Assembly (NCBI GenBank): GCA_005888095.1
Contig: VBKF01000140.1
Span: forward strand, 4,602 to 68,601
Length of the DNA: 64,000 nucleotides
Direction: 5' to 3'
Source: Deltaproteobacteria bacterium
GTDB taxonomy: Bacteria > Desulfobacterota > Binatia > DP-6
Position 1 is the stretch's first letter. Each line of letters begins with the position of its first letter. The notes beneath the pieces are model-generated. The model had not been told where the DNA came from, searched no databases, and worked only from the letters and a program-made list of their open reading frames with translations. The position numbers and the translations under genes are program-made. Below are positions 1 through 64,000 of this stretch, one piece after another.

Positions 1-64
1 CCCACGCGACCTGGAACTGCAGCCGCAGGGCGTCCGGGTCGAGCGCATTCCGGCCAGGGATCAC
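1..64 (-). CDS. partial hypothetical CDS (N-terminus only; gene continues beyond window start)
   Basis: Minus-strand frame reading VIPGRNALDPDALRLQFQVAW from a GTG near 64 with high GC3; not in the ORF track because it is truncated. Confidence 0.2.
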   Translation of the reverse strand, partial: MIPGRNALDPDALRLQFQVAW

Positions 65-488
65 CTCATTGAGGCACCCGGCGCAACGCCTTGGCTTCCT
101 CGACGGCCGTGAGTCGAAATTAGGCCGTGCCTGCGCTCGGGCCGCTTCGCCAAGGCCGGGACGCTCGACGTCTGCCCCTCGACGCCCCGTGTTAATGCGC
201 CGCGGTGAAAAACGGCAACGACGAATCGAAGGGCATCTCCAACCGCGGTCAGCCTCGAGCCGCGCCGCCCACTCGCGGGTCAGCCGGAAGAAGCGCCGCG
301 CGACGCGAAGCTGACCGCGAGACCTGCCCCCGGACTCACCGTCGCGGCGCGGGCCGCCTACCGAGAAGATTCGACCGAAATACCAGGAGTATTCGTCCGA
401 AATGGCGAGCCATGGAACTATCGCGCCCGCGGCTGGCCTCCTAGATTAGAGCACTCCGTTCACGGCACACGTCATTGGAGGAGACAGC

Positions 489-2720
489 ATGCGCGCTCGC
501 GGCTTGACCGTTCCACTGCTCTGCTCGCTCGCGATCGTCGCCGGCGCTCCGGCTGCGCTGGCGGGAGGGAGCTCGCTCTACAGCGGCCCCGATCCACGCC
601 CCGGACCCGACGTGCTCTACGGGGCGCCCGCGGTCGCGCCGCAGCTCGAGAACGTCGGCGTCTGGTCCGCCGCGCCCATCCTCGTCTCCGGGGCGAGCGC
701 CTACCGCAGCGGCGAGTTCCTCTACCAGGACTTCCTCTACGACGATCACGGAGCGGCCGAGGCGCCGGACCCGACGGATCCCAAGGGCGGCGGGAACCTG
801 TTCTCGAAGCCGAACGGCACCTACACCTATCCGACCGATCCGGCGTACGCGAACGACGCGGCCGACCTGGTCGAGCTGCGCGTGAAGCCGCTCGCCGACG
901 CAACCGCGTTCCGGCTCACGCTGAACACCTTGAAGGACGTCTCGCTGGTGGCCTTCTCGATCGCCCTCGGCGGCACGCCGGGCGTGCTGCGAGGCTTCCC
1001 CGCGGGCGCCAATGTCCGGGCGCCCGCCGATCTCTTCCTCACCGTGCACCCTGCGGGGTCGGGCATGGCCGGCGACCTCGTGGACGCCGCCACGGCGCGG
1101 CCCGTCGGCGGCCCCGCTCCGCTGGTCGCGGTCGACACCGGCCATCGCCAGATCGAGGTGCGTGTGCCGCACGCCGCCTGGGACCCCGGAAGCCAGCTGG
1201 TCCGCCTGGCCGCCGGCGTGGGCCTGTGGGACAAGGCAAACGGCCGCTACCTGCTGCCGCAGGCCGCGGCCGACGCGGCGCACCCCGGCGGCGCCGGAAC
1301 GGCGGTCAGCCCGGCCGGCTTCTTCAACGTCGCCTTCCGCTACGACGAGCCGATGCCCGAGGTGGGCGATCCGACCGGCACCGCCACGGGCCCGGCCTGG
1401 TGGCGCGACAAGCACCAGGGCGAGGCGCTCGCCGCGGGCGACATCAGCGCGCTCCACGCCGACGTCGACTTCGCGAAGCTCGCCGCCGCGGTCAACGACG
1501 ACATGCCCGGCCAGCCGGGCGGTGTACCGCAGACCGGCCCCATGGACCGCATCCTGGTGAGCCAGTTCGAGACCGGGCAGGGCGCGGATTTCTCCGTCAA
1601 CTGCTTCCCCGGGTCGACGAGCGGCGGCACCAACTGCCCGGGCCAGTACCAGGGCGTCCTCCAGCCGTATGCCATCTACGTTCCCTCGGGGCCGATGCCG
1701 CGGCGGGGCTACGGGATGACGCTGCTCCTGCACTCGCTGTCGACGAACTACAACCAGTACCTCGGCAGCCGAAACCAGTCGCAGTTCGGCGACCGCGACG
1801 GCGGCTCGATCGTCATCACGCCCGAATCGCGCGGTCCCGACGGGTTCTACGACAGCTACGCCGGGGCCGACGTCTTCGAGGTGTGGGCCGACGTCGCGCG
1901 CCGCTACCGCCTGGACCCCGACTGGAGCGTGATCACGGGCTACTCGATGGGCGGCCTCGGCACGTTCAAGCTCGCCGAGCAGTTCCCCGACCTGTTCGCA
2001 AAGGCGCAGCCGACCGTAGGCTTCAGCGGCGACGACAACCTGGTCGCCTCGCTGCGCAACATCCCGTTCCTGATGTGGAACTCGTTGGTCGACGAGCTGG
2101 TCCCGCCGACCGACTACATTCCCACCGCCGAGAAGTTCGACAGCCTCGGCTACCGCTACGAGCTCGACGTCTTCACGCCGAGCGAGCACCTGACGCTCGC
2201 GATCAACGATCAGTTCGCGCCGGCCGCCGCGTTCCTCGACCTGGTAAAGGTGAACCGCAACCCCGCGCACGTCACCTACGTGGTCGACCCGACCCTCGAC
2301 TACCCCGCGCTCGGCTTCGTCGCCGACCACGCGTACTGGCTGTCCGGCATCAAGCTGCGCAGCGCGACGCCGCCGGTCACCGGCGGCCACGCCCAGGGCA
2401 GCATCGACGCGCTCTCATACGGGTTCGGCACGGGCGACCCGACCCCGTCGGACACGCAGTTCGGCACGGGCACGCTCACCGGCGGCAACCTCCCCACGCC
2501 GCTCGTCTTCACCCGCCAGTTCCGGACGTGGGGCCCCGTGCCGAGCATCCCACGGCTGAGGCGCATCGACCTCGCCGCGCGGAACATCACCGCCGTCACG
2601 ATCAACGTCCGGCGGGCCAACGTGGGCTGCGGCGTCGACCTGCACGTCGACACCGACGGACCGATGACGATCGAGCTCGCCGGCTGCGGGCGGACGATCG
2701 CGGCGGGGGGCGGCGCGTAG
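489..2720 (+). CDS. secreted alpha/beta-hydrolase family protein (esterase/peptidase-like)
   Basis: 743-aa ORF with an N-terminal signal peptide (LLCSLAIVAGAPAALAGG), a GYSMGG nucleophile-elbow (GxSxG) motif and a GGAGG Shine-Dalgarno before the ATG; the long antisense ORF 441..2390 is an artefact. Confidence 0.7.
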   Translation: MRARGLTVPLLCSLAIVAGAPAALAGGSSLYSGPDPRPGPDVLYGAPAVAPQLENVGVWSAAPILVSGASAYRSGEFLYQDFLYDDHGAAEAPDPTDPKGGGNLFSKPNGTYTYPTDPAYANDAADLVELRVKPLADATAFRLTLNTLKDVSLVAFSIALGGTPGVLRGFPAGANVRAPADLFLTVHPAGSGMAGDLVDAATARPVGGPAPLVAVDTGHRQIEVRVPHAAWDPGSQLVRLAAGVGLWDKANGRYLLPQAAADAAHPGGAGTAVSPAGFFNVAFRYDEPMPEVGDPTGTATGPAWWRDKHQGEALAAGDISALHADVDFAKLAAAVNDDMPGQPGGVPQTGPMDRILVSQFETGQGADFSVNCFPGSTSGGTNCPGQYQGVLQPYAIYVPSGPMPRRGYGMTLLLHSLSTNYNQYLGSRNQSQFGDRDGGSIVITPESRGPDGFYDSYAGADVFEVWADVARRYRLDPDWSVITGYSMGGLGTFKLAEQFPDLFAKAQPTVGFSGDDNLVASLRNIPFLMWNSLVDELVPPTDYIPTAEKFDSLGYRYELDVFTPSEHLTLAINDQFAPAAAFLDLVKVNRNPAHVTYVVDPTLDYPALGFVADHAYWLSGIKLRSATPPVTGGHAQGSIDALSYGFGTGDPTPSDTQFGTGTLTGGNLPTPLVFTRQFRTWGPVPSIPRLRRIDLAARNITAVTINVRRANVGCGVDLHVDTDGPMTIELAGCGRTIAAGGGA

Positions 2721-2771
2721 ATCGCCCGGGCCCGGGCAGCGCGGCGCCCAGGTTGCACTCCGGCGCATCGG

Positions 2772-2800
2772 TTGATAGACCTATTTTCGGTCCGTAATCG
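2772..2800 (+). promoter_or_regulatory. sigma70-like promoter (TTGATA-17-TAATCG) overlapping two TCGGTCCG direct repeats, upstream of the phd/parE pair
   Basis: Read directly: TTGATA, 17-bp spacer, TAATCG; the TCGGTCCG repeats sit 11 bp apart over the -10 region, which looks like an antitoxin operator. Confidence 0.4.
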
Positions 2801-2812
2801 GTCCGACGAACC

Positions 2813-3094
2813 ATGAAGCCAAGCGTCGCCGTCAAACCCATAAGTCTCTTCAAGGCTCACGCCGCGGAGATTCTTCGTGACGTCTCCGAACGGCGCGGCA
2901 CGGTGATCCTCACGCAGAACGGCGAGGCGAAAGCGGTGATCCAGGACGTTCGGGATTGGGAGGATCTGCAGGAGAGCCTCGCGCTTCTGAGGATCGTTGC
3001 GCAGAGCCGCAAGAGCGTGCAGGCAGGACGCGTCGCCCCGCTGGACGTGGCGATGCGTCGGGTTCGCCGCCGCGTGCGGCCGCGTCGAGGGTGA
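2813..3094 (+). CDS. type II antitoxin, Phd/YefM family
   Basis: 93 aa; the SLFKAHAAEILRDVSERRGTVILTQNGEAKAVIQDVRDWEDLQESLALL core is typical of Phd/YefM; its stop overlaps the toxin start (GTGA). Confidence 0.8.
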   Translation: MKPSVAVKPISLFKAHAAEILRDVSERRGTVILTQNGEAKAVIQDVRDWEDLQESLALLRIVAQSRKSVQAGRVAPLDVAMRRVRRRVRPRRG

Positions 3095-3414
3095 CCCACC
3101 GGGTCCTCGTCGCCCGCGACGCCGAGGACGATCTCGTCGACCTCCACGGGTGGCTCGCTGCCCGCGAATCGGTCGAGCGCGCCGATGAGGTGCTCGACCG
3201 TATCCAGAACGCCTGCGCTGGCCTGCGGCGCCTGCCTGCGCGCGGCCATGTCACTCCCGAACTCGCGCGCGTCGGAGTGTTCGACTTCCGCGAGGTCCAT
3301 GTCGGGCCCTACAGGATCATCTACGAGATGGGCGGTCGGGTCGTTTGGGTCCTCGCCGTGCTCGACGGCCGACGCGACATCCAGGACGTCCTGGCCCGGC
3401 GGCTTCTGCGCTGA
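3091..3414 (+). CDS. type II toxin, ParE/RelE family
   Basis: GTG start overlapping the antitoxin stop; 107 aa ending ...GPYRIIYEMGGRVVWVLAVLDGRRDIQDVL, a ParE/RelE-like C-terminus. The track's 2956..3414 ORF overextends upstream. Confidence 0.75.
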   Translation: MTHRVLVARDAEDDLVDLHGWLAARESVERADEVLDRIQNACAGLRRLPARGHVTPELARVGVFDFREVHVGPYRIIYEMGGRVVWVLAVLDGRRDIQDVLARRLLR

Positions 3415-3568
3415 CCAAGGAGCGGGGAACCTCGAGAGGGGCCTCAGCTGGAGAGCGCCGCTTTGCCGGATCGACCGACCGGCCCCACCGCCCACCACCG
3501 GGCACAACACCTCGCGCTTCAGCCGCTGCCAACGCTTCCGCGGCTCGCACCTTGTTCGCCCATTTGAT

Positions 3569-4738
3569 ATGCGGGAAATTTCCACCGACCCGCTGCGTAT
3601 GCACGACATCCAGGGTAGACCCACGGTCGCCGAGGTGAGCCTCGGGGCGCTGCGCACGAATCTCCGTGCCGCCCGGGACCTCGTCGGTCCGGGGGTGAAG
3701 GTGCTCGCTGTCGTCAAGGCCGACGGGTACGGCCACGGCGCGGTCGCGGCGGCGCGCGCCTTCGTCGAAGCGGGGGCCGCGGCGCTCGGCGTGTCCACGG
3801 TCGAGGAGGGCACGGAGCTCCGGCGGGCGGGCGTCCGGGGCCCGGTCGTGGTGCTCGGGGGCGCTTTTCCGGGCGAGGAGACCGCCGTCGTCGCGGGCGA
3901 CCTCGAGGTCGCCGTCTGGACGCGCGCCGCAGCCGAGGCGCTGGCGGCGGCGGCCCGGGCGGCCGGGCGGATGATCGGCATCCATATCAAGGTGGAGACC
4001 GGCATGACCCGGCTCGGCCTCGACCCGGCCGACGTCGGCGCCTTCGGTGCCGCCGTCCGCGAGCTGCCCGGTCTGTCCATGGCAGGGGTCTTCTCCCACT
4101 TCGCCTCGGCCGACGCGGTCGACACCGCCTCGGCCCGCGCCCAGGTCGAGCGCTTTCGCGCGGCCGTCGAGGCGCTCGCTGCCGCCGGCGTGCGCCCGGC
4201 CGAGGTGCACCTCGCGAACAGCGCCGCGGTCCTCTCCGCGCCCGCCGCGCACTTCACGATGGTACGGCCGGGGATCATGCTCTACGGCTACGCGCCGGCG
4301 CCCCACCTTCGCGCGCAGGCACGTTTGCTCCCCGCCATGCGGCTGCAGACCCGCATCGCCCAGACGCGACGGGTCGCCGCGGGGACGCCCGTCGGCTACG
4401 CCGGCACCTGGCTGGCCGCGCGGCCGAGCACGATCGCTGTCCTGCCGCTCGGCTACGCCGACGGTTACCACCGGCTCGCGTCCAACCGCGCCCAGGTGCT
4501 CGTCCGGGGCCGGCGCGCGCCGGTTGCAGGCCGGGTCTGCATGGACCACACGATGATCGATGTGACCGACGCGGGCGAGGTGAGGGCAGGGGACCCGGTC
4601 GTCCTCTTCGGGAGCCAGGATGGCGCTTCCATCTGGGCGGACGAGCTGGCCGGCTGGGTGGAGACCATCGCCTACGAGGTCCTGACCTCGGTCGGGAAGC
4701 GCGTGCCGCGCGTGTATGTGGACGACTTCGATGCCTAG
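3569..4738 (+). CDS. alr: alanine racemase
   Basis: VLAVVKADGYGHGAVAAARA pyridoxal-phosphate-lysine motif; in-frame ATG at 3569 (MREISTDPL...); the upstream part of track ORF 3185..4738 is arginine/serine-rich junk. Confidence 0.85.
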   Translation: MREISTDPLRMHDIQGRPTVAEVSLGALRTNLRAARDLVGPGVKVLAVVKADGYGHGAVAAARAFVEAGAAALGVSTVEEGTELRRAGVRGPVVVLGGAFPGEETAVVAGDLEVAVWTRAAAEALAAAARAAGRMIGIHIKVETGMTRLGLDPADVGAFGAAVRELPGLSMAGVFSHFASADAVDTASARAQVERFRAAVEALAAAGVRPAEVHLANSAAVLSAPAAHFTMVRPGIMLYGYAPAPHLRAQARLLPAMRLQTRIAQTRRVAAGTPVGYAGTWLAARPSTIAVLPLGYADGYHRLASNRAQVLVRGRRAPVAGRVCMDHTMIDVTDAGEVRAGDPVVLFGSQDGASIWADELAGWVETIAYEVLTSVGKRVPRVYVDDFDA

Positions 4739-6278
4739 GGTTGCCCGCGCGCTTCTCAGCGTCAGCGACAAGCGCGGGCTCGTCGACTTCGCCCGTGGTC
4801 TCGCCGACGTCGACGTCGAGCTGCTGTCCACCGGCGGCACCGCCAAGCTCCTCGCCGACGCGGGTCTGCGGGTCACCCAGGTGAGCGACTACACGGGCTT
4901 TCCCGAGATGCTCGACGGCCGCGTGAAGACGCTCCACCCGAGGATCCACGCGGGGCTCCTCGGGCGCCGCGACGTCCCCACGCACGTCGCCGAGATGCGC
5001 GCCCACGCGATCGAGCCGATCGACCTCGTCGCCGTGAACCTCTATCCGTTCCGCGAGACCGTGGTCCGGCCGGGCACGACGCTCGACGACGCGATCGAGC
5101 AGATCGACATCGGCGGGCCCTCCATGCTGCGCTCGGCCGCCAAGAACCACGCGCACGTGACCGTCATCGTCGACCCGGACGACTACGAGCCCGTGCTCGC
5201 CGAGCTGCGGGCCGCGGGCGGCACGGTCTCCGTCGCCACCAACCGCCGCCTCGCCCAGAAGGTCTTCTGCGCGACGGCGTGCTACGACGGCGCGATCGCG
5301 GACTACCTGGGTGCGCTCGGGGAGGGGACGCGCTTCGGCGCCTCGTTCCACTGGGGCGGGCCGAAGGCGCTCGACCTGCGCTACGGCGAGAACCCGCACC
5401 AGGCGGCGTCGCTCTACGGGGACTTCCTGAAGGTCGCCGAGCCGCTGCACGGCAAGGAGCTCTCCTACAACAATGTGGTCGACATCGACGCCGCGCTCGC
5501 CCTCGCCGAGGAGTTCCGGGCGCGGCCGGAAGCGGCCGTCGCCATCCTCAAGCACAACACGCCGTGCGGCGTCGGCCTCGGGCGCGACCCGCTCGAGGCC
5601 TGGAAGCGGGCCTACGCGACCGATCCGGAATCGCCCTTCGGCGGCATCGTCGTCTCGACCAGGCCGTGGACGCTCCCGCTCGCATGGGCCGTCGACGAGA
5701 TCTTCACCGAGGTCCTGATCGCGCCCGGCTTCGAGCCCGACGCGCTCGAGCTGCTCGAGCGCAAGAAGCAGCGCAGGCTCGTGCGCTGGCATCCCGAGGC
5801 GAACGAGGTCCGCGCGCCCGCCATCCGCGGCGTGGTGCGCGGGGTGTTGGTCCAGGACCAGGACCGCGCGATCGAGGACCCGCGCGAGGCGCGCGTGGTG
5901 ACGCGGCGGCGGCCGACGCCCGAGGAGCTCCTGGCGCTCGCCTTCGCCTGGCGCGTCGTCAAGCACGTCAAGTCGAACGCCATCGCCTTCACCACCGCCG
6001 ACCGTACGCTCGCCCTCGGCGGCGGGCAGACCTCGCGCGTCGAGCCGGTGCGCAACGCGCGCGCCCGCGCCGAGCGGCTCGGCATCTCGCTCAGCGGCTC
6101 GGTGGTGGGCAGCGACGCCTTCTTCCCGTTCCCCGACGGCCTCGAGGAGGCGCTCGAGGCGGGTGCCACGGCCGTCATCCAGCCGGGCGGCAGCACGCGT
6201 GACGAAGAGGTCATCCGGGCGGCCGACGCGCGCGGCGCCGCGATGGTCTTCACCGGCGTGCGCCACTTCCGGCACTGA
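4731..6278 (+). CDS. purH: bifunctional AICAR transformylase / IMP cyclohydrolase
   Basis: ALLSVSDKRGLVDFARGL...VKTLHP MGS-like N-terminus and an AICARFT domain; the ATG at 4731 overlaps the alr stop. Confidence 0.9.
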   Translation: MPRVARALLSVSDKRGLVDFARGLADVDVELLSTGGTAKLLADAGLRVTQVSDYTGFPEMLDGRVKTLHPRIHAGLLGRRDVPTHVAEMRAHAIEPIDLVAVNLYPFRETVVRPGTTLDDAIEQIDIGGPSMLRSAAKNHAHVTVIVDPDDYEPVLAELRAAGGTVSVATNRRLAQKVFCATACYDGAIADYLGALGEGTRFGASFHWGGPKALDLRYGENPHQAASLYGDFLKVAEPLHGKELSYNNVVDIDAALALAEEFRARPEAAVAILKHNTPCGVGLGRDPLEAWKRAYATDPESPFGGIVVSTRPWTLPLAWAVDEIFTEVLIAPGFEPDALELLERKKQRRLVRWHPEANEVRAPAIRGVVRGVLVQDQDRAIEDPREARVVTRRRPTPEELLALAFAWRVVKHVKSNAIAFTTADRTLALGGGQTSRVEPVRNARARAERLGISLSGSVVGSDAFFPFPDGLEEALEAGATAVIQPGGSTRDEEVIRAADARGAAMVFTGVRHFRH

Positions 6279-6284
6279 GGCGGC

Positions 6285-7586
6285 ATGCGGGTCCTCGTGA
6301 TCGGCGGCGGCGGGCGCGAGCACGCGCTCTGCTGGAAGCTCCGGCAGAGCCCGCGGCTCACGGCGCTCTACTGCGCGCCCGGCAACGCCGGCATCGCGCG
6401 GGTGGCGGAGTGCGTGCCGGTCTCGGCCGACGACCTGAACAAGCTCCTCCGCTTCGCCAGGGAGCAGGCGATCGACCTGACGGTCGTCGGGCCCGAGCTG
6501 CCGCTGACCATGGGGCTCGTCGACCGCTTTGCCGCCGCGGGGCTCCGCGCCTTCGGCCCGACCGCCGCCGCGGCGCGCCTCGAGGGCTCGAAGGCCTTCA
6601 CCAAGGAGCTGCTCCGTCACGCGCGCGTGCCGACCGCGTTCTTCGGCGTATTCACCGAGGCCGACGACGCCGTGCGCTACGTCAACGAGGTCGGCGCGCC
6701 CGTGGTCGTCAAGGCCGACGGCATCGCCGGCGGCAAGGGCGTCTTCATCTGCCGCACGGTCGCCGAGGCGGAGGAGGCGATCGACGAGCTCATGCGCGGC
6801 CGTCTGTTCGGCGACGCGGGCAGCCGGGTGGTGGTCGAGGAATTCCTGGAGGGTGAGGAGGTGTCCTTCATGGCGCTCTCGGACGGCACGACCGTGGTGC
6901 CGCTCGCCACCTCGCAGGACCACAAGCGCGTGCTCGACGGCGACCAGGGCCCGAACACCGGCGGCATGGGCGCCTGCTCGCCCGCGCCCGTCGTGACCGC
7001 GGCGCTCGAGGCCGAGATCATGCAGCAGATCATCGAGCCGGTGGTCCAGGCGCTCGCGAAGCAGGGGACGCCGTACGCCGGCGTCCTCTACGCGGGCCTC
7101 ATGCTCCAGGACGGGCGCCCGAAGGTGCTCGAGTTCAACGTGCGCTTCGGCGACCCCGAGGCGGAGGTCATCCTCGCCCGCCTGCGCTCGGACCTGCTCG
7201 AGCTCCTGGTCCGCACCTGCGAGGGCCGGCTCGCGGGCGAGACGATCGAGTGGGACCCGCGCGCGGCGGTGTGCGTCGTGCTCGCCGCCGAGGGCTACCC
7301 GGGCGCGGTCGAACGGGGGCGAAGGATCGACGGGCTCGAGCACCTCGCGGGCTGGGCTCAAGGGATGGTCTTTCACGCCGGCACGCGGATCGACGACGGC
7401 CGGCTCGTCACCGACGGCGGGCGCGTGCTCGGCGTGACGGCGCTCGGCGACACGATCGACGCGGCGGTGGCCGAGGCCTACGCCGCCGTCGATCGCATCC
7501 GGTGGCCCGGGATGCACTTCCGGCGCGACATCGGGCACCGCGCCCTGGCCCGGGAGCGAAAGGACGGTCAGCATGGCGGTGCGTGA
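6285..7586 (+). CDS. purD: phosphoribosylamine--glycine ligase
   Basis: [15 protein letters not shown]... ATP-grasp protein with PurD-typical motifs. Confidence 0.9.
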
Positions 7587-8103
7587 AGGCCGGCCGCAGG
7601 TCGGCATCGTGATGGGCAGCGACAGCGACTGGGAGACGATGGAGGGGGCGGCGGAGCGTCTGGCAGCGTTCGAGATCCCCTACGAGGTCCAGGTCGTCTC
7701 GGCGCACCGCTCGCCGAAGGCCGTGATGCAATACGCGCAGAGCGCGCGGCGGCGCGGGCTCGGCGTGATCATCGCCGGCGCGGGCGGCGCGGCGCACCTG
7801 GGCGGCGTGGTTGCCGCCTACACGACGCTGCCGGTGATCGGTGTGCCCGTCGCGTCGACCCCGCTCCAGGGGCTCGACGCGCTGCTCGCCACCGTGCAGA
7901 TGCCGGGCGGCGTGCCGGTCGCCACCGTCGCCATCGGGCGGTCCGGGGCGGAGAATGCCGGCGTGCTGGCGGCGCAGATCCTGGCGCTTCGCAGCCGGCC
8001 GCTCCGCGAGCGGCTCGAGCGCTTCAAGACGGAGCTGGCCGAGAGCGTCGAGGGGAAGAACTTGCGCCTGCAGAGGAAGATCTCGCCTGAGAGCAACGAC
8101 TGA
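7573..8103 (+). CDS. purE: N5-carboxyaminoimidazole ribonucleotide mutase
   Basis: [14 protein letters not shown]...AHRSP...[17 protein letters not shown] PurE signature; overlaps the purD end by 14 nt. Confidence 0.9.
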
Positions 8104-8686
8104 GGCGGCGGTCGCGGCGCTCGCCGCCGGGGCGCTCGTCGTCTTCCCCACCGAGACGGTCTACGGCCTCGGCGCCGACGCGCTGTCGGCGGACGCGGTC
8201 GCGCGGCTCCTGGCCGTGCGAGGTCGAGAGGAGGGGAAGCCGATCCTGGTGCTGGTCGCGGACCTCGCGATGGCGGAGACGGTGGCGGCGGTGATCCCGC
8301 CGGCCGCGCGGCGGCTCGCGGCGCGCTTCTGGCCGGGGCCGCTGACTCTCGTGCTGCCGGCGCGCGCGCGCCTGCCGGCGCCGCTCACCGCGGGCTCCGG
8401 GACGATCGGCGTCCGCGTGCCGGGGCACCCCGTCGCCGCGGCGCTGGTCGCGGGCCTCGGCCGCCCGATCACGGCGCCGAGCGCCAATCCGCCGGGTCGG
8501 ACGCCCCCGAAGCTGATCGACGACGCGCGCGCCTGCTTCGGCGACGGTGTCGCCGTCTACCTCGACGGCGGCGAGCTCGCGGGCGGCGCCTCCACCGTCG
8601 CGGCGGTCGAGGAGGGGCGCGTGCGCGTGCTGCGCCCCGGGCGCGTGTCGAATGAGGCGCTCAGCCGGGCGCTCGAGGGCGACTGA
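8087..8686 (+). CDS. tsaC: L-threonylcarbamoyladenylate synthase (YrdC/Sua5 domain); start unresolved (no in-frame ATG/GTG/TTG after the purE stop; CTG at 8087 or a frameshift)
   Basis: [22 protein letters not shown]...GPLTLVL...SANPPG YrdC signature. The only in-frame ATGs (7841, 7955) would overlap purE by 148 to 262 nt. Confidence 0.6.
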
Positions 8687-8687
8687 G

Positions 8688-9878
8688 GTGGCCGTCGTCC
8701 GCCCGCTCCAGGGCCTTCGCTACGACCCGGCCCGCGCCGGCGACCTGGGCCTCGTGCTTGCCCCGCCTTACGACGTCATCACGCCGCGCGAGCAGGCCGA
8801 GCTCCACGCGCGGAGCCCGTACAACGTGATCCGGCTCATCCTGCCCGAGGAGGCGGACCGCGGCGCCGCAGCGGCGCGCACGCTCCGCGAGTGGGTGGCG
8901 CGGGGGCTCCTCGTGCGCGACCCGACGCCCGCGGTCTACCTCTACTCCCAGCGCTTCAGCCTGCCCGACGGCACGAGCCGCCGGCGCGACGGCCTCCTCT
9001 GCCGGCTCCGTCTCGAGAAGTTCGGCGCGGGCATCGTCCGCCCGCACGAGCGCACGCTGCCCGGCCCGAAGGCCGACCGCCTCGCGATCCTGCGCGCCAC
9101 GGGCGCCAACCTGAGCCCGATCTTCGGCCTCTACGCCCGCCCCGGCGAGCCCGTGCGCGCGCTCGTCGGGGCGCTCGGCGAGCCCGTCGTCGACGTGAAC
9201 GACTGGCACCAGCTCTGGCGGCTGACGGATCCCGCCGTGATCGCGCGCATCGAAGCCGCGCTCGCGCCCGAGACCATCATCATCGCCGACGGCCATCACC
9301 GCTACGAGACCGCGCTTCAGTACCGCGACGAGCAGCGCGGGAACGAGGCCGCGGCGTATGTCCTCGCCTACCTGGCCAACATGGAGGAGGAGGGGGTGGT
9401 GATCCTCCCCACGCACCGTCTGGTGCGGGGCCCGCTGCCGGCGCGCCTCGACGAGCGTCTCCGCGAGACATTCGAGGTGGAGCCGCTGCCGGCGGCGCGA
9501 CGTCGCGCGGGCGAGATCGACTGCGTGCTTCCCGACCGCCGCCTCCGCCTCCGTCCCCGGCCAGCCGCGCTCGCGCGCCTCGCTGCCCTGCCGGCAGTGC
9601 TCCGCACGCTCGACGTCGAGCTCCTGCACCGCGCGATCCTGGCGCCGATCCTCGGCGTCGACGCCGCCGTCCTCGAGTTCACGCACGACGACGACGAGGC
9701 GGCCGACGCCGTCGCGGCCGGGCATGCGGCGGCCGCCTTCCTCCTGAACCCGCCGTCGATCGCCGCGGTGCGCGCGGTGTGCCTGGCGGGCGAGCTGATG
9801 CCCGAGAAGTCGACCTACTTCTACCCGAAGCTCGCGACCGGCCTCGTCCTCTCGCTCGTCGGGCCGCCGTGGGTGTGA
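8688..9878 (+). CDS. DUF1015 family protein
   Basis: GTG at 8688 overlaps the tsaC stop; VRPLQGLRYD...LAPPYDVITPREQAELHARSPYNVIRLIL...ADGHHRYETAL matches the DUF1015 signature. Confidence 0.7.
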   Translation: MAVVRPLQGLRYDPARAGDLGLVLAPPYDVITPREQAELHARSPYNVIRLILPEEADRGAAAARTLREWVARGLLVRDPTPAVYLYSQRFSLPDGTSRRRDGLLCRLRLEKFGAGIVRPHERTLPGPKADRLAILRATGANLSPIFGLYARPGEPVRALVGALGEPVVDVNDWHQLWRLTDPAVIARIEAALAPETIIIADGHHRYETALQYRDEQRGNEAAAYVLAYLANMEEEGVVILPTHRLVRGPLPARLDERLRETFEVEPLPAARRRAGEIDCVLPDRRLRLRPRPAALARLAALPAVLRTLDVELLHRAILAPILGVDAAVLEFTHDDDEAADAVAAGHAAAAFLLNPPSIAAVRAVCLAGELMPEKSTYFYPKLATGLVLSLVGPPWV

Positions 9879-9928
9879 GGCGCTCGGGGCCTTTTGCGTC
9901 GTCGCCGGGCAACCCGTAAGAAGGCTCC

Positions 9929-10909
9929 GTGGAGACGCGCCGTCCGACGAACCCGGCCGCGGAGGAGATCCTCGGGCTCTACTTCCCGGTCCTCGACCAC
10001 GGCTTCGTTGCGCTCGTCGACTACATGGGCTCCGACGAGGACGTCGAGCGCGCGGCGCGTGTGTCGTACGGCTACGGGACCCGCCGCACCAGCGAGACGC
10101 GCGGGCTGATCCGCTACCTCCGGCGCCACCGGCACACGACACCCAGCGAGATGGTGGAGCTCAAGTTCCACTGCGCGATGCCGATCTTCGTCGCCAGGCA
10201 ATGGATCCGGCATCGTGTCGCAAGCGCGAATGAGTATAGCGGGAGATATAGCTTGCTACCTCTCCTGTTTTACAGGCCAGAGTCCGACGCCTTCCAGGCG
10301 CAGGCCGCGAGCAACCGGCAGGGCCGCGGCGGTGCGCCCCTGAGGGAGTTCCACGCGGACGCGGTCGCGCGCTGGGAGGCCGTTCGCCGGCTCGCGGCCG
10401 AGCAGTACGAGTGGCTGGTCGGCCACGACGTCGCGCGCGAGCTGGCGCGTATCGACCTGCCGCTCTCGACGTACACGCAGTGGTACTGGAAGATCGACCT
10501 CCACAACCTGTTCCACTTCCTGGCCGTGCGCGCCGACCCGCACGCGCAGCACGAGATCCGCGTCTTCGCCCGCGTGATCGCGGGCATGCTGAAGCGAGTC
10601 GCGCCGCTCAGCTTCGAGGCCTGGGTGGACTACGAGTTCCGCGGGACGCACCTCTCGCGCGGCGAGCTGGACGCGCTGCGCCGCGTGGTCAGTGTCGCGG
10701 ACGGGGGGCTCGAGGCGCGACCCGGGCGGGTGAGCCGCGAGGAGCTCGCCCGTCTGGGTCTCTCGAAGCGGGAGATCGAGGAGTTGCTGGCCAAGCTCGC
10801 CTCCTCCCCGGGCGACGAGGACTTCGACCTCGACCTCTCGGCCGCGCGTCCCGCCGAGCACTTCGCGCGCGAGATGGAGGCCGCGGTGCCGCGCGTCGAC
10901 CGGAGGTGA
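9929..10909 (+). CDS. thyX: flavin-dependent thymidylate synthase
   Basis: ThyX motif QWIRHRVASANEYSGRYS (RHR...S.RYS); 326 aa with a C-terminal extension beyond the usual ~250-aa fold. Confidence 0.85.
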   Translation: METRRPTNPAAEEILGLYFPVLDHGFVALVDYMGSDEDVERAARVSYGYGTRRTSETRGLIRYLRRHRHTTPSEMVELKFHCAMPIFVARQWIRHRVASANEYSGRYSLLPLLFYRPESDAFQAQAASNRQGRGGAPLREFHADAVARWEAVRRLAAEQYEWLVGHDVARELARIDLPLSTYTQWYWKIDLHNLFHFLAVRADPHAQHEIRVFARVIAGMLKRVAPLSFEAWVDYEFRGTHLSRGELDALRRVVSVADGGLEARPGRVSREELARLGLSKREIEELLAKLASSPGDEDFDLDLSAARPAEHFAREMEAAVPRVDRR

Positions 10910-11295
10910 CCACGGCCCGCCGCCTCGACGTCCCGCCCGACGTCGCCGCCGCCGTCCGCAGCGGCGTGCGGCTCTTCAACCGCGGCCGCTACCTCGAAGC
11001 CCAGCAGGTGTGGGAGGAGAGCTGGCGCGAGGCGCCATCCGCCGACCGGGCCTTCCTCGAGGCGCTCGTGCAGCTTGCGGCGGGCCTCCACCTGCGCACG
11101 CGCCGGGGCGCGACGCGTGGCGCGGTGCATCTCCTGGCACAGGCGGTGATCGCGCTCGAAGACTACCGGCCCGCCGCGCACGGCGTCGACGTCGAGGCGC
11201 TGATCGCCGACGTCGACGCCTGCATCGCCTGGCTGCGCACGCTCGACCGGCCGCACCGCTTCCTCGACCGCGCCCGGCTGCCCCGCATCCGCTGA
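10906..11295 (+). CDS. DUF309 domain protein
   Basis: GTG overlaps the thyX stop; LFNRGRYLEAQQVWEESWREAP...LVQLAAGLHL resembles the DUF309 core; the upstream part of track ORF 10411..11295 is an overlap artefact. Confidence 0.6.
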   Translation: MTTARRLDVPPDVAAAVRSGVRLFNRGRYLEAQQVWEESWREAPSADRAFLEALVQLAAGLHLRTRRGATRGAVHLLAQAVIALEDYRPAAHGVDVEALIADVDACIAWLRTLDRPHRFLDRARLPRIR

Positions 11296-12173
11296 TGGAG
11301 GTGACGCGCGAGCAGGTGCGCGACGGGCTGCGCGCCGCGCGCTACCTCACGACCCCGCGCGTCGAGACGGCGCTCTTCCTGGCGCTCGTGCTGGAGAAGC
11401 CGCTGCTCGCCGAAGGGCCGGCGGGCGCCGGGAAGACGGAGCTGGCCAAGGTGCTCGCCGAGATGCTCAGGACCGACCTCGTGCGGCTCCAGTGCTACGA
11501 GGGGCTCGACGAGGCGCGCGCGCTCTTCGAGTGGAACTATCAGAAGCAGCTGCTGCGCATCCAGACCGATCGTGCCGAGGGCCGCGGCTGGGACGAGGTC
11601 TCGCACCACATCTTCTCGCGCGAGTTCCTCCTCGATCGGCCGCTGTTACACGCCATCACGGCGCCGCGCCAGGTCGTCCTGCTGATCGACGAGGTGGACA
11701 AGGCCGATCCCGAGTTCGAGGCCTTCCTCCTCGAGGTGCTCTCCGACTTCCAGGTGAGCGTCCCCGAGCTGGGCACGCTCCGCGCCCGCGAGCGGCCGGT
11801 GGTCGTGCTCACCTCCAACCGCACCCGCGAGCTCTCCGAGGCCCTCGTCCGGCGCTGTCTCCACCTCTTCGTCGACTTCCCCGGCGTCGAGGTCGAGGCC
11901 GAGATCGTCGCCCTCAAGGTGCCCGAGCTCGACGAGCGGCTGCGCGTGCAGGTGGCGCGCTTCGTGGCGGGCCTCCGCAAGCTCGAGCTCCGCAAGGCGC
12001 CGAGCATCGCCGAGACGCTCGACTGGGCGCGCGGCCTCTGTGCGCTCGGCGTGCGCGAGCTCGACCCGGCGACCGTCCGCCAGACGCTTGCGCTCGTCGT
12101 CAAGCACGAGGAGGACCTCCGCAAGGCGGAGGGCAAGGTGAGCACGCTGCTCGCGGCGGCGACGCGGGGCTGA
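11295..12173 (+). CDS. MoxR-family AAA+ ATPase (CoxD-like)
   Basis: ATG overlaps the DUF309 stop (TGATG); Walker A GPAGAGKT, Walker B VLLIDEVDKA, sensor region; CoxD/MoxR architecture. Confidence 0.8.
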   Translation: MEVTREQVRDGLRAARYLTTPRVETALFLALVLEKPLLAEGPAGAGKTELAKVLAEMLRTDLVRLQCYEGLDEARALFEWNYQKQLLRIQTDRAEGRGWDEVSHHIFSREFLLDRPLLHAITAPRQVVLLIDEVDKADPEFEAFLLEVLSDFQVSVPELGTLRARERPVVVLTSNRTRELSEALVRRCLHLFVDFPGVEVEAEIVALKVPELDERLRVQVARFVAGLRKLELRKAPSIAETLDWARGLCALGVRELDPATVRQTLALVVKHEEDLRKAEGKVSTLLAAATRG

Positions 12174-12281
12174 CGCGCGACGTAGCGGTTTCGTCTCATC
12201 GATGGCGCAACGGGACGCCGGCGCCCTTCTGCAGACGAGGGCGGAGCGACTGGCACCGCCCTTGCAGCGGCATCCGCCCGG

Positions 12282-12599
12282 ATGGACGCGACGGAGCGCC
12301 GCCTGCATCAGCTCTTCCTCCTGAACCTCTGCCTGCAGATCTTCGACGGCGTAGCGACCTACCACGGGCTTCGCTTCTGGGGCGAAGGCAACCCGCTGGT
12401 CGCCGGCGTCATCCCGTACCTCGGCGTCGCCGGCACGCTCTGCCTCTTCAAGGCCAAGGCCTGCGGCTTCCTCGTGCTCCTCCGCCGCCTCGGCCCGCGC
12501 CCCCTCGTGCGCGAGTCGCTCGTGCTCCTGGCCACCGTCTACATGTTCTTCTCGTTCATCCCCTGGATGGCGCGGCTGCTGTCGCTCCTCTCCGCCTGA
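12282..12599 (+). CDS. small hydrophobic membrane protein (hypothetical)
   Basis: 105 aa with 3 predicted transmembrane segments, between the MoxR and VWA genes; GC3-rich codons. Confidence 0.5.
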   Translation: MDATERRLHQLFLLNLCLQIFDGVATYHGLRFWGEGNPLVAGVIPYLGVAGTLCLFKAKACGFLVLLRRLGPRPLVRESLVLLATVYMFFSFIPWMARLLSLLSA

Positions 12600-12617
12600 G
12601 CCGCTACCATCGCGGGG

Positions 12618-13787
12618 ATGCGGTCGCGCATCCTCGCCTTCGTCCAGGCGCTGCGCGCCGAGGGCATCGACGTCTCGCTCGCCGAGACGATGGACGCCGT
12701 ACGCGCAGTCGCGGCGGCGGGTGTCCAGCGCGAGGTGCTGCGCGAGTCCCTCGCCGCCTGTCTGGTGAAGGACGAGGAAGATCGCCCCGTCTTCGACCGG
12801 CTGTTTGACGCCTCGTTCCCGCTCGTCGGTGCCGAGCGCGAGGCGGGCCGACGGCGGAAGCGCGTCGCCGGCGGCGGGGGTGCACTCGCGACGGCGAGCG
12901 GGCGTGGGGCGGCCAGCGGCCGCGGCCGGCCGGCCGAGGAAGCCGCGGACCCGCGGCGGCGGGAGCCGTCGCCGGTGCGGACGCCGAGCGCGAGCCGTGA
13001 GACCGCTCGGGCCGAGCACGCACCCGCGCGGCGGGACACCTCGGACCAGGCCCGTCGCCCGGGCCGCCTGGCGCGACGGCTCGCGCTCATGCAGCTCCCG
13101 TTTCGCGACTTCACCGCGCGCGACGTGCAGGAGGCACGCGATCTCGTCCGCGAGCTCGGCCGCCGCCTGCGCGCGCGGCTCGCCCGCCGCCAGCGGCAGG
13201 CCCGGCGCGGCCGCCTCGACTTCCGGCGCACGATCCGCGCCTCGATGTCGAGCGGCGGCGTGCCCGCGCGCCCGCGCTTCCGCGCGCGCCGCCCGGCGCG
13301 CCCGGACCTGGTGGCGCTCTGTGACCTCTCGGGCTCGGTGGCGGCGGCGAGCGAGCTCATGCTCGGGCTCGTCGCCCCGGCGGCCGACTGGTTCCGGCGC
13401 GCCCACCTCTTCGCCTACGTCGACCGGCTCTGCCCGGTCTCGATCGAGGACGGGCACGTGGCGCCGGGCGGGCCGCTCGACCTCCACGCCCGCTCGGACT
13501 TCGGCCGCGTGCTCGACGAGCTGTGGCGCGAGCGGCGCGACCTGCTCACGCGCGCGACGCTGCTCCTCGTCCTCGGCGACGCGCGCAACAACCGCCGGCC
13601 GCCGCGGGCCGACCTCCTGCGCGCCGTCCGCGACCGCGTCGAGCGGCTGGTCTGGCTCGTCCCCGAGCCCCGCACCCGCTGGGACACGGGCGACAGCGTC
13701 CTCTCGCGCTACGCGCCGCTGTGCGACGCGCTGTTCGAGTGCATCGACCTGGCCGCCCTCGTCGCGGCCGTGCGGCGCACCCTGTGA
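12618..13787 (+). CDS. VWA-domain protein (CoxE-like)
   Basis: N-terminal MRSRILAFVQALRAEGIDVSLAETMDAV (CoxE family) and a C-terminal VWA-like region (LVALCDLSGSV = DxSxS MIDAS motif). Confidence 0.75.
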   Translation: MRSRILAFVQALRAEGIDVSLAETMDAVRAVAAAGVQREVLRESLAACLVKDEEDRPVFDRLFDASFPLVGAEREAGRRRKRVAGGGGALATASGRGAASGRGRPAEEAADPRRREPSPVRTPSASRETARAEHAPARRDTSDQARRPGRLARRLALMQLPFRDFTARDVQEARDLVRELGRRLRARLARRQRQARRGRLDFRRTIRASMSSGGVPARPRFRARRPARPDLVALCDLSGSVAAASELMLGLVAPAADWFRRAHLFAYVDRLCPVSIEDGHVAPGGPLDLHARSDFGRVLDELWRERRDLLTRATLLLVLGDARNNRRPPRADLLRAVRDRVERLVWLVPEPRTRWDTGDSVLSRYAPLCDALFECIDLAALVAAVRRTL

Positions 13788-13807
13788 GCCGCTAGAATGC
13801 GCGTCGC

Positions 13808-14161
13808 ATGACGGTGACCATCGCGCGGCTCGGTGAGCTCCGCCCCGGGGAGACGAAGAAGTTCCTCTTCCAGTGCGACGGGATCGAGATGGAAGGCTTC
13901 CTGCTCAACTGCGCCGGGCAGCACCACGCCTACGTGAACCGCTGCCGGCACGTGCCGATGAGCCTCGACTGGGTCGAGAACCAGTTCTTCACCGAGGACA
14001 AGCGCTTCGTGCAGTGCGCCACGCACGGCGCCTACTACCTGCCCGATACCGGCGAGTGCGTTGCGGGCCCGCCCTGCGGGCGGCGGCTCCACCGCATCCC
14101 GCTCCGCATCGAGGGCGACCAGATCCTCGGCGACTGCCCGGGGTCGCTGCCGGACGACTGA
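13808..14161 (+). CDS. Rieske [2Fe-2S] domain protein
   Basis: CRHV...CATHG (CxH...CxxH) Rieske ligand boxes; 117 aa. Confidence 0.75.
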   Translation: MTVTIARLGELRPGETKKFLFQCDGIEMEGFLLNCAGQHHAYVNRCRHVPMSLDWVENQFFTEDKRFVQCATHGAYYLPDTGECVAGPPCGRRLHRIPLRIEGDQILGDCPGSLPDD

Positions 14162-14168
14162 AGCGCCC

Positions 14169-14435
14169 TTACTCCGGCTCGTCGCCGAAGTGGGCGCGCG
14201 TGATGCGTTCCTTCAGGTACTCGAGCGTTCCGAGGTCTTCGACGATGTCGCCGCCGGTGTCGTAGAAGAAGATCTCGCCGCTCTTGTTCCGGCCGACGGC
14301 CACGAGCCACTCGAGGTCGTCCCGATCCTCGAGGAGGTAGTTGATGGTCTGGCTCACCCCGCGGCCCGGGATGATCGTGACCTTGGGGCGGGCAGGCTTC
14401 TCGTGCTGTTTGGGCATCGACGCCATGACCTCCAA
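14169..14435 (-). CDS. hypothetical small protein
   Basis: 88 aa with a non-arginine-rich, high-GC3 coding pattern (…KVTIIPGRGVSQTINYLLEDRDDLEWLVAVGRNKSGEIFFYDTGGD…); convergent with the Rieske gene. Confidence 0.45.
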   Translation of the reverse strand: MEVMASMPKQHEKPARPKVTIIPGRGVSQTINYLLEDRDDLEWLVAVGRNKSGEIFFYDTGGDIVEDLGTLEYLKERITRAHFGDEPE

Positions 14436-14489
14436 GGGCGCAGCGACGCACCCCGTACGCGAAAGATTGAGGATAGGAGCGCACCACCT

Positions 14490-15752
14490 TCAAGTCAATA
14501 GCAACAGGGTCACGCTCTCGACGTGGAACGTCTGCGGAAAGAGATCAATCGGCTGCACGCGCGCGACGCGGTAGCCGTGCGCCGCGAGCCGCTGCACGTC
14601 GCGCGCGAACGTGGCGGGATCGCACGACACGTAGGCGATGCGGCGCGCGCGGAGCGCGGCGAGCGCCCCGATCGCGTCCGCGGCGCCGGCGCGCGGCGGA
14701 TCGAGGATCACAGCGTCGGCCGTGGCAGGCGCCATGCGGCCGAGCGCTTCGGCGACGGCCGCGGTCTCGAACGTGACGTCGCCGAGTCCGAGGCGCGCGG
14801 CGTTGTCGCGCCCCGCCGCGGCGGCGACGGGATTGCGGTCGATGCCGCGGACACGCGCGCCGCGGCGCGCGACGGGCAGCGCGAAATTGCCTGCGCCCGA
14901 ATAGAGGTCGAGGACGCGCTCGCCGGGCGCGAAGGCGCCGAGCGCGACGACCGCAGCGACCAGGAGCCGGTTGGCGGCCGGGTTCACCTGCGTGAACACG
15001 TCGGCCGGCACCTCGAGGTCGAGCCCCGGCTCGAGCGTGACGCGGAGGCGCGGGTCGCCGACGACGAGCCGGCCGCGGCCCGTCGCCTCGGCGAGGACCG
15101 CGCCGCGGACGGTCGGCGTGCGGGCGAGGAGCGCCTCGGTCGCGTCGGCGTCGCGCGCGCCGGGCGGAGCGTCCGTGATCGCCGTCAGCACGACGCCGCC
15201 CGGAGCGACGGCGAGCGACACGCGCCGGAGCGGGACGCGCAGCGCGCCGATCCAGCTTCGCGCGGCGCCGAGGTGGGCGGAGAGCACGGGGTCGGCGATC
15301 GGGCAGTCCTCGATCTCGAGCAGGTGGTGCGAGCGCGCGCGGTGGTAGCCTGCGCGCCGGCCCTCGACCACCAGCGTGAGGCGCGCGCGGTAGTGCCAGT
15401 CGCCGCCCGCGGTGAGCGTCGGGAGGACCTCGGCGTCGCGCACGCCTGCCGTGCGGGCGAGCTGCTCGGCGACGATCGCCGCCTTCGCGTCGCGCTGCGC
15501 GGGCGGCGCGACGTGCTGCCACTGGCAGCCGCCGCAGGTGGGGAAGTAGCGGCAGCCGGGGAAGACGCGTGCGGGCCCCGGCTCGAGGACTTCGACGACG
15601 CGCGCGCGGGCGAAGCCCGCGTGCTGCTCCACGGTCTCGGCGGTGATCCGGTCGCCGGGCGCGGCGTAGGGCACGAAGACCACCTGGCGGTCGCGGTGCG
15701 CGAGCGCGTCGAAGCCGTAGGTGAGCCGCTCGACCGCGAGGACGTCAGTCAA
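14490..15752 (-). CDS. rlmD: 23S rRNA (uracil-5-)-methyltransferase, RumA/RlmD family
   Basis: TRAM domain plus an Fe-S cysteine cluster (CRYFPTCGGCQWQH) and a SAM methyltransferase fold (LDLYSGAGNFALPVA). Confidence 0.8.
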   Translation of the reverse strand: MTDVLAVERLTYGFDALAHRDRQVVFVPYAAPGDRITAETVEQHAGFARARVVEVLEPGPARVFPGCRYFPTCGGCQWQHVAPPAQRDAKAAIVAEQLARTAGVRDAEVLPTLTAGGDWHYRARLTLVVEGRRAGYHRARSHHLLEIEDCPIADPVLSAHLGAARSWIGALRVPLRRVSLAVAPGGVVLTAITDAPPGARDADATEALLARTPTVRGAVLAEATGRGRLVVGDPRLRVTLEPGLDLEVPADVFTQVNPAANRLLVAAVVALGAFAPGERVLDLYSGAGNFALPVARRGARVRGIDRNPVAAAAGRDNAARLGLGDVTFETAAVAEALGRMAPATADAVILDPPRAGAADAIGALAALRARRIAYVSCDPATFARDVQRLAAHGYRVARVQPIDLFPQTFHVESVTLLLLT

Positions 15753-16311
15753 AGCCGGGCTCGCCGAGCACGAGGAGCATCTCCTCGGCGGTGAAGAGCG
15801 ACGCCGCGAGCCGTCGCAGGAGGTCGCGCTCGACGACGCCGCGCGACGGCAGCTCGATGTGCCGGGGGATCACCTCGAAGACGCCGGGGAGGAGGAGCGC
15901 CTGGCTGCGGTCGATCGCCTCGATCGCGCTCGTGATCTTGAGGCTGGTGTCGGCCTCGCCCGCGGGCAGGAGGAAGAGCGTGTAGGCGACGGTGTACTCG
16001 GTGGCGCGCCCGAGGCCGGCGCCGCGCGCCGCGGAGAGGTCGGCGATGTCGCCGAGCTTCTTCAGCTCCTCGCGGCCGAATACGCGCCGGGCGCCGGTCT
16101 GGATCGCCCCGTGCGCCCGGTCGGCGCGCGCGACCCGCAGTCCCTCCTCCTCGAGCGCGCGCAGGATCTGCGGCCAGAGCCGGTCGACCGGGTCGTGGAT
16201 CATCCGGTAGTGCTCGCCGCGCACGTGCGCCTTCGGGTCGGGCGCGGGGCCGTGAAGCGGACCGCAGCCCACGGCGAGCGCGGCGAGCACGAGCGGCAGC
16301 GCCCGGTGCAT
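15745..16311 (-). CDS. lipoprotein (hypothetical)
   Basis: Signal peptide with lipobox LAALAVGCG; 188 aa. Confidence 0.55.
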   Translation of the reverse strand: MHRALPLVLAALAVGCGPLHGPAPDPKAHVRGEHYRMIHDPVDRLWPQILRALEEEGLRVARADRAHGAIQTGARRVFGREELKKLGDIADLSAARGAGLGRATEYTVAYTLFLLPAGEADTSLKITSAIEAIDRSQALLLPGVFEVIPRHIELPSRGVVERDLLRRLAASLFTAEEMLLVLGEPGFD

Positions 16312-16317
16312 GGCGCG

Positions 16318-17142
16318 TCAGTCCTTGGCGAACATCATCTTCACCTGCGGGAACGTCGAGGGGCTGGCCGCCGCGACCGCCGTCGCCGCCGGCCGCTCGA
16401 GCTGAGCCGCCCGCCGCTCGGCGTCCCGCATGCGGTCCTCCGAGAGCGGGTGGCTCGAGATGAAGCGCTCGACGACGCTCGGCAGGCTGCGCTGCTGCTC
16501 GGAGAGCTTCCGGAAGACCGACGCCATCGCCGTCGGGTCGTAGCCGGCGGCGTTCATGAGCCGGAGGCCGAGCCGGTCCGCCTCCGCCTCCTTGCCGCGG
16601 CTGTAGCGCAGCAGCGTCAGCACGTAGCCGAGCTTGGCCCCCTCCCAGGCGATGGGCGGGATGGGTATGGGAATCACGGAGATCGCCGCGATGATCGCGA
16701 GCTGGCTCAGGTTCTGCGTGGTCAGCATCTCGGTCGCGTGGCGCGCGGCGACGTGGCTCATCTCGTGCGCCATGACCGAGGCGAGCTCGTCCTCCGTGTC
16801 GCACACCTCGACGATCCCCATGTTGATGTAGACCGGCCCACCCGGGAGCGCGAAGGCGTTCACCTCGGGCGAGTCGACCACGTGATAGCTGTAGGGGAAG
16901 AGCTTGAAGGCGGGCTCGGGGCTCGCGTCGAGCAGGCGCCGGCCGACCGTGTTGACGAGCTGGTTGAGCGCGCTGTGACGGAGCAGCACGAGCTCGCCCT
17001 CGACCTCCTTGGAGAGCTGCTCGCCGAGGCGGATGTCGCCGTCGACCGAGTAGAAGTTCGGGTGGAAGCGATGCACGCCCGCGCAGCCGAGGGCCGCGGC
17101 GAGCGCGAGCGCGCCGCCGGCACGCACCGCGGCGCGCATCAC
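16318..17142 (-). CDS. M48-family zinc metallopeptidase
   Basis: HEMSHV (HExxH) with a downstream E; signal peptide with a lipobox-like AAALGCAG. Confidence 0.75.
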   Translation of the reverse strand: MMRAAVRAGGALALAAALGCAGVHRFHPNFYSVDGDIRLGEQLSKEVEGELVLLRHSALNQLVNTVGRRLLDASPEPAFKLFPYSYHVVDSPEVNAFALPGGPVYINMGIVEVCDTEDELASVMAHEMSHVAARHATEMLTTQNLSQLAIIAAISVIPIPIPPIAWEGAKLGYVLTLLRYSRGKEAEADRLGLRLMNAAGYDPTAMASVFRKLSEQQRSLPSVVERFISSHPLSEDRMRDAERRAAQLERPAATAVAAASPSTFPQVKMMFAKD

Positions 17143-18683
17143 GGGCCTCCCGTCCGGTTGAGCGCGCGCACGCTGCTCGGGTGCACCGCCAGGCGCGGGC
17201 CGGCGGCCAGCACGAGCGGGAGCCGGTCGCCCACCACCTCGCCCGAGACGCGGTCCCCGCTGCGCAGCACCACCTCGGCCTTGTTGCCGGCCTCGGTGAA
17301 GTCGATTCGCTCCACCTCGGCCGCCGAGACCTCCATCGTCCGCCCGCTGACGCGGACGCGGAGCGGCGCGAACGCCCCGGTCACGAGGAGGCTGTCGCCG
17401 TTGCGCATGAGGGCGCGAAAGGCCGCCGGCGGCGGGGCCGCGCCGCGGCCGGCACGGAGGCTCAGCTGCGCGATGGCGTCGACCGGCACGCTCTGCGTTC
17501 GGCCGCCGGCAGCGAGGTGGATCGCCTCGTTCTCGAGGAAGCCGCTCAGCGTGTCGCCGTTCGCGAGGACGATGCGGGCAAGTCCACGTTCGCCGGTGTC
17601 GAAGAGGACGGTGGCCACGGCCTCGCGCCCGAGCTCGACCGCGCCGTACGCGGTGCGCACGCGGAGGTGGGGGTCGGTGAGCGTGCCGCGCAGGGTGTCG
17701 CCGCTGCGCAGCTTGGCGGTGTCGACGTCGGCGCCGCCACGCACCTGCTGCGCCAGGCGGAGCCGTCCCGGCGCCGCGATGTCGGCCGGCAGCGCGAGCG
17801 TCCAGATCTCCCAGCCCTTCTCACCCCGGTGCTGGAAGGCGAGCGTGCGCCCGTCGGGCGACCAGGCGGGATGGAGCGCCGGGGCGGGCGCGGCCGTGAG
17901 CTCGATCGGGGCGGTGCCGTCGGCGTTCGCGACCCACGGCGTCGCGTCGCTCGTGCGGCCGTGCGCGGGCCAGCGGGTGAAGGCGAGCTTGGTGCCGTCG
18001 CGCGACCACGCGGGCCGCGCCTCGTGATCGGGCGAGACGACGAGCGGCGCCGTGCGCCCGTCGCGGACGTCGATGGTATAGATGTCGAAGTTGCCGTTCA
18101 CGTCGGTCACGTAGGCGATCGTGTCGCCCGACGGATGCCAGGCGGGGAAGATCTCGTTGGCCGGGGTGGTCGTCAGCCGCCGCCGCCCGCTGCCGTCGGC
18201 GTACATGAGCCAGAGGTCGAAGCTGCCGCCCTCCTTCGGAAAGGCGGCGTAGACGATCTGCCGCCCGTCGGGCGACCAGGCGGGCTGGTCCTCGGTGCCC
18301 GGATCGTCGGTCAGGGGGACCGCGTTCTGGCCGTCGAGGTCGGCGATCCAGATGTCGCGCGAGCCGTTCAGCTCGGAGACGAAGAGGAGCTTCTTGCCGT
18401 CGGGCGAGACGGCCGGGTGGTACTCGTCCTTGGTGCCCTTGGTGAGCTGCCGCTCGCCCGAGCCGTCGGTGGAGACGATCCAGATGTTGCGCGCCGCGAT
18501 GCCGCGCTGCTTCTCCTCCTTGCGCCGCGAGTGGAAGACGAGGTGCGTGCCGTCGGGGGTCCAGGACGGCATGGCGCTCGAGCCGGCGGTCACGACGGCG
18601 CGGGCGCTGCCGTCCTCGGCGAGGCTCGGCGAGGTGGCGGCGAGGCAGAGTAGCCCGAGCGCGAGCGCCGTCCGCCCCGTCAT
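17139..18683 (-). CDS. TolB-like beta-propeller (PD40 repeat) periplasmic protein
   Basis: Signal peptide followed by repeated PxWSPDG PD40 motifs; its stop overlaps the M48 start (ATGA). Confidence 0.7.
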   Translation of the reverse strand: MTGRTALALGLLCLAATSPSLAEDGSARAVVTAGSSAMPSWTPDGTHLVFHSRRKEEKQRGIAARNIWIVSTDGSGERQLTKGTKDEYHPAVSPDGKKLLFVSELNGSRDIWIADLDGQNAVPLTDDPGTEDQPAWSPDGRQIVYAAFPKEGGSFDLWLMYADGSGRRRLTTTPANEIFPAWHPSGDTIAYVTDVNGNFDIYTIDVRDGRTAPLVVSPDHEARPAWSRDGTKLAFTRWPAHGRTSDATPWVANADGTAPIELTAAPAPALHPAWSPDGRTLAFQHRGEKGWEIWTLALPADIAAPGRLRLAQQVRGGADVDTAKLRSGDTLRGTLTDPHLRVRTAYGAVELGREAVATVLFDTGERGLARIVLANGDTLSGFLENEAIHLAAGGRTQSVPVDAIAQLSLRAGRGAAPPPAAFRALMRNGDSLLVTGAFAPLRVRVSGRTMEVSAAEVERIDFTEAGNKAEVVLRSGDRVSGEVVGDRLPLVLAAGPRLAVHPSSVRALNRTGGP

Positions 18684-18751
18684 GCCGGCACGCTTATCGG
18701 GTCGCGACGGATTTGCAATACACGTGCTCGGAGGCTAGGCGAAACAGGCCC

Positions 18752-19195
18752 ATGGCGGCGCGACTCCTTCCCGGGACGACCACGCGAGTGCGGCGCGGGC
18801 GGCGCCACGACTTCCCCCACGTGCAGGCCGTCCTCGGGCGAGCGGGCGGCGATCGCGCCGAGCGGCTCTACCACCGCATGATGCGCGACCTCGGGACGGA
18901 CCTCTACGTGGCCGAGGAAGAAGGCGGGACGATCGTGGCGGTGATCGCGCTCGCCTACGGACGGTCGCTCGGCGCCGGCGGACTCGTGGCCGTGCTCGAG
19001 GTGGCGCGGTGCTCGACGGAGCCCCGGCTCGGCGAGGGGCTCGTCGCCTTTGCCGAGGAGCGGGCGCGGCGGCGCGGCTGCCGCGAGCTCACCGCCCGCA
19101 TGGACGGCGCCGACGCGGAGCTCCGCGCGGTGCTGGTCGCGCGCGGCTTCCGGCCCGCCGACGTCCTCGTGACCGAGCTCGTCCCGGCGGTCTGA
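18752..19195 (+). CDS. GNAT-family N-acetyltransferase
   Basis: Acetyl-CoA-binding-like motif (RRRGCRELTARMDGADAELRAVLVARGFRP); the in-frame ATG at 18752 is preferred over the track start. Confidence 0.6.
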   Translation: MAARLLPGTTTRVRRGRRHDFPHVQAVLGRAGGDRAERLYHRMMRDLGTDLYVAEEEGGTIVAVIALAYGRSLGAGGLVAVLEVARCSTEPRLGEGLVAFAEERARRRGCRELTARMDGADAELRAVLVARGFRPADVLVTELVPAV

Positions 19196-22100
19196 TGCCG
19201 ACCGACGAGCAGCGCGGGACGCGCGGGCCGGCAGTCGTCGGCGAGCGGCTGCACGCGCTGCTCGAGCGGCGGGCGAGCGGCGCCGAGGCGGCGCCGCTCG
19301 AGACGTTCGCGCGGCTCCTCCTCCACCGCGCCCACGACTACGTCGACACGCTGGCCGACGAGGAGGTGGCGGCGCTCGTCGCCTCGGCGTTCCGCTTCTA
19401 CGCGGCGCCGGGCGAGGAGCTGCGCGCGCGCGCGATCGCGCCGACCTACGTGACCGAGGGCTGGGACGCGTCCGTCTCGGTGGTCGAGACGGTCATGCCC
19501 GACCGTCCGTTCATCGTCGACACCATCCAGGCTGCGCTCGAGGCCGAGGGTGTGGAGCGGCGGGCCTTGCTCCACCCGATCCTGGCCGCGGAGCGCGACC
19601 TGACGGGGCGGCTCATCTCGCTCGCTCCGCCGAACGGCGGCGCGCGGCGCGAGTCGTTCGTGCACGTCGCCGTCCCGCGCATGACCGACGTCGCCGCCCT
19701 CGCCGGGCTGGAGCAGCTGATCCGCGACCGCCTCGGCGACGTGCGGCTCGTGACCGACGACTTCCGGGCCATGCTCGCGCGTGCCCAGGAGGCCGCCGCC
19801 GAGCTCGACGGGCTCGCGCGGAGCGGTGCCGGCGCGGGCGCGGACGCGAGCGCCGCGGCCGACTTCCTCCACTGGCTGGTCGACGGCAGCTTCGTGTTCC
19901 TCGGCTACCGCGAGTACCAGGTCATGACCCTCGGCGGCACGCGGGTCCTGCTGGTCCGCTCCGGCTCCGGGCTCGGCCTCTTGCGCCGCGAGAGCCGCTC
20001 GGCGTTCTCCCGCCCGCGCCCGCTGGCCGAGCTGCCTGAGGCCGTCCGCGTGCGGCTCCTCGGCGACCGGCTGCTGACCATCACCAAGACGATCGCCGAG
20101 TCGCCCGTCCACCGCCGCGCTCGCATGGACGACGTCGGCATCCGCCAGCTCGACGCCACCGGCCACGTGATCGGCGAGCGCCGCTTCCTCGGCCTCTTCA
20201 CGTCGAAAGCGTACGCCGAGGAGGCGGCCGAGATCCCGCTGCTGAGACGGGTCCTGCGGCAGATCCTGGCCGCCGAGCAGGTGGTCCCCGGCAGCCACGA
20301 CTACAAGGAGATGGTCGCGATCTTCAACGTCCTCCCGAAGGACGACCTGTTCGCGGCGACGCCGGCCGAGATCCGCGCCGACATCGAGGCCGTCATGGCG
20401 GCCGGCCGGACGGGCGACGTCGTCGTCTCGCTGCGCCCGCGCCCGACCGGCTTCTCGACCCTCGTCGTGCTGCCGCGCGACCGGCTGTCGGGCGAGGCGC
20501 GCCAGCGGATCCTGGAGACGCTGGCCCGGCGCGCCGGCGGTCCCTGCCTCGGCGATCACCTCGTGCTGCTCGAGGACCGGGCGCTCCTCTCCTTCACCTT
20601 CGCCGGCGACGGCCCGGCCCCCACCGGGGCCGAGCTGGCAGACGTGCAGGAGGCCGTGCGCGACCTCGTCCGGGGCTGGCGGGAGCGGCTCGAGGACGAG
20701 CTGCGCGCGCGGCACGGCGCCGCCGAGGCGGCACGGCTCGCCGCGCGCTACCGCGCCGCCTTCCCCGACGAGTATCGGGCGTCGACGCCGCCGGCGCGCG
20801 CCGCGGTCGACGTCGCGCTCCTCGAGGCCGCGCTCGGCGAGGGCGCGATGCGCGTCGCGCTCGGCGACGACCGCGCGCTTCCCGACACGAGCGCGCTTCG
20901 CCTCTACGTGCCGGGCGAGCCACTCGTCCTCTCCGAGTTCGTGCCGGTGCTCGAGAACCTCGGGCTCCGCGCGCTCGCCGAGGATCAGGTGGTGCTGACG
21001 CCGCACGGGGCGCCGCGTCTCTTCGTGCAGACGTTCTTCGTGCAGGACCGGCAGGGGCGGCGGCTCGACGCCGCGGCCGGTCCGCGCCTGGTCGACGCGC
21101 TCCTCGCGGTGCGGGCCGGCAGGGCGGCGAGCGACGCCCTCGGCCGCCTGGTCCTGGAGGCGGGGCTCGACTGGCGGGCGGTCGACTGTCTCCGCGCCTA
21201 CGCGGGGCATGCCGCGCAGGGCGGCGTGGGTCCGCGCGGGCTGGTGATCGACGCGCTCGCCCGCCATCCCGAGGCTGCGGCCTCCCTCTTCGAGTGCTTC
21301 GCGGCGCGCTTCTCGGGGCGGGCCGACACGGCGCCGCTCCGCCAGCGTTTCCTCGAGAGCCTCGACACGGTGGAGAGCCTGCGCGACGACGTCACGCTGC
21401 GGGCGCTCTGCGACACGGTCGAGGCGACCGTGCGGAGCAACTACTTCGCCACGCCCGTGGCCGAGACGCTCGCCTTCAAGATCCGCTCCTCCGGCCTCGC
21501 TCACCTGCCGCGTCCGCGCCCGCTGTACGAGATCTACGTCCACGGCCCGGCGGTGGAGGGCATTCACCTGCGCGCCGGCCTCGTGGCCCGGGGCGGCATC
21601 CGTCACAGCGACCGCCCGGAGGACTTCCGCACGGAGGTCCTCGGCCTCATGAAGACGCAGACCGTGAAGAACGCGGTCATCGTACCGGTCGGGGCCAAGG
21701 GCGGCTTCGTCGTGCGGCGCGGGACGCCCGCCGACGCCTACCGGACCTTCGTCGGCGCGCTGCTCGACTTGACGGACAACGTGGTCGCCGGCCGGGTCGT
21801 CCCGCCGCGCGGCCTCGTCGTGCACGATGACGAGGATCCCTATCTGGTGGTCGCCGCCGACAAGGGGACGGCGAGCTTCTCCGATCTGGCCAATGCCATC
21901 GCGCAGGCCCGCGGCTTCTGGCTGGGCGACGCCTTCGCCTCGGGCGGCTCGCACGGCTACGACCACAAGGCGCTCGGCGTGACCGCGCGCGGCGCGTGGG
22001 AGTGCGTGCGAGCGCATTTCCGGGAGCTCGGCGTCGACGCCGACACGGCGCCGCTCTCGGTGGCCGGCATCGGCGACATGAGCGGCGACGTCTTCGGCAA

Positions 22101-23916
22101 CGGGCTCCTCCGCTCCTCGCACCTCCGCCTCCAGGCGGCCTTCAACCACCGTCACGTCTTCCTCGACCCCGATCCCGACCCGACGGCGAGCTTCGCCGAG
22201 CGGGAGCGGCTCTACCGCGCCGGCCTCGGCTGGGACGCGTACGACCCGGCCGCGCTCTCGCCGGGCGGCGCCGTCGTGGCGCGGACGGCCAAGCGCGTCG
22301 TGCTCTCGCCCGAGGCGCAGCGTCTCCTCGGCCTCGCGAGCCCGGAGGCGAGCGGCGAGCGGCTGGTCCAGGCCGTCCTCACGCTCGACGCCGACCTCCT
22401 CTTCAACGGCGGCATCGGCACCTACGTCAAGGCGGCGGCGGAGACGCACGCCGAGGTCGGCGACCCGGCGAACGACGCGGTCCGGGTGAACGCCGAGGCG
22501 CTGCGCGGGCGCGTCGTGGCCGAAGGCGGGAACCTCGGCTTCACGCAGCGGGCGCGGATCGCCTTCGCGCTCGCCGGCGGCCGCATCAACACCGACGCCA
22601 TCGACAACTCGGCCGGCGTCGACCTCTCGGACCACGAGGTGAACCTCAAGATCTGCCTCCGGCCCGTGGTCGAGGCGGGGGAGCTCGCTCCCGACGCCCG
22701 CCACGCGCTCCTCCAGGCGGTGACGGACGACGTCGTCGAGCGCGTGCTCGCCCACAACCGCCGGCAGAGCCGGCTGCTCGACCTGGACCAGCTCCGGAGC
22801 CGGAGCCGGCTCGCCGACTTTCGCGACCTGATCGCCGAGCTCGAGCGGACCGCGGGCCTCGACCGCGCGCTCGAGGCGCTGCCCGACCGCGAGGCGCTGC
22901 GCGCCCGGCGCGGCACCTTCCTCGGGCTCACGCGTCCGGAGCTGGCCGTGCTCACCGCGTACGCGAAGATCCATCTCCAGCGAGAGATGCTCGCCTCACC
23001 CCTGCCCGACGACCCGCTCGTGGAGTCGTACCTGCTCGCCTACTTCCCGGCCGACGTCGTCGCTCGCTACCCGGCGGCCGTGCGGGCCCATCGCCTGCGC
23101 CGCGAGATCATCGCCGCCGAGGTGGCGAACGCGCTCGTCGACCACATGGGCGTGACCTTCGTCTCCCGCATCGTCCACGACACCGGGGCCGCCGTGGTCG
23201 GCGTGCTGCGCGCGTGGGCCGTCGGCTGGCGGCTCGGGGGCGGCGACGCGCTCGCCGCGGCGATCGCCGCGAGCGCCGCCGCGGTCGACGTCGAGAGCGC
23301 CTGCCGGCTGGCCCTCGAGGCGAGCGCCGAGCGGGTCACCAAGTGGGTCCTCGCCAACACCGATGCCGAGCGCCCGGCGGCCGGCATGGTGGCCGACCTC
23401 GGCCCGGCGGTCGCGGCCATCCGTGGCCGTCTACCCGACTGGGTGACGGGCGCCGAGGCGGAGACCTTCCACAAGCGCGTCTCGGAGCTGACGATCGCCG
23501 GGCTGCCCCCCGAGCTCGCGCGCGACCTCGCGACGGCCGAGTGGCTCGTCGGCCCGCTCGACGTGGTGACCGTCGCGCGACGGACGCGTACCGAGCCCGA
23601 CGCGGCAGGCGCCGCCTACTACGCGCTCGGCCAGCACGTCGACTTCGGCTGGGTGTTCGCGCGGCTCGCCGAGACCGCCGCCGACGACCGCTGGCAGCGG
23701 CGCGCGGCGGAGGGCCTCGTCGAGGACCTGCTCCGCGCCCGCCGGCGCCTCGCGTGCCGGCGCCTCGAGGAGCCGCCCGGTGCGCTGCCGGAGCGGGCGC
23801 TCGGCGCCGTCCAGGCGCTCATCCGCGATCTCCGCGCCGCGCCACGCGTCTCGCTGGCGGCGCTCCAGGTGGTGGTGCGGGAGATCCGGCGGCTGGCCGA
23901 GGAGGGAGGAGACTGA
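19195..23916 (+). CDS. gdh: NAD-specific glutamate dehydrogenase, large (~1570 aa) Bac_GDH family
   Basis: ATG overlaps the GNAT stop (TGATG); HGYDHKALGVTARGAWE...GIGDMSGDVFGNGLL catalytic-core motifs typical of 180-kDa NAD-GDHs. The antisense ORF 18955..22974 is an artefact. Confidence 0.85.
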   Translation: MPTDEQRGTRGPAVVGERLHALLERRASGAEAAPLETFARLLLHRAHDYVDTLADEEVAALVASAFRFYAAPGEELRARAIAPTYVTEGWDASVSVVETVMPDRPFIVDTIQAALEAEGVERRALLHPILAAERDLTGRLISLAPPNGGARRESFVHVAVPRMTDVAALAGLEQLIRDRLGDVRLVTDDFRAMLARAQEAAAELDGLARSGAGAGADASAAADFLHWLVDGSFVFLGYREYQVMTLGGTRVLLVRSGSGLGLLRRESRSAFSRPRPLAELPEAVRVRLLGDRLLTITKTIAESPVHRRARMDDVGIRQLDATGHVIGERRFLGLFTSKAYAEEAAEIPLLRRVLRQILAAEQVVPGSHDYKEMVAIFNVLPKDDLFAATPAEIRADIEAVMAAGRTGDVVVSLRPRPTGFSTLVVLPRDRLSGEARQRILETLARRAGGPCLGDHLVLLEDRALLSFTFAGDGPAPTGAELADVQEAVRDLVRGWRERLEDELRARHGAAEAARLAARYRAAFPDEYRASTPPARAAVDVALLEAALGEGAMRVALGDDRALPDTSALRLYVPGEPLVLSEFVPVLENLGLRALAEDQVVLTPHGAPRLFVQTFFVQDRQGRRLDAAAGPRLVDALLAVRAGRAASDALGRLVLEAGLDWRAVDCLRAYAGHAAQGGVGPRGLVIDALARHPEAAASLFECFAARFSGRADTAPLRQRFLESLDTVESLRDDVTLRALCDTVEATVRSNYFATPVAETLAFKIRSSGLAHLPRPRPLYEIYVHGPAVEGIHLRAGLVARGGIRHSDRPEDFRTEVLGLMKTQTVKNAVIVPVGAKGGFVVRRGTPADAYRTFVGALLDLTDNVVAGRVVPPRGLVVHDDEDPYLVVAADKGTASFSDLANAIAQARGFWLGDAFASGGSHGYDHKALGVTARGAWECVRAHFRELGVDADTAPLSVAGIGDMSGDVFGNGLLRSSHLRLQAAFNHRHVFLDPDPDPTASFAERERLYRAGLGWDAYDPAALSPGGAVVARTAKRVVLSPEAQRLLGLASPEASGERLVQAVLTLDADLLFNGGIGTYVKAAAETHAEVGDPANDAVRVNAEALRGRVVAEGGNLGFTQRARIAFALAGGRINTDAIDNSAGVDLSDHEVNLKICLRPVVEAGELAPDARHALLQAVTDDVVERVLAHNRRQSRLLDLDQLRSRSRLADFRDLIAELERTAGLDRALEALPDREALRARRGTFLGLTRPELAVLTAYAKIHLQREMLASPLPDDPLVESYLLAYFPADVVARYPAAVRAHRLRREIIAAEVANALVDHMGVTFVSRIVHDTGAAVVGVLRAWAVGWRLGGGDALAAAIAASAAAVDVESACRLALEASAERVTKWVLANTDAERPAAGMVADLGPAVAAIRGRLPDWVTGAEAETFHKRVSELTIAGLPPELARDLATAEWLVGPLDVVTVARRTRTEPDAAGAAYYALGQHVDFGWVFARLAETAADDRWQRRAAEGLVEDLLRARRRLACRRLEEPPGALPERALGAVQALIRDLRAAPRVSLAALQVVVREIRRLAEEGGD

Positions 23917-24224
23917 TGGCGGTCGTGCGGGTGCTGTTCGCGTTGCTGCTCGGCTTCATCCTGGGCGTCGGGGCGACGGTCTGGGTCCTCCAGTCGGGTG
24001 CCGGCGTCGCATTCCTGCGCGCCACCGAGCCGGTCCAGGACCTGGAGCGGCGGCTGCGCGACATGGAGCAGCAGCGCGATCAGCTCGCGCGGCAGCTCGA
24101 GGACGTCGTGGCGCGCGCGGGCCGCATGGAGAGCTCGTTCACCGAGCTCGAGCGGCGCTTCCACGACCTCCAGCGCGAGCTCGACGAGCGGCGTCGGCCG
24201 GCGGGGGCGGGAGCGCCGCCGTGA
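23916..24224 (+). CDS. small membrane-anchored coiled-coil protein (hypothetical)
   Basis: ATG overlaps the gdh stop; one N-terminal transmembrane helix (VLFALLLGFILGVGATVWVL) followed by a charged coiled-coil region. Confidence 0.5.
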   Translation: MAVVRVLFALLLGFILGVGATVWVLQSGAGVAFLRATEPVQDLERRLRDMEQQRDQLARQLEDVVARAGRMESSFTELERRFHDLQRELDERRRPAGAGAPP

Positions 24225-24227
24225 CCG

Positions 24228-24527
24228 CTACCAGCGCGGGCCGGCGGCACCGAGCGCCGCGAGCTTGAGGACGAGGCAGATGGCGAGCGCGCCGACGATG
24301 CTCGGCAGGACCGGGTGGCCGAGGATGGCCGGGCCGGGGGACCAGCCGCCGAGCGCCCACAGCCAGCCCCCGGCGTAGAGACCTGCCAACCCCGCGAGCA
24401 GGGACACGCCGCGCACGTTCACGCCGGGACGCAGGATCCGCTCGGCCGCCGCCCCCGCTGCAGCGGAGACCAGGAGCAGCTGCGCCAGGCGGGAGGCCTC
24501 GCCGAGCAGTTCCGGGTCCGGCCGCAT
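24228..24527 (-). CDS. GlsB/YeaQ/YmgE-family transglycosylase-associated membrane protein
   Basis: ~99 aa glycine-zipper membrane protein (GVSLLAGLAGLYAGGWLW...IVGALAICLVL); start trimmed to an internal ATG. Confidence 0.55.
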   Translation of the reverse strand: MRPDPELLGEASRLAQLLLVSAAAGAAAERILRPGVNVRGVSLLAGLAGLYAGGWLWALGGWSPGPAILGHPVLPSIVGALAICLVLKLAALGAAGPRW

Positions 24528-24654
24528 TAGTGATAGGGAGAGCAAGGGATATGCCAGCACGATGCCTCTTGGCGTCCCGCGGGGACCGGACCAGGGCCGG
24601 CGCGGACGTGACACCACGTTCACGGCTGTGCGGGCGGGAAGGAGTCGGACGTTG

Positions 24655-25389
24655 GTGCGGGTGACGGTGCTCGGCTCGGGCGACGCCTTCGGGTCGGGCG
24701 GGCGCCTGCACAGCGCCTACCTGGTGGAGAGCGCCGGCGCGACGTTCCTGCTCGATTGCGGTCCGACGATCCTTCAATCTTTGAAATCCGCCGGTCACGA
24801 CACCGGCCGCATCGACTTCGTGCTCGTGTCGCATCTGCACGGCGACCACTTCGGAGGCGTCCCGTTCCTCTTCATGGAGTACATCTACGAGCGGCCGCGC
24901 ACGCGTCCGCTCGGCGTCCACGGGCCGCCCGGGACCGAACGCCGCGTCCGCGCCCTGTTCGCCGCCCTCTACGAGAAGAACGCCCAGATGCCGACACCCT
25001 TTGCCGTGCGTTTCGAGGAGCTGGAACCGGGGACGACGCGCGACCTGGGCGGTGTCCAGGTGAGCGCCTTTCGCGTGCCGCACACGCCGGAGCTCGTCGC
25101 GCTCGGCTACCGGATCGAGGCCGGGGGCCGGTCCATCCTCTACTCGGGCGACTCGGCCTGGACGGAGGAGTTCATCGTGCAGTCCCGCGGCGCCGACCTG
25201 TTCATCTGCGAGTGCTCCACCTACGAGACGCGGCTCGACATCCACGTCTCGTATCCCGAGATCGCGGCCCGTGCACGCGAGCTCGGGTGCAAGCGACTCC
25301 TCCTCTCGCACCTCGGCGCGGAGCCGCTGCGACACCTGCCGGACATCACCCTCGAGTGTGCCCGGGACGGGATGACCGTCGAGCTCTGA
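24655..25389 (+). CDS. MBL-fold metallo-hydrolase
   Basis: HLHGDHFGG (HxHxDH) motif; GGAGT Shine-Dalgarno before the GTG/TTG at 24652 to 24655. Confidence 0.75.
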   Translation: MRVTVLGSGDAFGSGGRLHSAYLVESAGATFLLDCGPTILQSLKSAGHDTGRIDFVLVSHLHGDHFGGVPFLFMEYIYERPRTRPLGVHGPPGTERRVRALFAALYEKNAQMPTPFAVRFEELEPGTTRDLGGVQVSAFRVPHTPELVALGYRIEAGGRSILYSGDSAWTEEFIVQSRGADLFICECSTYETRLDIHVSYPEIAARARELGCKRLLLSHLGAEPLRHLPDITLECARDGMTVEL

Positions 25390-26512
25390 GCGCCTCCGCG
25401 GGTGTGAGGACGAGCGCTCCCTCGCGCTCGGGCTCGGGGGAAGCGAAGAGGCCCTCGACGCCGGCGCCGACGAGCGCGGCGACGAACGGCACCTCGTGCG
25501 CGCGCGCCGGCGCCTCGCGCACGGCGGCCGCCACGGCGAGCGCGAGGCGCGCCGCGGCGGGCCGCCTCGTCTCCGCCAGCACGTAGGCGGTGCCCGCGAG
25601 CCGCCGCGCCAGCGTGGCGGGCGGGTAGAGGGCCGCGGCGGCGCGCGCCAGGACCTCGCGCAGGCGCTCTTGCTGCTGGAGCGGCGTCAGCACGATCGGG
25701 CTCTGCCGGATGGCGTCGACCTCCTCCACGTACGGCGCCGCCGCCTCGGGGGCGGGACCCCAGGCGCGGAACTCCGGTTCCTTGATGAGCTGGATCGAGT
25801 CGGCGGCCAGGGCGGCCGCCTCCTCGGCGCCGCCGGGCGGCTGCGCGTGCGACGAGACGGGCTCGGCCGGCGGTGCCGGTGGTTCGGTGGTCAGTCGCGG
25901 CCGCACGCGCAGGTAATCGTGCCCCGGCTCCGCGGTCCCGGCGCGCTCCTGTGCTTCGACGAGCAGCGCGTCGAGGACGCGCCAGCTTGCCGCCACCAGC
26001 CGGAGCCCTTCCGACTCGATCCGCTGGCGGGTGGTGCGGAGCTGCTTGCGGCCGACGTCGACGACCTGGAGATCGCGGAGTCCCGCCGGCTCGTTCACCT
26101 GCGCGGCGACGAGCAGCGTGCCGGTCGCGAGCGGACGCATGAGCCACAGGATGCGATCGCCACGCCCGTCGACGGCCGACACCAGGCCCTCGAGCTCGAC
26201 GGCGGCCGGGCGCGACTGCTCGGGCTCGGGAGGCGCCGCGGGCCGTGGCACGCCGCGCTGGGCGAGGCGGTAGAGCGCCCGCCGGATCGCCTTGCGCACG
26301 GCCTTCTCCGGCGCGCGCGCCTCGAGCCGCACGAGCAGCGCGGCGACCTCCGGGCTCGGCAGGTCGCCGAGGGCGTCGGCGAGGGCGCCGCCATCCGGGC
26401 CGGCGAGCAGCGCGAGCACGCGATCCTCGGTCGCATGACCGGCGACCAGCTCCGCGGCATCGAGCCCGAGGCGGGCGAGCGTCTCCGTGCCGGGGACGCG
26501 CCGCTCCGTCAA
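25346..26512 (-). CDS. hypothetical Ala-rich protein (unknown function), coupled to the M23 peptidase
   Basis: The 3'-proximal ~388 aa of track ORF 25346..27916 are protein-like (not arginine-rich); putative TTG start overlapping the M23 stop (TTGA). Confidence 0.45.
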   Translation of the reverse strand: MTERRVPGTETLARLGLDAAELVAGHATEDRVLALLAGPDGGALADALGDLPSPEVAALLVRLEARAPEKAVRKAIRRALYRLAQRGVPRPAAPPEPEQSRPAAVELEGLVSAVDGRGDRILWLMRPLATGTLLVAAQVNEPAGLRDLQVVDVGRKQLRTTRQRIESEGLRLVAASWRVLDALLVEAQERAGTAEPGHDYLRVRPRLTTEPPAPPAEPVSSHAQPPGGAEEAAALAADSIQLIKEPEFRAWGPAPEAAAPYVEEVDAIRQSPIVLTPLQQQERLREVLARAAAALYPPATLARRLAGTAYVLAETRRPAAARLALAVAAAVREAPARAHEVPFVAALVGAGVEGLFASPEPEREGALVLTPAEALRARRSSRPGHTRG

Positions 26513-27861
26513 TGAGCGGCCCCCGCGCGCGGGAAGGCGGCCAGCCGCGTCTCGACGTGGTCGTGGATCCAGTGGGCGTCCCACCACTCGACCGGGTCGA
26601 CGTGGACGCCGTGGATCATGACGCTGAAGTGGAGATGATCGCCGCCGGCGAGGCCGGTATCGCCGGTCTTGCCGAGGACGTCGCCGCGGTGGAGGGTCGT
26701 CCCGGCGGTGACCTTCACCTCGCTCAGGTGCCCGTACAGGGAGAAGAGGCCGAGGCCGTGGTCCAGGATGACGGCGTTGCCGTAGATGCCGAGCGGCCCC
26801 GCGAAGACGACGCGTCCCGTGTTGCCGGCGGGCACGGGGCTGCCGCGCAGGGAGGCGAGGTCGAAGCCGAGGTGCGTCTGATGGTCGATCGCCTGGCCGC
26901 GGTACACGTAGGTCCGGCGGTCGGCGAAGCCGGAGAGCGGCGCCGAGTCGGGCAGGCGCAGGAAGGCGCCCTCCCAGAGCGGCTCGGCCGCGCTCTCGCG
27001 GCAGAGCTCGCGCACCCGCTTCTCGGTGGCGAGGCGGAGCTCGCGGTTGATGCGCAGGTACCCCGCCACGAGGTCGCCGTCGCTCGGGAGCCCGTTGGCC
27101 TCGAGCAGCTCGGGGACCTTGCGGGCGAGGAAGTCCTCGCTCAGCTCGAGCGTCTTCTCGGCGAAGCGCCGCGGCCGCACGACGGCGTCGAGGCGGACGG
27201 CGCGCCGGTTGCCGGCCTGGTCGGCCGCGACCACGGTCGGCACGGCTCCCGACGGCGCGTCCGGCGGCACGGCGAAGAGCGTGGCGCGGAGCGCCCGGTC
27301 GGCGAAGAGCCCCGGCGCGCCCGGGAAGTTCACCTCGCCCACCGCGACGCCGGTCTCGACGGCGTCGGTGCCGACGCGGTAGACGGCGCACTCCGAGCCC
27401 CCGAGACGCACGACGTGCTGCTGCGAGAGCACCTCGAGCGTCGGTGGCGTCAAGTCGACGGTCACGGGGCGGGTGAGCCGCGGCGCGCGACGCAGCGCGC
27501 TCAGCCACGAGTGGTCGGTGGCGACGACCTCGAGGCGGCCCGGGCCCTCGGCCAGGTGCGCCGCCGCGGCGTCGACGGTCGGCGTCAGCCGGACCTCGTG
27601 GACGCCGCTGCCGAGCCAGGAGCGGCGCGGGAAGTCCTCGCTCGCGACCACCGCCGGCGCGCCTCCGGCCCCGCCCGCGAGTCGCACCTCGACGTGCGCG
27701 AGGCCGGTGCCCCGGTCGCGCGCGATCACCACGAGCGGTGTCGCCCGGCCGACCACGTCGACCGGCGTCTCGAGCGCGACCGTCGGCGCCAGCGGCTCGG
27801 CGCGCGTCACGAGCAGCGCGATCGCGATGGCGAGCAGCGTGATGAAAAGGAACCGTCGCAT
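26509..27861 (-). CDS. M23-family (LytM-type) metallopeptidase with N-terminal membrane anchor
   Basis: HLGFD...GDHLHF LytM motifs; N-terminal transmembrane MRRFLFITLLAIAIALLV; the rest of track ORF 26509..29568 is antisense junk. Confidence 0.8.
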   Translation of the reverse strand: MRRFLFITLLAIAIALLVTRAEPLAPTVALETPVDVVGRATPLVVIARDRGTGLAHVEVRLAGGAGGAPAVVASEDFPRRSWLGSGVHEVRLTPTVDAAAAHLAEGPGRLEVVATDHSWLSALRRAPRLTRPVTVDLTPPTLEVLSQQHVVRLGGSECAVYRVGTDAVETGVAVGEVNFPGAPGLFADRALRATLFAVPPDAPSGAVPTVVAADQAGNRRAVRLDAVVRPRRFAEKTLELSEDFLARKVPELLEANGLPSDGDLVAGYLRINRELRLATEKRVRELCRESAAEPLWEGAFLRLPDSAPLSGFADRRTYVYRGQAIDHQTHLGFDLASLRGSPVPAGNTGRVVFAGPLGIYGNAVILDHGLGLFSLYGHLSEVKVTAGTTLHRGDVLGKTGDTGLAGGDHLHFSVMIHGVHVDPVEWWDAHWIHDHVETRLAAFPRAGAAH

Positions 27862-28436
27862 CAGCCGAGCGTCCGCACCACGGCGAGCAGGTTTCGCGTG
27901 ATGCGGTGGGTGGCACCCCAGATGATGTGCTCGCCGACCGGATAGCAGTCGATCGGCACCTGCCGGCCCTCGAAGTCCCAGAGCTCGCGCCGCTCGGCGC
28001 CGGGTGCGTCCAGGAGGCGGAGCGGCACGGTGAAGACGGCCTCGACCTCGTCCCGGCAGAGCGTCCATCGGTAGGGGTGAGGGACGAGGCCGACGAACGG
28101 CGTGATCACGAACTCGGTCGCCATGGTCTCGATGTCGTCGAGCGGACCGAGCAGGCGAACGTCGGCGGGGTCGAGCCCGATCTCCTCGCGCGCCTCGCGC
28201 AGCGCCGTCGCCACCAGGTCGGCGTCGTCGGGATGGCAGCGGCCGCCCGGGAACGCGACCTGCCCCTGATGCTGGCGCAGCAGGCGGGAGCGGCGGGTGA
28301 AGAGGAGGTGCGGCTCCCCGTCGACGGGGAGGAGCGGGACCAGCACGGCGGCCGGCGTCTTCCCCGGCCGCACGAGCACGGCGCGCTCGCGCGCGGCGAG
28401 GGCCGGCGCGAGTGCCTCCGCGAGGCGTTCGGTCAT
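27861..28436 (-). CDS. NUDIX hydrolase, CoA pyrophosphatase-like
   Basis: Nudix box GQVAFPGGR...TALREAREEIGL; its stop overlaps the M23 start (ATGA). Confidence 0.75.
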   Translation of the reverse strand: MTERLAEALAPALAARERAVLVRPGKTPAAVLVPLLPVDGEPHLLFTRRSRLLRQHQGQVAFPGGRCHPDDADLVATALREAREEIGLDPADVRLLGPLDDIETMATEFVITPFVGLVPHPYRWTLCRDEVEAVFTVPLRLLDAPGAERRELWDFEGRQVPIDCYPVGEHIIWGATHRITRNLLAVVRTLG

Positions 28437-28479
28437 GCGTTGTCGGATGAGAGTAGCATCTGTGGTAGGAGTGAGGCCA

Positions 28480-29709
28480 ATGGGCGCCGGTCACGTGATC
28501 GTGCTGCGCTACCACGAGATCGCGCTCAAGGGGCGCAACCGGCCCTTCTTCGTGCGCCGGCTGGTGGACAACATCGTGCGCGCCACCGCCGGCCTGCCCG
28601 TCGGCGCGATCGCGCGCGCCTCGGCGCGCCTGCTGCTGCCGCTCGGGGACGTCACCGCCTGGCCGGAGGCGCGGGCGCGGCTCGCGCGCGTGTTCGGCCT
28701 CGCCAACCTCTCGCTCGCGCACGAGGTGGCCCTCGCCGGCGAGGCCGGCGCGGCCCTCGAGCGCCTCGGCGCGAGGATCGTCGAGCGGCTCGGCGGGGTG
28801 TCCGTGCCGAGCTTTCGCGTCCAGACCAAGCGGGCCGACAAGCGCTTCCCGTTCCCGTCGCCCGAGGTGAGCCGGCGGCTGGGGCACGTGATCCAGGCGG
28901 CCACCCGCTCGCGCGTCGACCTCGAGCACGCGGCGGTGACGGTGGCCGTCGACATCCTGCCCGGGCGCGCCTTCTTCTCGCTCGAGAAGGTGGCGGGCGC
29001 GGGCGGGCTGCCGGTCGGGACGAGCGGGCGGGTGCTGGCCCTCCTCTCGGGCGGCATCGACTCGCCCGTCGCCGCCTGGCGGATGATGCGGCGCGGGTGC
29101 GCCGTCGACTTCGTGCACTTCCACAGCGCGCCCTTCCACGATCGGACGAGCCAGGAGAAGGCGCGCCAGATCGCCGCCGAGCTCGTCCGCTGGGAGCTCG
29201 ACGCCGCGCTCCACCTGGTCGCCTTCGGCGAGGTTCAGCGCCAGATCGTCGCAGCGGTCGGGCGGCCGCTGCGCGTCGTCCTCTACCGGCGGATGATGCT
29301 CCGCATCGCCGAGGCGATCGGGCGGCCGGCAGGCGCCGAGGCGCTGGTGACGGGCGAGAGCCTCGGCCAGGTCGCGTCGCAGACGCTCCCCAATCTTGCG
29401 GTGATCGAGGCGGCGGTGCCGCTGCCGGTCCTCCGCCCGCTGATCGGCATGGACAAGGGCGAGATCTCCGCCGAGGCCGCGCGGCTCGGCACGTTCGAGA
29501 CCTCGGTCATCCCCGACCAGGACTGCTGCCAGCTCTTCGTGCCGCCACACCCGGCCACGCGGGCGCATCCCGAAGACGTGGCGGCGGCGGAGTCGCGGCT
29601 CGACGTCCCGGCGCTCGTCGCGCTCGGCGTGGCGGGCACCGAGCGCGTGCGGCTGTGCTGGCCCGCGGAACCGGCGGAGCCGCCGGCGCGCTCAGTCGTC
29701 GGCCGCTAG
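28480..29709 (+). CDS. thiI: tRNA 4-thiouridine(8) synthase
   Basis: THUMP domain plus PP-loop SGGIDSPVAAW; ATG at 28480 with a GGAGTGAGG Shine-Dalgarno. Confidence 0.8.
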   Translation: MGAGHVIVLRYHEIALKGRNRPFFVRRLVDNIVRATAGLPVGAIARASARLLLPLGDVTAWPEARARLARVFGLANLSLAHEVALAGEAGAALERLGARIVERLGGVSVPSFRVQTKRADKRFPFPSPEVSRRLGHVIQAATRSRVDLEHAAVTVAVDILPGRAFFSLEKVAGAGGLPVGTSGRVLALLSGGIDSPVAAWRMMRRGCAVDFVHFHSAPFHDRTSQEKARQIAAELVRWELDAALHLVAFGEVQRQIVAAVGRPLRVVLYRRMMLRIAEAIGRPAGAEALVTGESLGQVASQTLPNLAVIEAAVPLPVLRPLIGMDKGEISAEAARLGTFETSVIPDQDCCQLFVPPHPATRAHPEDVAAAESRLDVPALVALGVAGTERVRLCWPAEPAEPPARSVVGR

Positions 29710-30009
29710 CACGACGAAGATCCGGCGGATCGCCTCGCGGCCGAGGCGCGCGTTCAGACGTGAGCGGAGCTCGTGCTTCAGGAACTGCAGCTCCTGCATC
29801 CACTCGGAGCTGTCGACGGCGACGAGGAGCACGCCGCGCGCGAGCCGCCGCGGGCGCGCGTGGCGCGCGAGCGTCGCCCCGACCGCGGCATCCCACTCGC
29901 TCCACACCGCCCAGTCCTCGAGCCCCGCGCCCGTGGGCAGGCGGGCGAGCACCGTGCGCAGCACGTCGCCGAGGCGCGTGGGAACGCGCGCCGGCCGCGG
30001 TCGGGTCAC
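29692..30009 (-). CDS. DUF721/DciA-like protein
   Basis: LGDVLRTVLARL...LLVAVDSSEWMQELQFLKHELRSRLNARLG...IRRIFVVL resembles the DUF721 core; start trimmed to a GTG (the proline-rich N-terminus of the track ORF is doubtful). Confidence 0.5.
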   Translation of the reverse strand: MTRPRPARVPTRLGDVLRTVLARLPTGAGLEDWAVWSEWDAAVGATLARHARPRRLARGVLLVAVDSSEWMQELQFLKHELRSRLNARLGREAIRRIFVVLAADD

Positions 30010-30035
30010 GGCCGCGCCCCCTTGCAAAAAATCGC

Positions 30036-30064
30036 TTGACAACACAACATGTGGTGGTATATGC
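30036..30064 (+). promoter_or_regulatory. nrdJ promoter (TTGACA-16-TATATG) with an overlapping NrdR-box-like palindrome CACAACATGTGGTG
   Basis: Read directly; the imperfect palindrome centred on CATG resembles the NrdR box consensus (acaCwAtATaTwGtgt). Confidence 0.4.
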
Positions 30065-30095
30065 GCCTCCGCACACCATACCTGGGAGGGGCTTG

Positions 30096-32888
30096 ATGGC
30101 GAGGGAGCCGGTGGGCGAGGTGCTGGACGGGGGGCTGTCGGGGGCGGAGGCGGGGCCGGCACCGGGGCGCCGCGGCCTGGCGATCGCGCGGCAGTTCACC
30201 ACGGCGGGCACGAGCCCGTTCGACGAGGTCGAGTGGGAGATCCGTGCTGCCGTGATCCAGGGCGAGGGCGGCGAGACGGTCTTCGAGCAGCGTGACGTCG
30301 AGGTGCCGCGCCGCTGGTCGCAGCTTGCGACCAACGTCGTCGTCTCGAAATACTTCCGCGGGCCGCTGGGGAGCCCGGCCCGGGAGCGGAGCGTCCGCCA
30401 GCTCGTCGCCCGGGTGGTGAACACGATCGGCTCCTGGGGTGCGGAGCAGGGCTACTTCGCCACGCCCGACGACGCCCGCGCGTTCACCGACGAGCTGACG
30501 CACCTCCTGCTGCATCAGAAGCTCTCCTTCAACAGCCCGGTCTGGTTCAACGTCGGCGTCGAGGCGAAGCCGCAGTGCTCGGCCTGCTTCATCCTCTCGG
30601 TCGACGACACCATGGATTCGATCCTCGACTGGTATCGCAGGGAGGGCGTCATTTTCAAAGGCGGCTCGGGCTCGGGCGTGAACCTCTCGCGGCTCCGCTC
30701 GTCCAAGGAGCGCCTTGGCGGCGGCGGCACGGCGTCGGGGCCCGTGTCGTTCATGCGGGCGGCCGACGCCTCGGCCGGGGTCATCAAGTCCGGCGGGAAG
30801 ACGCGACGGGCGGCCAAGATGGTGGTCCTCAACGCCGACCACCCGGACATCGTGGAGTTCATCCGCTGCAAGGCCGAGGAGGAGCGCAAGGCGTGGGCGC
30901 TCATCGCCGCGGGCTACGACCGTTCCCTCGACGGGCCGGCATACGGCTCGATCTTCTTCCAGAACGCCAACAACTCCGTGCGGGTGACTGACGAGTTCAT
31001 GCGGGCGGCGCTCGAAGGGCGTCCGTGGAGCACCCGCTTCGTGACCAGCGGCGAGGTGGCGGAGACGATGCCGGCGCGCACCATCCTGCGCCTGATCGCC
31101 GAGGCCACCCACCAGTGCGGCGATCCGGGGATGCAGTTCGACACCACCATCAACGACTGGCACACCTGCCCGAACTCGGGGCGCATCAACGCGTCCAACC
31201 CGTGCTCGGAGTACATGCACCTCGACGACAGCGCCTGCAATCTCGCGAGCCTGAACCTCATGCAGTTCATCGACGCCGCGGGCGTCTTCGACGTCGCCGC
31301 CTTCCGGCACGCGGTCGACATCGCCATCACCGCGCAGGACATCGTCATCGACCGCTCGAGCTATCCGACGTCCGAGATCGCGGCCAACGCGCATGCCTAC
31401 CGCGAGCTCGGCCTCGGCTACGCCAATCTGGGCGCGCTCCTGATGTCGCTCGGCCTGCCCTACGACTCGGACGCGGGCCGGGAGTACGCGGGAGCGCTGA
31501 CCGCGCTCATGTGCGGCGAGGCCTACCTGCAGTCGACGCGTCTGGCGGCCGCGCTCGGGCCGTACGAGGGCTTCGCGCGCAACCGCGAGCCGCAGCTGCG
31601 CGTCGTCGACAAGCACCGCGCGCACGCCCACCGGCTCGACCCGGCGCTGGTGCCCCTCGACCTCCTCGCGGCCGCGCGCGAGGTCTGGGACACGGGGCTC
31701 GCGGAAGCGCGCGCGCACGGCGTGCGCAACTCGCAGGTGACCGTGCTCGCGCCCACCGGCACGATCGCCTTCATGATGGACTGCGACACGACGGGGGTGG
31801 AGCCCGACATCGCGCTCGTCAAGTACAAGAAGCTGGTCGGCGGCGGCGTGCTGAAGATCGTCAACACGACGGTGCCGCGGGCGCTTCGCCGCCTCGGCTA
31901 CGACTCGCGCGAGGTGCAGGAGATCGTCGAGTACATTGACGAGCACGAGACGATCGAGGGGGCCCAGGCGCTCCGGCCCGAGCACCTCCCGGTCTTCGAC
32001 TGCGCCTTCCGGCCGGCGCGCGGCAGCCGGTCGATCCATCCGCTCGGCCACATCCGGATGATGGCCGCGGTGCAGCCGTTCATCTCGGGGGCGATCTCGA
32101 AGACGATCAACGTCCCCGAGCAGGCGACCGTGGAAGACATCGAGGAGGCGTACGTCGAGTCCTGGCGCCTCGGCTTGAAGGCGGTCGCGATCTACCGCGA
32201 CGGCTGCAAGAAGACGCAGCCGCTCAACACCGTGAAGCCCGGCGCGCAGCGCGCCGACGCCGACAGGGGCGAGGTGAAGGCGGCGGCACCGGAGCCGGCC
32301 AGGCGGATCACGGGAGGGGCGGAGGGGAAGCCGGAGCCGGTCAGGCGGCGGCTTCCAACCAACCGACATGCCCTCTGCCACAAGTTCGACATCGCCGGCC
32401 ACGAGGGCTACATCCACGTCGGCTTCCACGAGGACGGCACGCCCGGCGAGATCTTCATCAAGATGGCCAAGGAGGGAAGCACGATCTCCGGCCTGATGGA
32501 TACGATCGGCGTCCTCACCTCGATGGCGCTGCAGTACGGCGTGCCGCTCGAGGTGCTGGTTTCCAAGTTCAGCCACGTGCGCTTCGAGCCGTCGGGCTTC
32601 ACCAAGAACCCGGACATCCCGATCGCGAAGTCTCTCATCGACTACATCTTCCGCTTCCTCGGCACTCGGTTTCTGGGCGCCGAGCAGCGCGTGGCGATCG
32701 GCCTGGCCGAGCGCCCCGAGCCGGCGCCGGTGACGACGCCGGCGGTGACGGCGACCTCCACCCGGGCCCCGCTCGCCTTCAGCCCGCAGGCGGATGCGCC
32801 GAGCTGTCCGGACTGCGGGTCGCTGATGATCCGCAACGGCTCCTGTTACAAGTGCCTCAACTGCGGCGCGACGAGCGGCTGCTCGTAG
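30096..32888 (+). CDS. nrdJ: vitamin B12-dependent ribonucleotide reductase (class II)
   Basis: ATG at 30096 with a GGGAGGG Shine-Dalgarno; ~930 aa with class II RNR motifs (NPCSEY..., GGSGSGVNLSRLR) and a C-terminal CxxC...CxxC zinc ribbon. Confidence 0.85.
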   Translation: MAREPVGEVLDGGLSGAEAGPAPGRRGLAIARQFTTAGTSPFDEVEWEIRAAVIQGEGGETVFEQRDVEVPRRWSQLATNVVVSKYFRGPLGSPARERSVRQLVARVVNTIGSWGAEQGYFATPDDARAFTDELTHLLLHQKLSFNSPVWFNVGVEAKPQCSACFILSVDDTMDSILDWYRREGVIFKGGSGSGVNLSRLRSSKERLGGGGTASGPVSFMRAADASAGVIKSGGKTRRAAKMVVLNADHPDIVEFIRCKAEEERKAWALIAAGYDRSLDGPAYGSIFFQNANNSVRVTDEFMRAALEGRPWSTRFVTSGEVAETMPARTILRLIAEATHQCGDPGMQFDTTINDWHTCPNSGRINASNPCSEYMHLDDSACNLASLNLMQFIDAAGVFDVAAFRHAVDIAITAQDIVIDRSSYPTSEIAANAHAYRELGLGYANLGALLMSLGLPYDSDAGREYAGALTALMCGEAYLQSTRLAAALGPYEGFARNREPQLRVVDKHRAHAHRLDPALVPLDLLAAAREVWDTGLAEARAHGVRNSQVTVLAPTGTIAFMMDCDTTGVEPDIALVKYKKLVGGGVLKIVNTTVPRALRRLGYDSREVQEIVEYIDEHETIEGAQALRPEHLPVFDCAFRPARGSRSIHPLGHIRMMAAVQPFISGAISKTINVPEQATVEDIEEAYVESWRLGLKAVAIYRDGCKKTQPLNTVKPGAQRADADRGEVKAAAPEPARRITGGAEGKPEPVRRRLPTNRHALCHKFDIAGHEGYIHVGFHEDGTPGEIFIKMAKEGSTISGLMDTIGVLTSMALQYGVPLEVLVSKFSHVRFEPSGFTKNPDIPIAKSLIDYIFRFLGTRFLGAEQRVAIGLAERPEPAPVTTPAVTATSTRAPLAFSPQADAPSCPDCGSLMIRNGSCYKCLNCGATSGCS

Positions 32889-33012
32889 CCGCGGCGGCTT
32901 CGATGTGTGGAGGCGGCGGCGGAGTGGTGGGGCGGTAGGCCTCCTCGGCGGGGTGGTGGTCCGCGGGGCGGACGCGGGGCGCCTTTCGAGGCGCCCCGCG
33001 GCGGCGGGCGGC

Positions 33013-33040
33013 TTGACAGCGTGAGAACCGCTTCTATAAG
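33013..33040 (+). promoter_or_regulatory. putative gcvH-like gene promoter (TTGACA-16-TATAAG)
   Basis: Read directly, ~55 nt upstream of the ATG. Confidence 0.35.
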
Positions 33041-33093
33041 AGGCCGCAGCCGGCCGGATTCGAGCCCGCACGCCCGTCGACGAGGAGCCACCG

Positions 33094-33480
33094 ATGGCGG
33101 AAACCCTGAAGTTCACCGAGGACCACCTGTGGGTGCGCGTGGAGGGGAACCGCGCGCACCTTGGGATCTCGGAGTACGGTCAGGCCGACCTCGGCGAGGT
33201 AATCGCGGTGGAGCTGCCCGACGTCGGCGATGAGCTCGAGAAGGGCGAGCCCTTCGGCGAGATCGAGTCCGTGCGCACCGTCTCCGAGCTGCTCGCGCCG
33301 CTGAGCGGCACGGTCGTCGCGACCAACACCGAGCTCGACGACCACCCGGCGATCGTCAACGAGGATCCCTACCACGAGGGCTGGCTCGTGGAGGTCGAGA
33401 TGACGGACGAGGCGGAGCTCGAGGACCTGATGGATGCCGACGAGTACGAAGAGTACGCCGCCGGCGAAGAGGAGAGCTGA
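33094..33480 (+). CDS. gcvH: glycine-cleavage H-protein-like lipoyl-domain protein with Arg in place of the lipoyl-Lys
   Basis: 128 aa, alignable over its length with E. coli GcvH; the conserved ESVK lipoylation site reads ESVR (codon cgc). Confidence 0.75.
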   Translation: MAETLKFTEDHLWVRVEGNRAHLGISEYGQADLGEVIAVELPDVGDELEKGEPFGEIESVRTVSELLAPLSGTVVATNTELDDHPAIVNEDPYHEGWLVEVEMTDEAELEDLMDADEYEEYAAGEEES

Positions 33481-33483
33481 GGC

Positions 33484-33795
33484 CTAGCGTCGCTGGCGGC
33501 CGTCGCGCGACGAGCTGCGGAAGCGATAGACGATCTCGCCAGGCTTGACGAGCCCGAGCTGCCGGCGGGCGAGCTCCTCGAGGTAGAGGTCGTCGTCCTT
33601 GAGTCGCGCGAGGTCCTCGCGGAGCCGCGCGTTCTCTTCGAGCAGCGCGAACGCCGTCCGCCCCAGGTCCTGCCGCTCGGCGCGCAGCCGGAGGAGATGC
33701 GGGACGCCGTGCTCGCCGATCAGAGCCGACACCGTCACCGTGGCGATGGCCAGCAGCAGCACCGCGCTCAGCACTCGCCCGCTCGCCATCCGCAC
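33484..33795 (-). CDS. ftsB: septum formation initiator FtsB/DivIC-family protein
   Basis: One transmembrane helix followed by a coiled coil (RLRAERQDLGRTAFALLEENARLREDLARLKDD) and a C-terminal ...GEIVYRF. Confidence 0.65.
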   Translation of the reverse strand: MRMASGRVLSAVLLLAIATVTVSALIGEHGVPHLLRLRAERQDLGRTAFALLEENARLREDLARLKDDDLYLEELARRQLGLVKPGEIVYRFRSSSRDGRQRR

Positions 33796-33964
33796 CGCGA
33801 AGAGTGGTAACGGAAAGCGTGCACGGAGGCAACGGCGAAGAAGTAGAACGTCCTGCTACTCCCCGCTGTCCGAGAGAGGGGAACGCCATTCTAGGGTCGG
33901 GATGATCGAGCGCGGACGCCGAGCGCCGGTTTAAAAAAAAATTTCCAAAACGGCGGTCGTCTAT

Positions 33965-33993
33965 TGACTCTTGCGCCGACGCACCTCTATACT
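33965..33993 (+). promoter_or_regulatory. near-consensus sigma70 promoter TTGACT-17-TATACT preceded by an A/T-rich UP-like tract (TTTAAAAAAAAATTTCCAAAA)
   Basis: Read directly; an A9 run is extremely unusual in this ~70% GC sequence. Confidence 0.55.
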
Positions 33994-34080
33994 TCGTGCC
34001 GTGGTGGTTGAGGTGTGGAGTGGCTTCTCGCCTGAGAGAGGGACGGAAGGGAACGTTCTCGATTCCAACAGGAGGTAACC

Positions 34081-34173
34081 ATGGCGGCAAAGAAGAAGGC
34101 GAAGAAGGCGAAGAAGAAGAGCAAGGCGAAGAAAAAGGCCCCCTCGAAGAAGAAGGGGTCGAAGAAGAAGTAG
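34081..34173 (+). CDS. 30-aa lysine/alanine-rich micro-protein (MAAKKKAKKAKKKSKAKKKAPSKKKGSKKK)
   Basis: AGGAGG Shine-Dalgarno 6 nt before the ATG; strong promoter ~85 nt upstream; intrinsic terminator ~100 nt downstream; the overlapping E/G-rich frame in the track (33996..34217) has no Shine-Dalgarno. Confidence 0.55.
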   Translation: MAAKKKAKKAKKKSKAKKKAPSKKKGSKKK

Positions 34174-34270
34174 TGAGCGCGTTGGCTGCATCCGATCCGC
34201 AGTTGCTAGGCACGTAAGACCCAAGGATTTCATCTCAGGCGAGAATGGGCCCGTTGGCCGGGCCCACGGA

Positions 34271-34301
34271 AAGGCCCTTCGAGTCACGAAGGGCCTTTTT
34301 C
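34271..34301 (+). terminator. rho-independent terminator (11-bp perfect stem AAGGCCCTTCG/CGAAGGGCCTT, 5-nt loop, T5 tail)
   Basis: Read directly; preceded by a second GC hairpin GGGCCCG-TTGGC-CGGGCCC at ~34248..34266. Confidence 0.7.
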
Positions 34302-34324
34302 GTTGGAGCGCCAAAGGCTCGCCC

Positions 34325-35110
34325 ATGCTGAGCGCCGACATCGTCCGCCCCGAGAGCGCGCGCTACACGACGTCGCTCCTCTGCATTCCCGGCCTCTGGG
34401 CGGGGCCTGACGTCTGGCGCGCCTTCGCGGGCTACCTGGCGCACCGGGGCTGGGAGAGCCACCTGCTCGACGTGCGGGCGCTCGATGCGGGCGTCGCGGA
34501 GCGAGCGGCCGCCGTGGCGGCGCATGCGGCGGCGCTGCCCACCCCGCCCGTGCTGCTCGGCCACGACCTGGGAAGCCTGGTCGCCCTCGCCGCCGCGGCG
34601 CGCACCCGGACCGCCGCCGTGGTGCTCCTGGCCCCGCTCGTGCCGGGCAGCGCCCCGGCCCGTGCCCTCGCGCTCCGGCCGGGGACCTTCCTGCAGCTCC
34701 TGCTCGCGCGGCCGGTGCCGCCGCCGGGCGTCCGCGCGGCGGCGCCGCTGTGCGGCGAGCTCGCGGCGCCGCTCGGCCGCGCCGTCGTCGCGAGCCTCGC
34801 CCCGGAGAGCCCGCGCGTGCTGCGCGAGGTGGTGCGGCCGCGAACGCCGCCGGCCGCCGTCGCCGGCGTCCCCGCGCTCGTCGTCACGGGCGACCGCGAC
34901 CCGCTGCTGCCCGCGCCGGCGGCTGCCGCCTTCGCCCGCGCTCTCGGCGCGGAGCATCAGTCGCTCGACGGCGCCGGTCACTGGCTGTTCGCGGGTCCCG
35001 CCTGGCAGCGCGGCGTCGGGCTCGTGCACCGCTGGATCATCCAGCGGCTGGGCGAGCCGCTGCTCGAGCGCTACGCCGAGGCGATGACCGAGCGCGAGGA
35101 GGACCGCTGA
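34325..35110 (+). CDS. alpha/beta-hydrolase fold protein
   Basis: HDLGS nucleophile elbow and a C-terminal ...GAGHWLF catalytic His region. Confidence 0.6.
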   Translation: MLSADIVRPESARYTTSLLCIPGLWAGPDVWRAFAGYLAHRGWESHLLDVRALDAGVAERAAAVAAHAAALPTPPVLLGHDLGSLVALAAAARTRTAAVVLLAPLVPGSAPARALALRPGTFLQLLLARPVPPPGVRAAAPLCGELAAPLGRAVVASLAPESPRVLREVVRPRTPPAAVAGVPALVVTGDRDPLLPAPAAAAFARALGAEHQSLDGAGHWLFAGPAWQRGVGLVHRWIIQRLGEPLLERYAEAMTEREEDR

Positions 35111-35248
35111 CTCGCTAGGCTAGTCAGGAGCTCGACTCGAGATGGAATCTCCGCGCGCGCCGCGCGCGCGGCCGAGCGCAGCGAGCGGGGAGTGAGGACC
35201 CGGCGGGCTCCGCCCGCCGGGGCGAGGGGCGGGAAGCCCCTCGCTGAT

Positions 35249-36022
35249 CTAGGTTGCCTTGGGCTCGAGGAACGTGTGCAGGCCGCACTCCGTCTTGGCC
35301 TGCCCGGCCCAGCGGCCGCTCCGCTCGTCGCCGCCGGCGAGCGGCGGCCGCGTGCACGGCGCGCAGCCGATGCTCGTGTACCCCTGCTCGAAGAGCGGAT
35401 GGGTGGGGATACCGTGACGCTCGAGGTAGTAGAACGTGTCCTTCGACGTCCACGACGCCAGCGGGTTCACCTTGTAGAGGGCGCCCTGCTGGAGCTCCTC
35501 GACGATCGGGATCGCTGCCCGCGTCGACGCCTGATCCCGCCGCCGACCGTTGACCCAGGCACGCACGCTCGGGAGATAGCGCTTGAGCGGCTCGACCTTG
35601 TTGATGTGGCAGCAGAGGTCCGGGTTGCGCGCGTAGAGGTCGAGGCCGTAGCGCGCGGCGAACTCGGGGCGCGGCATGATCGGCTCGAGCTCGACGAGCC
35701 GGAGTCCCAGGCGGCGCACGATCTCGTCACGGTAGGCGAGGGTCTCGGGGAAGTGGAACCCCGTGTTGATGAACACGATCGGCGCCTCGGGGGCGATCGC
35801 ATGCAGCATGTGGGCGAGGACGACGCCGTCGTGCTGGAAGGAGCAGGTGAGCATCACGTCGGGCCGAAAGCGCTCCCACGCCCACGCGAGAATCCCTTCC
35901 GGAGTCGCATGCTCGAGCTCGCGGTTCCACTCGGTGACCGACACGTTGCGACCGTAACACAGGGGTATGGCACGGGCAACGCAGCCCGACGTCTCTCGCA
36001 TCAGCGCGCTCCACTTTGACAC
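35249..36022 (-). CDS. cysH: phosphoadenosine phosphosulfate (PAPS/APS) reductase family protein
   Basis: Alignable with E. coli CysH (…MLTCSFQHDGVVLAHML…FINTGFHFPETLAYRDE…NKVEP…GYTSIGCAPCT). Confidence 0.75.
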   Translation of the reverse strand: MSKWSALMRETSGCVARAIPLCYGRNVSVTEWNRELEHATPEGILAWAWERFRPDVMLTCSFQHDGVVLAHMLHAIAPEAPIVFINTGFHFPETLAYRDEIVRRLGLRLVELEPIMPRPEFAARYGLDLYARNPDLCCHINKVEPLKRYLPSVRAWVNGRRRDQASTRAAIPIVEELQQGALYKVNPLASWTSKDTFYYLERHGIPTHPLFEQGYTSIGCAPCTRPPLAGGDERSGRWAGQAKTECGLHTFLEPKAT

Positions 36023-36051
36023 GGCTCGACGGGGCTGTTAGCCCTCGATGG

Positions 36052-37194
36052 ATGAACGCCTACATCATCGACGCCTGCCGGACGCCCCGCGGTCGCCGTG
36101 GCGCCGGCCTTGCCGGTGTGCACCCGATCGACCTCTGCACCGTGCCGATGCACGCCATCGTGGCGCGCACCGGCGTGGATGCGACCCGCATCGACGACGC
36201 GATCATCGGCTGCGTCACCGAGACGGGCGAGCAGGGCGCCTGCGTCGCGCGCGCCGCGGTGCTGGCCGCCGGCTGGCCGATCGAGATCGCCGGCGTCAGC
36301 CTGAACCGCTTCTGCGGCTCGGGCCAGACGGCCGTCAACCTGGCGGCGCAGGGGGCGGCGTCGGGCGCCTACGACCTGGTCTACGCGGGCGGCGTCGAGA
36401 GCATGAGCCGCTGCCCGATGGGCTCGGACATGGGCCCGCTGCCGCCGAGCCTGACCGAGCGCTACAACCTCGTGCCGCAGGGCATCTCGGCCGAGATGAT
36501 CGCCGAGCGCTGGAACTACTCGCGCGAGCAGCTCGACCGCTATGCCCTCGAGAGCCAGCGCCGCGCCTGGCAGGCGATCCAGGAGGGCCGCTTCGAGAAG
36601 AGCCTCGTCCCGGTCGCGGACGCGCCGCAGCCGGACGGCTCCCGCAAGACCGTGAAGGTCGACGAGCACCCCCGGCCGCAGACGACGCTCGAGGGGCTCA
36701 TGGCGCTCAAGCCCTCGTTCAAGGCCGACGGCAAGATCCACGCCGGCAACTCGAGCGGGATCGTCGACGGCGCGGCCGGCGTGCTCATCGCCTCCGGCCG
36801 CGGCGTCGACGAGCTCGGCCTTACGCCGCGGGCGCGCATCGTCGACACCGTCATCGTCGGCTCCGAGCCCGTGATCATGCTGACCGGCCCCATCCCGGCC
36901 ACCGAGAAGATCCTCCGCCGCACGGGCATGACGATCGCCGACGTGGATCTGGTCGAGATCAACGAGGCATTCGCGCCCGTGCCGATGATCACCATGCAGG
37001 AGGTCGGCATCCCGCCCGAGAAAGTGAACGTGAACGGCGGCGCGATCGCCCTGGGCCATCCGCTCGGCGCAACGGGCGCCATGCTGATCGGCACGCTGCT
37101 CGACGAGCTCGAGCGCCAGGACAAGACCGTCGGCCTGTGCACCATGTGCATCGGCTACGGCATGGGCATCGCGACGATCATCGAGCGGGTGTAG
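36052..37194 (+). CDS. acetyl-CoA C-acyltransferase (thiolase)
   Basis: NRFCGSGQ active-site Cys region, C-terminal GGAIALGHPLGATG and CIGYGMG motifs; ATG at 36052. Confidence 0.85.
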   Translation: MNAYIIDACRTPRGRRGAGLAGVHPIDLCTVPMHAIVARTGVDATRIDDAIIGCVTETGEQGACVARAAVLAAGWPIEIAGVSLNRFCGSGQTAVNLAAQGAASGAYDLVYAGGVESMSRCPMGSDMGPLPPSLTERYNLVPQGISAEMIAERWNYSREQLDRYALESQRRAWQAIQEGRFEKSLVPVADAPQPDGSRKTVKVDEHPRPQTTLEGLMALKPSFKADGKIHAGNSSGIVDGAAGVLIASGRGVDELGLTPRARIVDTVIVGSEPVIMLTGPIPATEKILRRTGMTIADVDLVEINEAFAPVPMITMQEVGIPPEKVNVNGGAIALGHPLGATGAMLIGTLLDELERQDKTVGLCTMCIGYGMGIATIIERV

Positions 37195-37215
37195 GTCGTC
37201 GCTGTAGTCGCGCGG

Positions 37216-37335
37216 CGGCGGGCGGGGCCGGGGGCCGGCGCTCCGCGCTCTCGCCGGTCATCGACGCCGCGGCCACGGGCCCACCGCGTGTCCGGCTCGA
37301 GAGGTCGCGGCGGCCCCCGGCCCCGCCCACCGCCG
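37216..37335. repeat. long-range GC-rich inverted repeat (GGGCGGGGCCGGGGGCCG ... CGGCCCCCGGCCCCGCCC) forming a large potential stem-loop downstream of the thiolase gene
   Basis: Read directly; ~18-bp arms separated by ~65 nt. Confidence 0.4.
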
Positions 37336-37368
37336 CGGGTCACGACAACGCCGGCCCCCGCTCGATAC

Positions 37369-37548
37369 TCCTCTACTGGAGACGAGTGGAGATGTCCTCG
37401 AAGCGCAGCCTGCACGTGCGAAGGGCCGCGAGACCCGAGCCCCGGGCGGGGGTGGCCCCCGCCGCGATCTCTCGAGCCGGACGCGCAGGTCGGCCCTGGT
37501 CGAGGCGTCGATGACCGGCGAGAAGGTGAGCGGAGTGAGCTCGCCCGC
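37369..37548 (+). repeat. direct repeat copy 1 (~180 bp; ~97% identical to copy 2 over the first ~140 bp, then diverging)
   Basis: TCCTCTACTGGAGACGAGTGGAGATGTCCTCGAAGCGC...CCCGGGCGGGGGTGGCCCCCGCC...GGTCGAGGCG recurs at 38383; it contains a GC hairpin and a conserved ~40-codon arginine-rich frame with a GGAG before the ATG. Confidence 0.7.
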
Positions 37549-37575
37549 ATCACCAAGCTAACTGTGAACTGTGGC

Positions 37576-37761
37576 ATGCCGCTGGTCGCGAAGAGCAATG
37601 AGATCTTCGCGCGAGATCCGGAAGTCTTAGCGGGCAGCAAAGAGGCGTACCTCACCTCAGAGATCCAGTGGATCTTGGGTGGATCTAAAAACCGTAGTAA
37701 ATACAATGGGTTAGGCTTGCACCGTCTCGGACCCCATGTTACGGTTAGGCCGTCTCGGTGA
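37576..37761 (+). CDS. hypothetical 61-aa ORF inside the low-GC islet (MPLVAKSNEIFARDPEVLAGSKEAYLTSEIQWILGGSKNRSKYNGLGLHRLG...)
   Basis: In-frame ATG at 37576 in the ~50% GC segment; no clear Shine-Dalgarno; overlaps palindromic GATC-containing motifs. Confidence 0.25.
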   Translation: MPLVAKSNEIFARDPEVLAGSKEAYLTSEIQWILGGSKNRSKYNGLGLHRLGPHVTVRPSR

Positions 37762-37796
37762 TCAGCGCAACCTTCTAGCAAGAAAGAGGGCCAGCG

Positions 37797-38354
37797 ATGG
37801 CGGAAAAGGCGAACCCATTTCGCGACGCGCTCTACGATGCGTTAGGGAGGAGAGGAGTCCGTTGGGTGCGGGACTTTGGCGGGGGGCGGCACGCCGAACT
37901 CTACACGCGCGAGGATCGGTGGCTTGCTCTCCTTGTCCAAAAGACCCTGTCCGCCCAGCCCTGGTGGAACATTCCGCACTACTTCGAAGAGCTACACGCG
38001 CTAGAACAAGAGCATCCGGCATACCTGGTCGTCGAAGTCTTCCAAGACGACCCGCAGGGTGGCACCGTGCTCACCGGAAAGGAGCTTGAGCCGCTGTTCA
38101 TGGCGGGCTCCGCAGACCGCTTCAGAAATGTGAAGGTGCTGCCGAGCGATCTCAGCGCCGGAACATACCTCAGGGGAGCCGAGCGTATGGCGGACTTCAT
38201 CCAGGCGCTTCTGACCGAGCTTCCGCCGGAACCAGGGCTTACACCCACCCAGCTCATTCCTGCGTCGCCACGCCGCCGGCGGCGCAGTCGATGGATGCGG
38301 GAGCTCTTCGGGGAAGAGGATAGCCAGAGCCTCGATCTCCGAGACAAGGATTGA
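37797..38354 (+). CDS. hypothetical protein of unknown function, atypical (lower-GC) codon usage
   Basis: 185 aa with an AGAAAGAGGG Shine-Dalgarno; mixed A/T third positions unlike neighbours; a possible degenerate nuclease-like core (…VRDFGGGRHAELYTREDRWLALLVQK…YLVVEVFQDD…) is speculative. Confidence 0.6.
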   Translation: MAEKANPFRDALYDALGRRGVRWVRDFGGGRHAELYTREDRWLALLVQKTLSAQPWWNIPHYFEELHALEQEHPAYLVVEVFQDDPQGGTVLTGKELEPLFMAGSADRFRNVKVLPSDLSAGTYLRGAERMADFIQALLTELPPEPGLTPTQLIPASPRRRRRSRWMRELFGEEDSQSLDLRDKD

Positions 38355-38382
38355 AGGAGCCGACGTGATGCTCGCGACGCCG

Positions 38383-38562
38383 TCCTCTACTGGAGACGAG
38401 TGGAGATGTCCTCGAAGCGCCGCCTGCACGTGCGAAGGGCCGCGAGGCCCGAGCCCCGGGCGGGGGTGGCCCCCGCCGCGATCTCTCGAGCCGGACGCGC
38501 AGCTCGGCCGTGGTCGAGGCGAGAATAACCGGCGAGAGCGTGAGCGGAGGGGGCCACCCCCG
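38383..38562 (+). repeat. direct repeat copy 2
   Basis: See copy 1; differs by four substitutions in the core and then diverges (…GGCGAGAATAACCGGCGAGAGCGTGAGCGGAGGGGGCCACCCCCGCCCGGGG). Confidence 0.7.
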
Positions 38563-38586
38563 CCCGGGGCGAGCGTCCTACAGCCC

Positions 38587-39939
38587 CTACGCGACGTGCA
38601 GGCTGCGCTTCGGGACGTCCCGCATGAGGATGTCGTCGGGCGACTCGCTGGGCTCGGCGCGCGTCAGGCGCTCGACGCCCTCGCGGACCTCCCGGCGGGT
38701 CATCTGGATCCCGTAGCTCTGCAGGATCTGGCGCATCAGCTCGTAGTGCGTCTCGATCGACTGCGTGACCGAGAGATAGCCGTGGGCACCGGCGCTGCGG
38801 CTGGCCCAGAAGTCGAGCGCCGCCATCTTGAAGAACGCGAGGTCCGTCTCGGCGGGCTCGAGCAGGATGATGTCGCCCTGGAAATTCGGGTCGTCCTGGT
38901 ACTGCCGGATGCCGAGCTGCAGCCGCGAGTGGAGCAGCGTGCGCAGCACCTGGTTGAGGACCACGAGCATGCCCTGGTCCGCCAGCGGCTTGCCCTCGAT
39001 CGTGTACTCGTGCCGCTCGGGATTGTAGCGGCGCGCCACCCGGTTCGAGAACGGGCGGAACGGGTTGTAGCAGATGACGAGGTCGGCGCCGTGTTCGATC
39101 GCCGTGTCGAGGTTCGCCGTCCGGCGCACGCCGCCGTCGACGTAGTCGACGCCCTTGATGCGGGCCGGCTTGTAGAAGCCGGGGAGCGCGGTCGACGCCT
39201 GCACGGCCTCGGAGATGGTGAGCGAGGTGTCCTCGTCGTGCCCGAACACGACGCGCTCGGCGGTGTCCAGGTTCATGGCGACGATGTAGAGCTCGACGCC
39301 GCGCAGCCGGTGCAACACCCGGAAGTCGTTGGAGAGGCCGCGCCGCTCGATGTTGTGGCGGAGGTAGCGCTCGAGCGACGAGTTGTCGAAGAGGCCCGAC
39401 GGCAGATACGCGAGCGGGAAGGGGAACTCGCGCGCGGAGCCGATGGCGTCGATCAGCGGCTTCACGCACTCGACCATGTTGCCGAGCGATGGCTGGCGGC
39501 GGCACTGCTCGAGCGGTTCCTTCAGCTGGCTCACCAGCTCGGGCGTGCGCGAGATGAAGCCGTAGAGGAGGCCGGGAACGTAGGTGGCGAGGTCGACCAC
39601 GAACTCGAGGGGCTTCCGCACGAACTCGGAGACGTTCAGACGGTAGAACTCGAGCGCGCTCAGCTGGGTGAAGTCCTCCGAGGTGCCGTCGATCGAGCGG
39701 AGCATCTCCACCGGGGTGACACCGCCGGCGAGCGGTGCGGCCAGGAAGGCCCCCGCCGACAGCCCGACGTAGATGTCAAAGTCGGTCGTCTTGCGGTTGA
39801 CGAGGAAGTCGTCGAGCGCCTTCAGGCCGCCGAGCTTGTAGGCCCCGCCCGTGACTGCCCCGCCCGCCAGGACGAGAGCTATCCGCGGGTCTCGCTTCCG
39901 CGTCCAGAGGTCGCTCTTGTGAACGATGGTGAGCCCCAT
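38587..39939 (-). CDS. patatin-like phospholipase with C-terminal extension
   Basis: GGAVTGG oxyanion motif and GLSAG (GxSxG) nucleophile, DGG-containing catalytic Asp region; 450 aa. Confidence 0.8.
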   Translation of the reverse strand: MGLTIVHKSDLWTRKRDPRIALVLAGGAVTGGAYKLGGLKALDDFLVNRKTTDFDIYVGLSAGAFLAAPLAGGVTPVEMLRSIDGTSEDFTQLSALEFYRLNVSEFVRKPLEFVVDLATYVPGLLYGFISRTPELVSQLKEPLEQCRRQPSLGNMVECVKPLIDAIGSAREFPFPLAYLPSGLFDNSSLERYLRHNIERRGLSNDFRVLHRLRGVELYIVAMNLDTAERVVFGHDEDTSLTISEAVQASTALPGFYKPARIKGVDYVDGGVRRTANLDTAIEHGADLVICYNPFRPFSNRVARRYNPERHEYTIEGKPLADQGMLVVLNQVLRTLLHSRLQLGIRQYQDDPNFQGDIILLEPAETDLAFFKMAALDFWASRSAGAHGYLSVTQSIETHYELMRQILQSYGIQMTRREVREGVERLTRAEPSESPDDILMRDVPKRSLHVA

Positions 39940-40229
39940 GTGCCCTCACTACTGCCGGAATTGCCGCATTCCTTGTCCGGCTGTCTACACCCACCTCGGC
40001 CAGCAATCATTATGCCAGCCCCCACCTTGGTGCGCTCGCGTGACTTCCTGGACCCCCCTGAGGCCATGGCGCGCTGCAGCAATCGCCTACTAGGCCGCGG
40101 CGTACAAGTCAAGAAAACCGAGACAGCCTCTTGGGGCATCCCCGCACATGCGCGCGCTTCCGACGGCCGATTTCGTGCAGCCGCCCCACATCTGGCCCGG
40201 CTGCGCGATAGAGGTTGTTTCGGGGTGTT

Positions 40230-40958
40230 TCAGAAGCGGAAAGGGGCGGTGCGGAGAGTCAGATCGGCAGCAGCGAGCGCCCGGGGGGTGTCGATGTTGA
40301 CCCAGCGGGCCGGGGTCAGAAAACCGTAAACCGACATCCCGGCGGCCAACAGCTTGACATAGGTGGTGCGGATCACGCTGTAGGCCGCGTCGGGTTCCAT
40401 CCACCCGAAGATATCCGGCTCGAACACGTGGAGGCCGGGGAACATGAAGCCGCGGAAGGTTCCCTCGACCCCGGGCGGCAGCCCGACGACACGCCGCACC
40501 CGGTCCTCGGCATCGAGCTCGATGAGGCCGTAGCGCGCGGCTTCCGGGTCGGGTCGCACCACCATCGTCGCCAGGGCGCCGCGGGCCCGATGGAAGGCGA
40601 CGACGTCCTCCAGGTGGAGCTCGAGGAGGCTGTCGCCGTTCACCACCACGAACGGCTCCCCCCCGAGCAATGGCTCGGCACGCTTGATGCCGCCGCCCGT
40701 GTCGAGGATCGGATCCTCCCAGGAGTATTGGATGCGGAGCCCGAAGCGACGACCGTCACCGAGGCGCTCCTCGATCGCGTGGCCCAGGTGATGGAGGTTG
40801 ATCACCACCTCGCGGATGCCGCCGGCGTGCAGGAACTCCAGGATGTGCTCGAGCAGCGGCCGCCCCGCGACCGGGAGGAGCGGCTTCGGCGTCGTGTCGG
40901 TGAGCGGCGCGAGGCGCGTCCCCCGCCCCGCGGCGAGCACCATGGCGCGACGGATCAC
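40230..40958 (-). CDS. sugar-1-phosphate nucleotidyltransferase (MurU-like)
   Basis: MVLAAGRGTRLAPLTDTTPKPLLPV nucleotidyltransferase signature; GTG overlaps the upstream kinase stop (GTGA). Confidence 0.7.
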   Translation of the reverse strand: MIRRAMVLAAGRGTRLAPLTDTTPKPLLPVAGRPLLEHILEFLHAGGIREVVINLHHLGHAIEERLGDGRRFGLRIQYSWEDPILDTGGGIKRAEPLLGGEPFVVVNGDSLLELHLEDVVAFHRARGALATMVVRPDPEAARYGLIELDAEDRVRRVVGLPPGVEGTFRGFMFPGLHVFEPDIFGWMEPDAAYSVIRTTYVKLLAAGMSVYGFLTPARWVNIDTPRALAAADLTLRTAPFRF

Positions 40959-42055
40959 GCCGGCCGCTCCTCGCCGAGCTCCGGCACCCAGGCGCCGACC
41001 CGCGCGGCTGCCGTCGCCAGCGCGGGCTCGGCGCGGAGCATCCGGCGCGCGACGCCGTAGACCGCCGGCAGGTAGGCGAGGTAGCCGGGCTTCCCCTTGA
41101 CGCGTTCGAGGAAGTAGAACCGACCGATCACCTTGAGCGCCCGCTGCAGCGCGCACCGGCGGTAGCGCTCGGCGAAGCCCGGGGCCACGGGCACGCCGGC
41201 GGCCGCTCGACCCTCGACGAATCGCTCGGTGAGCGACGCCTCGAGCGCCGGGGGGACGAGCTCCGCGGTGGTGCGGTCGGTCAGGAGCGAAGCCAGGTCG
41301 TAGGCGTCGGGGGCGAGGAGCGCGTCCTGGAAGTCCAGGATCCTGAGCCGGCCATCCTGCACGTGGAGGTTCCAGGCGTGGAAGTCGCGATGCGCGAGCA
41401 CCGGTGTGGCGCGCTCGAACGGCTCGGCGAGCGGCGCCAGCGCCTCGAGGAGCGCCGCGCGCTCGGCGGCGGGGAGCCGGTGCCCGTGGCGGGTCTCGAT
41501 GCCGTGCTCGACGAAGTGCTCGAGCTCCCAGCGTGCCAGCCGGCCGTCGAACCGCTGGCGGAACGCGTAGCAGGCGGGCGCGGGACGCTGCGCGCCCGCG
41601 GCCTGGAGCGCAACCAGCAGGTCGACCGCCGCGCCGAACAATTCGGACACGCGCGCCGCGTCGGCGCGCGCCGCGGCCCAGAGCGTGGTGTCGCCGACAT
41701 CCTCGAGGAGCAGGAAGGTGGGGGTCTGATGATAGACGGCAGGGACCGGGAGGCCGCAGCCGCCGAGATAGCGGCCGACGTTGACGAACGGCAGCTCGTC
41801 GCCGCCCGCCACGCCGCCGATCTCCTCCGAGCCGAGCGGCAGGCGATCGGCGCCGAGCAGCATCGCGACCGCCGTCGGCGCCTCGGCGGCGCCGGCCAGC
41901 CGCAGGCGCACGTAGCGCCGGGTGGACGCGTCGCCCGCGAGCGGCTCGGCGGCGACGATGCGGGCGCCCGCGCCGAACGCCGCCCGCACGGCCGGCGCGA
42001 GCGCCTCGAGCGGCATCGGTTCCGACATCGCCCGAAGAGGCGCGTACCAGAGCAT
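40955..42055 (-). CDS. aminoglycoside-phosphotransferase-fold kinase (AmgK-like anomeric sugar kinase)
   Basis: HRDFHAWNL (HxDxxxxN) catalytic loop and a DFQDA Mg-binding motif; pairing with the nucleotidyltransferase mirrors AmgK/MurU. Confidence 0.6.
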   Translation of the reverse strand: MLWYAPLRAMSEPMPLEALAPAVRAAFGAGARIVAAEPLAGDASTRRYVRLRLAGAAEAPTAVAMLLGADRLPLGSEEIGGVAGGDELPFVNVGRYLGGCGLPVPAVYHQTPTFLLLEDVGDTTLWAAARADAARVSELFGAAVDLLVALQAAGAQRPAPACYAFRQRFDGRLARWELEHFVEHGIETRHGHRLPAAERAALLEALAPLAEPFERATPVLAHRDFHAWNLHVQDGRLRILDFQDALLAPDAYDLASLLTDRTTAELVPPALEASLTERFVEGRAAAGVPVAPGFAERYRRCALQRALKVIGRFYFLERVKGKPGYLAYLPAVYGVARRMLRAEPALATAAARVGAWVPELGEERPA

Positions 42056-42139
42056 CGGCGCGGAGTCAAAAGACGCGAGCTCGTCCTTGACAGCCCTGGT
42101 GGATTGCCATTAGTTGGCCTTTCCGACCTGGAGCTGGCG

Positions 42140-42496
42140 ATGAAGTTCCAGTACGTTCCCGTGCTGATCGCGTTCGGGATCGGGGGGCTGGTGGTGGCGG
42201 TGTTCATCGCCGCCGGCATGTTCCTCGGGCCACGCCGCAGCTCGCCCGTCAAGACCACCGCGTTCGAGTGCGGCAATCCCCCGAGCGGTCCTGCGTGGGG
42301 CCGCTTCTCGGTGAAGTTCTACCTCACCGCCATCCTCTTCATCGTGTTCGACGTCGAGGTGGTGTTCATGTACCCGTGGGCGGTCCTCTTCCGTCCGCTC
42401 GGCGTCTTCGGCTTCGTCGAGATGAGCGTCTTCATCCTCGTGCTCGCGCTCGGGCTCGTCTACGTGTGGCGCAAGGGCGCGCTCGAGTGGGACTGA
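42140..42496 (+). CDS. nuoA: NADH-quinone oxidoreductase subunit A
   Basis: 118-aa 3-transmembrane protein with FECG...KFY...FDVE...FMYPW motifs. Confidence 0.85.
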   Translation: MKFQYVPVLIAFGIGGLVVAVFIAAGMFLGPRRSSPVKTTAFECGNPPSGPAWGRFSVKFYLTAILFIVFDVEVVFMYPWAVLFRPLGVFGFVEMSVFILVLALGLVYVWRKGALEWD

Positions 42497-42523
42497 CGGC
42501 GCGCGCGACGCGCCGATCGCTGC

Positions 42524-43039
42524 ATGACCCAAGCGGACCTACTTGATCGGCTGCCCGCGATCCTCCCCGCCAGCGCGCTCCAGGGGGGCGAGCTCGTCCG
42601 CGGGCAGGCCATCGCCCGGGTCGACCGCGCCGTGATCCGGGAGGCGCTCGCGGCGCTCCGCGACCATCCCGAGACGCGCTTCGACATGCTCACGGATCTG
42701 ACCGTCGTCGACTACCTGGGGCGCGCGCCGCGCTTCGAGGTGGTCTACCAGCTCTACTCGCTCGGCCGGAACCACCGCCTCCGCGTGAAGGCGGCGGTCC
42801 CGGAAGAGGATCCGCTCGTCCCCTCCGTCTCGTCGCTCTGGAAGGCCGCGCTCTGGGCCGAGCGCGAGGCGTGGGACATGTTCGGCATCCGTTTCGCCGG
42901 GCACCCCGACCTGCGGCGCATCCTCATGTACCCGGAGTTCGAGGGCCACCCGCTGCGCAAGGACTACCCCCTCATGCGCCGCCAGCCGCTGGTGCCCGAG
43001 CGCGATCCGCTCGAGCGGCCGTGGTCCCCGCGGGCATGA
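42524..43039 (+). CDS. nuoC: NADH-quinone oxidoreductase subunit C (30 kDa)
   Basis: NuoC-like (…TDLTVVDY…FEVVYQLYS…EREAWDMFGIRFAGHPDLRRIL…). Confidence 0.8.
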   Translation: MTQADLLDRLPAILPASALQGGELVRGQAIARVDRAVIREALAALRDHPETRFDMLTDLTVVDYLGRAPRFEVVYQLYSLGRNHRLRVKAAVPEEDPLVPSVSSLWKAALWAEREAWDMFGIRFAGHPDLRRILMYPEFEGHPLRKDYPLMRRQPLVPERDPLERPWSPRA

Positions 43040-43104
43040 GCGTGAGCGAAGAATACTGATGAGCGTGAGCGAAGAATACTGATGAGCGTGAGCGAAGAAT
43101 ACTG
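43036..43104 (+). repeat. perfect 3 x 23-bp tandem repeat ATGAGCGTGAGCGAAGAATACTG at the nuoC/nuoD junction
   Basis: Read directly; the nuoC stop lies in copy 1 and the nuoD ATG is the start of a truncated 4th copy; each unit encodes a mini-ORF MSVSEEY-stop whose TGA overlaps the next ATG. Confidence 0.8.
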
Positions 43105-44331
43105 ATGAGCGCGGCGCGGGCGCCGGGAGCGGTGACACCGGAGCGCGTTGTCGAGGCCGATCCGACGTCGGAGGTGATGGCGCTCCAGATGGGGCCGTCG
43201 CACCCCGCGTCGCATGGCACCATCAAGTTCAACCTCCGGCTCGACGGCGAGACGATCCTCGACGTCGACGTCGAGATCGGCTACCTCCACCGCGGTTTCG
43301 AGAAAATGTGCGAGCAGGGGACGTGGAACCACGTCTTCCCCTACGCCGATCGGCTGAACTACGCCTCCCCGCTGCTCAACAACGTGGGCTTCGCGCTCGC
43401 GGTCGAGCAGCTCGCCGGCATCACGGCGCCCGAGCGCTGCCAGTACATCCGGGTGATCACCGGCGAGATGTCGCGCGTCACCGACCACCTCACCTGTCTC
43501 GGCATGGCGGCCAACGAGATCGGCGCGATCTCGGCCGGCTTCTACATGCTCGAGGCGCGCGAGTTCCTCTACGACCTGGTCGAGGCGGTCACCGGGGCGC
43601 GGCTCACCGTGACCTACTGCCGGCTCGGCGGGGTCGTGAAGGACCTGCCCGCCGACATGGCCGAGCGCACGCGCTTCGCGCTCAAGCAGATCCGCCGCGT
43701 CCTCGCCGACTGCGACCGGCTCCTGTCCCGCAACCGCATCTTCGTCGATCGCATGGTCGGCGTCGGGAAGCTCGCGCAGGCCGACGCGATCTCGTGGGGC
43801 CTCACCGGCCCGCTGCTGCGCGCCACCGGCGTGCCGTACGACGTGCGCAAGGCCGAGCCCTACCTCGTCTACGACCGGATGGACTTCGAGGTGCCGACCG
43901 GCACGTCGGGCGACAACTACGATCGCTTCATGGTGCGCTTCGCCGAGCTGGAGCAGAGCATGCGCATCATCGAGCAGGCGCTCGCCCGCATCCCCCCCGG
44001 ACCGATCCTGGCCGACGACCCGCGCTTCGTGCTGCCGCCGAAGCAGGAGGTCTACACGACCATCGAGGGGCTCATGAACCACTTCAAGCTCGTCATGGAG
44101 GGCCAGAAGGTGCCCGCCGGCGAGGTCTACGTGGCCACCGAGGGGGGCAACGGCGAGCTCGGCTTCTACCTGGTGAGCGACGGCAGCGGCCGGCCCTACC
44201 GCGTCCGCGTGCGACCTCCCTGCTTCTACGGGATGGCGGCGCTCGGCGAGATGCTGCGCGGGCACATGGTGGCGGACATCATCACCACCTTCGGCCAGGT
44301 CAACATGATCGGGGGCGAGTGTGACCGCTGA
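43105..44331 (+). CDS. nuoD: NADH-quinone oxidoreductase subunit D (49 kDa)
   Basis: MGPSHPASHGTIKF...IGYLHRGFEKM NuoD N-terminal signature; 408 aa. Confidence 0.9.
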   Translation: MSAARAPGAVTPERVVEADPTSEVMALQMGPSHPASHGTIKFNLRLDGETILDVDVEIGYLHRGFEKMCEQGTWNHVFPYADRLNYASPLLNNVGFALAVEQLAGITAPERCQYIRVITGEMSRVTDHLTCLGMAANEIGAISAGFYMLEAREFLYDLVEAVTGARLTVTYCRLGGVVKDLPADMAERTRFALKQIRRVLADCDRLLSRNRIFVDRMVGVGKLAQADAISWGLTGPLLRATGVPYDVRKAEPYLVYDRMDFEVPTGTSGDNYDRFMVRFAELEQSMRIIEQALARIPPGPILADDPRFVLPPKQEVYTTIEGLMNHFKLVMEGQKVPAGEVYVATEGGNGELGFYLVSDGSGRPYRVRVRPPCFYGMAALGEMLRGHMVADIITTFGQVNMIGGECDR

Positions 44332-44812
44332 GGGCCCGCGCTTCTCCGACGCCGTCCTCGTCGAGTACCGGGCGATCCTCGCCCGCTACCCCGAGCGCCG
44401 CGCGGCCCTGCTGCCGACGCTCTGGCTCGCGCAGCGCGAGTTCGGGTGGCTCTCGCTGCCGGTCCTCGAGTACGTGGCCGAGCTGATGGAGCTGCCGCTC
44501 GCGTGGGTGACCGCCACCGCGTCGTTCTACACCATGTACTGGAAGCAGCCCCCGGGCCGCTGGCACCTCCAGGTCTGCCGCAACCTGCCGTGCGCGCTGC
44601 GCGGGGCGGACGACGTCCGGGCCGCGCTCGAACAGCGCCTCGGCATCTGTCCCGGCGAGAAGACCGCGGACGGACGGTTCTCGCTCGAGGAGGTCGAGTG
44701 CCTCGCGTCCTGCGACACGGCGCCCGTGCTCCAGGTCAACAACTCGGAGTACCACGAGAACCTGACCGTCGAGCGGACGCTCGCCCTGATCGAGCGCCTG
44801 GCCAGCACCTAG
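44321..44812 (+). CDS. nuoE: NADH-quinone oxidoreductase subunit E (24 kDa, 2Fe-2S)
   Basis: CRNLPC...CLASCDTAP cysteine ligands (thioredoxin-like [2Fe-2S]); GTG start overlapping nuoD. Confidence 0.8.
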   Translation: MTAEGPRFSDAVLVEYRAILARYPERRAALLPTLWLAQREFGWLSLPVLEYVAELMELPLAWVTATASFYTMYWKQPPGRWHLQVCRNLPCALRGADDVRAALEQRLGICPGEKTADGRFSLEEVECLASCDTAPVLQVNNSEYHENLTVERTLALIERLAST

Positions 44813-44813
44813 C

Positions 44814-45911
44814 GTGACGCCCGACGTCGCCATCGCGGCGGCGAAGGTCCTCTTCGCCCTCTTCCTCGCGCTCCAGGTGATGGGCCTGGGGGTGTTCTTC
44901 GAGCGCAAGGTGAGCGCGCTGATCCAGGACCGGATCGGCGCCAACCGCGCCGCCATCTTCGGCTTTGCCGGGCTCGGCCTGGTGAACACGCTGGTCGCCG
45001 ACCCGATCAAGTTCCTCCTGAAGGAGGACATCACGCCGGCCGAGGCCGACCGGCTGCTCCACTTCCTGGCGCCGTGCGCGAGCCTCGTGCCCGCGCTCGC
45101 CACCTTCGCCGTGGTGCCGTTCGGCGACGTGCTCGAGGTGGGCGGGCGCGTGATCAACCTGCAGGGGGCGGAGCTGAGCGTCGGCCTCCTCTTCGTGCTC
45201 GCGATGGCGTCGCTCGGCGTGTACGGCGTGGTGCTGGGCGGCTGGGCGTCGAACAACCGCTGGTCGCTGCTCGGCGGCATCCGCGGCTCGGCGCAGATGA
45301 TCTCCTACGAGATCGCCATGGGGCTCGCGCTGATCGGCGTCGTCCTCACCTACAACACGCTCGACCTCCAGGAGATCGCGCGCGCCCAGGGCCGCCTCGT
45401 GTGGGGATGGCTGCCCGCCTGGGGCATCCTCTACCAGCCGCTCGCCTTCATCATCTTCCTCGTCGCCGGCGTCGCGGAGAGCAAGCGCATCCCTTTCGAC
45501 CTCCCGGAGAGCGAGTCCGAGCTGGTGAGCGGGTACTTCACCGAGTACTCCGGCGCCAAGCACCTGATGTTCATGATGAGCGACTTCGTCGAGGTCGTGC
45601 TCGTCGCCGCCCTCGTGACGACGCTCTTCTTCGGCGGGTGGCAGGTCCCGTATCTCGGGCGCGACGGCTTCCACTTCCCCGGCGGCGCGACCCTCGGGCT
45701 GCCGTCGCTCGCCGTCGTCGTCCTCCAGGTCACGGCCTTCGCGCTGAAGGTGATCGCCTTCACCTGGCTCCAGATCGTCATCCGCTGGACGCTCCCGCGC
45801 TTTCGCTACGACCAGCTCATGCGGCTCGGGTGGCAGGGCTTGCTGCCGCTCTCGCTCGCCAACGTGATGATCTCGGCACTGGTCGTGCTGCTCGTGGAGC
45901 GGGGCGCGTGA
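44814..45911 (+). CDS. nuoH: NADH-quinone oxidoreductase subunit H
   Basis: NuoH/ND1 motifs (…GWASNNRWSLLGGIRGSAQMISYEIAMG…AESKRIPFDLPESESELVSGYFTEYSG…). Confidence 0.9.
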   Translation: MTPDVAIAAAKVLFALFLALQVMGLGVFFERKVSALIQDRIGANRAAIFGFAGLGLVNTLVADPIKFLLKEDITPAEADRLLHFLAPCASLVPALATFAVVPFGDVLEVGGRVINLQGAELSVGLLFVLAMASLGVYGVVLGGWASNNRWSLLGGIRGSAQMISYEIAMGLALIGVVLTYNTLDLQEIARAQGRLVWGWLPAWGILYQPLAFIIFLVAGVAESKRIPFDLPESESELVSGYFTEYSGAKHLMFMMSDFVEVVLVAALVTTLFFGGWQVPYLGRDGFHFPGGATLGLPSLAVVVLQVTAFALKVIAFTWLQIVIRWTLPRFRYDQLMRLGWQGLLPLSLANVMISALVVLLVERGA

Positions 45912-46402
45912 GCGCGCTCATCTTCCTCCTCCTGGCCGCGCTGGTCCTGGCGGCGGCGCTGACGGTCGTGGTGCACCCGAGCCCGGTCTACAGCGCGTGC
46001 GCGCTGGTCGTGACGCTCTTCCTCCTCTCGGTCTTCTTCGTCGCCCTCGATGCGCAGCTCGTCGCGGTGCTCCAGGTGATCGTCTACGCCGGGGCGATCG
46101 TCGTGCTCTTCCTCTTCGTCATCATGCTGCTCAACCTGACCCAGACGGAGCCGCGCCCGACGGCCGGCGCGCCGCTGGTCGCCGTCGCCGTGGGGGGCGG
46201 CGTCGCCGTCGTGGCGCTGGTGGCCACCGTGCTCCGCCGGGTCGCGCCGCCGGGTACGCCGGTGCTGCCCGCAGGCTTCGGCGACACCGCGGCGCTCGGC
46301 CGCCGGCTGTTCACGGCCTATCTGCTGCCCTTCGAGCTGACGTCGGTCCTGCTGCTCGTCGCCATCGTCGGGGCGGTGGGGCTGGCCAAGCGGAGGCCGT
46401 GA
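45908..46402 (+). CDS. nuoJ: NADH-quinone oxidoreductase subunit J
   Basis: 164-aa ND6-like membrane protein; GTG overlaps the nuoH stop. Confidence 0.8.
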
Positions 46403-46403
46403 C

Positions 46404-46715
46404 GTGCCGCCGACGGCGCCCCTCACCTGGTACCTCGGGCTCAGCGCCGTGCTGTTCGCGATCGGCGCCATCGGCGTGCTCATCCGCCGCAACGTCATCG
46501 TCATCTTCATGGCGATCGAGCTCATGCTGAACGCCGTCAACCTGACCTTCGTGGCGCTCGCCCGGAGCCTCGGCTCGATGGACGGGCAGGTGATCGTCTT
46601 CTTCGTGATGACCGTCGCCGCCGCCGAGGCGGCCGTCGGCCTCGCGATCATCATCGCGCTCTTCCGCAACGGCGAGACGATGAACGCGGACGAGCTGGTG
46701 ACGCTGCGGTGGTGA
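46404..46715 (+). CDS. nuoK: NADH-quinone oxidoreductase subunit K
   Basis: ~103-aa ND4L-like protein (…[29 protein letters not shown]…). Confidence 0.85.
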
Positions 46716-48592
46716 CGCCGACGACGCTCCTCCGCTGGATCATCCTCCTGCCGGCCGCGGGCGTGCTCTTCCACGTCTTCCTCGGGCGGCGGGCGACGGC
46801 GGCCGTGAAGCTCGTCGGCCCGGGGCTCGTGGGCGCGGCGTTCGCGGTGGCCGTGGCGGCCGCGCTCCGGCTCCGCGCGCTGCCCGAGGGCGGGCTCCTC
46901 CGCGACCACCTCTACACCTGGATCGCCGCGGGGCCCTTCCGCGCCGAGGCCGCGCTCCGGTTCGACGCACTCTCGGCGGTCATGGCGCTCGTGGTGACGG
47001 GCGTCGGCTTTCTCATCCACGTCTACTCGGTCGGCTACATGCACGGCGATCGGGGCTTCGCGCGCTACTTCGCCTACCTGAACCTGTTCACGACCGCGAT
47101 GCTCATCCTCGTGCTCGCCGACAACCTGCCGCTCCTCTTCGTCGGCTGGGAGGGCGTGGGGCTCTGCTCCTATCTCCTGATCGGCTTCTGGTACGAGAAG
47201 ACGGAGAACGCCGCGGCGGGGAAGAAGGCCTTCCTCGTGAACCGCATCGGCGACGCGGGCTTCCTCCTCGGCCTCTTTCTCCTCGCGTGGACGCTCGGCC
47301 GCCACGGCTACTGGACCCTCGACTTCGCGGCGATCGAGCGTCACCTGGACGTTCTCGCGACGGCGACCGTCGGCGGCTGGCCGGTGCCGCTCGTGGTCGG
47401 CCTCCTCCTCTTCGTCGGTGCGACGGGGAAGTCGGCCCAGATCCCCCTCTACGTCTGGCTGCCCGACGCCATGGCGGGCCCGACGCCCGTCTCCGCGCTC
47501 ATCCACGCCGCCACCATGGTCACGGCGGGTGTCTACATGATCGCGCGCCTGCACGCCGTCTATGCGCTGGCGCCCGCCGCGCTCACGGTCGTGGCCGTGG
47601 TCGGCGCCGCGACCGCGCTCTTCGCCGCGGTCATCGCCACCGCGCAGACCGACATCAAGCGCGTGCTCGCCTACTCGACCGTCAGCCAGCTCGGCTACAT
47701 GTTCCTCGGCCTCGGCGTCGGCGCGACGGGCGCCGCCATCTTCCACCTGGTGACGCACGCCTTCTTCAAGGCGCTGCTCTTCCTGGGCGCCGGGAGTGTG
47801 ATCCACGGCCTCGGCGGCGAGCAGGACATGCGCCGCATGGGGGCTCTCCGGACGCGCCTGCCGGTCACGTTCTGGACGATGACCGCGGCCGCGCTGGCCA
47901 TCGCCGGCGTGCCGCCGCTCTCGGGCTTCTTCAGCAAGGACGAGATCTTATACAGCGCGTTCGCTGGCGCGAACGCGCGGCCCATCCTCGGCGTCGTCGG
48001 CCTCGTCGCGGCGGCGCTCACCGCCTACTACACGGGGCGGCTCGTCTGCCTGACCTTCCTCGGGGAATCGCGCGTGTCGCCCGAGGCCGCGCACCACCTC
48101 CACGAATCGCCGCCGGTGATGACCGTGCCCCTCGCCGTGCTGGCGGTCGGCGCCGTCGTCGGGGGCTTCCTCCCCGTGCCGGCGCTCCTCGGTCACACGG
48201 GCGAAGGAGGACCACCCCTGGCGCTCATGGCGCTCGCCACCGGGCTCGCTGCAGGCGGCCTCTGGCTCGCGTACCAGCTCCACGTCGTCCGCCCAGACGT
48301 CCCCGAAGCGATCGCGGCGCGCCTCGGCGGCTTCTATGGGCTCGTGCGCGACAAGTTCCGCGTCGACGAGCTCTACGACGCGCTCGTCGTCCGGCCGCTG
48401 TTCGCGGCCGCCGACCTCGGGGCGCGCGGCATCGACCCGAAGCTCATCGACGGCGTCGTGAACGGCACGGGCGTGCTCGTGGCCGCGACGAGCGGGCTCT
48501 GGCGCCGGGTCCAGACCGGCAACGTCCAGCACTACGCGCTCTCCTTCCTGATCGGCGCCCTCCTGCTGCTCGGGTACTACGTCGGGCGCTGA
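46709..48592 (+). CDS. nuoL: NADH-quinone oxidoreductase subunit L
   Basis: 627-aa ND5-like antiporter-type subunit (…[19 protein letters not shown]…). Confidence 0.9.
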
Positions 48593-50112
48593 TGGCGACG
48601 GTGCCGCTGCTCACGCTGCTCGTCTTCGCGCCGCTCGTGGGCGCGGTGCTCCTGGCGCTCCTCCCGCGCGAGCCGCTCGCCGGCGTGCGGCGCGCGGCGC
48701 TCGTCTTCTCGCTCGTCCCGTTCGCGCTCTCGCTCTGGATGCTCGGCCGCTTCCGCCCCGGCGAGGCGGAGTTCCAGCTGGTCGAGCGCGCGGCGTGGAT
48801 CCCCGCCTGGGGCATCGAGTACCGCCTCGGGGTGGACGGCGTGAGCCTCTTCCTCGTCCTCCTGACGGCCTTTCTCACGCCGCTCGTCGTGCTCGCCTCG
48901 TGGGGCGACATCCACCGCCGCGTGAAGGAGTTCTTCGCGCTGCTCCTCGTGCTCGAGACCGGCATGCTCGGCACCTTCCTCGCCCTCGACCTCTTCCTCT
49001 TCTACGTCTTCTGGGAGGTCATGCTCGTCCCGATGGCGTTCCTGATCGGCGTCTGGGGCGGGCCCCAGCGCGTCTACGCGGCGATCAAGTTTGTCCTCTA
49101 CACGATGACCGGCAGCCTCCTCATGCTGGTCGGCATCCTCTACCTCGCCTGGCAGGTGAAGGTGCAGACGGGCGCCTTCGCCTTCGGCTACGAACGCTTT
49201 CTCGCCCTCCACCTGGGCGCGCGCGAGCAGCTCTACCTGTTCGCGGCCTTCGCCCTGGCCTTCGCCATCAAGGTGCCGCTCTTCCCGTTCCACACCTGGC
49301 TTCCCGACGCGCACGTCGAGGCGCCGACCGGCGGCTCGGTGATTCTCGCCGGGGTGCTGCTCAAGATGGGCACGTACGGCTTCCTCCGCTTCGCGATCCC
49401 GCTCTTCCCGGCGGCGGTCGCGACCGCGTCGCCCGCCGTCGTGGCGCTCGCCGTCGCGGGCATCGTCTACGGCGCGTTGGTGGCGACGGTGCAGCCCGAC
49501 CTGAAGAAGCTCGTCGCGTACTCCTCGGTGTCGCACTTGGGCTTCGTGATGCTCGGGCTCTTCGCGCTGACGCCGACGGCGGTGTCGGGCGGCGTCTACC
49601 AGATGCTGAACCACGGGCTCTCGACCGGCGCGCTCTTCCTGCTGGTCGGCATGATCTACGAGCGCCGGCACACGCGCATGATCGCCGACTTCGGGGGGCT
49701 GTGGACCGCGGTGCCGGTCTATGCCGCCTGCTTCCTCGTCGTCATGCTCGCCTCGGTCGGGCTCCCGGGCCTCAACGGCTTCGTCGGCGAGTTCCTGATC
49801 CTGCTCGGCGCCTTCGGCCCGTGGCCCTGGGCGACGGCGGTGGCCACCAGCGGCGTCGTGCTGGGGGCGCTCTACCTCCTCTGGATGTACGAGCGCGTCA
49901 TCTTCGGGCCGCTCGTCCGCCCGGAGAACGCCGCGCTCGAGGACCTCCGCGGACGCGAGCTCGCCGTGCTCGTGCCGATCATCGCCCTCTGCTTCGTGAT
50001 GGGCCTCTACCCGGCGCCCTTCCTCAGGCGCATGCAGCCGTCGGTCGACCGCATCCTGGCACGCGTCCAGAGCGTGGAGGCGCCACGGCTCGCGGCCGGG
50101 GGACGGCGATGA
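48592..50112 (+). CDS. nuoM: NADH-quinone oxidoreductase subunit M
   Basis: ND4-like; ATG overlaps the nuoL stop (TGATG). Confidence 0.9.
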   Translation: MATVPLLTLLVFAPLVGAVLLALLPREPLAGVRRAALVFSLVPFALSLWMLGRFRPGEAEFQLVERAAWIPAWGIEYRLGVDGVSLFLVLLTAFLTPLVVLASWGDIHRRVKEFFALLLVLETGMLGTFLALDLFLFYVFWEVMLVPMAFLIGVWGGPQRVYAAIKFVLYTMTGSLLMLVGILYLAWQVKVQTGAFAFGYERFLALHLGAREQLYLFAAFALAFAIKVPLFPFHTWLPDAHVEAPTGGSVILAGVLLKMGTYGFLRFAIPLFPAAVATASPAVVALAVAGIVYGALVATVQPDLKKLVAYSSVSHLGFVMLGLFALTPTAVSGGVYQMLNHGLSTGALFLLVGMIYERRHTRMIADFGGLWTAVPVYAACFLVVMLASVGLPGLNGFVGEFLILLGAFGPWPWATAVATSGVVLGALYLLWMYERVIFGPLVRPENAALEDLRGRELAVLVPIIALCFVMGLYPAPFLRRMQPSVDRILARVQSVEAPRLAAGGRR

Positions 50113-51572
50113 CGCCGATCGACGTCGGCCCCTTCGCCGCCCACTGGGAGGTGGCGCTGCCCGGGCTCCTGGTCGCCGCGACGGCGATGCTGGTCATGGT
50201 CGCCGACCTGGTCAGCACCGACCCGGATCGCGAGTCGCTCGCCGGCGTCGCCCTCGTCGGGCTGGCGACGGCGGCGGGGGCGGCGCTCTGGCTGTGGGCG
50301 GGCGGGAACGGCGCCGGCGGCTTCGGGGAGACGCTCCGCGCCGACCGCTACGCGCTCTTCTTCGCGCTCCTCCTGATCGCCGCCACGGCCCTCACCATCC
50401 TCCTCTCCGTCGACTTCCTCCGCCTGCACGCGCTGCCGGCGGGCGAGTACTACGCGCTCATGCTGCTCTCGACGAGCGGCATGGTGTTCATGGCCGCGGC
50501 CAACGACCTGATCGTGATCTTCCTCGCGCTCGAGATCATGTCGGTGGCGGTCTACGTGCTGGTCGGCATGCTCCGGCGCGAGGTCCGCTCGAACGAGGCG
50601 TCGCTCAAGTACTTCCTGCTCGGCGCCTTCGCGACCGGGTTCCTGCTCTACGGGATCGCCTTCTTCTACGGCGCCACGGGGAGCACCCGGCTCGACGTCG
50701 TGGCGCAGGCGGTCGCACGCGACGGGCTCACGCCCTTCCTGCTCCTCGGTCTCGCCCTCGTTCTGGTCGGCTTCGGGTTCAAGGTGGCGCTCATCCCGTT
50801 CCACGTCTGGACGCCCGACGTCTACGAGGGCGCCCCGACGGCGGTGACGGCCTTCATGGCGGTCGGCGTCAAGGCGGCGGCCTTCGCCGCCTTCGCGCGC
50901 GTGTTCGCGGGTGCGCTCGTGTCGGTGGCGGCGAGCTGGACGGGCGTCCTCTGGGTGCTCGCGGCGCTCACCATGACGGTCGGCAACGTGGGCGCCGTGA
51001 CGCAGCGGAACGTCAAGCGGATGCTCGCCTACTCGAGCATCGCGCACGCCGGCTACGCGCTCGTGGGACTCGTGACCGCGACCAAGGCGGGCGAGGCCGC
51101 GCTCCTCTACTACCTCGTCGTCTATGCCGTGATGAACCTCGGTGCCTTCGGTGTGCTGATCGCGCTCGGCCGCCGCGGCGAGCCGAACGAGATGCTCCAG
51201 GACTTCGCCGGCGTCGGCTTCCGCCAGCCCGTGCTCGGGCTCACGATGGCCGTCTTCATGCTGTCGCTCGCCGGCATCCCGCCCACGGCGGGCTTCGCGG
51301 GCAAGTTCTACCTCTTCAGCGCCGCGGTGGACGCCGGCTACGTGGGACTCGCCGTGATCGGCGTGCTGAACAGCGTGATCTCGGTCTACTACTACCTCGG
51401 TGTCCTCGTGCAGATGTACATGACCGAGGGCACGCGCCCGATCGACGCCCCGGCGACGCGGCCGTACCTGCTGGCGACGATCCTGTTCGCAGGCGTCGCG
51501 ACGCTGCTGCTCGGCGTCTTCCCGTCGGGCACCATGGAGCTGGCGCGAGTCTCCGTGGCGTCGCTGCGGTAA
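50109..51572 (+). CDS. nuoN: NADH-quinone oxidoreductase subunit N
   Basis: ND2-like; ATG overlaps the nuoM stop. Confidence 0.9.
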   Translation: MTPIDVGPFAAHWEVALPGLLVAATAMLVMVADLVSTDPDRESLAGVALVGLATAAGAALWLWAGGNGAGGFGETLRADRYALFFALLLIAATALTILLSVDFLRLHALPAGEYYALMLLSTSGMVFMAAANDLIVIFLALEIMSVAVYVLVGMLRREVRSNEASLKYFLLGAFATGFLLYGIAFFYGATGSTRLDVVAQAVARDGLTPFLLLGLALVLVGFGFKVALIPFHVWTPDVYEGAPTAVTAFMAVGVKAAAFAAFARVFAGALVSVAASWTGVLWVLAALTMTVGNVGAVTQRNVKRMLAYSSIAHAGYALVGLVTATKAGEAALLYYLVVYAVMNLGAFGVLIALGRRGEPNEMLQDFAGVGFRQPVLGLTMAVFMLSLAGIPPTAGFAGKFYLFSAAVDAGYVGLAVIGVLNSVISVYYYLGVLVQMYMTEGTRPIDAPATRPYLLATILFAGVATLLLGVFPSGTMELARVSVASLR

Positions 51573-51739
51573 GCGCGCGCGTCGGTGTGCGGAAGCAGGG
51601 GTGCCGGCTCCGTTCGACCACGTGGGGCAGGTCCGACGGGTGGCGAGTTCGGGACGACCTCGACGGCGACCCGCTGGCGCTGCGGCGGGATCGGGCGTTC
51701 GCAGCCGAGCACTACCACTTGATCTGCCCCATTCAAGTC

Positions 51740-52582
51740 ATGCGACGCTCGATCCAGCTTCCGTTGCGCCCTCGGACCTGGGGCGGGGCCCGCGCGGGCG
51801 CCGGCCGCCCCGCCGGGGCGCGCCGCCGGGTCCCGCACCGTCGCCGCCCGCCGCACGAGGCGCGGTACCCGGTGCACGGCACCCTCCGCGTCCGGGCGGC
51901 GCTACCCTCCCTCCGCGGCGCTGGCGTCTTTCGCGCCGTCAGCGACGCGCTGGCCGCCTCCTCGCGCCGCGGCTTCCGCGTGCTCGAGTTCTCGGTCCAG
52001 TCCAACCACATCCACCTGCTCGTCGAGGCCGACGATCGCACCCGGCTCTCGCGCGGACTCCAGGGGCTGAAGATCCGCATCGCGCGGGCGGTGAACGGGA
52101 CGCTGCATCGCCGGGGGACCTTCTGGGCCGAGCGCTACCATGCCCGGGCGCTGGCGACGCCGCGGGAGGTCCGGACCGCGCTGGTCTATGTGCTGCGAAA
52201 CGGGCACAGGCACGGCACGTGCCGCCGCGGATTCGATCCGTGCTCGTCGGCGGCATGGTTCACGGGGTGGAAATGCTCGCGGCCTCGGCCCATCTGTCTG
52301 GCACCGGTCGTGCGGCCGCAGACGTGGCTCGCGTCGGTCGGGTGGCGCCGACATGGGCTCATCGGAATCGCGGAAGAACCGGTCCCCGCCGGGCGGGTAG
52401 CTCGGCGCGGAGCGCTGCCATGGTACGCCGGTCGACCCGCGGGCTGCTTCCCGCTTCCCCGCCGCAGGACGTGCGTCACACCCGCGACGCAGGGTCGAGG
52501 CATGCGAGGAGCGCGAGCAGCACGCGGTTCACCGGGACGGGCACGCCCGCACGCGCAGCGGCGCGCACGACGGCGCCGTTGA
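51740..52582 (+). mobile_element. IS200/IS605-like Y1 (HUH) transposase-like gene, solitary (possibly a domesticated REP-associated RAYT type); 3' end uncertain
   Basis: HUH motif SVQSNHIHLLVEA and a catalytic-Tyr region REVRTALVYVLRNGHRHG; no second transposase or obvious terminal inverted repeats; its 3' ~100 nt is antisense to the panE end. Confidence 0.5.
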
Positions 52583-53396
52583 GGGCATCGTGCTCGAGGC
52601 GCCGGCCGCGCCGGTAGTCCTGCAGCATCGAGGTCTCGAAGTCGGGCAACCCCGCGACGCTGTCGGCGAGGACCGCTCCCGTGCGGGTGCGCCGGACCGG
52701 GATGCCGAGGGCGGTCGCCACCGCGTCGACCTCCTCCATGGCGGTGACGACGAGGTCGCCGCTCGCCGGGTCGGCGAGCACGTCGGCCACGCTCGACTGG
52801 GTGAGCGTGGTGACGGCGTTGAACCCGGAGTTCCAGGCGAGCTTCTCCCAGGCGGGGACGAGGATCTCGGAGTGAAGCTGGTTCGGGACCCCGGCGGCGC
52901 CGAGCGCCTCGGCGACGCGCCGTGCGCGCGACGTCTCGCGTCCGTCGGGCTCGCCGAAGACGATGGTGCCACGCCCGCTGTACTCGATCGTCGCTGGGGC
53001 GACGAGCGCCACGCCGATGCGAGTGAAGGCGATCATGAGAGGCGGGAGGCCGAGCGCGCGGGCGAGGACCTCCTCGTTCTCGATGCCGTTCTGGAGCGAG
53101 AGGACGATCGTCTCCGGACCGACGACCGGACGCAGCGCGGCCGCCGCAGCGGCGGTGTCGTACGACTTGACGCAGACGAGCACGAGGTCGGACCGCGGGG
53201 CGTGCGCGGGGTCGCCGACGGCGTGCACGGGTGCCAGGTGGAGGGTGCGCTCGGCGAGCCGCACGGTGAGGCCGTCGCGCCGGAGCGCTTCGAGGTTCTC
53301 GCCGCGCGCCACGAAGGTCACGTCGTGGCCGCCCTTGGCGAGGCGCGCGCCGAAATAGCCACCGACGGCGCCGGCTCCCAGGACGAGGATCCGCAT
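52476..53396 (-). CDS. panE: 2-dehydropantoate 2-reductase
   Basis: MRILVLGAGAVGGYFGARLAKGGHDVTFVAR Rossmann N-terminus and an ApbA-like C-terminal domain; the 83-codon N-terminal extension in the track is rejected. Confidence 0.8.
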   Translation of the reverse strand: MRILVLGAGAVGGYFGARLAKGGHDVTFVARGENLEALRRDGLTVRLAERTLHLAPVHAVGDPAHAPRSDLVLVCVKSYDTAAAAAALRPVVGPETIVLSLQNGIENEEVLARALGLPPLMIAFTRIGVALVAPATIEYSGRGTIVFGEPDGRETSRARRVAEALGAAGVPNQLHSEILVPAWEKLAWNSGFNAVTTLTQSSVADVLADPASGDLVVTAMEEVDAVATALGIPVRRTRTGAVLADSVAGLPDFETSMLQDYRRGRRLEHDALNGAVVRAAARAGVPVPVNRVLLALLACLDPASRV

Positions 53397-53608
53397 CAGT
53401 CCCCGACCGTCTCCCAGTGGACGTCCCAGAACTCCGGCACGGGCGGCCGGAGCTCCGTGTGGCCACCGAAGCACTCGAAGCTCGGGCGGTGCCGGAGGCG
53501 CTCCTCGAGCAAGTGAAGGTACTCCGCGGTCGTCTGGTCCGGCGGCGGCGTGCCGATATCGACCCGGCTCCGCCGGCGGCAGCGCTTGCACGACACGTCC
53601 ACCCGCAT
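53396..53608 (-). CDS. hypothetical 70-aa protein with a CxxC motif, coupled to panE
   Basis: Its stop overlaps the panE start (ATGA); the C-terminal half is protein-like (…DQTTAEYLHLLEERLRHRPSFECFGGHTELRPPVPEFWDVHW…). Confidence 0.3.
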   Translation of the reverse strand: MRVDVSCKRCRRRSRVDIGTPPPDQTTAEYLHLLEERLRHRPSFECFGGHTELRPPVPEFWDVHWETVGD

Positions 53609-53654
53609 CGGCAGCGACGGTAGGCCGGGGCGCGCAGCCAGGCAACCCGCCGAT

Positions 53655-54065
53655 TCACGGCGCGATGCGCTCGAACCCTTCGCTCTTCACCAACCCTTCG
53701 ACCCGCCGGCGAATCTCGTCGCGGATCTCGCGTACGCGCTCGGGCGGCTGTCCCTTCGGGTCCGGCAGGTTCCAGTCCTCCCGGCGCAAGCCCGGCACGA
53801 ACGGGCACGCGTCGCCACACCCCATGGTGACGAGGAGCTCGGCGCCGGCGGCCAGCTCGGCCGTGAGGAGCCGAGGGGTGACGTGGCCGATCTCGATGCC
53901 CGCCTCGCGCATTGTGGCCACGACCTCGGGGTGAACGCGCGAGGCCGGGGCGGTGCCGGCCGAGAGGGCCCGCGCCCTCCTGGGATCGGCGAGCGCGTTG
54001 AAGAAGGCCGCGGCCATCTGCGAGCGCCCGGCGTTTTCGACGCACGCGAAGATCACGGTCGTCAT
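53655..54065 (-). CDS. arsC: arsenate reductase (low-molecular-weight phosphatase family)
   Basis: CVENAGRSQMA CX5R P-loop and a downstream Cys pair (MGCGDACP); start trimmed to the internal ATG (MTTVIFACVEN…). Confidence 0.75.
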   Translation of the reverse strand: MTTVIFACVENAGRSQMAAAFFNALADPRRARALSAGTAPASRVHPEVVATMREAGIEIGHVTPRLLTAELAAGAELLVTMGCGDACPFVPGLRREDWNLPDPKGQPPERVREIRDEIRRRVEGLVKSEGFERIAP

Positions 54066-54097
54066 GGTCGGCGTACCGGGCCGCTCGATCCTGCTAG

Positions 54098-54397
54098 GGT
54101 TGCCGCGGTACCAGGAGAACCTATCACACATTCACCACCACCACGCTCGGCGTTCCGAATTGTGGTGGCAACGGACCATCGTGCTTTGGACTTTGCCCGA
54201 ATGCGCACCAGTGCGTCACGAACCCGAGCACGAACCTCTGCGAGTGCAGCGGTGCCCCGCTGCCCTGCGGTGTCGTGACGGCGGACGGCATGTGCGGGGG
54301 AACGTGTCCTGCCGGGCAGGCATGCCAACTCTACACCCCAACCCTGCCGAACGGCTGCCCGGACTATCCGCGCTGCGCCTGCATCCTCGCGCAGTAG
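54098..54397 (+). other. open cysteine-rich reading frame (16 Cys in 99 codons) with no canonical start codon until late; possible disrupted or unconventional small secreted cysteine-rich peptide gene
   Basis: Translation: …NCGGNGPSCFGLCPNAHQCVTNPSTNLCECSGAPLPCGVVTADGMCGGTCPAGQACQLYTPTLPNGCPDYPRCACILAQ-stop. First in-frame GTG/ATG at 54275/54290; upstream stop at 54095. Confidence 0.3.
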
Positions 54398-54455
54398 AAA
54401 CGCGCACCGAGATGGAGCCGGCGGATGTGCGTAGGTCCGATCCAGAATCAGCTAG

Positions 54456-55085
54456 TCAGCGGCCCCCTCCCCCGACGCAGTGATCCGTGTACAGCTTGCG
54501 CTCCTCCGGGGTCATCGGCGGCGGGGCGACGAAGAACAGCGCGAAGGCTTCGCACTTCACGCCTTTGCAGCTCGTTTGGGAATAGAACCAATTCGGTGAG
54601 CTCCCCGTCTCCTTGATGGTCCACCACTTGTCGCTCGCCGCCGGGGACGGGCGAATCGGGCACCGCGCGGGCTGCAATGCCAATCCGCGATGGGTCAACG
54701 CGGCGAGCACCGTGTCCTCGCCGATCGCCTCACCCTGGTTGCGGAAGTAGACGTTGGTCACCGTCGAGCGTGTCCCGGCGGCCTTGACGGCGACGCGCCG
54801 TCCGGCGATCGTCGCCACACCGTCGCGGGAAAACATCGCGCCGCCGGGCAGTGGCGTGGACAGCATCGTCGGTGGCAGGGGTTGCCAGCGAATCTGCTCG
54901 ACGGCGTCGAGATCCTTCCACATCGAGCCCACGTCCCCTGGCGGGATCAACGCGGCGACGATCTGCGCGAAGGTGTCCTGTGGAGTCTCCGCGTGGACCA
55001 TCGCGCAGGTCCAGACGAGCATGGCTCGGACGAGGAAGGATCGTCGCACCAGGCGCGCTCGAGGTGCTGTGTCGCGTGCTGGCAC
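54456..55085 (-). CDS. secreted hypothetical protein
   Basis: Signal peptide (RRSFLVRAMLVWTCAMVHA) followed by a protein-like sequence of unknown function. Confidence 0.5.
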   Translation of the reverse strand: MPARDTAPRARLVRRSFLVRAMLVWTCAMVHAETPQDTFAQIVAALIPPGDVGSMWKDLDAVEQIRWQPLPPTMLSTPLPGGAMFSRDGVATIAGRRVAVKAAGTRSTVTNVYFRNQGEAIGEDTVLAALTHRGLALQPARCPIRPSPAASDKWWTIKETGSSPNWFYSQTSCKGVKCEAFALFFVAPPPMTPEERKLYTDHCVGGGGR

Positions 55086-55216
55086 GTCCGGAGTACCCTA
55101 TGGGGTAATCAGGTTCGAGAACGAGGTCTTCGCGTGCGCCGTCTCGGGCTCGTCAATTCCCCGACGCTCGGTCACCAATATCTCCTCCCCGCTCTTCACG
55201 AGACGCAGATACCGAC

Positions 55217-55786
55217 TCAGTTCGGCGACGGCTGCCGCGTCCCCTGCGTCCCGAAGTCCACCTTCGGCACCTTCTTCGCCTCCTCCGGCGCCTCGAAGTA
55301 CTGCTGGGGCTGGAAGCCGAACGCCCGCGCGTAGACCACGGCCGGCACGCTCTTGATGTACGCGTTGTACTCGCGGACCGCGTCGTTGTACCGCATACGC
55401 TCGACGGCGATGCGGTTCTCGGTGCCGGCGAGCTCGTCCGAGAGGCGCGCGAACTGCTGGTTGGCCTTGAGATCGGGATAGCGCTCGGCGATGGCGAGGA
55501 GTCGCCCGAGGGCGCCCGAGAGCTGGTTGGCGGCCTCGATCCGTTGCTCGCGCGTGCCGCCGGCGATCAGCCGCGCCCGCGCGTCGGCGACCCGGTCGAA
55601 GACCTCGCGCTCGTGCGTGGCGTAGCCCTTGGTCACCTCGACGAGGTTGGGGATCAGGTCGTTGCGCCGCTGGAGCTGGTTCTCCACCTGCGCCCACGAC
55701 GAGTCGACGCGCTCCTTGAGGGTCACGATGGTGTTGTAGCCGCAGCCGCCGAGCAGCGTCGCCAAGAGGACCAGAAGCCTCGCCAT
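55217..55786 (-). CDS. lemA: LemA-family protein
   Basis: Lipobox LLGGCG plus the LemA core (…RRNDLIPNLVEVTKGYATHER…RYNDAVREYN…). Confidence 0.8.
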   Translation of the reverse strand: MARLLVLLATLLGGCGYNTIVTLKERVDSSWAQVENQLQRRNDLIPNLVEVTKGYATHEREVFDRVADARARLIAGGTREQRIEAANQLSGALGRLLAIAERYPDLKANQQFARLSDELAGTENRIAVERMRYNDAVREYNAYIKSVPAVVYARAFGFQPQQYFEAPEEAKKVPKVDFGTQGTRQPSPN

Positions 55787-55795
55787 GTCTCCTCC

Positions 55796-56536
55796 TCACC
55801 AGCTCCGTCCGGCGCCGCCGCCGCCGAAGCTGCCGCCGCCGAAGCCCCCGAAGCCGCCCCCGCCGCCGCCGAAGCCGCCCCCGAAGCCGCCGAAGGGGCC
55901 GACGGGGTAGAAGCCGCCGCGCCGGAAGCGGGCCGGGCCGGTGGACGCCTGATATAGCACGAGCGCTGCGAAGGCGAGGATGATGAGGAGCAGGACCCAG
56001 CCCGGGAGCGGGGCCGGGGCCGGAGCACGCGGCCGCGGGGTCCCGGTGAGGACGACGCCGCGCGCGTCGGCGATGCGCGTGGCCAGCGCGGCGACGCCCC
56101 GCCACACGCCCTCGTCGATGCGGCCGGCGCGGAAGGCGGGCATGACCTCTCGATCCTCGATCTCGCCGACGAGGCCGTCGGGCAGGATGCCCTCGAGGCC
56201 GTAGCCGACCAGGATGCGGAGCTTGCGGTCGCGGGTGGCGACGAGGAAGACGACGCCGGTGTCCTCTCGCTTTCGCCCGGGCTTCCAGGCGTCGGCGATG
56301 CGCATGGCGTAGGTGAAGTCGTCGAGGGGCGCCGTCGTGTCGACGGCGACGACGGCGATCTCGGCGCCCGTCTTGTCGCGCAGCTCCTCGTTCAGGCGCT
56401 CGATCCGTGCCCGGACGTCGGGGCGGATGACGTGCGGGAGGTCGGTCACGTAGCCCCGCGGCACGGGCACCGGCGGCTCGGCCGCGCGCGCCGCCGTGAC
56501 GAGCGCCAGGGCGAGGAGCGCGACGAGGCTATGCAT
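55796..56536 (-). CDS. TPM-domain (YgcG-like) protein with Gly-rich C-terminal tail
   Basis: Signal peptide, TPM phosphatase-like domain (GYVTDL…EIAVVAV…VVFLVATRDRKLRI), a transmembrane helix and a FGGGFGGGGG tail; canonical LemA partner. Confidence 0.75.
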   Translation of the reverse strand: MHSLVALLALALVTAARAAEPPVPVPRGYVTDLPHVIRPDVRARIERLNEELRDKTGAEIAVVAVDTTAPLDDFTYAMRIADAWKPGRKREDTGVVFLVATRDRKLRILVGYGLEGILPDGLVGEIEDREVMPAFRAGRIDEGVWRGVAALATRIADARGVVLTGTPRPRAPAPAPLPGWVLLLIILAFAALVLYQASTGPARFRRGGFYPVGPFGGFGGGFGGGGGGFGGFGGGSFGGGGAGRSW

Positions 56537-57257
56537 CGAGCGCGTCGAGGGCCGCGACGATGCGCTCGACCTCGGCGAGGTAGCCGCCGAACTCCGCGCG
56601 CAGCGCGGCGGCGCCGAGCCGGGCTTCGCCGGCGCGGTGGTCGAGGAGCCGCTGCATGACGGGGAGGGGTCCGAGGAGCCGCGCGCCGGCGGCCAGCACC
56701 TCGCCGTAGCCGTTCGCCTCCTCGGCGCCGCGCAGCTTGATGAGGTGCCTCAGCACGACGAGGAAGCTCTTCAGCGACTCCACCATGAGCTGCTCGAGCG
56801 CGGCCGGCCGTCCCGCCGCGTCGAGGAAGAGCGCGCGCAGCCGGAGAAGCTTGCCCCGGGCCTCGTGCTCGCACTGGCGTCTCAGCGCCGCGCGCTCCAC
56901 GACGACGGCTGCGAACGGGTCGGCACCGGCGAGCACGCGGTGCTGGCGGCGGATGTCGTCGAGCTCCATGGGGAAGGCGTCGCGCGCCGACTCGAGGTAC
57001 TCGCGATCGGCGACGAGCGGCAGGGCGAAACGCTTCTTGCGCCACCGGGCGATGACCGGGACGAGCGCCTCGAGCACGTCGGGCGTGACACGCGGCACGA
57101 CCACGGCGACGTTCAGGTCCGACCGGTGCGTCACCCAGTCGTCGCCCAATGCGCTGCCGTAGAGGACGAGCGACACGAGCCGGTCGCCGAGCGCTGCCTG
57201 GACGTCGCGAGTGAAGGCGGCGATCTGCGCCTCGACCGCCGCGTCGGGGCGAGGCAT
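56529..57257 (-). CDS. nucleotidyltransferase-domain protein (Pol-beta superfamily) with helical C-terminal domain
   Basis: LYGSALGDD...SDLNVAVVV (GS...D.D) minimal nucleotidyltransferase motif. Confidence 0.6.
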   Translation of the reverse strand: MPRPDAAVEAQIAAFTRDVQAALGDRLVSLVLYGSALGDDWVTHRSDLNVAVVVPRVTPDVLEALVPVIARWRKKRFALPLVADREYLESARDAFPMELDDIRRQHRVLAGADPFAAVVVERAALRRQCEHEARGKLLRLRALFLDAAGRPAALEQLMVESLKSFLVVLRHLIKLRGAEEANGYGEVLAAGARLLGPLPVMQRLLDHRAGEARLGAAALRAEFGGYLAEVERIVAALDALDA

Positions 57258-57340
57258 GCGCTGTCCTGATACTGGCGAGGGGCGGGCGCCGCAAGCGACG
57301 GTCTATTGACCGAGCGCGCGCGCCCCGTTAGGCGCCGCGC

Positions 57341-58051
57341 GTGGCGCTCGCCGAGGAGCTTCGTGAAGCCGTCGGCTCGCTCACGGTCTTCGGCCGCTCC
57401 GACGCCCGTGCGCGGCCGCAGACGCTTGCCGCGGCGCTCGCGTTCTATCCGGCCGTCGGCCTGCTGCTCGGCCTGGTGGCGAGCGGCGTCGCCTGGGCGG
57501 TGGATCAGGGCTGCCCGGGGTTCGCCGGAGCGGCCGGTGTCCTCGTCCTTGCCGCGCTGAGCGGCGCCCGCGTCTCGCGTGCCCTCGCGGCAGCGGGTGC
57601 GCTCGGCCTCTCGACGGCGGGGCTCGCGTTCGCGGCCAAGCTGTGGTCGGTCACGGGGCTTCCGGCGCCGGCGCGCACCGCGGCGCTTCTCCTTGCCCCG
57701 ATGCTCGGCCGCTGGGCGATCGCCGTCCAGTGCTACGGGGGTATGCCCGCCGCGGCCTCCGGGCCTGCGGCGCTCGCGGGCCGAGCACGGTTCCGCGAGT
57801 TCGGCATCGCGAGCGTGACCGCCTTCGCCGTGACGCTCGCCGTCGCCGACGCGGCGGGGCTGCTCGTCCTGGTCGCCGCGGCGCTCGCAACGGTGGCGCT
57901 GCGCGTCTACGCATACCGCGGTGCCGGCAGGATGACGGAGCGGCTGCTCGCCGCGGCCGCAGAGCTCGTCGAGACGGTGGTGATGGTCGCCTTCGCGCTG
58001 CTCGCCTCGCCGCACGAGCCGGGCGCGGCCCTGGCCCGCGGGCCATCTTGA
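57341..58051 (+). CDS. polytopic membrane protein, possibly CobS-like (adenosylcobinamide-GDP ribazoletransferase); weak
   Basis: GTG start; PAVGLLLGLVASG resembles the CobS FPLIGLLLG region; ~6 transmembrane segments. Confidence 0.35.
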   Translation: MALAEELREAVGSLTVFGRSDARARPQTLAAALAFYPAVGLLLGLVASGVAWAVDQGCPGFAGAAGVLVLAALSGARVSRALAAAGALGLSTAGLAFAAKLWSVTGLPAPARTAALLLAPMLGRWAIAVQCYGGMPAAASGPAALAGRARFREFGIASVTAFAVTLAVADAAGLLVLVAAALATVALRVYAYRGAGRMTERLLAAAAELVETVVMVAFALLASPHEPGAALARGPS

Positions 58052-58087
58052 CATGGCGCCGGTTCGCGACCATCCCCAGCACGACGG

Positions 58088-58708
58088 ATGGGCTTCTACG
58101 CGGACCACATCTTCCCGCGCCTCATGGACTGGACCCTTCGGGGCCCGGTGCACCAGGCCGAGCGGGAGAAGGCTCTCGAGTCCGTCCGCGGTGAGGTGCT
58201 GGAGGTGGGGTTCGGCACCGGGCTGAACCTCCGGCACTATCCGCCCGGCGTGACCCGGCTCACGGCCATCGACGTCGCGAAGATGCTCGAGCTCCGGGTC
58301 GCGCGGCGCATCGCCGCGGCGCCGTTTCCTGTCGAGCGCGCGCGGCTCAGCGGCGATGAGCTACCGTTTCCCGATGACCGGTTCGATTGCGTGGTGACGA
58401 CGTTGACCCTCTGCAGCATCAGGGACCCGGTCGCGGCGTTGCGTCAGATCCGCCGCGTCCTGAAACCCGAGGGGACGTACGTGTTCCTCGAGCACGGACG
58501 CAGCGACGACGAGCGCGTTGCCCGCCGCCAGGACTTCTTCAACCCCCTCCAGCGACGGGTTGCGTGCGGCTGCAACATCAACCGCCGGATCGACGCGCTC
58601 ATTCGCGAGGCCGGTCTCGAGGTCCGGAGCCTCGAGCGCTACGTCCTCCGGGGTAATCCCCGGATCATGGCGGAGATGTACCGGGGGACTGCCGGGCGGA
58701 TGGAGTGA
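58088..58708 (+). CDS. class I SAM-dependent methyltransferase
   Basis: VLEVGFGTG motif I, ...DCVV... motif II, LKPEGTYVFLEH motif. Confidence 0.75.
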   Translation: MGFYADHIFPRLMDWTLRGPVHQAEREKALESVRGEVLEVGFGTGLNLRHYPPGVTRLTAIDVAKMLELRVARRIAAAPFPVERARLSGDELPFPDDRFDCVVTTLTLCSIRDPVAALRQIRRVLKPEGTYVFLEHGRSDDERVARRQDFFNPLQRRVACGCNINRRIDALIREAGLEVRSLERYVLRGNPRIMAEMYRGTAGRME

Positions 58709-60057
58709 TGAGCCTCGAAGAGCTGTCCAAGTGGAGCGGCGAGTCGACGGAGCACCTCCTCGAGTGGCGGTCGCTCGGGCTCGTGGGCGGCGGTCGCGAC
58801 GACTTCGGCCCCGAGGATGTCGAACGCGCGCGGCTCATTCGCTTCCTCTTGCGCCGCGGGATCCGTCTCGAGGCGATCGTGAAGGTCGACCGTGAGCAGG
58901 ACCTCCTCGCCTCCCACGTAAGGGCCGCCTTCGCGTCCGGGGTGGGGCGGTCGTACTCCCTGGAGGAAGCGGTCGGCATCGTCAGACTGGACCTCGCGAC
59001 AGTCCGGAGGTTCTGGCGGTCGATGAGCTTCGGCGCGCAGGGCGAGCGGCTCTACGAGGAGGACGTGCAGGCGCTGAAGACGTTGAAGGTCGCGCTCGAC
59101 GCGGGGTTTCCGGAGGAGGCCCTGCTGCAGCTGGTACGCGTCTACGCCGACGCCCTCGGGCGCGTCGCGGAGGCAGAGGTCCGCCTCTTTCACTTCTACG
59201 TCCACGAGCGGCTGAAGGCGGGGGGACTCGCGGGCCGGGAGCTCATCGAGGCCACCGACGCGTCGGGCGACCGCATGAGACCGATCATCGAGCCCGTGCT
59301 GCTGTACTTTCACCAGAAAGGAATGGAGCAGGCGGCGAGGGAAGACGTCCTCCTGCACTGGCAAGAGGAGGCGGGCCTCGAGGGCACGGCGGAAGTGCCG
59401 GCGCAGCTGCGGGCAGCGGTGTTCTTCGTCGATCTCTCCAGCTTCACGCCGCTCGCCGAGGCGATGGGCGACGCGGCCGCGGCGGAGGTGCTTGCCCGCT
59501 TCTCGCAGCTCGTGCGGGAAGCGGTGAGCCGCTGCGAAGGACGTGTCATCAAACAGATCGGGGATGCCTTCATGCTGGTGTTCTCGGACGCACGCGCCGC
59601 AGTCACCTGCGCGCTCGAGATCGAGCAGCGGACGGCGCAGGAGCCCCAGTTCCCAGCCGCGAGGAGCGGCGGTCATTATGGCCCGGTGCTCTACCGCGAG
59701 GGCGATTACCTCGGCGTCACCGTGAACGTCGCGGCGCGCCTGGCCGACGAGGCGGGCCGTCATCAGGTGCTGGTGAGCGAAGCGCTCAGGCGGGAGGCCG
59801 CCGGCGCGCCGGACGTGGAGTTCGTGCCGCTCGGCAGGCGGCGTCTGAAGGGCGTAGCCGACGAGGTCGAGCTCTTCGAGGCCGTGCGCCGTACGGAGGC
59901 CGGGGCAGGCCGGCGCCAGGTCGATCCCGTGTGCGGCATGGAGCTCGGCCCGGGAGAGTCGGCGGCGAGGCTCGTGTTCGACGGGCGCGAGCAGGTGTTC
60001 TGCTCGCAGGGGTGCCTGCAGCGCTTCGTCGCGACGCCGGAGCGATACGGGGGATGA
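58705..60057 (+). CDS. MerR-type HTH / class III nucleotide cyclase / YHS(TRASH)-like metal-binding domain fusion protein
   Basis: N-terminal MSLEELSKWSGESTEHLLEWRSLGLV (MerR-like HTH); cyclase core AAVFFVDLSSFTP…IGDAFMLVF; C-terminal DPVCGMELG…FCSQGC. Confidence 0.7.
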   Translation: MMSLEELSKWSGESTEHLLEWRSLGLVGGGRDDFGPEDVERARLIRFLLRRGIRLEAIVKVDREQDLLASHVRAAFASGVGRSYSLEEAVGIVRLDLATVRRFWRSMSFGAQGERLYEEDVQALKTLKVALDAGFPEEALLQLVRVYADALGRVAEAEVRLFHFYVHERLKAGGLAGRELIEATDASGDRMRPIIEPVLLYFHQKGMEQAAREDVLLHWQEEAGLEGTAEVPAQLRAAVFFVDLSSFTPLAEAMGDAAAAEVLARFSQLVREAVSRCEGRVIKQIGDAFMLVFSDARAAVTCALEIEQRTAQEPQFPAARSGGHYGPVLYREGDYLGVTVNVAARLADEAGRHQVLVSEALRREAAGAPDVEFVPLGRRRLKGVADEVELFEAVRRTEAGAGRRQVDPVCGMELGPGESAARLVFDGREQVFCSQGCLQRFVATPERYGG

Positions 60058-60174
60058 GCCCGGCGGCGCTACGGGATTTCCCGCGCTCCCGACGTTCTAC
60101 CTGCTCGCGCACCAACGGACGAGGGTCTAGCGCACCCACTGGGTTCATCGCGCGGCGGGTGGTACAGCGGGCGC

Positions 60175-60942
60175 ATGCTGACGCTCTACGACGACGTGTT
60201 CAGTCCCTACGCGAGGAAGGTGCGCATCGCGCTCTACGAGAAGGGCGTCGCCTTCGAGCGCGTGCGCGCGCTGCACGGCGACTGCAACCGGACCGACTTC
60301 CTCCACGTGAACCCCCGCGCGGAAGTGCCGGCGCTCGTCGACGGGGACATCCACCTCTACGACTCGACCGTCATCTGCGAGTACCTGGAGGATTGCTATC
60401 CCGCGCCGCCCATCTATCCGCGGGACCCGGCTGCGCGCGCGCAGTGCCGGCTTCTCGAGGACCTCGCGGACACGCAGCTCGACGGCGCGCTCTATGCGGT
60501 CGCCATCGTCGAGATGGGGCGAGGCGAAGCGCATCCGGCCATCCACGAGGCCACGGGACGAGACCTTCTTCGCCTCTACGACGAGCTGGAGCGCCGGGCG
60601 CGCGAGCCCTTCTTCTGCGGCGACTTCTCCGTCGCGGACATGGCGCTCGCGCCGCACCTCATGGCCGCGATGTTTCTCGGCTTCCCGCTCGACCCGTCAC
60701 GGCACCCGAAGGTCACGGCGTGGATGGACCGCGTGCAGGCGCGGCCCTCGGTCGCCCGCGACAACGCGGACGTGATGGAGACGCTACAACGGCTCCAAGC
60801 CGCGGGACAGCCGGGCTTCGACCCGTACCGGGTGCAGTGGAGAAGCGACCGGCTGGAGTGGGTGATGAAGAACGGCCTCGCCGAGTGGTTCATGGAGGAG
60901 GTGCGAGCCGGCCGCGTCTTCTTCCCGCTCTCGCTCGGGTAG
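60175..60942 (+). CDS. glutathione S-transferase family protein
   Basis: N-terminal thioredoxin-like LYDDVFSPYARKVRIAL…VPAL and a C-terminal GST helical domain. Confidence 0.7.
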   Translation: MLTLYDDVFSPYARKVRIALYEKGVAFERVRALHGDCNRTDFLHVNPRAEVPALVDGDIHLYDSTVICEYLEDCYPAPPIYPRDPAARAQCRLLEDLADTQLDGALYAVAIVEMGRGEAHPAIHEATGRDLLRLYDELERRAREPFFCGDFSVADMALAPHLMAAMFLGFPLDPSRHPKVTAWMDRVQARPSVARDNADVMETLQRLQAAGQPGFDPYRVQWRSDRLEWVMKNGLAEWFMEEVRAGRVFFPLSLG

Positions 60943-60945
60943 AGA

Positions 60946-61989
60946 GTGCCGCGCAGCGGGGCCGGGATGTACGGTCTTCTCCTCGCGCTCGTCTCCGCCG
61001 CGCTCTTCGGCGCTGCGACGCCGGCTGGCAAGGTGCTGCTGGCCGACTTCACCCCCTTTCAGCTCGCCGGGCTTCTCTACGTCGGGGCGGCGCTCGGTGT
61101 CGGTCCCATCGCCGCGCTCGACCGTCGGGCCACACCCGGGCTCGACCGCACGAACCGCATGCGTCTCGCGGGCGCGGTGTTGTTCGGTGGCATCGTGGGC
61201 CCGGTCCTCCTCCTCTTCGGGCTCCGATTCACGGCCGCGGGGTCCGTCGCCCTGCTGCTGAACTTCGAGATGGCGGCGACGGCGGTGCTCGGGGTGGCGC
61301 TCTTCGGCGAGCATCTCGGTGGGCGAGGGTGGCTCGGCGTGGCCGGCGTCGTCGCCGCCGGAGGCGTGCTCGCATGGGCGAGCGGATGGCCGGGAGCGGT
61401 CTCCGCGTCGTTGGTCGCGGGTGCGTGCGTCTGCTGGGGGCTCGACAACAACCTGACCGCGCTCATCGACGGCATGTCGCCGAGCCTGACCACGTTCGGG
61501 AAGGGCATCATCGCGGGCACGACGAATCTCCTCCTCGGCGCCTGGCTGGCTCCGCTCACCGCTCCGGCGTTCCACGTCGCGGTCGCGCTCGTCGTCGGCG
61601 CACTCTGCTACGGCGCGAGCATCGCGCTCTACATCACGGCCGCCCATCACGAGGGCGCCACGCGGACGCAGGCGGTCTTCGCGAGTGCGCCGTTCATCGG
61701 CGCCGCGTTGTCGTGGCTCGTGCTCGGGGAAACGCTGGAGGGGCCGTACCTTCTGGCGGGTAGTGTCTTCGTTTCGTCCGTCGCCCTGCTCCTGCTCGAC
61801 CGCCACGATCACTTCCATGCCCACGAGCCGCTCGCCCACGTCCACAGCCATCGGCACGACGACGGCCACCATCTCCACGAGCATCCGGGGCTGCCGGCGT
61901 CCGAGCGGCACTCGCACTGGCACGAGCATCAGCCGCTGGGGCACGTTCACCCGCACGGCTCGGACCTCCATCACCGACACGGACGGTGA
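60946..61989 (+). CDS. EamA/DMT-family transporter with His-rich C-terminal tail
   Basis: 10-transmembrane duplicated EamA topology; tail HDHFHAHEPLAHVHSHRHDDGHHLHEHPGLPASERHSHWHEHQPLGHVHPHGSDLHHRHG. Confidence 0.7.
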   Translation: MPRSGAGMYGLLLALVSAALFGAATPAGKVLLADFTPFQLAGLLYVGAALGVGPIAALDRRATPGLDRTNRMRLAGAVLFGGIVGPVLLLFGLRFTAAGSVALLLNFEMAATAVLGVALFGEHLGGRGWLGVAGVVAAGGVLAWASGWPGAVSASLVAGACVCWGLDNNLTALIDGMSPSLTTFGKGIIAGTTNLLLGAWLAPLTAPAFHVAVALVVGALCYGASIALYITAAHHEGATRTQAVFASAPFIGAALSWLVLGETLEGPYLLAGSVFVSSVALLLLDRHDHFHAHEPLAHVHSHRHDDGHHLHEHPGLPASERHSHWHEHQPLGHVHPHGSDLHHRHGR

Positions 61990-62052
61990 GACGCCGGGCT
62001 CATCACACGCAGTGCTGCATGAATCTGCCCTCGACGCCTCGCAGACACCGGG

Positions 62053-63468
62053 TCAGTTGGTGACGTTGACCAGCGTCATCATCCCTGACTCGGCGTGCTC
62101 CAAGACGTGGCAGTGCAGCATCCATGTCCCGCGGTCCTGCGGGACCAGCCCAACGTCCACCGTCTCCTTCGCATGCAGGAGGACGGTATCGCGCCAGAAA
62201 GGCTCCTCGACGCGTTCGCCGTTGCGGGCGAGCACCTTGAAGAACTGCCCGTGGATGTGCATCGGGTGCAGCCGGAACGAGTCGTTCGCGAAGCGAAGCT
62301 TGCTCCACTCGCCGTACGGCAGGGTTTGCATGTTCCGCGGCCGTGCCCCGTGGTCCGCGTGGTCGTAGGCCTCACCGTTGATCGTCCACTGGATGCCGAA
62401 CGGGCCGCCCGCGCGTGCGTCGAGCCGATACTCGGCGCGGGTGGCGAGCTCCCGCGTGTTCCCCCACGCGGGCACGTGTGCGCGCGCCGGCGAAGCGAAG
62501 TCCGGCGTAGCGACGACCGCGTCGGTCACGACGATCTCGGCGAGGGGGATGGGCTGCTGGGTGAAGCGGTCTACCACCACGACGCGTTGCCCGCCCCGGT
62601 TGGCGGCAACGGTGATGTCGAGATCCAGCCGGTTGCCCGGTGCTAACTCGAATCCGACGGGGTCAATCGGCCGCGCCGCGTACATGCCGTCGACGGCGAT
62701 CACCTTGGCGTCGAGCCCAGAGAGGTCCGGTCTGAAGACGCGACCGTTGGCGACATTCAGCAGCCGGAGCCGGATCCGTTCGCCGGCCTTGACGAAGAGC
62801 TGCTCGCGGGTCCGGCCATTCACCGTGACGACGTTGCCCCAGCGGCCGTCGTGGGCGAGGTCGTGGCGGGTGTTGAACTGCGGGAAGATTTCACCCTCCG
62901 ATGTCAGCAGCCAGTCGTCGAGCACCCACATCACGTCCTGCGAGTAGGGCCGCGGTTCGACATCCTCGACGACGAGCACCCCGAACAGCCCCCGCTCGAC
63001 CTGCTCGCTGGCTCTCACGTGGGGATGGAACCAAAACGTCCCAGCATCCTTCGGGGTGAACTCGTAGACGAACGTCTCGCCCGGTTGGACGGCAGGCTGC
63101 GTCACGCCCGGTACCCCGTCCATGGCGTTCGGCACACGCACCCCGTGCCAGTGGATCGTCGTGGGTTGAGGAAGCCGGTTGGTCAGCGTCGCCCGGACGG
63201 TCTCGCCAAGCCGAACACGAAGCACGGGTCCCGGGACCTGTCCGTTGTAGGCCCACACCTGGAGTGGCCGGCCGTCAAACAGCGTGACGGTGGCCGGGGC
63301 GGCCGTCAGCGAAAACTCGCGGGTAACGCCAACGGGAGTGGCATCGGCGGGGTAGGAGCCCGCGAACTCCCGTAGCTCTGGCGAGCTCCTGCACGATACC
63401 AGCGCTCCGAAGACGGCCGCGCCGCCGACTGCAACGAGGCAGACGCGCGGAGTTCCGACGGTTCCCAT
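62053..63468 (-). CDS. multicopper oxidase
   Basis: Copper-site motifs HWHG (type 2/3), HPMHIHG and HCHVLEHAESGM (type 1/3); start trimmed to the ATG at 63468. Confidence 0.8.
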   Translation of the reverse strand: MGTVGTPRVCLVAVGGAAVFGALVSCRSSPELREFAGSYPADATPVGVTREFSLTAAPATVTLFDGRPLQVWAYNGQVPGPVLRVRLGETVRATLTNRLPQPTTIHWHGVRVPNAMDGVPGVTQPAVQPGETFVYEFTPKDAGTFWFHPHVRASEQVERGLFGVLVVEDVEPRPYSQDVMWVLDDWLLTSEGEIFPQFNTRHDLAHDGRWGNVVTVNGRTREQLFVKAGERIRLRLLNVANGRVFRPDLSGLDAKVIAVDGMYAARPIDPVGFELAPGNRLDLDITVAANRGGQRVVVVDRFTQQPIPLAEIVVTDAVVATPDFASPARAHVPAWGNTRELATRAEYRLDARAGGPFGIQWTINGEAYDHADHGARPRNMQTLPYGEWSKLRFANDSFRLHPMHIHGQFFKVLARNGERVEEPFWRDTVLLHAKETVDVGLVPQDRGTWMLHCHVLEHAESGMMTLVNVTN

Positions 63469-63691
63469 CTGGGGCCGGGGTAGCAGTCGGCGGCTCGAGA
63501 GACAAACGTGGCTCCCGACCTGAACCCGCAAGAGGAACGGCGCAGCTGGAACGCCCTCCGCGCCAGCGCCTCACGGGGTCGCGTAGCCCGCGTGCGCATG
63601 AGGTCGACGGCGGTTGTGCCAGCGGTGCAGCCCGAGAGCGCGACGGCCAATGTGCTAGTATCGGAATGATCCCAAGCCGACGGGGATGGGT

Positions 63692-64000
63692 TCACTCTCC
63701 GAACGACCTCGGCAACAGCTCGCCCGCCTCCCGCATGGCCGTGATGATCGCGCGCTGCCGCGGTGTCCACGCGCCCCGCATGGCGCGCGCTTCCTGGACG
63801 AGCATCCGTTCCTGGTCGTAGTCCTCCTTGGCGACGTGGAAGGTCTTCATGTTCGCCTGGCGACCGCTGTAGTCGAGCGGACGAGGCAGGTCCGGGCCGG
63901 TGTAGCGGTACGCCAGGTTGTCGGCATACGCGATCTTGTTGGCGAGCATGTCGAGCGCGGGGACGAGCTCGCGCGGTCGTCCCTCGGCATCGGCGCGCAG
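63692..64000 (-). CDS. partial hypothetical CDS (C-terminal part; gene starts beyond window end)
   Basis: Protein-like frame (…LANKIAYADNLAYRYTGPDLPRPLDYSGRQANMKTFHVAKEDYDQERMLVQEARAMRGAW…) continuing to the window edge. Confidence 0.4.
   Translation of the reverse strand: MRADAEGRPRELVPALDMLANKIAYADNLAYRYTGPDLPRPLDYSGRQANMKTFHVAKEDYDQERMLVQEARAMRGAWTPRQRAIITAMREAGELLPRSFGE

Follow-up and report, generated by a model that had tools for sequence, protein, structure and literature searches.

We identified a gene in the window (the whole 64,000-nucleotide stretch of DNA that was analysed) whose apparently active product carries two regulatory modules known until now from separate work in mycobacteria: a YHS tail that senses copper and an N-terminal switch of the Rv1264 type, built from MerR-like repeats. 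The best explanation, to which we give roughly an even chance of being correct, is that these two modules together control a cAMP-making class IIIc cyclase. The protein is a variant of known sensors and not a new kind of system. The gene and its modules are listed below, with residues numbered for the 450-residue form.

58705–60057, plus strand: cyclase gene, a 450-aa open reading frame from GTG 58705 encoding a four-module class IIIc adenylyl cyclase
58708–58890, plus strand: repeat 1, a MerR-type winged helix-turn-helix with a shortened wing (residues 2–62, Pfam MerR_1)
58819–59301, plus strand: span of Ad_Cy_reg (PF16701), the Rv1264-type regulatory domain (residues 39–199)
58951–59112, plus strand: repeat 2, a degenerate MerR-like helix-turn-helix common to Rv1264 (residues 83–136)
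59113–59370, plus strand: two long helices leading to the catalytic domain (residues 137–172 and 177–222, from AF2 secondary structure)
59404–59889, plus strand: class IIIc cyclase homology domain (residues 234–395; D243, K283, D287, R320, D334, N341, R345)
59920–60048, plus strand: C-terminal YHS/TRASH domain (residues 406–448; D407, C410, C433, C437)

The open reading frame is a real gene, and it encodes a single 450-aa protein as originally predicted. Its GC content by codon position is 0.76/0.45/0.89 in a window of 72% GC, which is typical of genuine genes there. Codon comparison with a 95%-identical orthologue gave 31 synonymous and 23 nonsynonymous differences, and comparison with an 85%-identical orthologue gave 63 and 65; the counts against both orthologues indicate purifying selection. 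An alternative in-frame ATG at 58708 would give a protein of 449 aa, the same length as the closest homologue (P0001). This ATG overlaps the stop codon of an upstream methyltransferase gene as TGATG (junction sequence TGATG/GTGA).

The original prediction named three domains, and a Pfam search places all of them above their curated cut-offs: MerR_1 (PF13411; residues 2–62, 6e-8, 33.1 bits vs a cut-off of 21.6), Guanylate_cyc (PF00211; residues 237–385, 4.1e-8, 33.5 bits vs 21.9), and YHS (residues 406–448, 4.9e-11, 42.9 bits vs 30.3). It overlooked a fourth, Ad_Cy_reg (residues 39–199, 7.4e-9, 36.1 bits vs 28.6). The AF2 model of the protein has a pLDDT of 89.8, and its best Foldseek matches are the Rv1264 structures 1y10 and 1y11. 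Rv1264 is the best solved relative both by sequence (E 3.8e-20, query residues 35–413) and by fold (Foldseek, E 8e-22). Of the two states of Rv1264, the model resembles the active one (1y11, TMt 0.67) more than the inhibited one (1y10, TMt 0.51).

We found 1285 homologues of the window protein, and nearly all of the best 120 share the four-domain architecture. An exact-sequence search with the window protein gave no match, and the closest relative is a MAG labelled Deltaproteobacteria (GCA_005879485.1). The distribution of the fusion in other genomes had been proposed as a check, and the architecture turns out to be widespread across Chloroflexota, Actinomycetota (including cultured Mycobacterium), and Binatia-like MAGs. 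Cultured carriers include Mycobacterium innocens, M. gastri, and Mycolicibacterium moriokaense. In the open-access literature, we found no study of the four-domain architecture or of the biochemistry of any member.

The catalytic core is apparently competent. All six canonical residues (D243, K283, D287, D334, N341, and R345) are present and aligned to those of Rv1264, and they are invariant or nearly so among 53 orthologues and 118 homologues. Among them are D243 and D287, which bear out the two metal-binding Asp motifs noted originally. An additional Arg320 is present in the window protein and is His in 13 of the 53 orthologues. Against Rv1264 and Ma1120, which the literature assigns to class IIIc, the catalytic motifs line up gap-free, as does the stretch from H324 to R345, in keeping with the short dimerisation arm of the class IIIc type. 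Foldseek superposes the catalytic domain on Ma1120 and Rv1900c with a TMt of 0.93–0.95 and an rmsd of 1.2–1.5 Å. In class III cyclases, a Lys/Asp substrate-specifying pair selects ATP. Since the pair here is Lys283/Asp334, the predicted product is cAMP and not cGMP, so that only the first of the two products suggested originally is retained. The same pair answers the concern that substrate-specifying residues might reveal an inactive cyclase, as both are intact and conserved.

The C-terminal Cys motif, which had been read as a metal-binding module, proved to carry the full YHS ligand set, D407-x2-C410-x22-C433-x3-C437, conserved in 51–52 of 53 orthologues. Among the modules, only the cyclase domain is better conserved than YHS. 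In the AF2 model the catalytic domain finishes with a strand that runs to residue 395, leaving a ~10-residue linker to the YHS domain, and this linker is the least conserved segment of the protein. Shorter proteins of 213–251 aa, consisting of a cyclase homology domain and a YHS domain, are 40–50% identical to residues 231–448 of the window protein.

Coupling of copper to cAMP is not new, since a model for cyclase–YHS fusions (AC-YHS) has been published. The AC-YHS of M. phlei (MpAC, EID14989.1) is switched on by 1–10 µM Cu2+; activation requires the YHS domain, is specific for copper over Zn, Fe, Cr, Co, and Ni, and was reversed by EDTA (Linder 2015, PLoS One 10:e0141843, PMC4626032). This reversal argues that the activation is not oxidation. 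AC-YHS enzymes were assigned to class IIIc, and their role as copper sensors was graded as “probable” on the evidence of Cu2+ in vitro (Linder 2015, PMC4626032). The AC-YHS set of that study spanned 216–473 aa (PMC4626032); therefore, the long forms were probably included, with their N-terminus unannotated. A search limited to open-access papers found no follow-up work on AC-YHS.

The region originally described as a MerR helix-turn-helix is, on sequence profiles and the predicted structure, the first of two MerR-like repeats that jointly form the Rv1264-type regulatory domain. The family profile of repeat 1 matches Tn501 MerR at 1.8e-8 along with ~20 other MerR-family structures, including TipA, NmlR, Mta, SCO5550, SoxR, CadR, and CueR, and its predicted helices span residues 4–11, 15–23, 36–50, and 55–65 (AF2). 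The two repeats align to each other in hhalign with 95.5% probability (E 1.4e-8, 70 columns). Repeat 2 has a profile match to Rv1264N at 3.9e-6 and weak matches to RacA and CarH; an NCBIfam MerD match covers residues 92–172 (E 0.078). When the model of residues 1–230 was searched separately, Rv1264N (2ev1-3 and 1y10) gave the best matches, with E values of 5e-6 to 3e-4, followed by MerR-family regulators, of which SCO5550 is nearest. The long helices align with the region of Rv1264 that precedes its catalytic domain and carry conserved H163, H167, and H203. We considered whether this His triad is tied to the presence of YHS, and the link is only partial, as the triad also occurs in some YHS-less proteins.

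Rv1264 of M. tuberculosis (paralogue Rv2212) is a pH-sensing, fatty-acid-binding adenylyl cyclase (PDB 1Y10, 1Y11, 2EV1-4). Because the MerR-like repeats form an Rv1264-type domain, they are expected to autoinhibit or switch the cyclase and not necessarily to bind DNA. The sequence alignment gave no reliable mapping of the pH-sensing residues of Rv1264 onto the window protein. A description of Rv1264 as MerR-like was not found in the open-access literature, to which the search was confined.

The genes flanking the cyclase gene are as follows.

57341–58051, plus strand: upstream gene, weakly CobS-like (236 aa; CobS 3.9e-4, below cut-off)
58088–58708, plus strand: class I SAM-dependent methyltransferase (Pfam Methyltransf_11, 3.2e-17)
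60175–60942, plus strand: downstream glutathione S-transferase (Pfam GST_N_3, 1e-19; GST_C_2)
60946–61989, plus strand: EamA/DMT membrane protein, C-terminal tail rich in His (Pfam EamA, 3.5e-23)
62053–63531, minus strand: three-domain multicopper oxidase, CopA/CueO-like (Pfam Cu-oxidase_3/2/1)

The cyclase gene had been placed at the head of a copper-type locus. This fails, as the CobS-like and methyltransferase genes precede it and the methyltransferase stop overlaps its start. The CobS-like gene, which is syntenic in the related loci L001, L004, and L005, is probably the first gene of the transcription unit; the methyltransferase gene is present in L001 and L005 and absent from the 86%-identical L004. 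Downstream, the glutathione S-transferase, the EamA/DMT protein (22 His in the last 67 residues), and the multicopper oxidase are all present as described originally, but the oxidase gene is on the minus strand and convergent and so lies outside the cyclase transcript. The NCBIfam matches of the oxidase to copper_res_A (4.4e-59) and to CueO (9.5e-50) stay under the equivalog cut-offs, and the protein contains HWH, HPH, HIH, and HCH motifs. An LVSC lipobox-like sequence suggests that it probably carries a lipoprotein signal.

The proposed copper-locus context does not extend through the family, as the GST/EamA/oxidase neighbourhood occurs only in one 95%-identical relative (L001, for GST and EamA). 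A conserved “copper operon” was rejected, since homologues of the GST and EamA genes adjoin the cyclase gene only in that locus. We also rejected an upstream metal-resistance island in the window; the genes there have housekeeping functions, encoding complex I subunits, PanE, a low-molecular-weight phosphatase, and LemA/TPM. No CRP-like cAMP receptor was found in the window using E. coli CRP as the query.

Copper-type genes nevertheless recur near orthologues in several independent lineages. Genes for a multicopper oxidase or an HMA-P1B ATPase lie near 14 of 73 orthologous loci within the flanks examined, and 13 of the 18 matches fall within 3 kb of the cyclase gene, a zone that makes up 36% of the flank (binomial P 0.002); the background frequency of such genes in the carrier genomes is an assumed value in this analysis. 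In Mycobacterium innocens, a CPC-type Cu ATPase gene is directly upstream of the cyclase gene on the same strand. Among the linked P1B ATPases, one carries CPD rather than CPC, together with a degenerate HMA domain. The other 59 loci have no nearby copper gene, with housekeeping neighbours such as acpS, nnr/yjeF, thyX, and pepN. The cyclase gene usually sits inside operons, following a co-directional gene in 35 of 56 loci with a gap that is often <40 bp.

In the mechanism that we prefer, the protein would be a soluble class IIIc adenylyl cyclase that works as a homodimer, produces cAMP, and answers to two regulatory inputs. The YHS/TRASH domain would bind a copper ion through D407, C410, C433, and C437, and the bound copper would reposition the paired catalytic domains so that they become active, as in M. 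phlei AC-YHS. Against this, copper in the cytoplasm is mostly Cu(I), and the M. phlei result is for Cu2+ in vitro with a protein that lacks the N-terminal module. The N-terminal 230 residues, predicted to consist of two MerR-like winged-helix repeats and then two long helices and homologous to the Rv1264 regulatory domain, would serve as a dimeric platform that keeps the catalytic domains inhibited or released; the corresponding switch in Rv1264 responds to pH, and that domain is the one that binds a fatty acid. The MerR-like helices may be a structural scaffold from a transcription-factor ancestor rather than a working DNA reader, and effectors whose genes lie elsewhere would respond to the cAMP. 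What the analysis shows directly is the homology of the domains, intact catalytic and ligand residues, their conservation across the family, a fold predicted with high confidence, and repeated linkage to copper genes; that the protein binds copper and is activated by it, which signal the N-terminus receives, and what the cAMP acts on are inferred.

Several other explanations have to be weighed. That the protein is catalytically dead and serves solely for metal binding or scaffolding is very improbable, given the conserved canonical residues, the presence of Arg320, and the close superposition on active class IIIc cyclases, and we found nothing in its favour. A stronger competitor, although still unlikely in our estimate, is that the Rv1264-like N-terminus is the main regulator, responding to pH, a fatty acid, or another ligand, with the nearby copper genes coincidental and the YHS domain holding Zn structurally, acting as a thiol redox switch, or sensing a metal other than copper. 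Homology to Rv1264 over nearly the entire length is consistent with this, as are the 59 loci without a nearby copper gene and the linked ATPase with CPD in place of CPC. Furthermore, TRASH/YHS domains elsewhere bind other ions, such as Cd (ribosomal protein L24e), or no metal (toluene-4-monooxygenase) (Linder 2015, PMC4626032). However, MpAC has the same ligands at the same spacing and is activated by Cu2+ but by none of Zn, Fe, Cr, Co, and Ni, and the EDTA reversal in MpAC argues against oxidation. The enrichment of multicopper oxidase and P1B genes close to the cyclase gene in independent lineages, computed with the assumed background, also argues for copper sensing by the YHS domain.

The original prediction suggested that the protein perhaps also binds DNA directly, and this looks unlikely. 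We consider it rather doubtful that the protein is a bifunctional one-component regulator, in which the N-terminal winged helix would read specific DNA as well as regulate a copper-controlled cyclase. In its favour, the Pfam and Tn501 MerR matches mark repeat 1 as a genuine DNA-binding domain of the MerR family by sequence. In the family consensus, the recognition helix keeps a MerR-like RLRxW, and the hydrophobic core keeps L18, W21, G25, and L26. The full repeat is kept in YHS-bearing and YHS-less relatives alike, though Rv1264 has lost its first two helices, and SCO5550, the next structural neighbour after Rv1264, is an activator of the MerR family that binds DNA and forms an unusual dimer. 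The wing, however, differs from the intact wing of MerR regulators: it has a 5-residue deletion relative to MerR and TipA, is without the MerR Arg/Tyr motif, and has acidic residues in the loop that remains. Position 19 is Leu in the window protein and Arg in the family. The net charge is -4 for the helix-turn-helix and wing (family mean -2.7) and -8 for the whole regulatory module (family mean -13). The two repeats are also the least conserved domains, with a pairwise identity of 0.33 vs 0.54 for the cyclase domain, the linker alone being lower; low conservation of the DNA-binding part is the opposite of what is usual in MerR regulators. Scanning the intergenic regions revealed no convincing operator-like inverted repeat or palindrome and no sigma-70-like promoter, though the consensus may not fit a high-GC host and targets may lie elsewhere; a terminator scan of these regions gave nothing usable. 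The overlap with the upstream neighbour and the frequent close spacing to co-directional genes in other loci likewise speak against a DNA-reading regulator. An extended version, in which a DNA-bound, copper-gated cAMP generator carries an Rv1264-type domain that arose from a tandem-duplicated MerR domain and still reads DNA in the long forms, is improbable.

If the copper-sensing model with an Rv1264-type switch is true, one cyclase would integrate copper through its YHS domain with pH, lipid, or another signal through its Rv1264-type module. The link from copper to cAMP, so far demonstrated for a single small enzyme from mycobacteria, would then reach into soil Chloroflexota, Actinomycetota, and Binatia-like bacteria. 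The two MerR-like repeats provide a much-studied pH sensor of mycobacteria with an evolutionary origin and make DNA binding by the long forms a concrete, testable question. The question is experimentally tractable because cultured carriers exist. No new field is opened, as each module and the idea of copper sensing had been published before.

The window protein can be compared with four known systems. Like MerR, CueR, TipA, NmlR, and SCO5550, it has a MerR-type winged helix-turn-helix at residues 2–62 by sequence profile and fold, and the long helix after repeat 2 recalls the MerR dimerisation helix. The antiparallel coiled coil that carries a C-terminal effector site in these regulators is absent from it. 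Instead, a second helix-turn-helix-like repeat directly follows the first, the long helices lead into the cyclase domain, and the output is an enzyme; the acidic surface, low conservation, and 5-residue-shorter wing set it apart as well. TRASH/YHS domains also occur in P1B-type copper ATPases and in copper regulators of archaea (Ettema et al. 2003, cited in Linder 2015). They share the small Cys-rich metal-binding fold and motif of the window protein but are joined there to a transporter or a DNA-binding regulator, whereas here the domain is joined to the C-terminus of a cyclase.

In Rv1264, too, Ad_Cy_reg is joined to a catalytic domain of class IIIc, and the homology covers almost the whole protein at 24–25% identity, with repeat 2 and the long helices in common. 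Rv1264 lacks the first ~34 residues, corresponding to helices 1 and 2 of the MerR-type helix-turn-helix, and has no YHS domain. MpAC has ligands D178/C181/C204/C208, with spacing identical to that of D407/C410/C433/C437, and all of the catalytic residues found in the window protein; Cu2+ activation has been shown for MpAC only. At 233 aa, MpAC has no N-terminal regulatory module, whereas the window protein has ~230 extra N-terminal residues that make up the two MerR-like repeats and the long helices. The AC-YHS architecture of Linder is a catalytic domain followed by YHS, and the window protein exceeds it by the MerR_1/Ad_Cy_reg module.

The cyclase gene is where it was predicted to be, at 58705..60057 (+), a 450-aa open reading frame with a GTG start. 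An alternative start, the in-frame ATG at 58708, shares bases with the upstream gene's stop (TGATG) and would give a 449-aa product, the length of the closest homologue; orthologue N-termini align to within ~3 residues of the start used here. Codon-position GC (0.76/0.45/0.89) and codon differences from orthologues rich in synonymous changes (31 synonymous/23 nonsynonymous at 95% identity; 63/65 at 85%) show that this is a real gene and not a chance open reading frame of a window with 72% GC. Using curated cut-offs, four Pfam families were identified in the protein:

Residues 2-62: MerR_1
Residues 39-199: Ad_Cy_reg
Residues 237-385: Guanylate_cyc
Residues 406-448: YHS

The original prediction of a three-domain fusion was correct for MerR_1, Guanylate_cyc, and YHS but overlooked Ad_Cy_reg, and the N-terminus therefore has to be read differently. 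An extra precomputed Pfam match, PF28507, is present in four-domain homologues P0009, P0014, P0023, P0034, P0087, and P0110; our Pfam scan did not report it for the window protein.

The predicted MerR-family helix-turn-helix (HTH) is genuine. In addition to the Pfam match, a profile built from residues 1-80 of 53 orthologues matched Tn501 MerR in the PDB (1.8e-8), along with TipA, NmlR, Mta, SCO5550, SoxR, CadR, and CueR. It is not a free-standing DNA-binding domain, as residues 83-200 are, judging by profile comparison, a second, degenerate copy of the same MerR-like unit. An hhalign comparison of the two halves aligned repeat 1 (residues 2-62) with repeat 2 (from residue 83) over 70 columns with 95.5% probability and an E of 1.4e-8. 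The repeat 2 profile matched the regulatory domain of the Mycobacterium tuberculosis class IIIc cyclase Rv1264 (3.9e-6), with weak further matches to RacA and CarH, which have MerR-type folds. When residues 1-230 were modeled separately (pLDDT 90.9), the first structural matches were Rv1264 regulatory domains (E 5e-6 to 3e-4), followed by SCO5550 and then by MerR-family regulators only. From the duplication and both sets of matches, the Rv1264-type regulatory domain (Ad_Cy_reg; window 58705-59370, residues 1-222) appears to consist of two MerR-like repeats plus two long helices. The complete repeat 1 is also present in YHS-less relatives of ~400 aa. This evidence that the Rv1264-type domain descends from tandem MerR-like repeats is the most interesting by-product of our analysis; no paper found in a search of the open-access literature states such an origin.

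The two long helices carry an H-x3-H pair, H163 (59191-59193) and H167 (59203-59205), plus H203 (59311-59313). These residues are nearly invariant in the close family, and all three occur in 28 of the 46 YHS-bearing clusters. In distant relatives without YHS, these positions are often Arg/Glu/Tyr or His/Glu/Tyr. The histidines may serve as a pH sensor or provide a second metal site.

A phmmer search against solved structures returned Rv1264 as the best relative (query residues 35-413, E 3.8e-20), followed by the catalytic domains of two class IIIc enzymes, Ma1120 and Rv1900c. D243, K283, D287, R320, D334, N341, and R345 coincide with Rv1264 catalytic residues in the phmmer alignment, where the arm region also aligned without gaps. 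The predicted metal-binding aspartates are both present (D243 and D287). Across 53 genome orthologues and 118 database homologues, the six canonical catalytic residues vary little or not at all; at the additional Arg320, 13 of the 53 orthologues have His. A Lys/Asp pair is well established in class III cyclases as marking ATP rather than GTP as the substrate. The pair is intact here, so the product should be cAMP, and cGMP is unlikely. An AlphaFold2 model of the full chain, built on 118 sequences, was confident, with a mean pLDDT of 89.8 and a pTM of 0.79. Its catalytic domain superimposed on Ma1120 and Rv1900c with TM scores of 0.93-0.95 and rmsd values of 1.2-1.5 Å. The whole chain matched the Rv1264 holoenzyme (E 8e-22), and the model is closer to the active state (1Y11) than to the inhibited state (1Y10).

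The predicted C-terminal Cys-rich metal-binding module is a YHS domain with its putative ligands D407, C410, C433, and C437 intact; these are kept in 51-52 of 53 orthologues. Our full-text search returned one directly relevant paper, on a 233-aa class IIIc cyclase from Mycobacterium phlei in which a catalytic domain is followed by a C-terminal YHS domain and nothing else (Linder 2015, PLoS One, PMC4626032). With Mg2+ as cofactor, that enzyme showed no activity until 1-10 µM Cu2+ was supplied; Zn, Fe, Cr, Co, and Ni did not activate it, the copper effect was reversible by EDTA, and copper only inhibited the isolated catalytic domain (PMC4626032). Its proposed ligands, D178, C181, C204, and C208 (PMC4626032), have the same spacing as those of the window protein. 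The original interpretation is supported in part: the predicted coupling of metal, possibly copper, to cyclic nucleotide synthesis fits this likeness in its cAMP half. Given the M. phlei results, copper-to-cAMP coupling by a cyclase-YHS fusion is a model that the literature already holds for two-domain proteins rather than a new idea.

The surrounding genes are as follows:

43105-48592: complex I subunit genes, further upstream
53655-57257 (-): ArsC-like low-molecular-weight phosphatase, LemA/TPM-domain gene pair, and unannotated 242-aa open reading frame
57341-58051 (+): CobS-like gene, first in the apparent transcription unit
58088-58708 (+): methyltransferase, overlapping the cyclase start
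60175-60942 (+): GST, after a 117-nt gap from the cyclase
60946-61989 (+): EamA/DMT protein, last in the apparent transcription unit
62053-63531 (-): multicopper oxidase, convergent, with a lipobox-like LVSC and the full set of four copper-site motifs

The transcription unit appears to run from the CobS-like gene through the methyltransferase, cyclase, and GST to EamA/DMT, which places two genes before a cyclase that had been predicted to head the locus. The GST, the DMT protein with a His-rich tail, and the multicopper oxidase were all found downstream as predicted. The oxidase is not co-transcribed with the cyclase, as it lies convergently on the minus strand. Of the 67 residues in the EamA/DMT tail (61789-61989), 22 are His, a composition unusual in this family and suggestive of metal handling. 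The oxidase reading frame has a long N-terminal extension, and an internal Met followed by ...AVFGALVSC resembles a lipoprotein signal with a lipobox; the true start is therefore probably ~21 codons downstream of the longest one. Upstream of the CobS-like gene are housekeeping genes, and Pfam identified no metal-related gene in the 53655-57257 block or among the complex I genes.

We then compared this context with other genomes. In the 95% identical relative L001 (MAG GCA_005879485.1), methyltransferase, cyclase, GST, EamA, and oxidase follow one another as in the window. Its oxidase gene call is only 387 aa; a His-tailed EamA protein adjoining the cyclase was seen only there and in the window. 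L004 (86% identical) has LemA, TPM, and the 242-aa open reading frame in synteny with the window, then the CobS-like gene and cyclase, and its contig ends just past the cyclase. The methyltransferase is present in the 95% and 77% (L005) relatives but absent in L004 (region compared, L004:7223-7995), where the CobS-like gene directly precedes the cyclase, which points to recent insertion or loss. Among 57 species-representative loci, GST and EamA never adjoin the cyclase beyond the close relatives. The commonest neighbors are acpS, nnr/yjeF, thyX, pepN, fumarase, and a BlaI-type repressor. In many Chloroflexota/Dehalococcoidia, the cyclase is flanked by acpS (holo-ACP synthase), directly upstream and in the same orientation, and by nnr/yjeF (NAD(P)HX repair) on its other side (L008, L010, L012, L014, L022-L025, and L028, with thyX nearby). 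This context is conserved, housekeeping, and without metal genes.

Copper-type genes recur elsewhere. A multicopper oxidase adjoins the cyclase in three actinobacterial MAGs (L026, L040, and L063). The oxidases at L040:7482-9749 (-) and L026:11895-13610 (+) have inserted HMBD heavy-metal-binding repeats (PF19335), and a DUF3703 segment lies just upstream within the L040 open reading frame call. In Mycobacterium innocens MK13 (L047), an HMA-P1B copper ATPase with GMTCxxC and CPC motifs (L047:7672-9963, +) ends 37 nt before a four-domain cyclase gene (L047:10001-11323, +). This is likely a ctp-cyclase operon in a cultured species, and the pair is suited to genetic tests. More P1B ATPases occur within a few kb of the cyclase in other loci. 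The P1B-type ATPase at L030:12067-14430 (-) has CPD rather than CPC in its transmembrane metal site and a degenerate HMA domain lacking the CxxC motif. Overall, 14 of 73 loci have a multicopper oxidase or P1B gene within the available flank, and 13 of 18 copper-gene matches lie ≤3 kb from the cyclase, a zone that covers only 36% of the flanking sequence considered (binomial P 0.002). At an assumed background of 4-12 such genes per 5 Mb, chance would give only 0.8-2.4; one gene was counted twice through split alignments, and the loci are not fully independent. We regard this linkage as supportive, not decisive.

Our leading proposal is that the window protein is a class IIIc adenylyl cyclase that works as a dimer and takes two inputs. 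Copper bound by the YHS tail would push the catalytic dimer toward its active arrangement, following the M. phlei example, while a second signal would cause the N-terminal Rv1264-type module to hold or free the catalytic domains; cAMP would then act on receptors encoded elsewhere, and no CRP-like gene was found within the window. Tews et al. 2005 and Findeisen et al. 2007 reportedly identified pH as the Rv1264 signal and a fatty acid bound by its regulatory domain. We consider the proposal as a whole an even call. Its observed basis is the homology, the intact catalytic and ligand residues, the confident fold, the conservation, and the recurrent copper linkage; metal binding and its specificity, activation, the N-terminal signal, and the targets are inferred. 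A non-copper or structural role for the YHS domain is less probable, though still a serious contender. That the protein is an inactive enzyme is very improbable given its catalytic residues.

The original prediction also allowed for direct DNA binding, and the HTH itself speaks for it. However, compared with MerR and TipA, its wing hairpin is shorter by 5 residues and has no counterpart of the Arg/Tyr motif, and position 19 is Leu where the family consensus has a MerR-like Arg. The net charge of the HTH and wing is -4 (family mean -2.7), and that of the whole regulatory module is -8 (family mean -13). Conservation in MerR regulators is normally highest in the DNA-binding domain, whereas here the two repeats have the lowest mean pairwise identity of the domains (0.33, compared with 0.49 for YHS and 0.54 for the cyclase domain). 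Neither a promoter-like site nor a convincing palindrome was found in the intergenic regions, and a co-directional gene lies closely upstream of the cyclase in 35 of 56 loci, often with a gap of <40 bp. DNA binding is unproven and, on this indirect evidence, looks unlikely, at roughly one chance in eight, and binding at distant sites is likewise improbable.

A word-indexed search returned 1285 relatives; in nearly every one of the top 120, at 57-95% identity, the four Pfam families of the window protein recur. Among the names given at the source are "YHS domain-containing protein," "adenylate cyclase regulatory domain-containing protein," and [quoted passage not shown] Databases already recognize this architecture automatically; our literature search found no experimental study of it. 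An exhaustive search of 50%-identity representatives gave 264 clusters at E <= 1e-30. Among the 74 representatives of 370-520 aa listed, 46 have the YHS ligand residues and 26 have no YHS domain; catalytic-domain-plus-YHS forms of 213-251 aa are also among the matches listed. Full-length copies occur in Chloroflexota/Dehalococcoidia, Actinomycetota, and Binatia genomes, including the cultured M. innocens, M. gastri, and Mycolicibacterium moriokaense.

Unlike Rv1264, in which the first two helices have been lost, the window protein has a complete repeat 1. Compared with the M. phlei type, its linker of ~10 residues from the end of the last catalytic strand (residue 395) to YHS, taken from the AlphaFold2 model and Pfam bounds, falls inside the reported 8-11 (Linder 2015, PMC4626032). 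That study described 26 sequences of 216-473 aa as a catalytic domain plus YHS only (PMC4626032), and we infer that the long members very probably belong to the same four-domain subfamily, with an N-terminus that then had no annotation. The window protein represents an unstudied, widespread, database-annotated subfamily in which a YHS copper sensor is joined to an Rv1264-type regulator.
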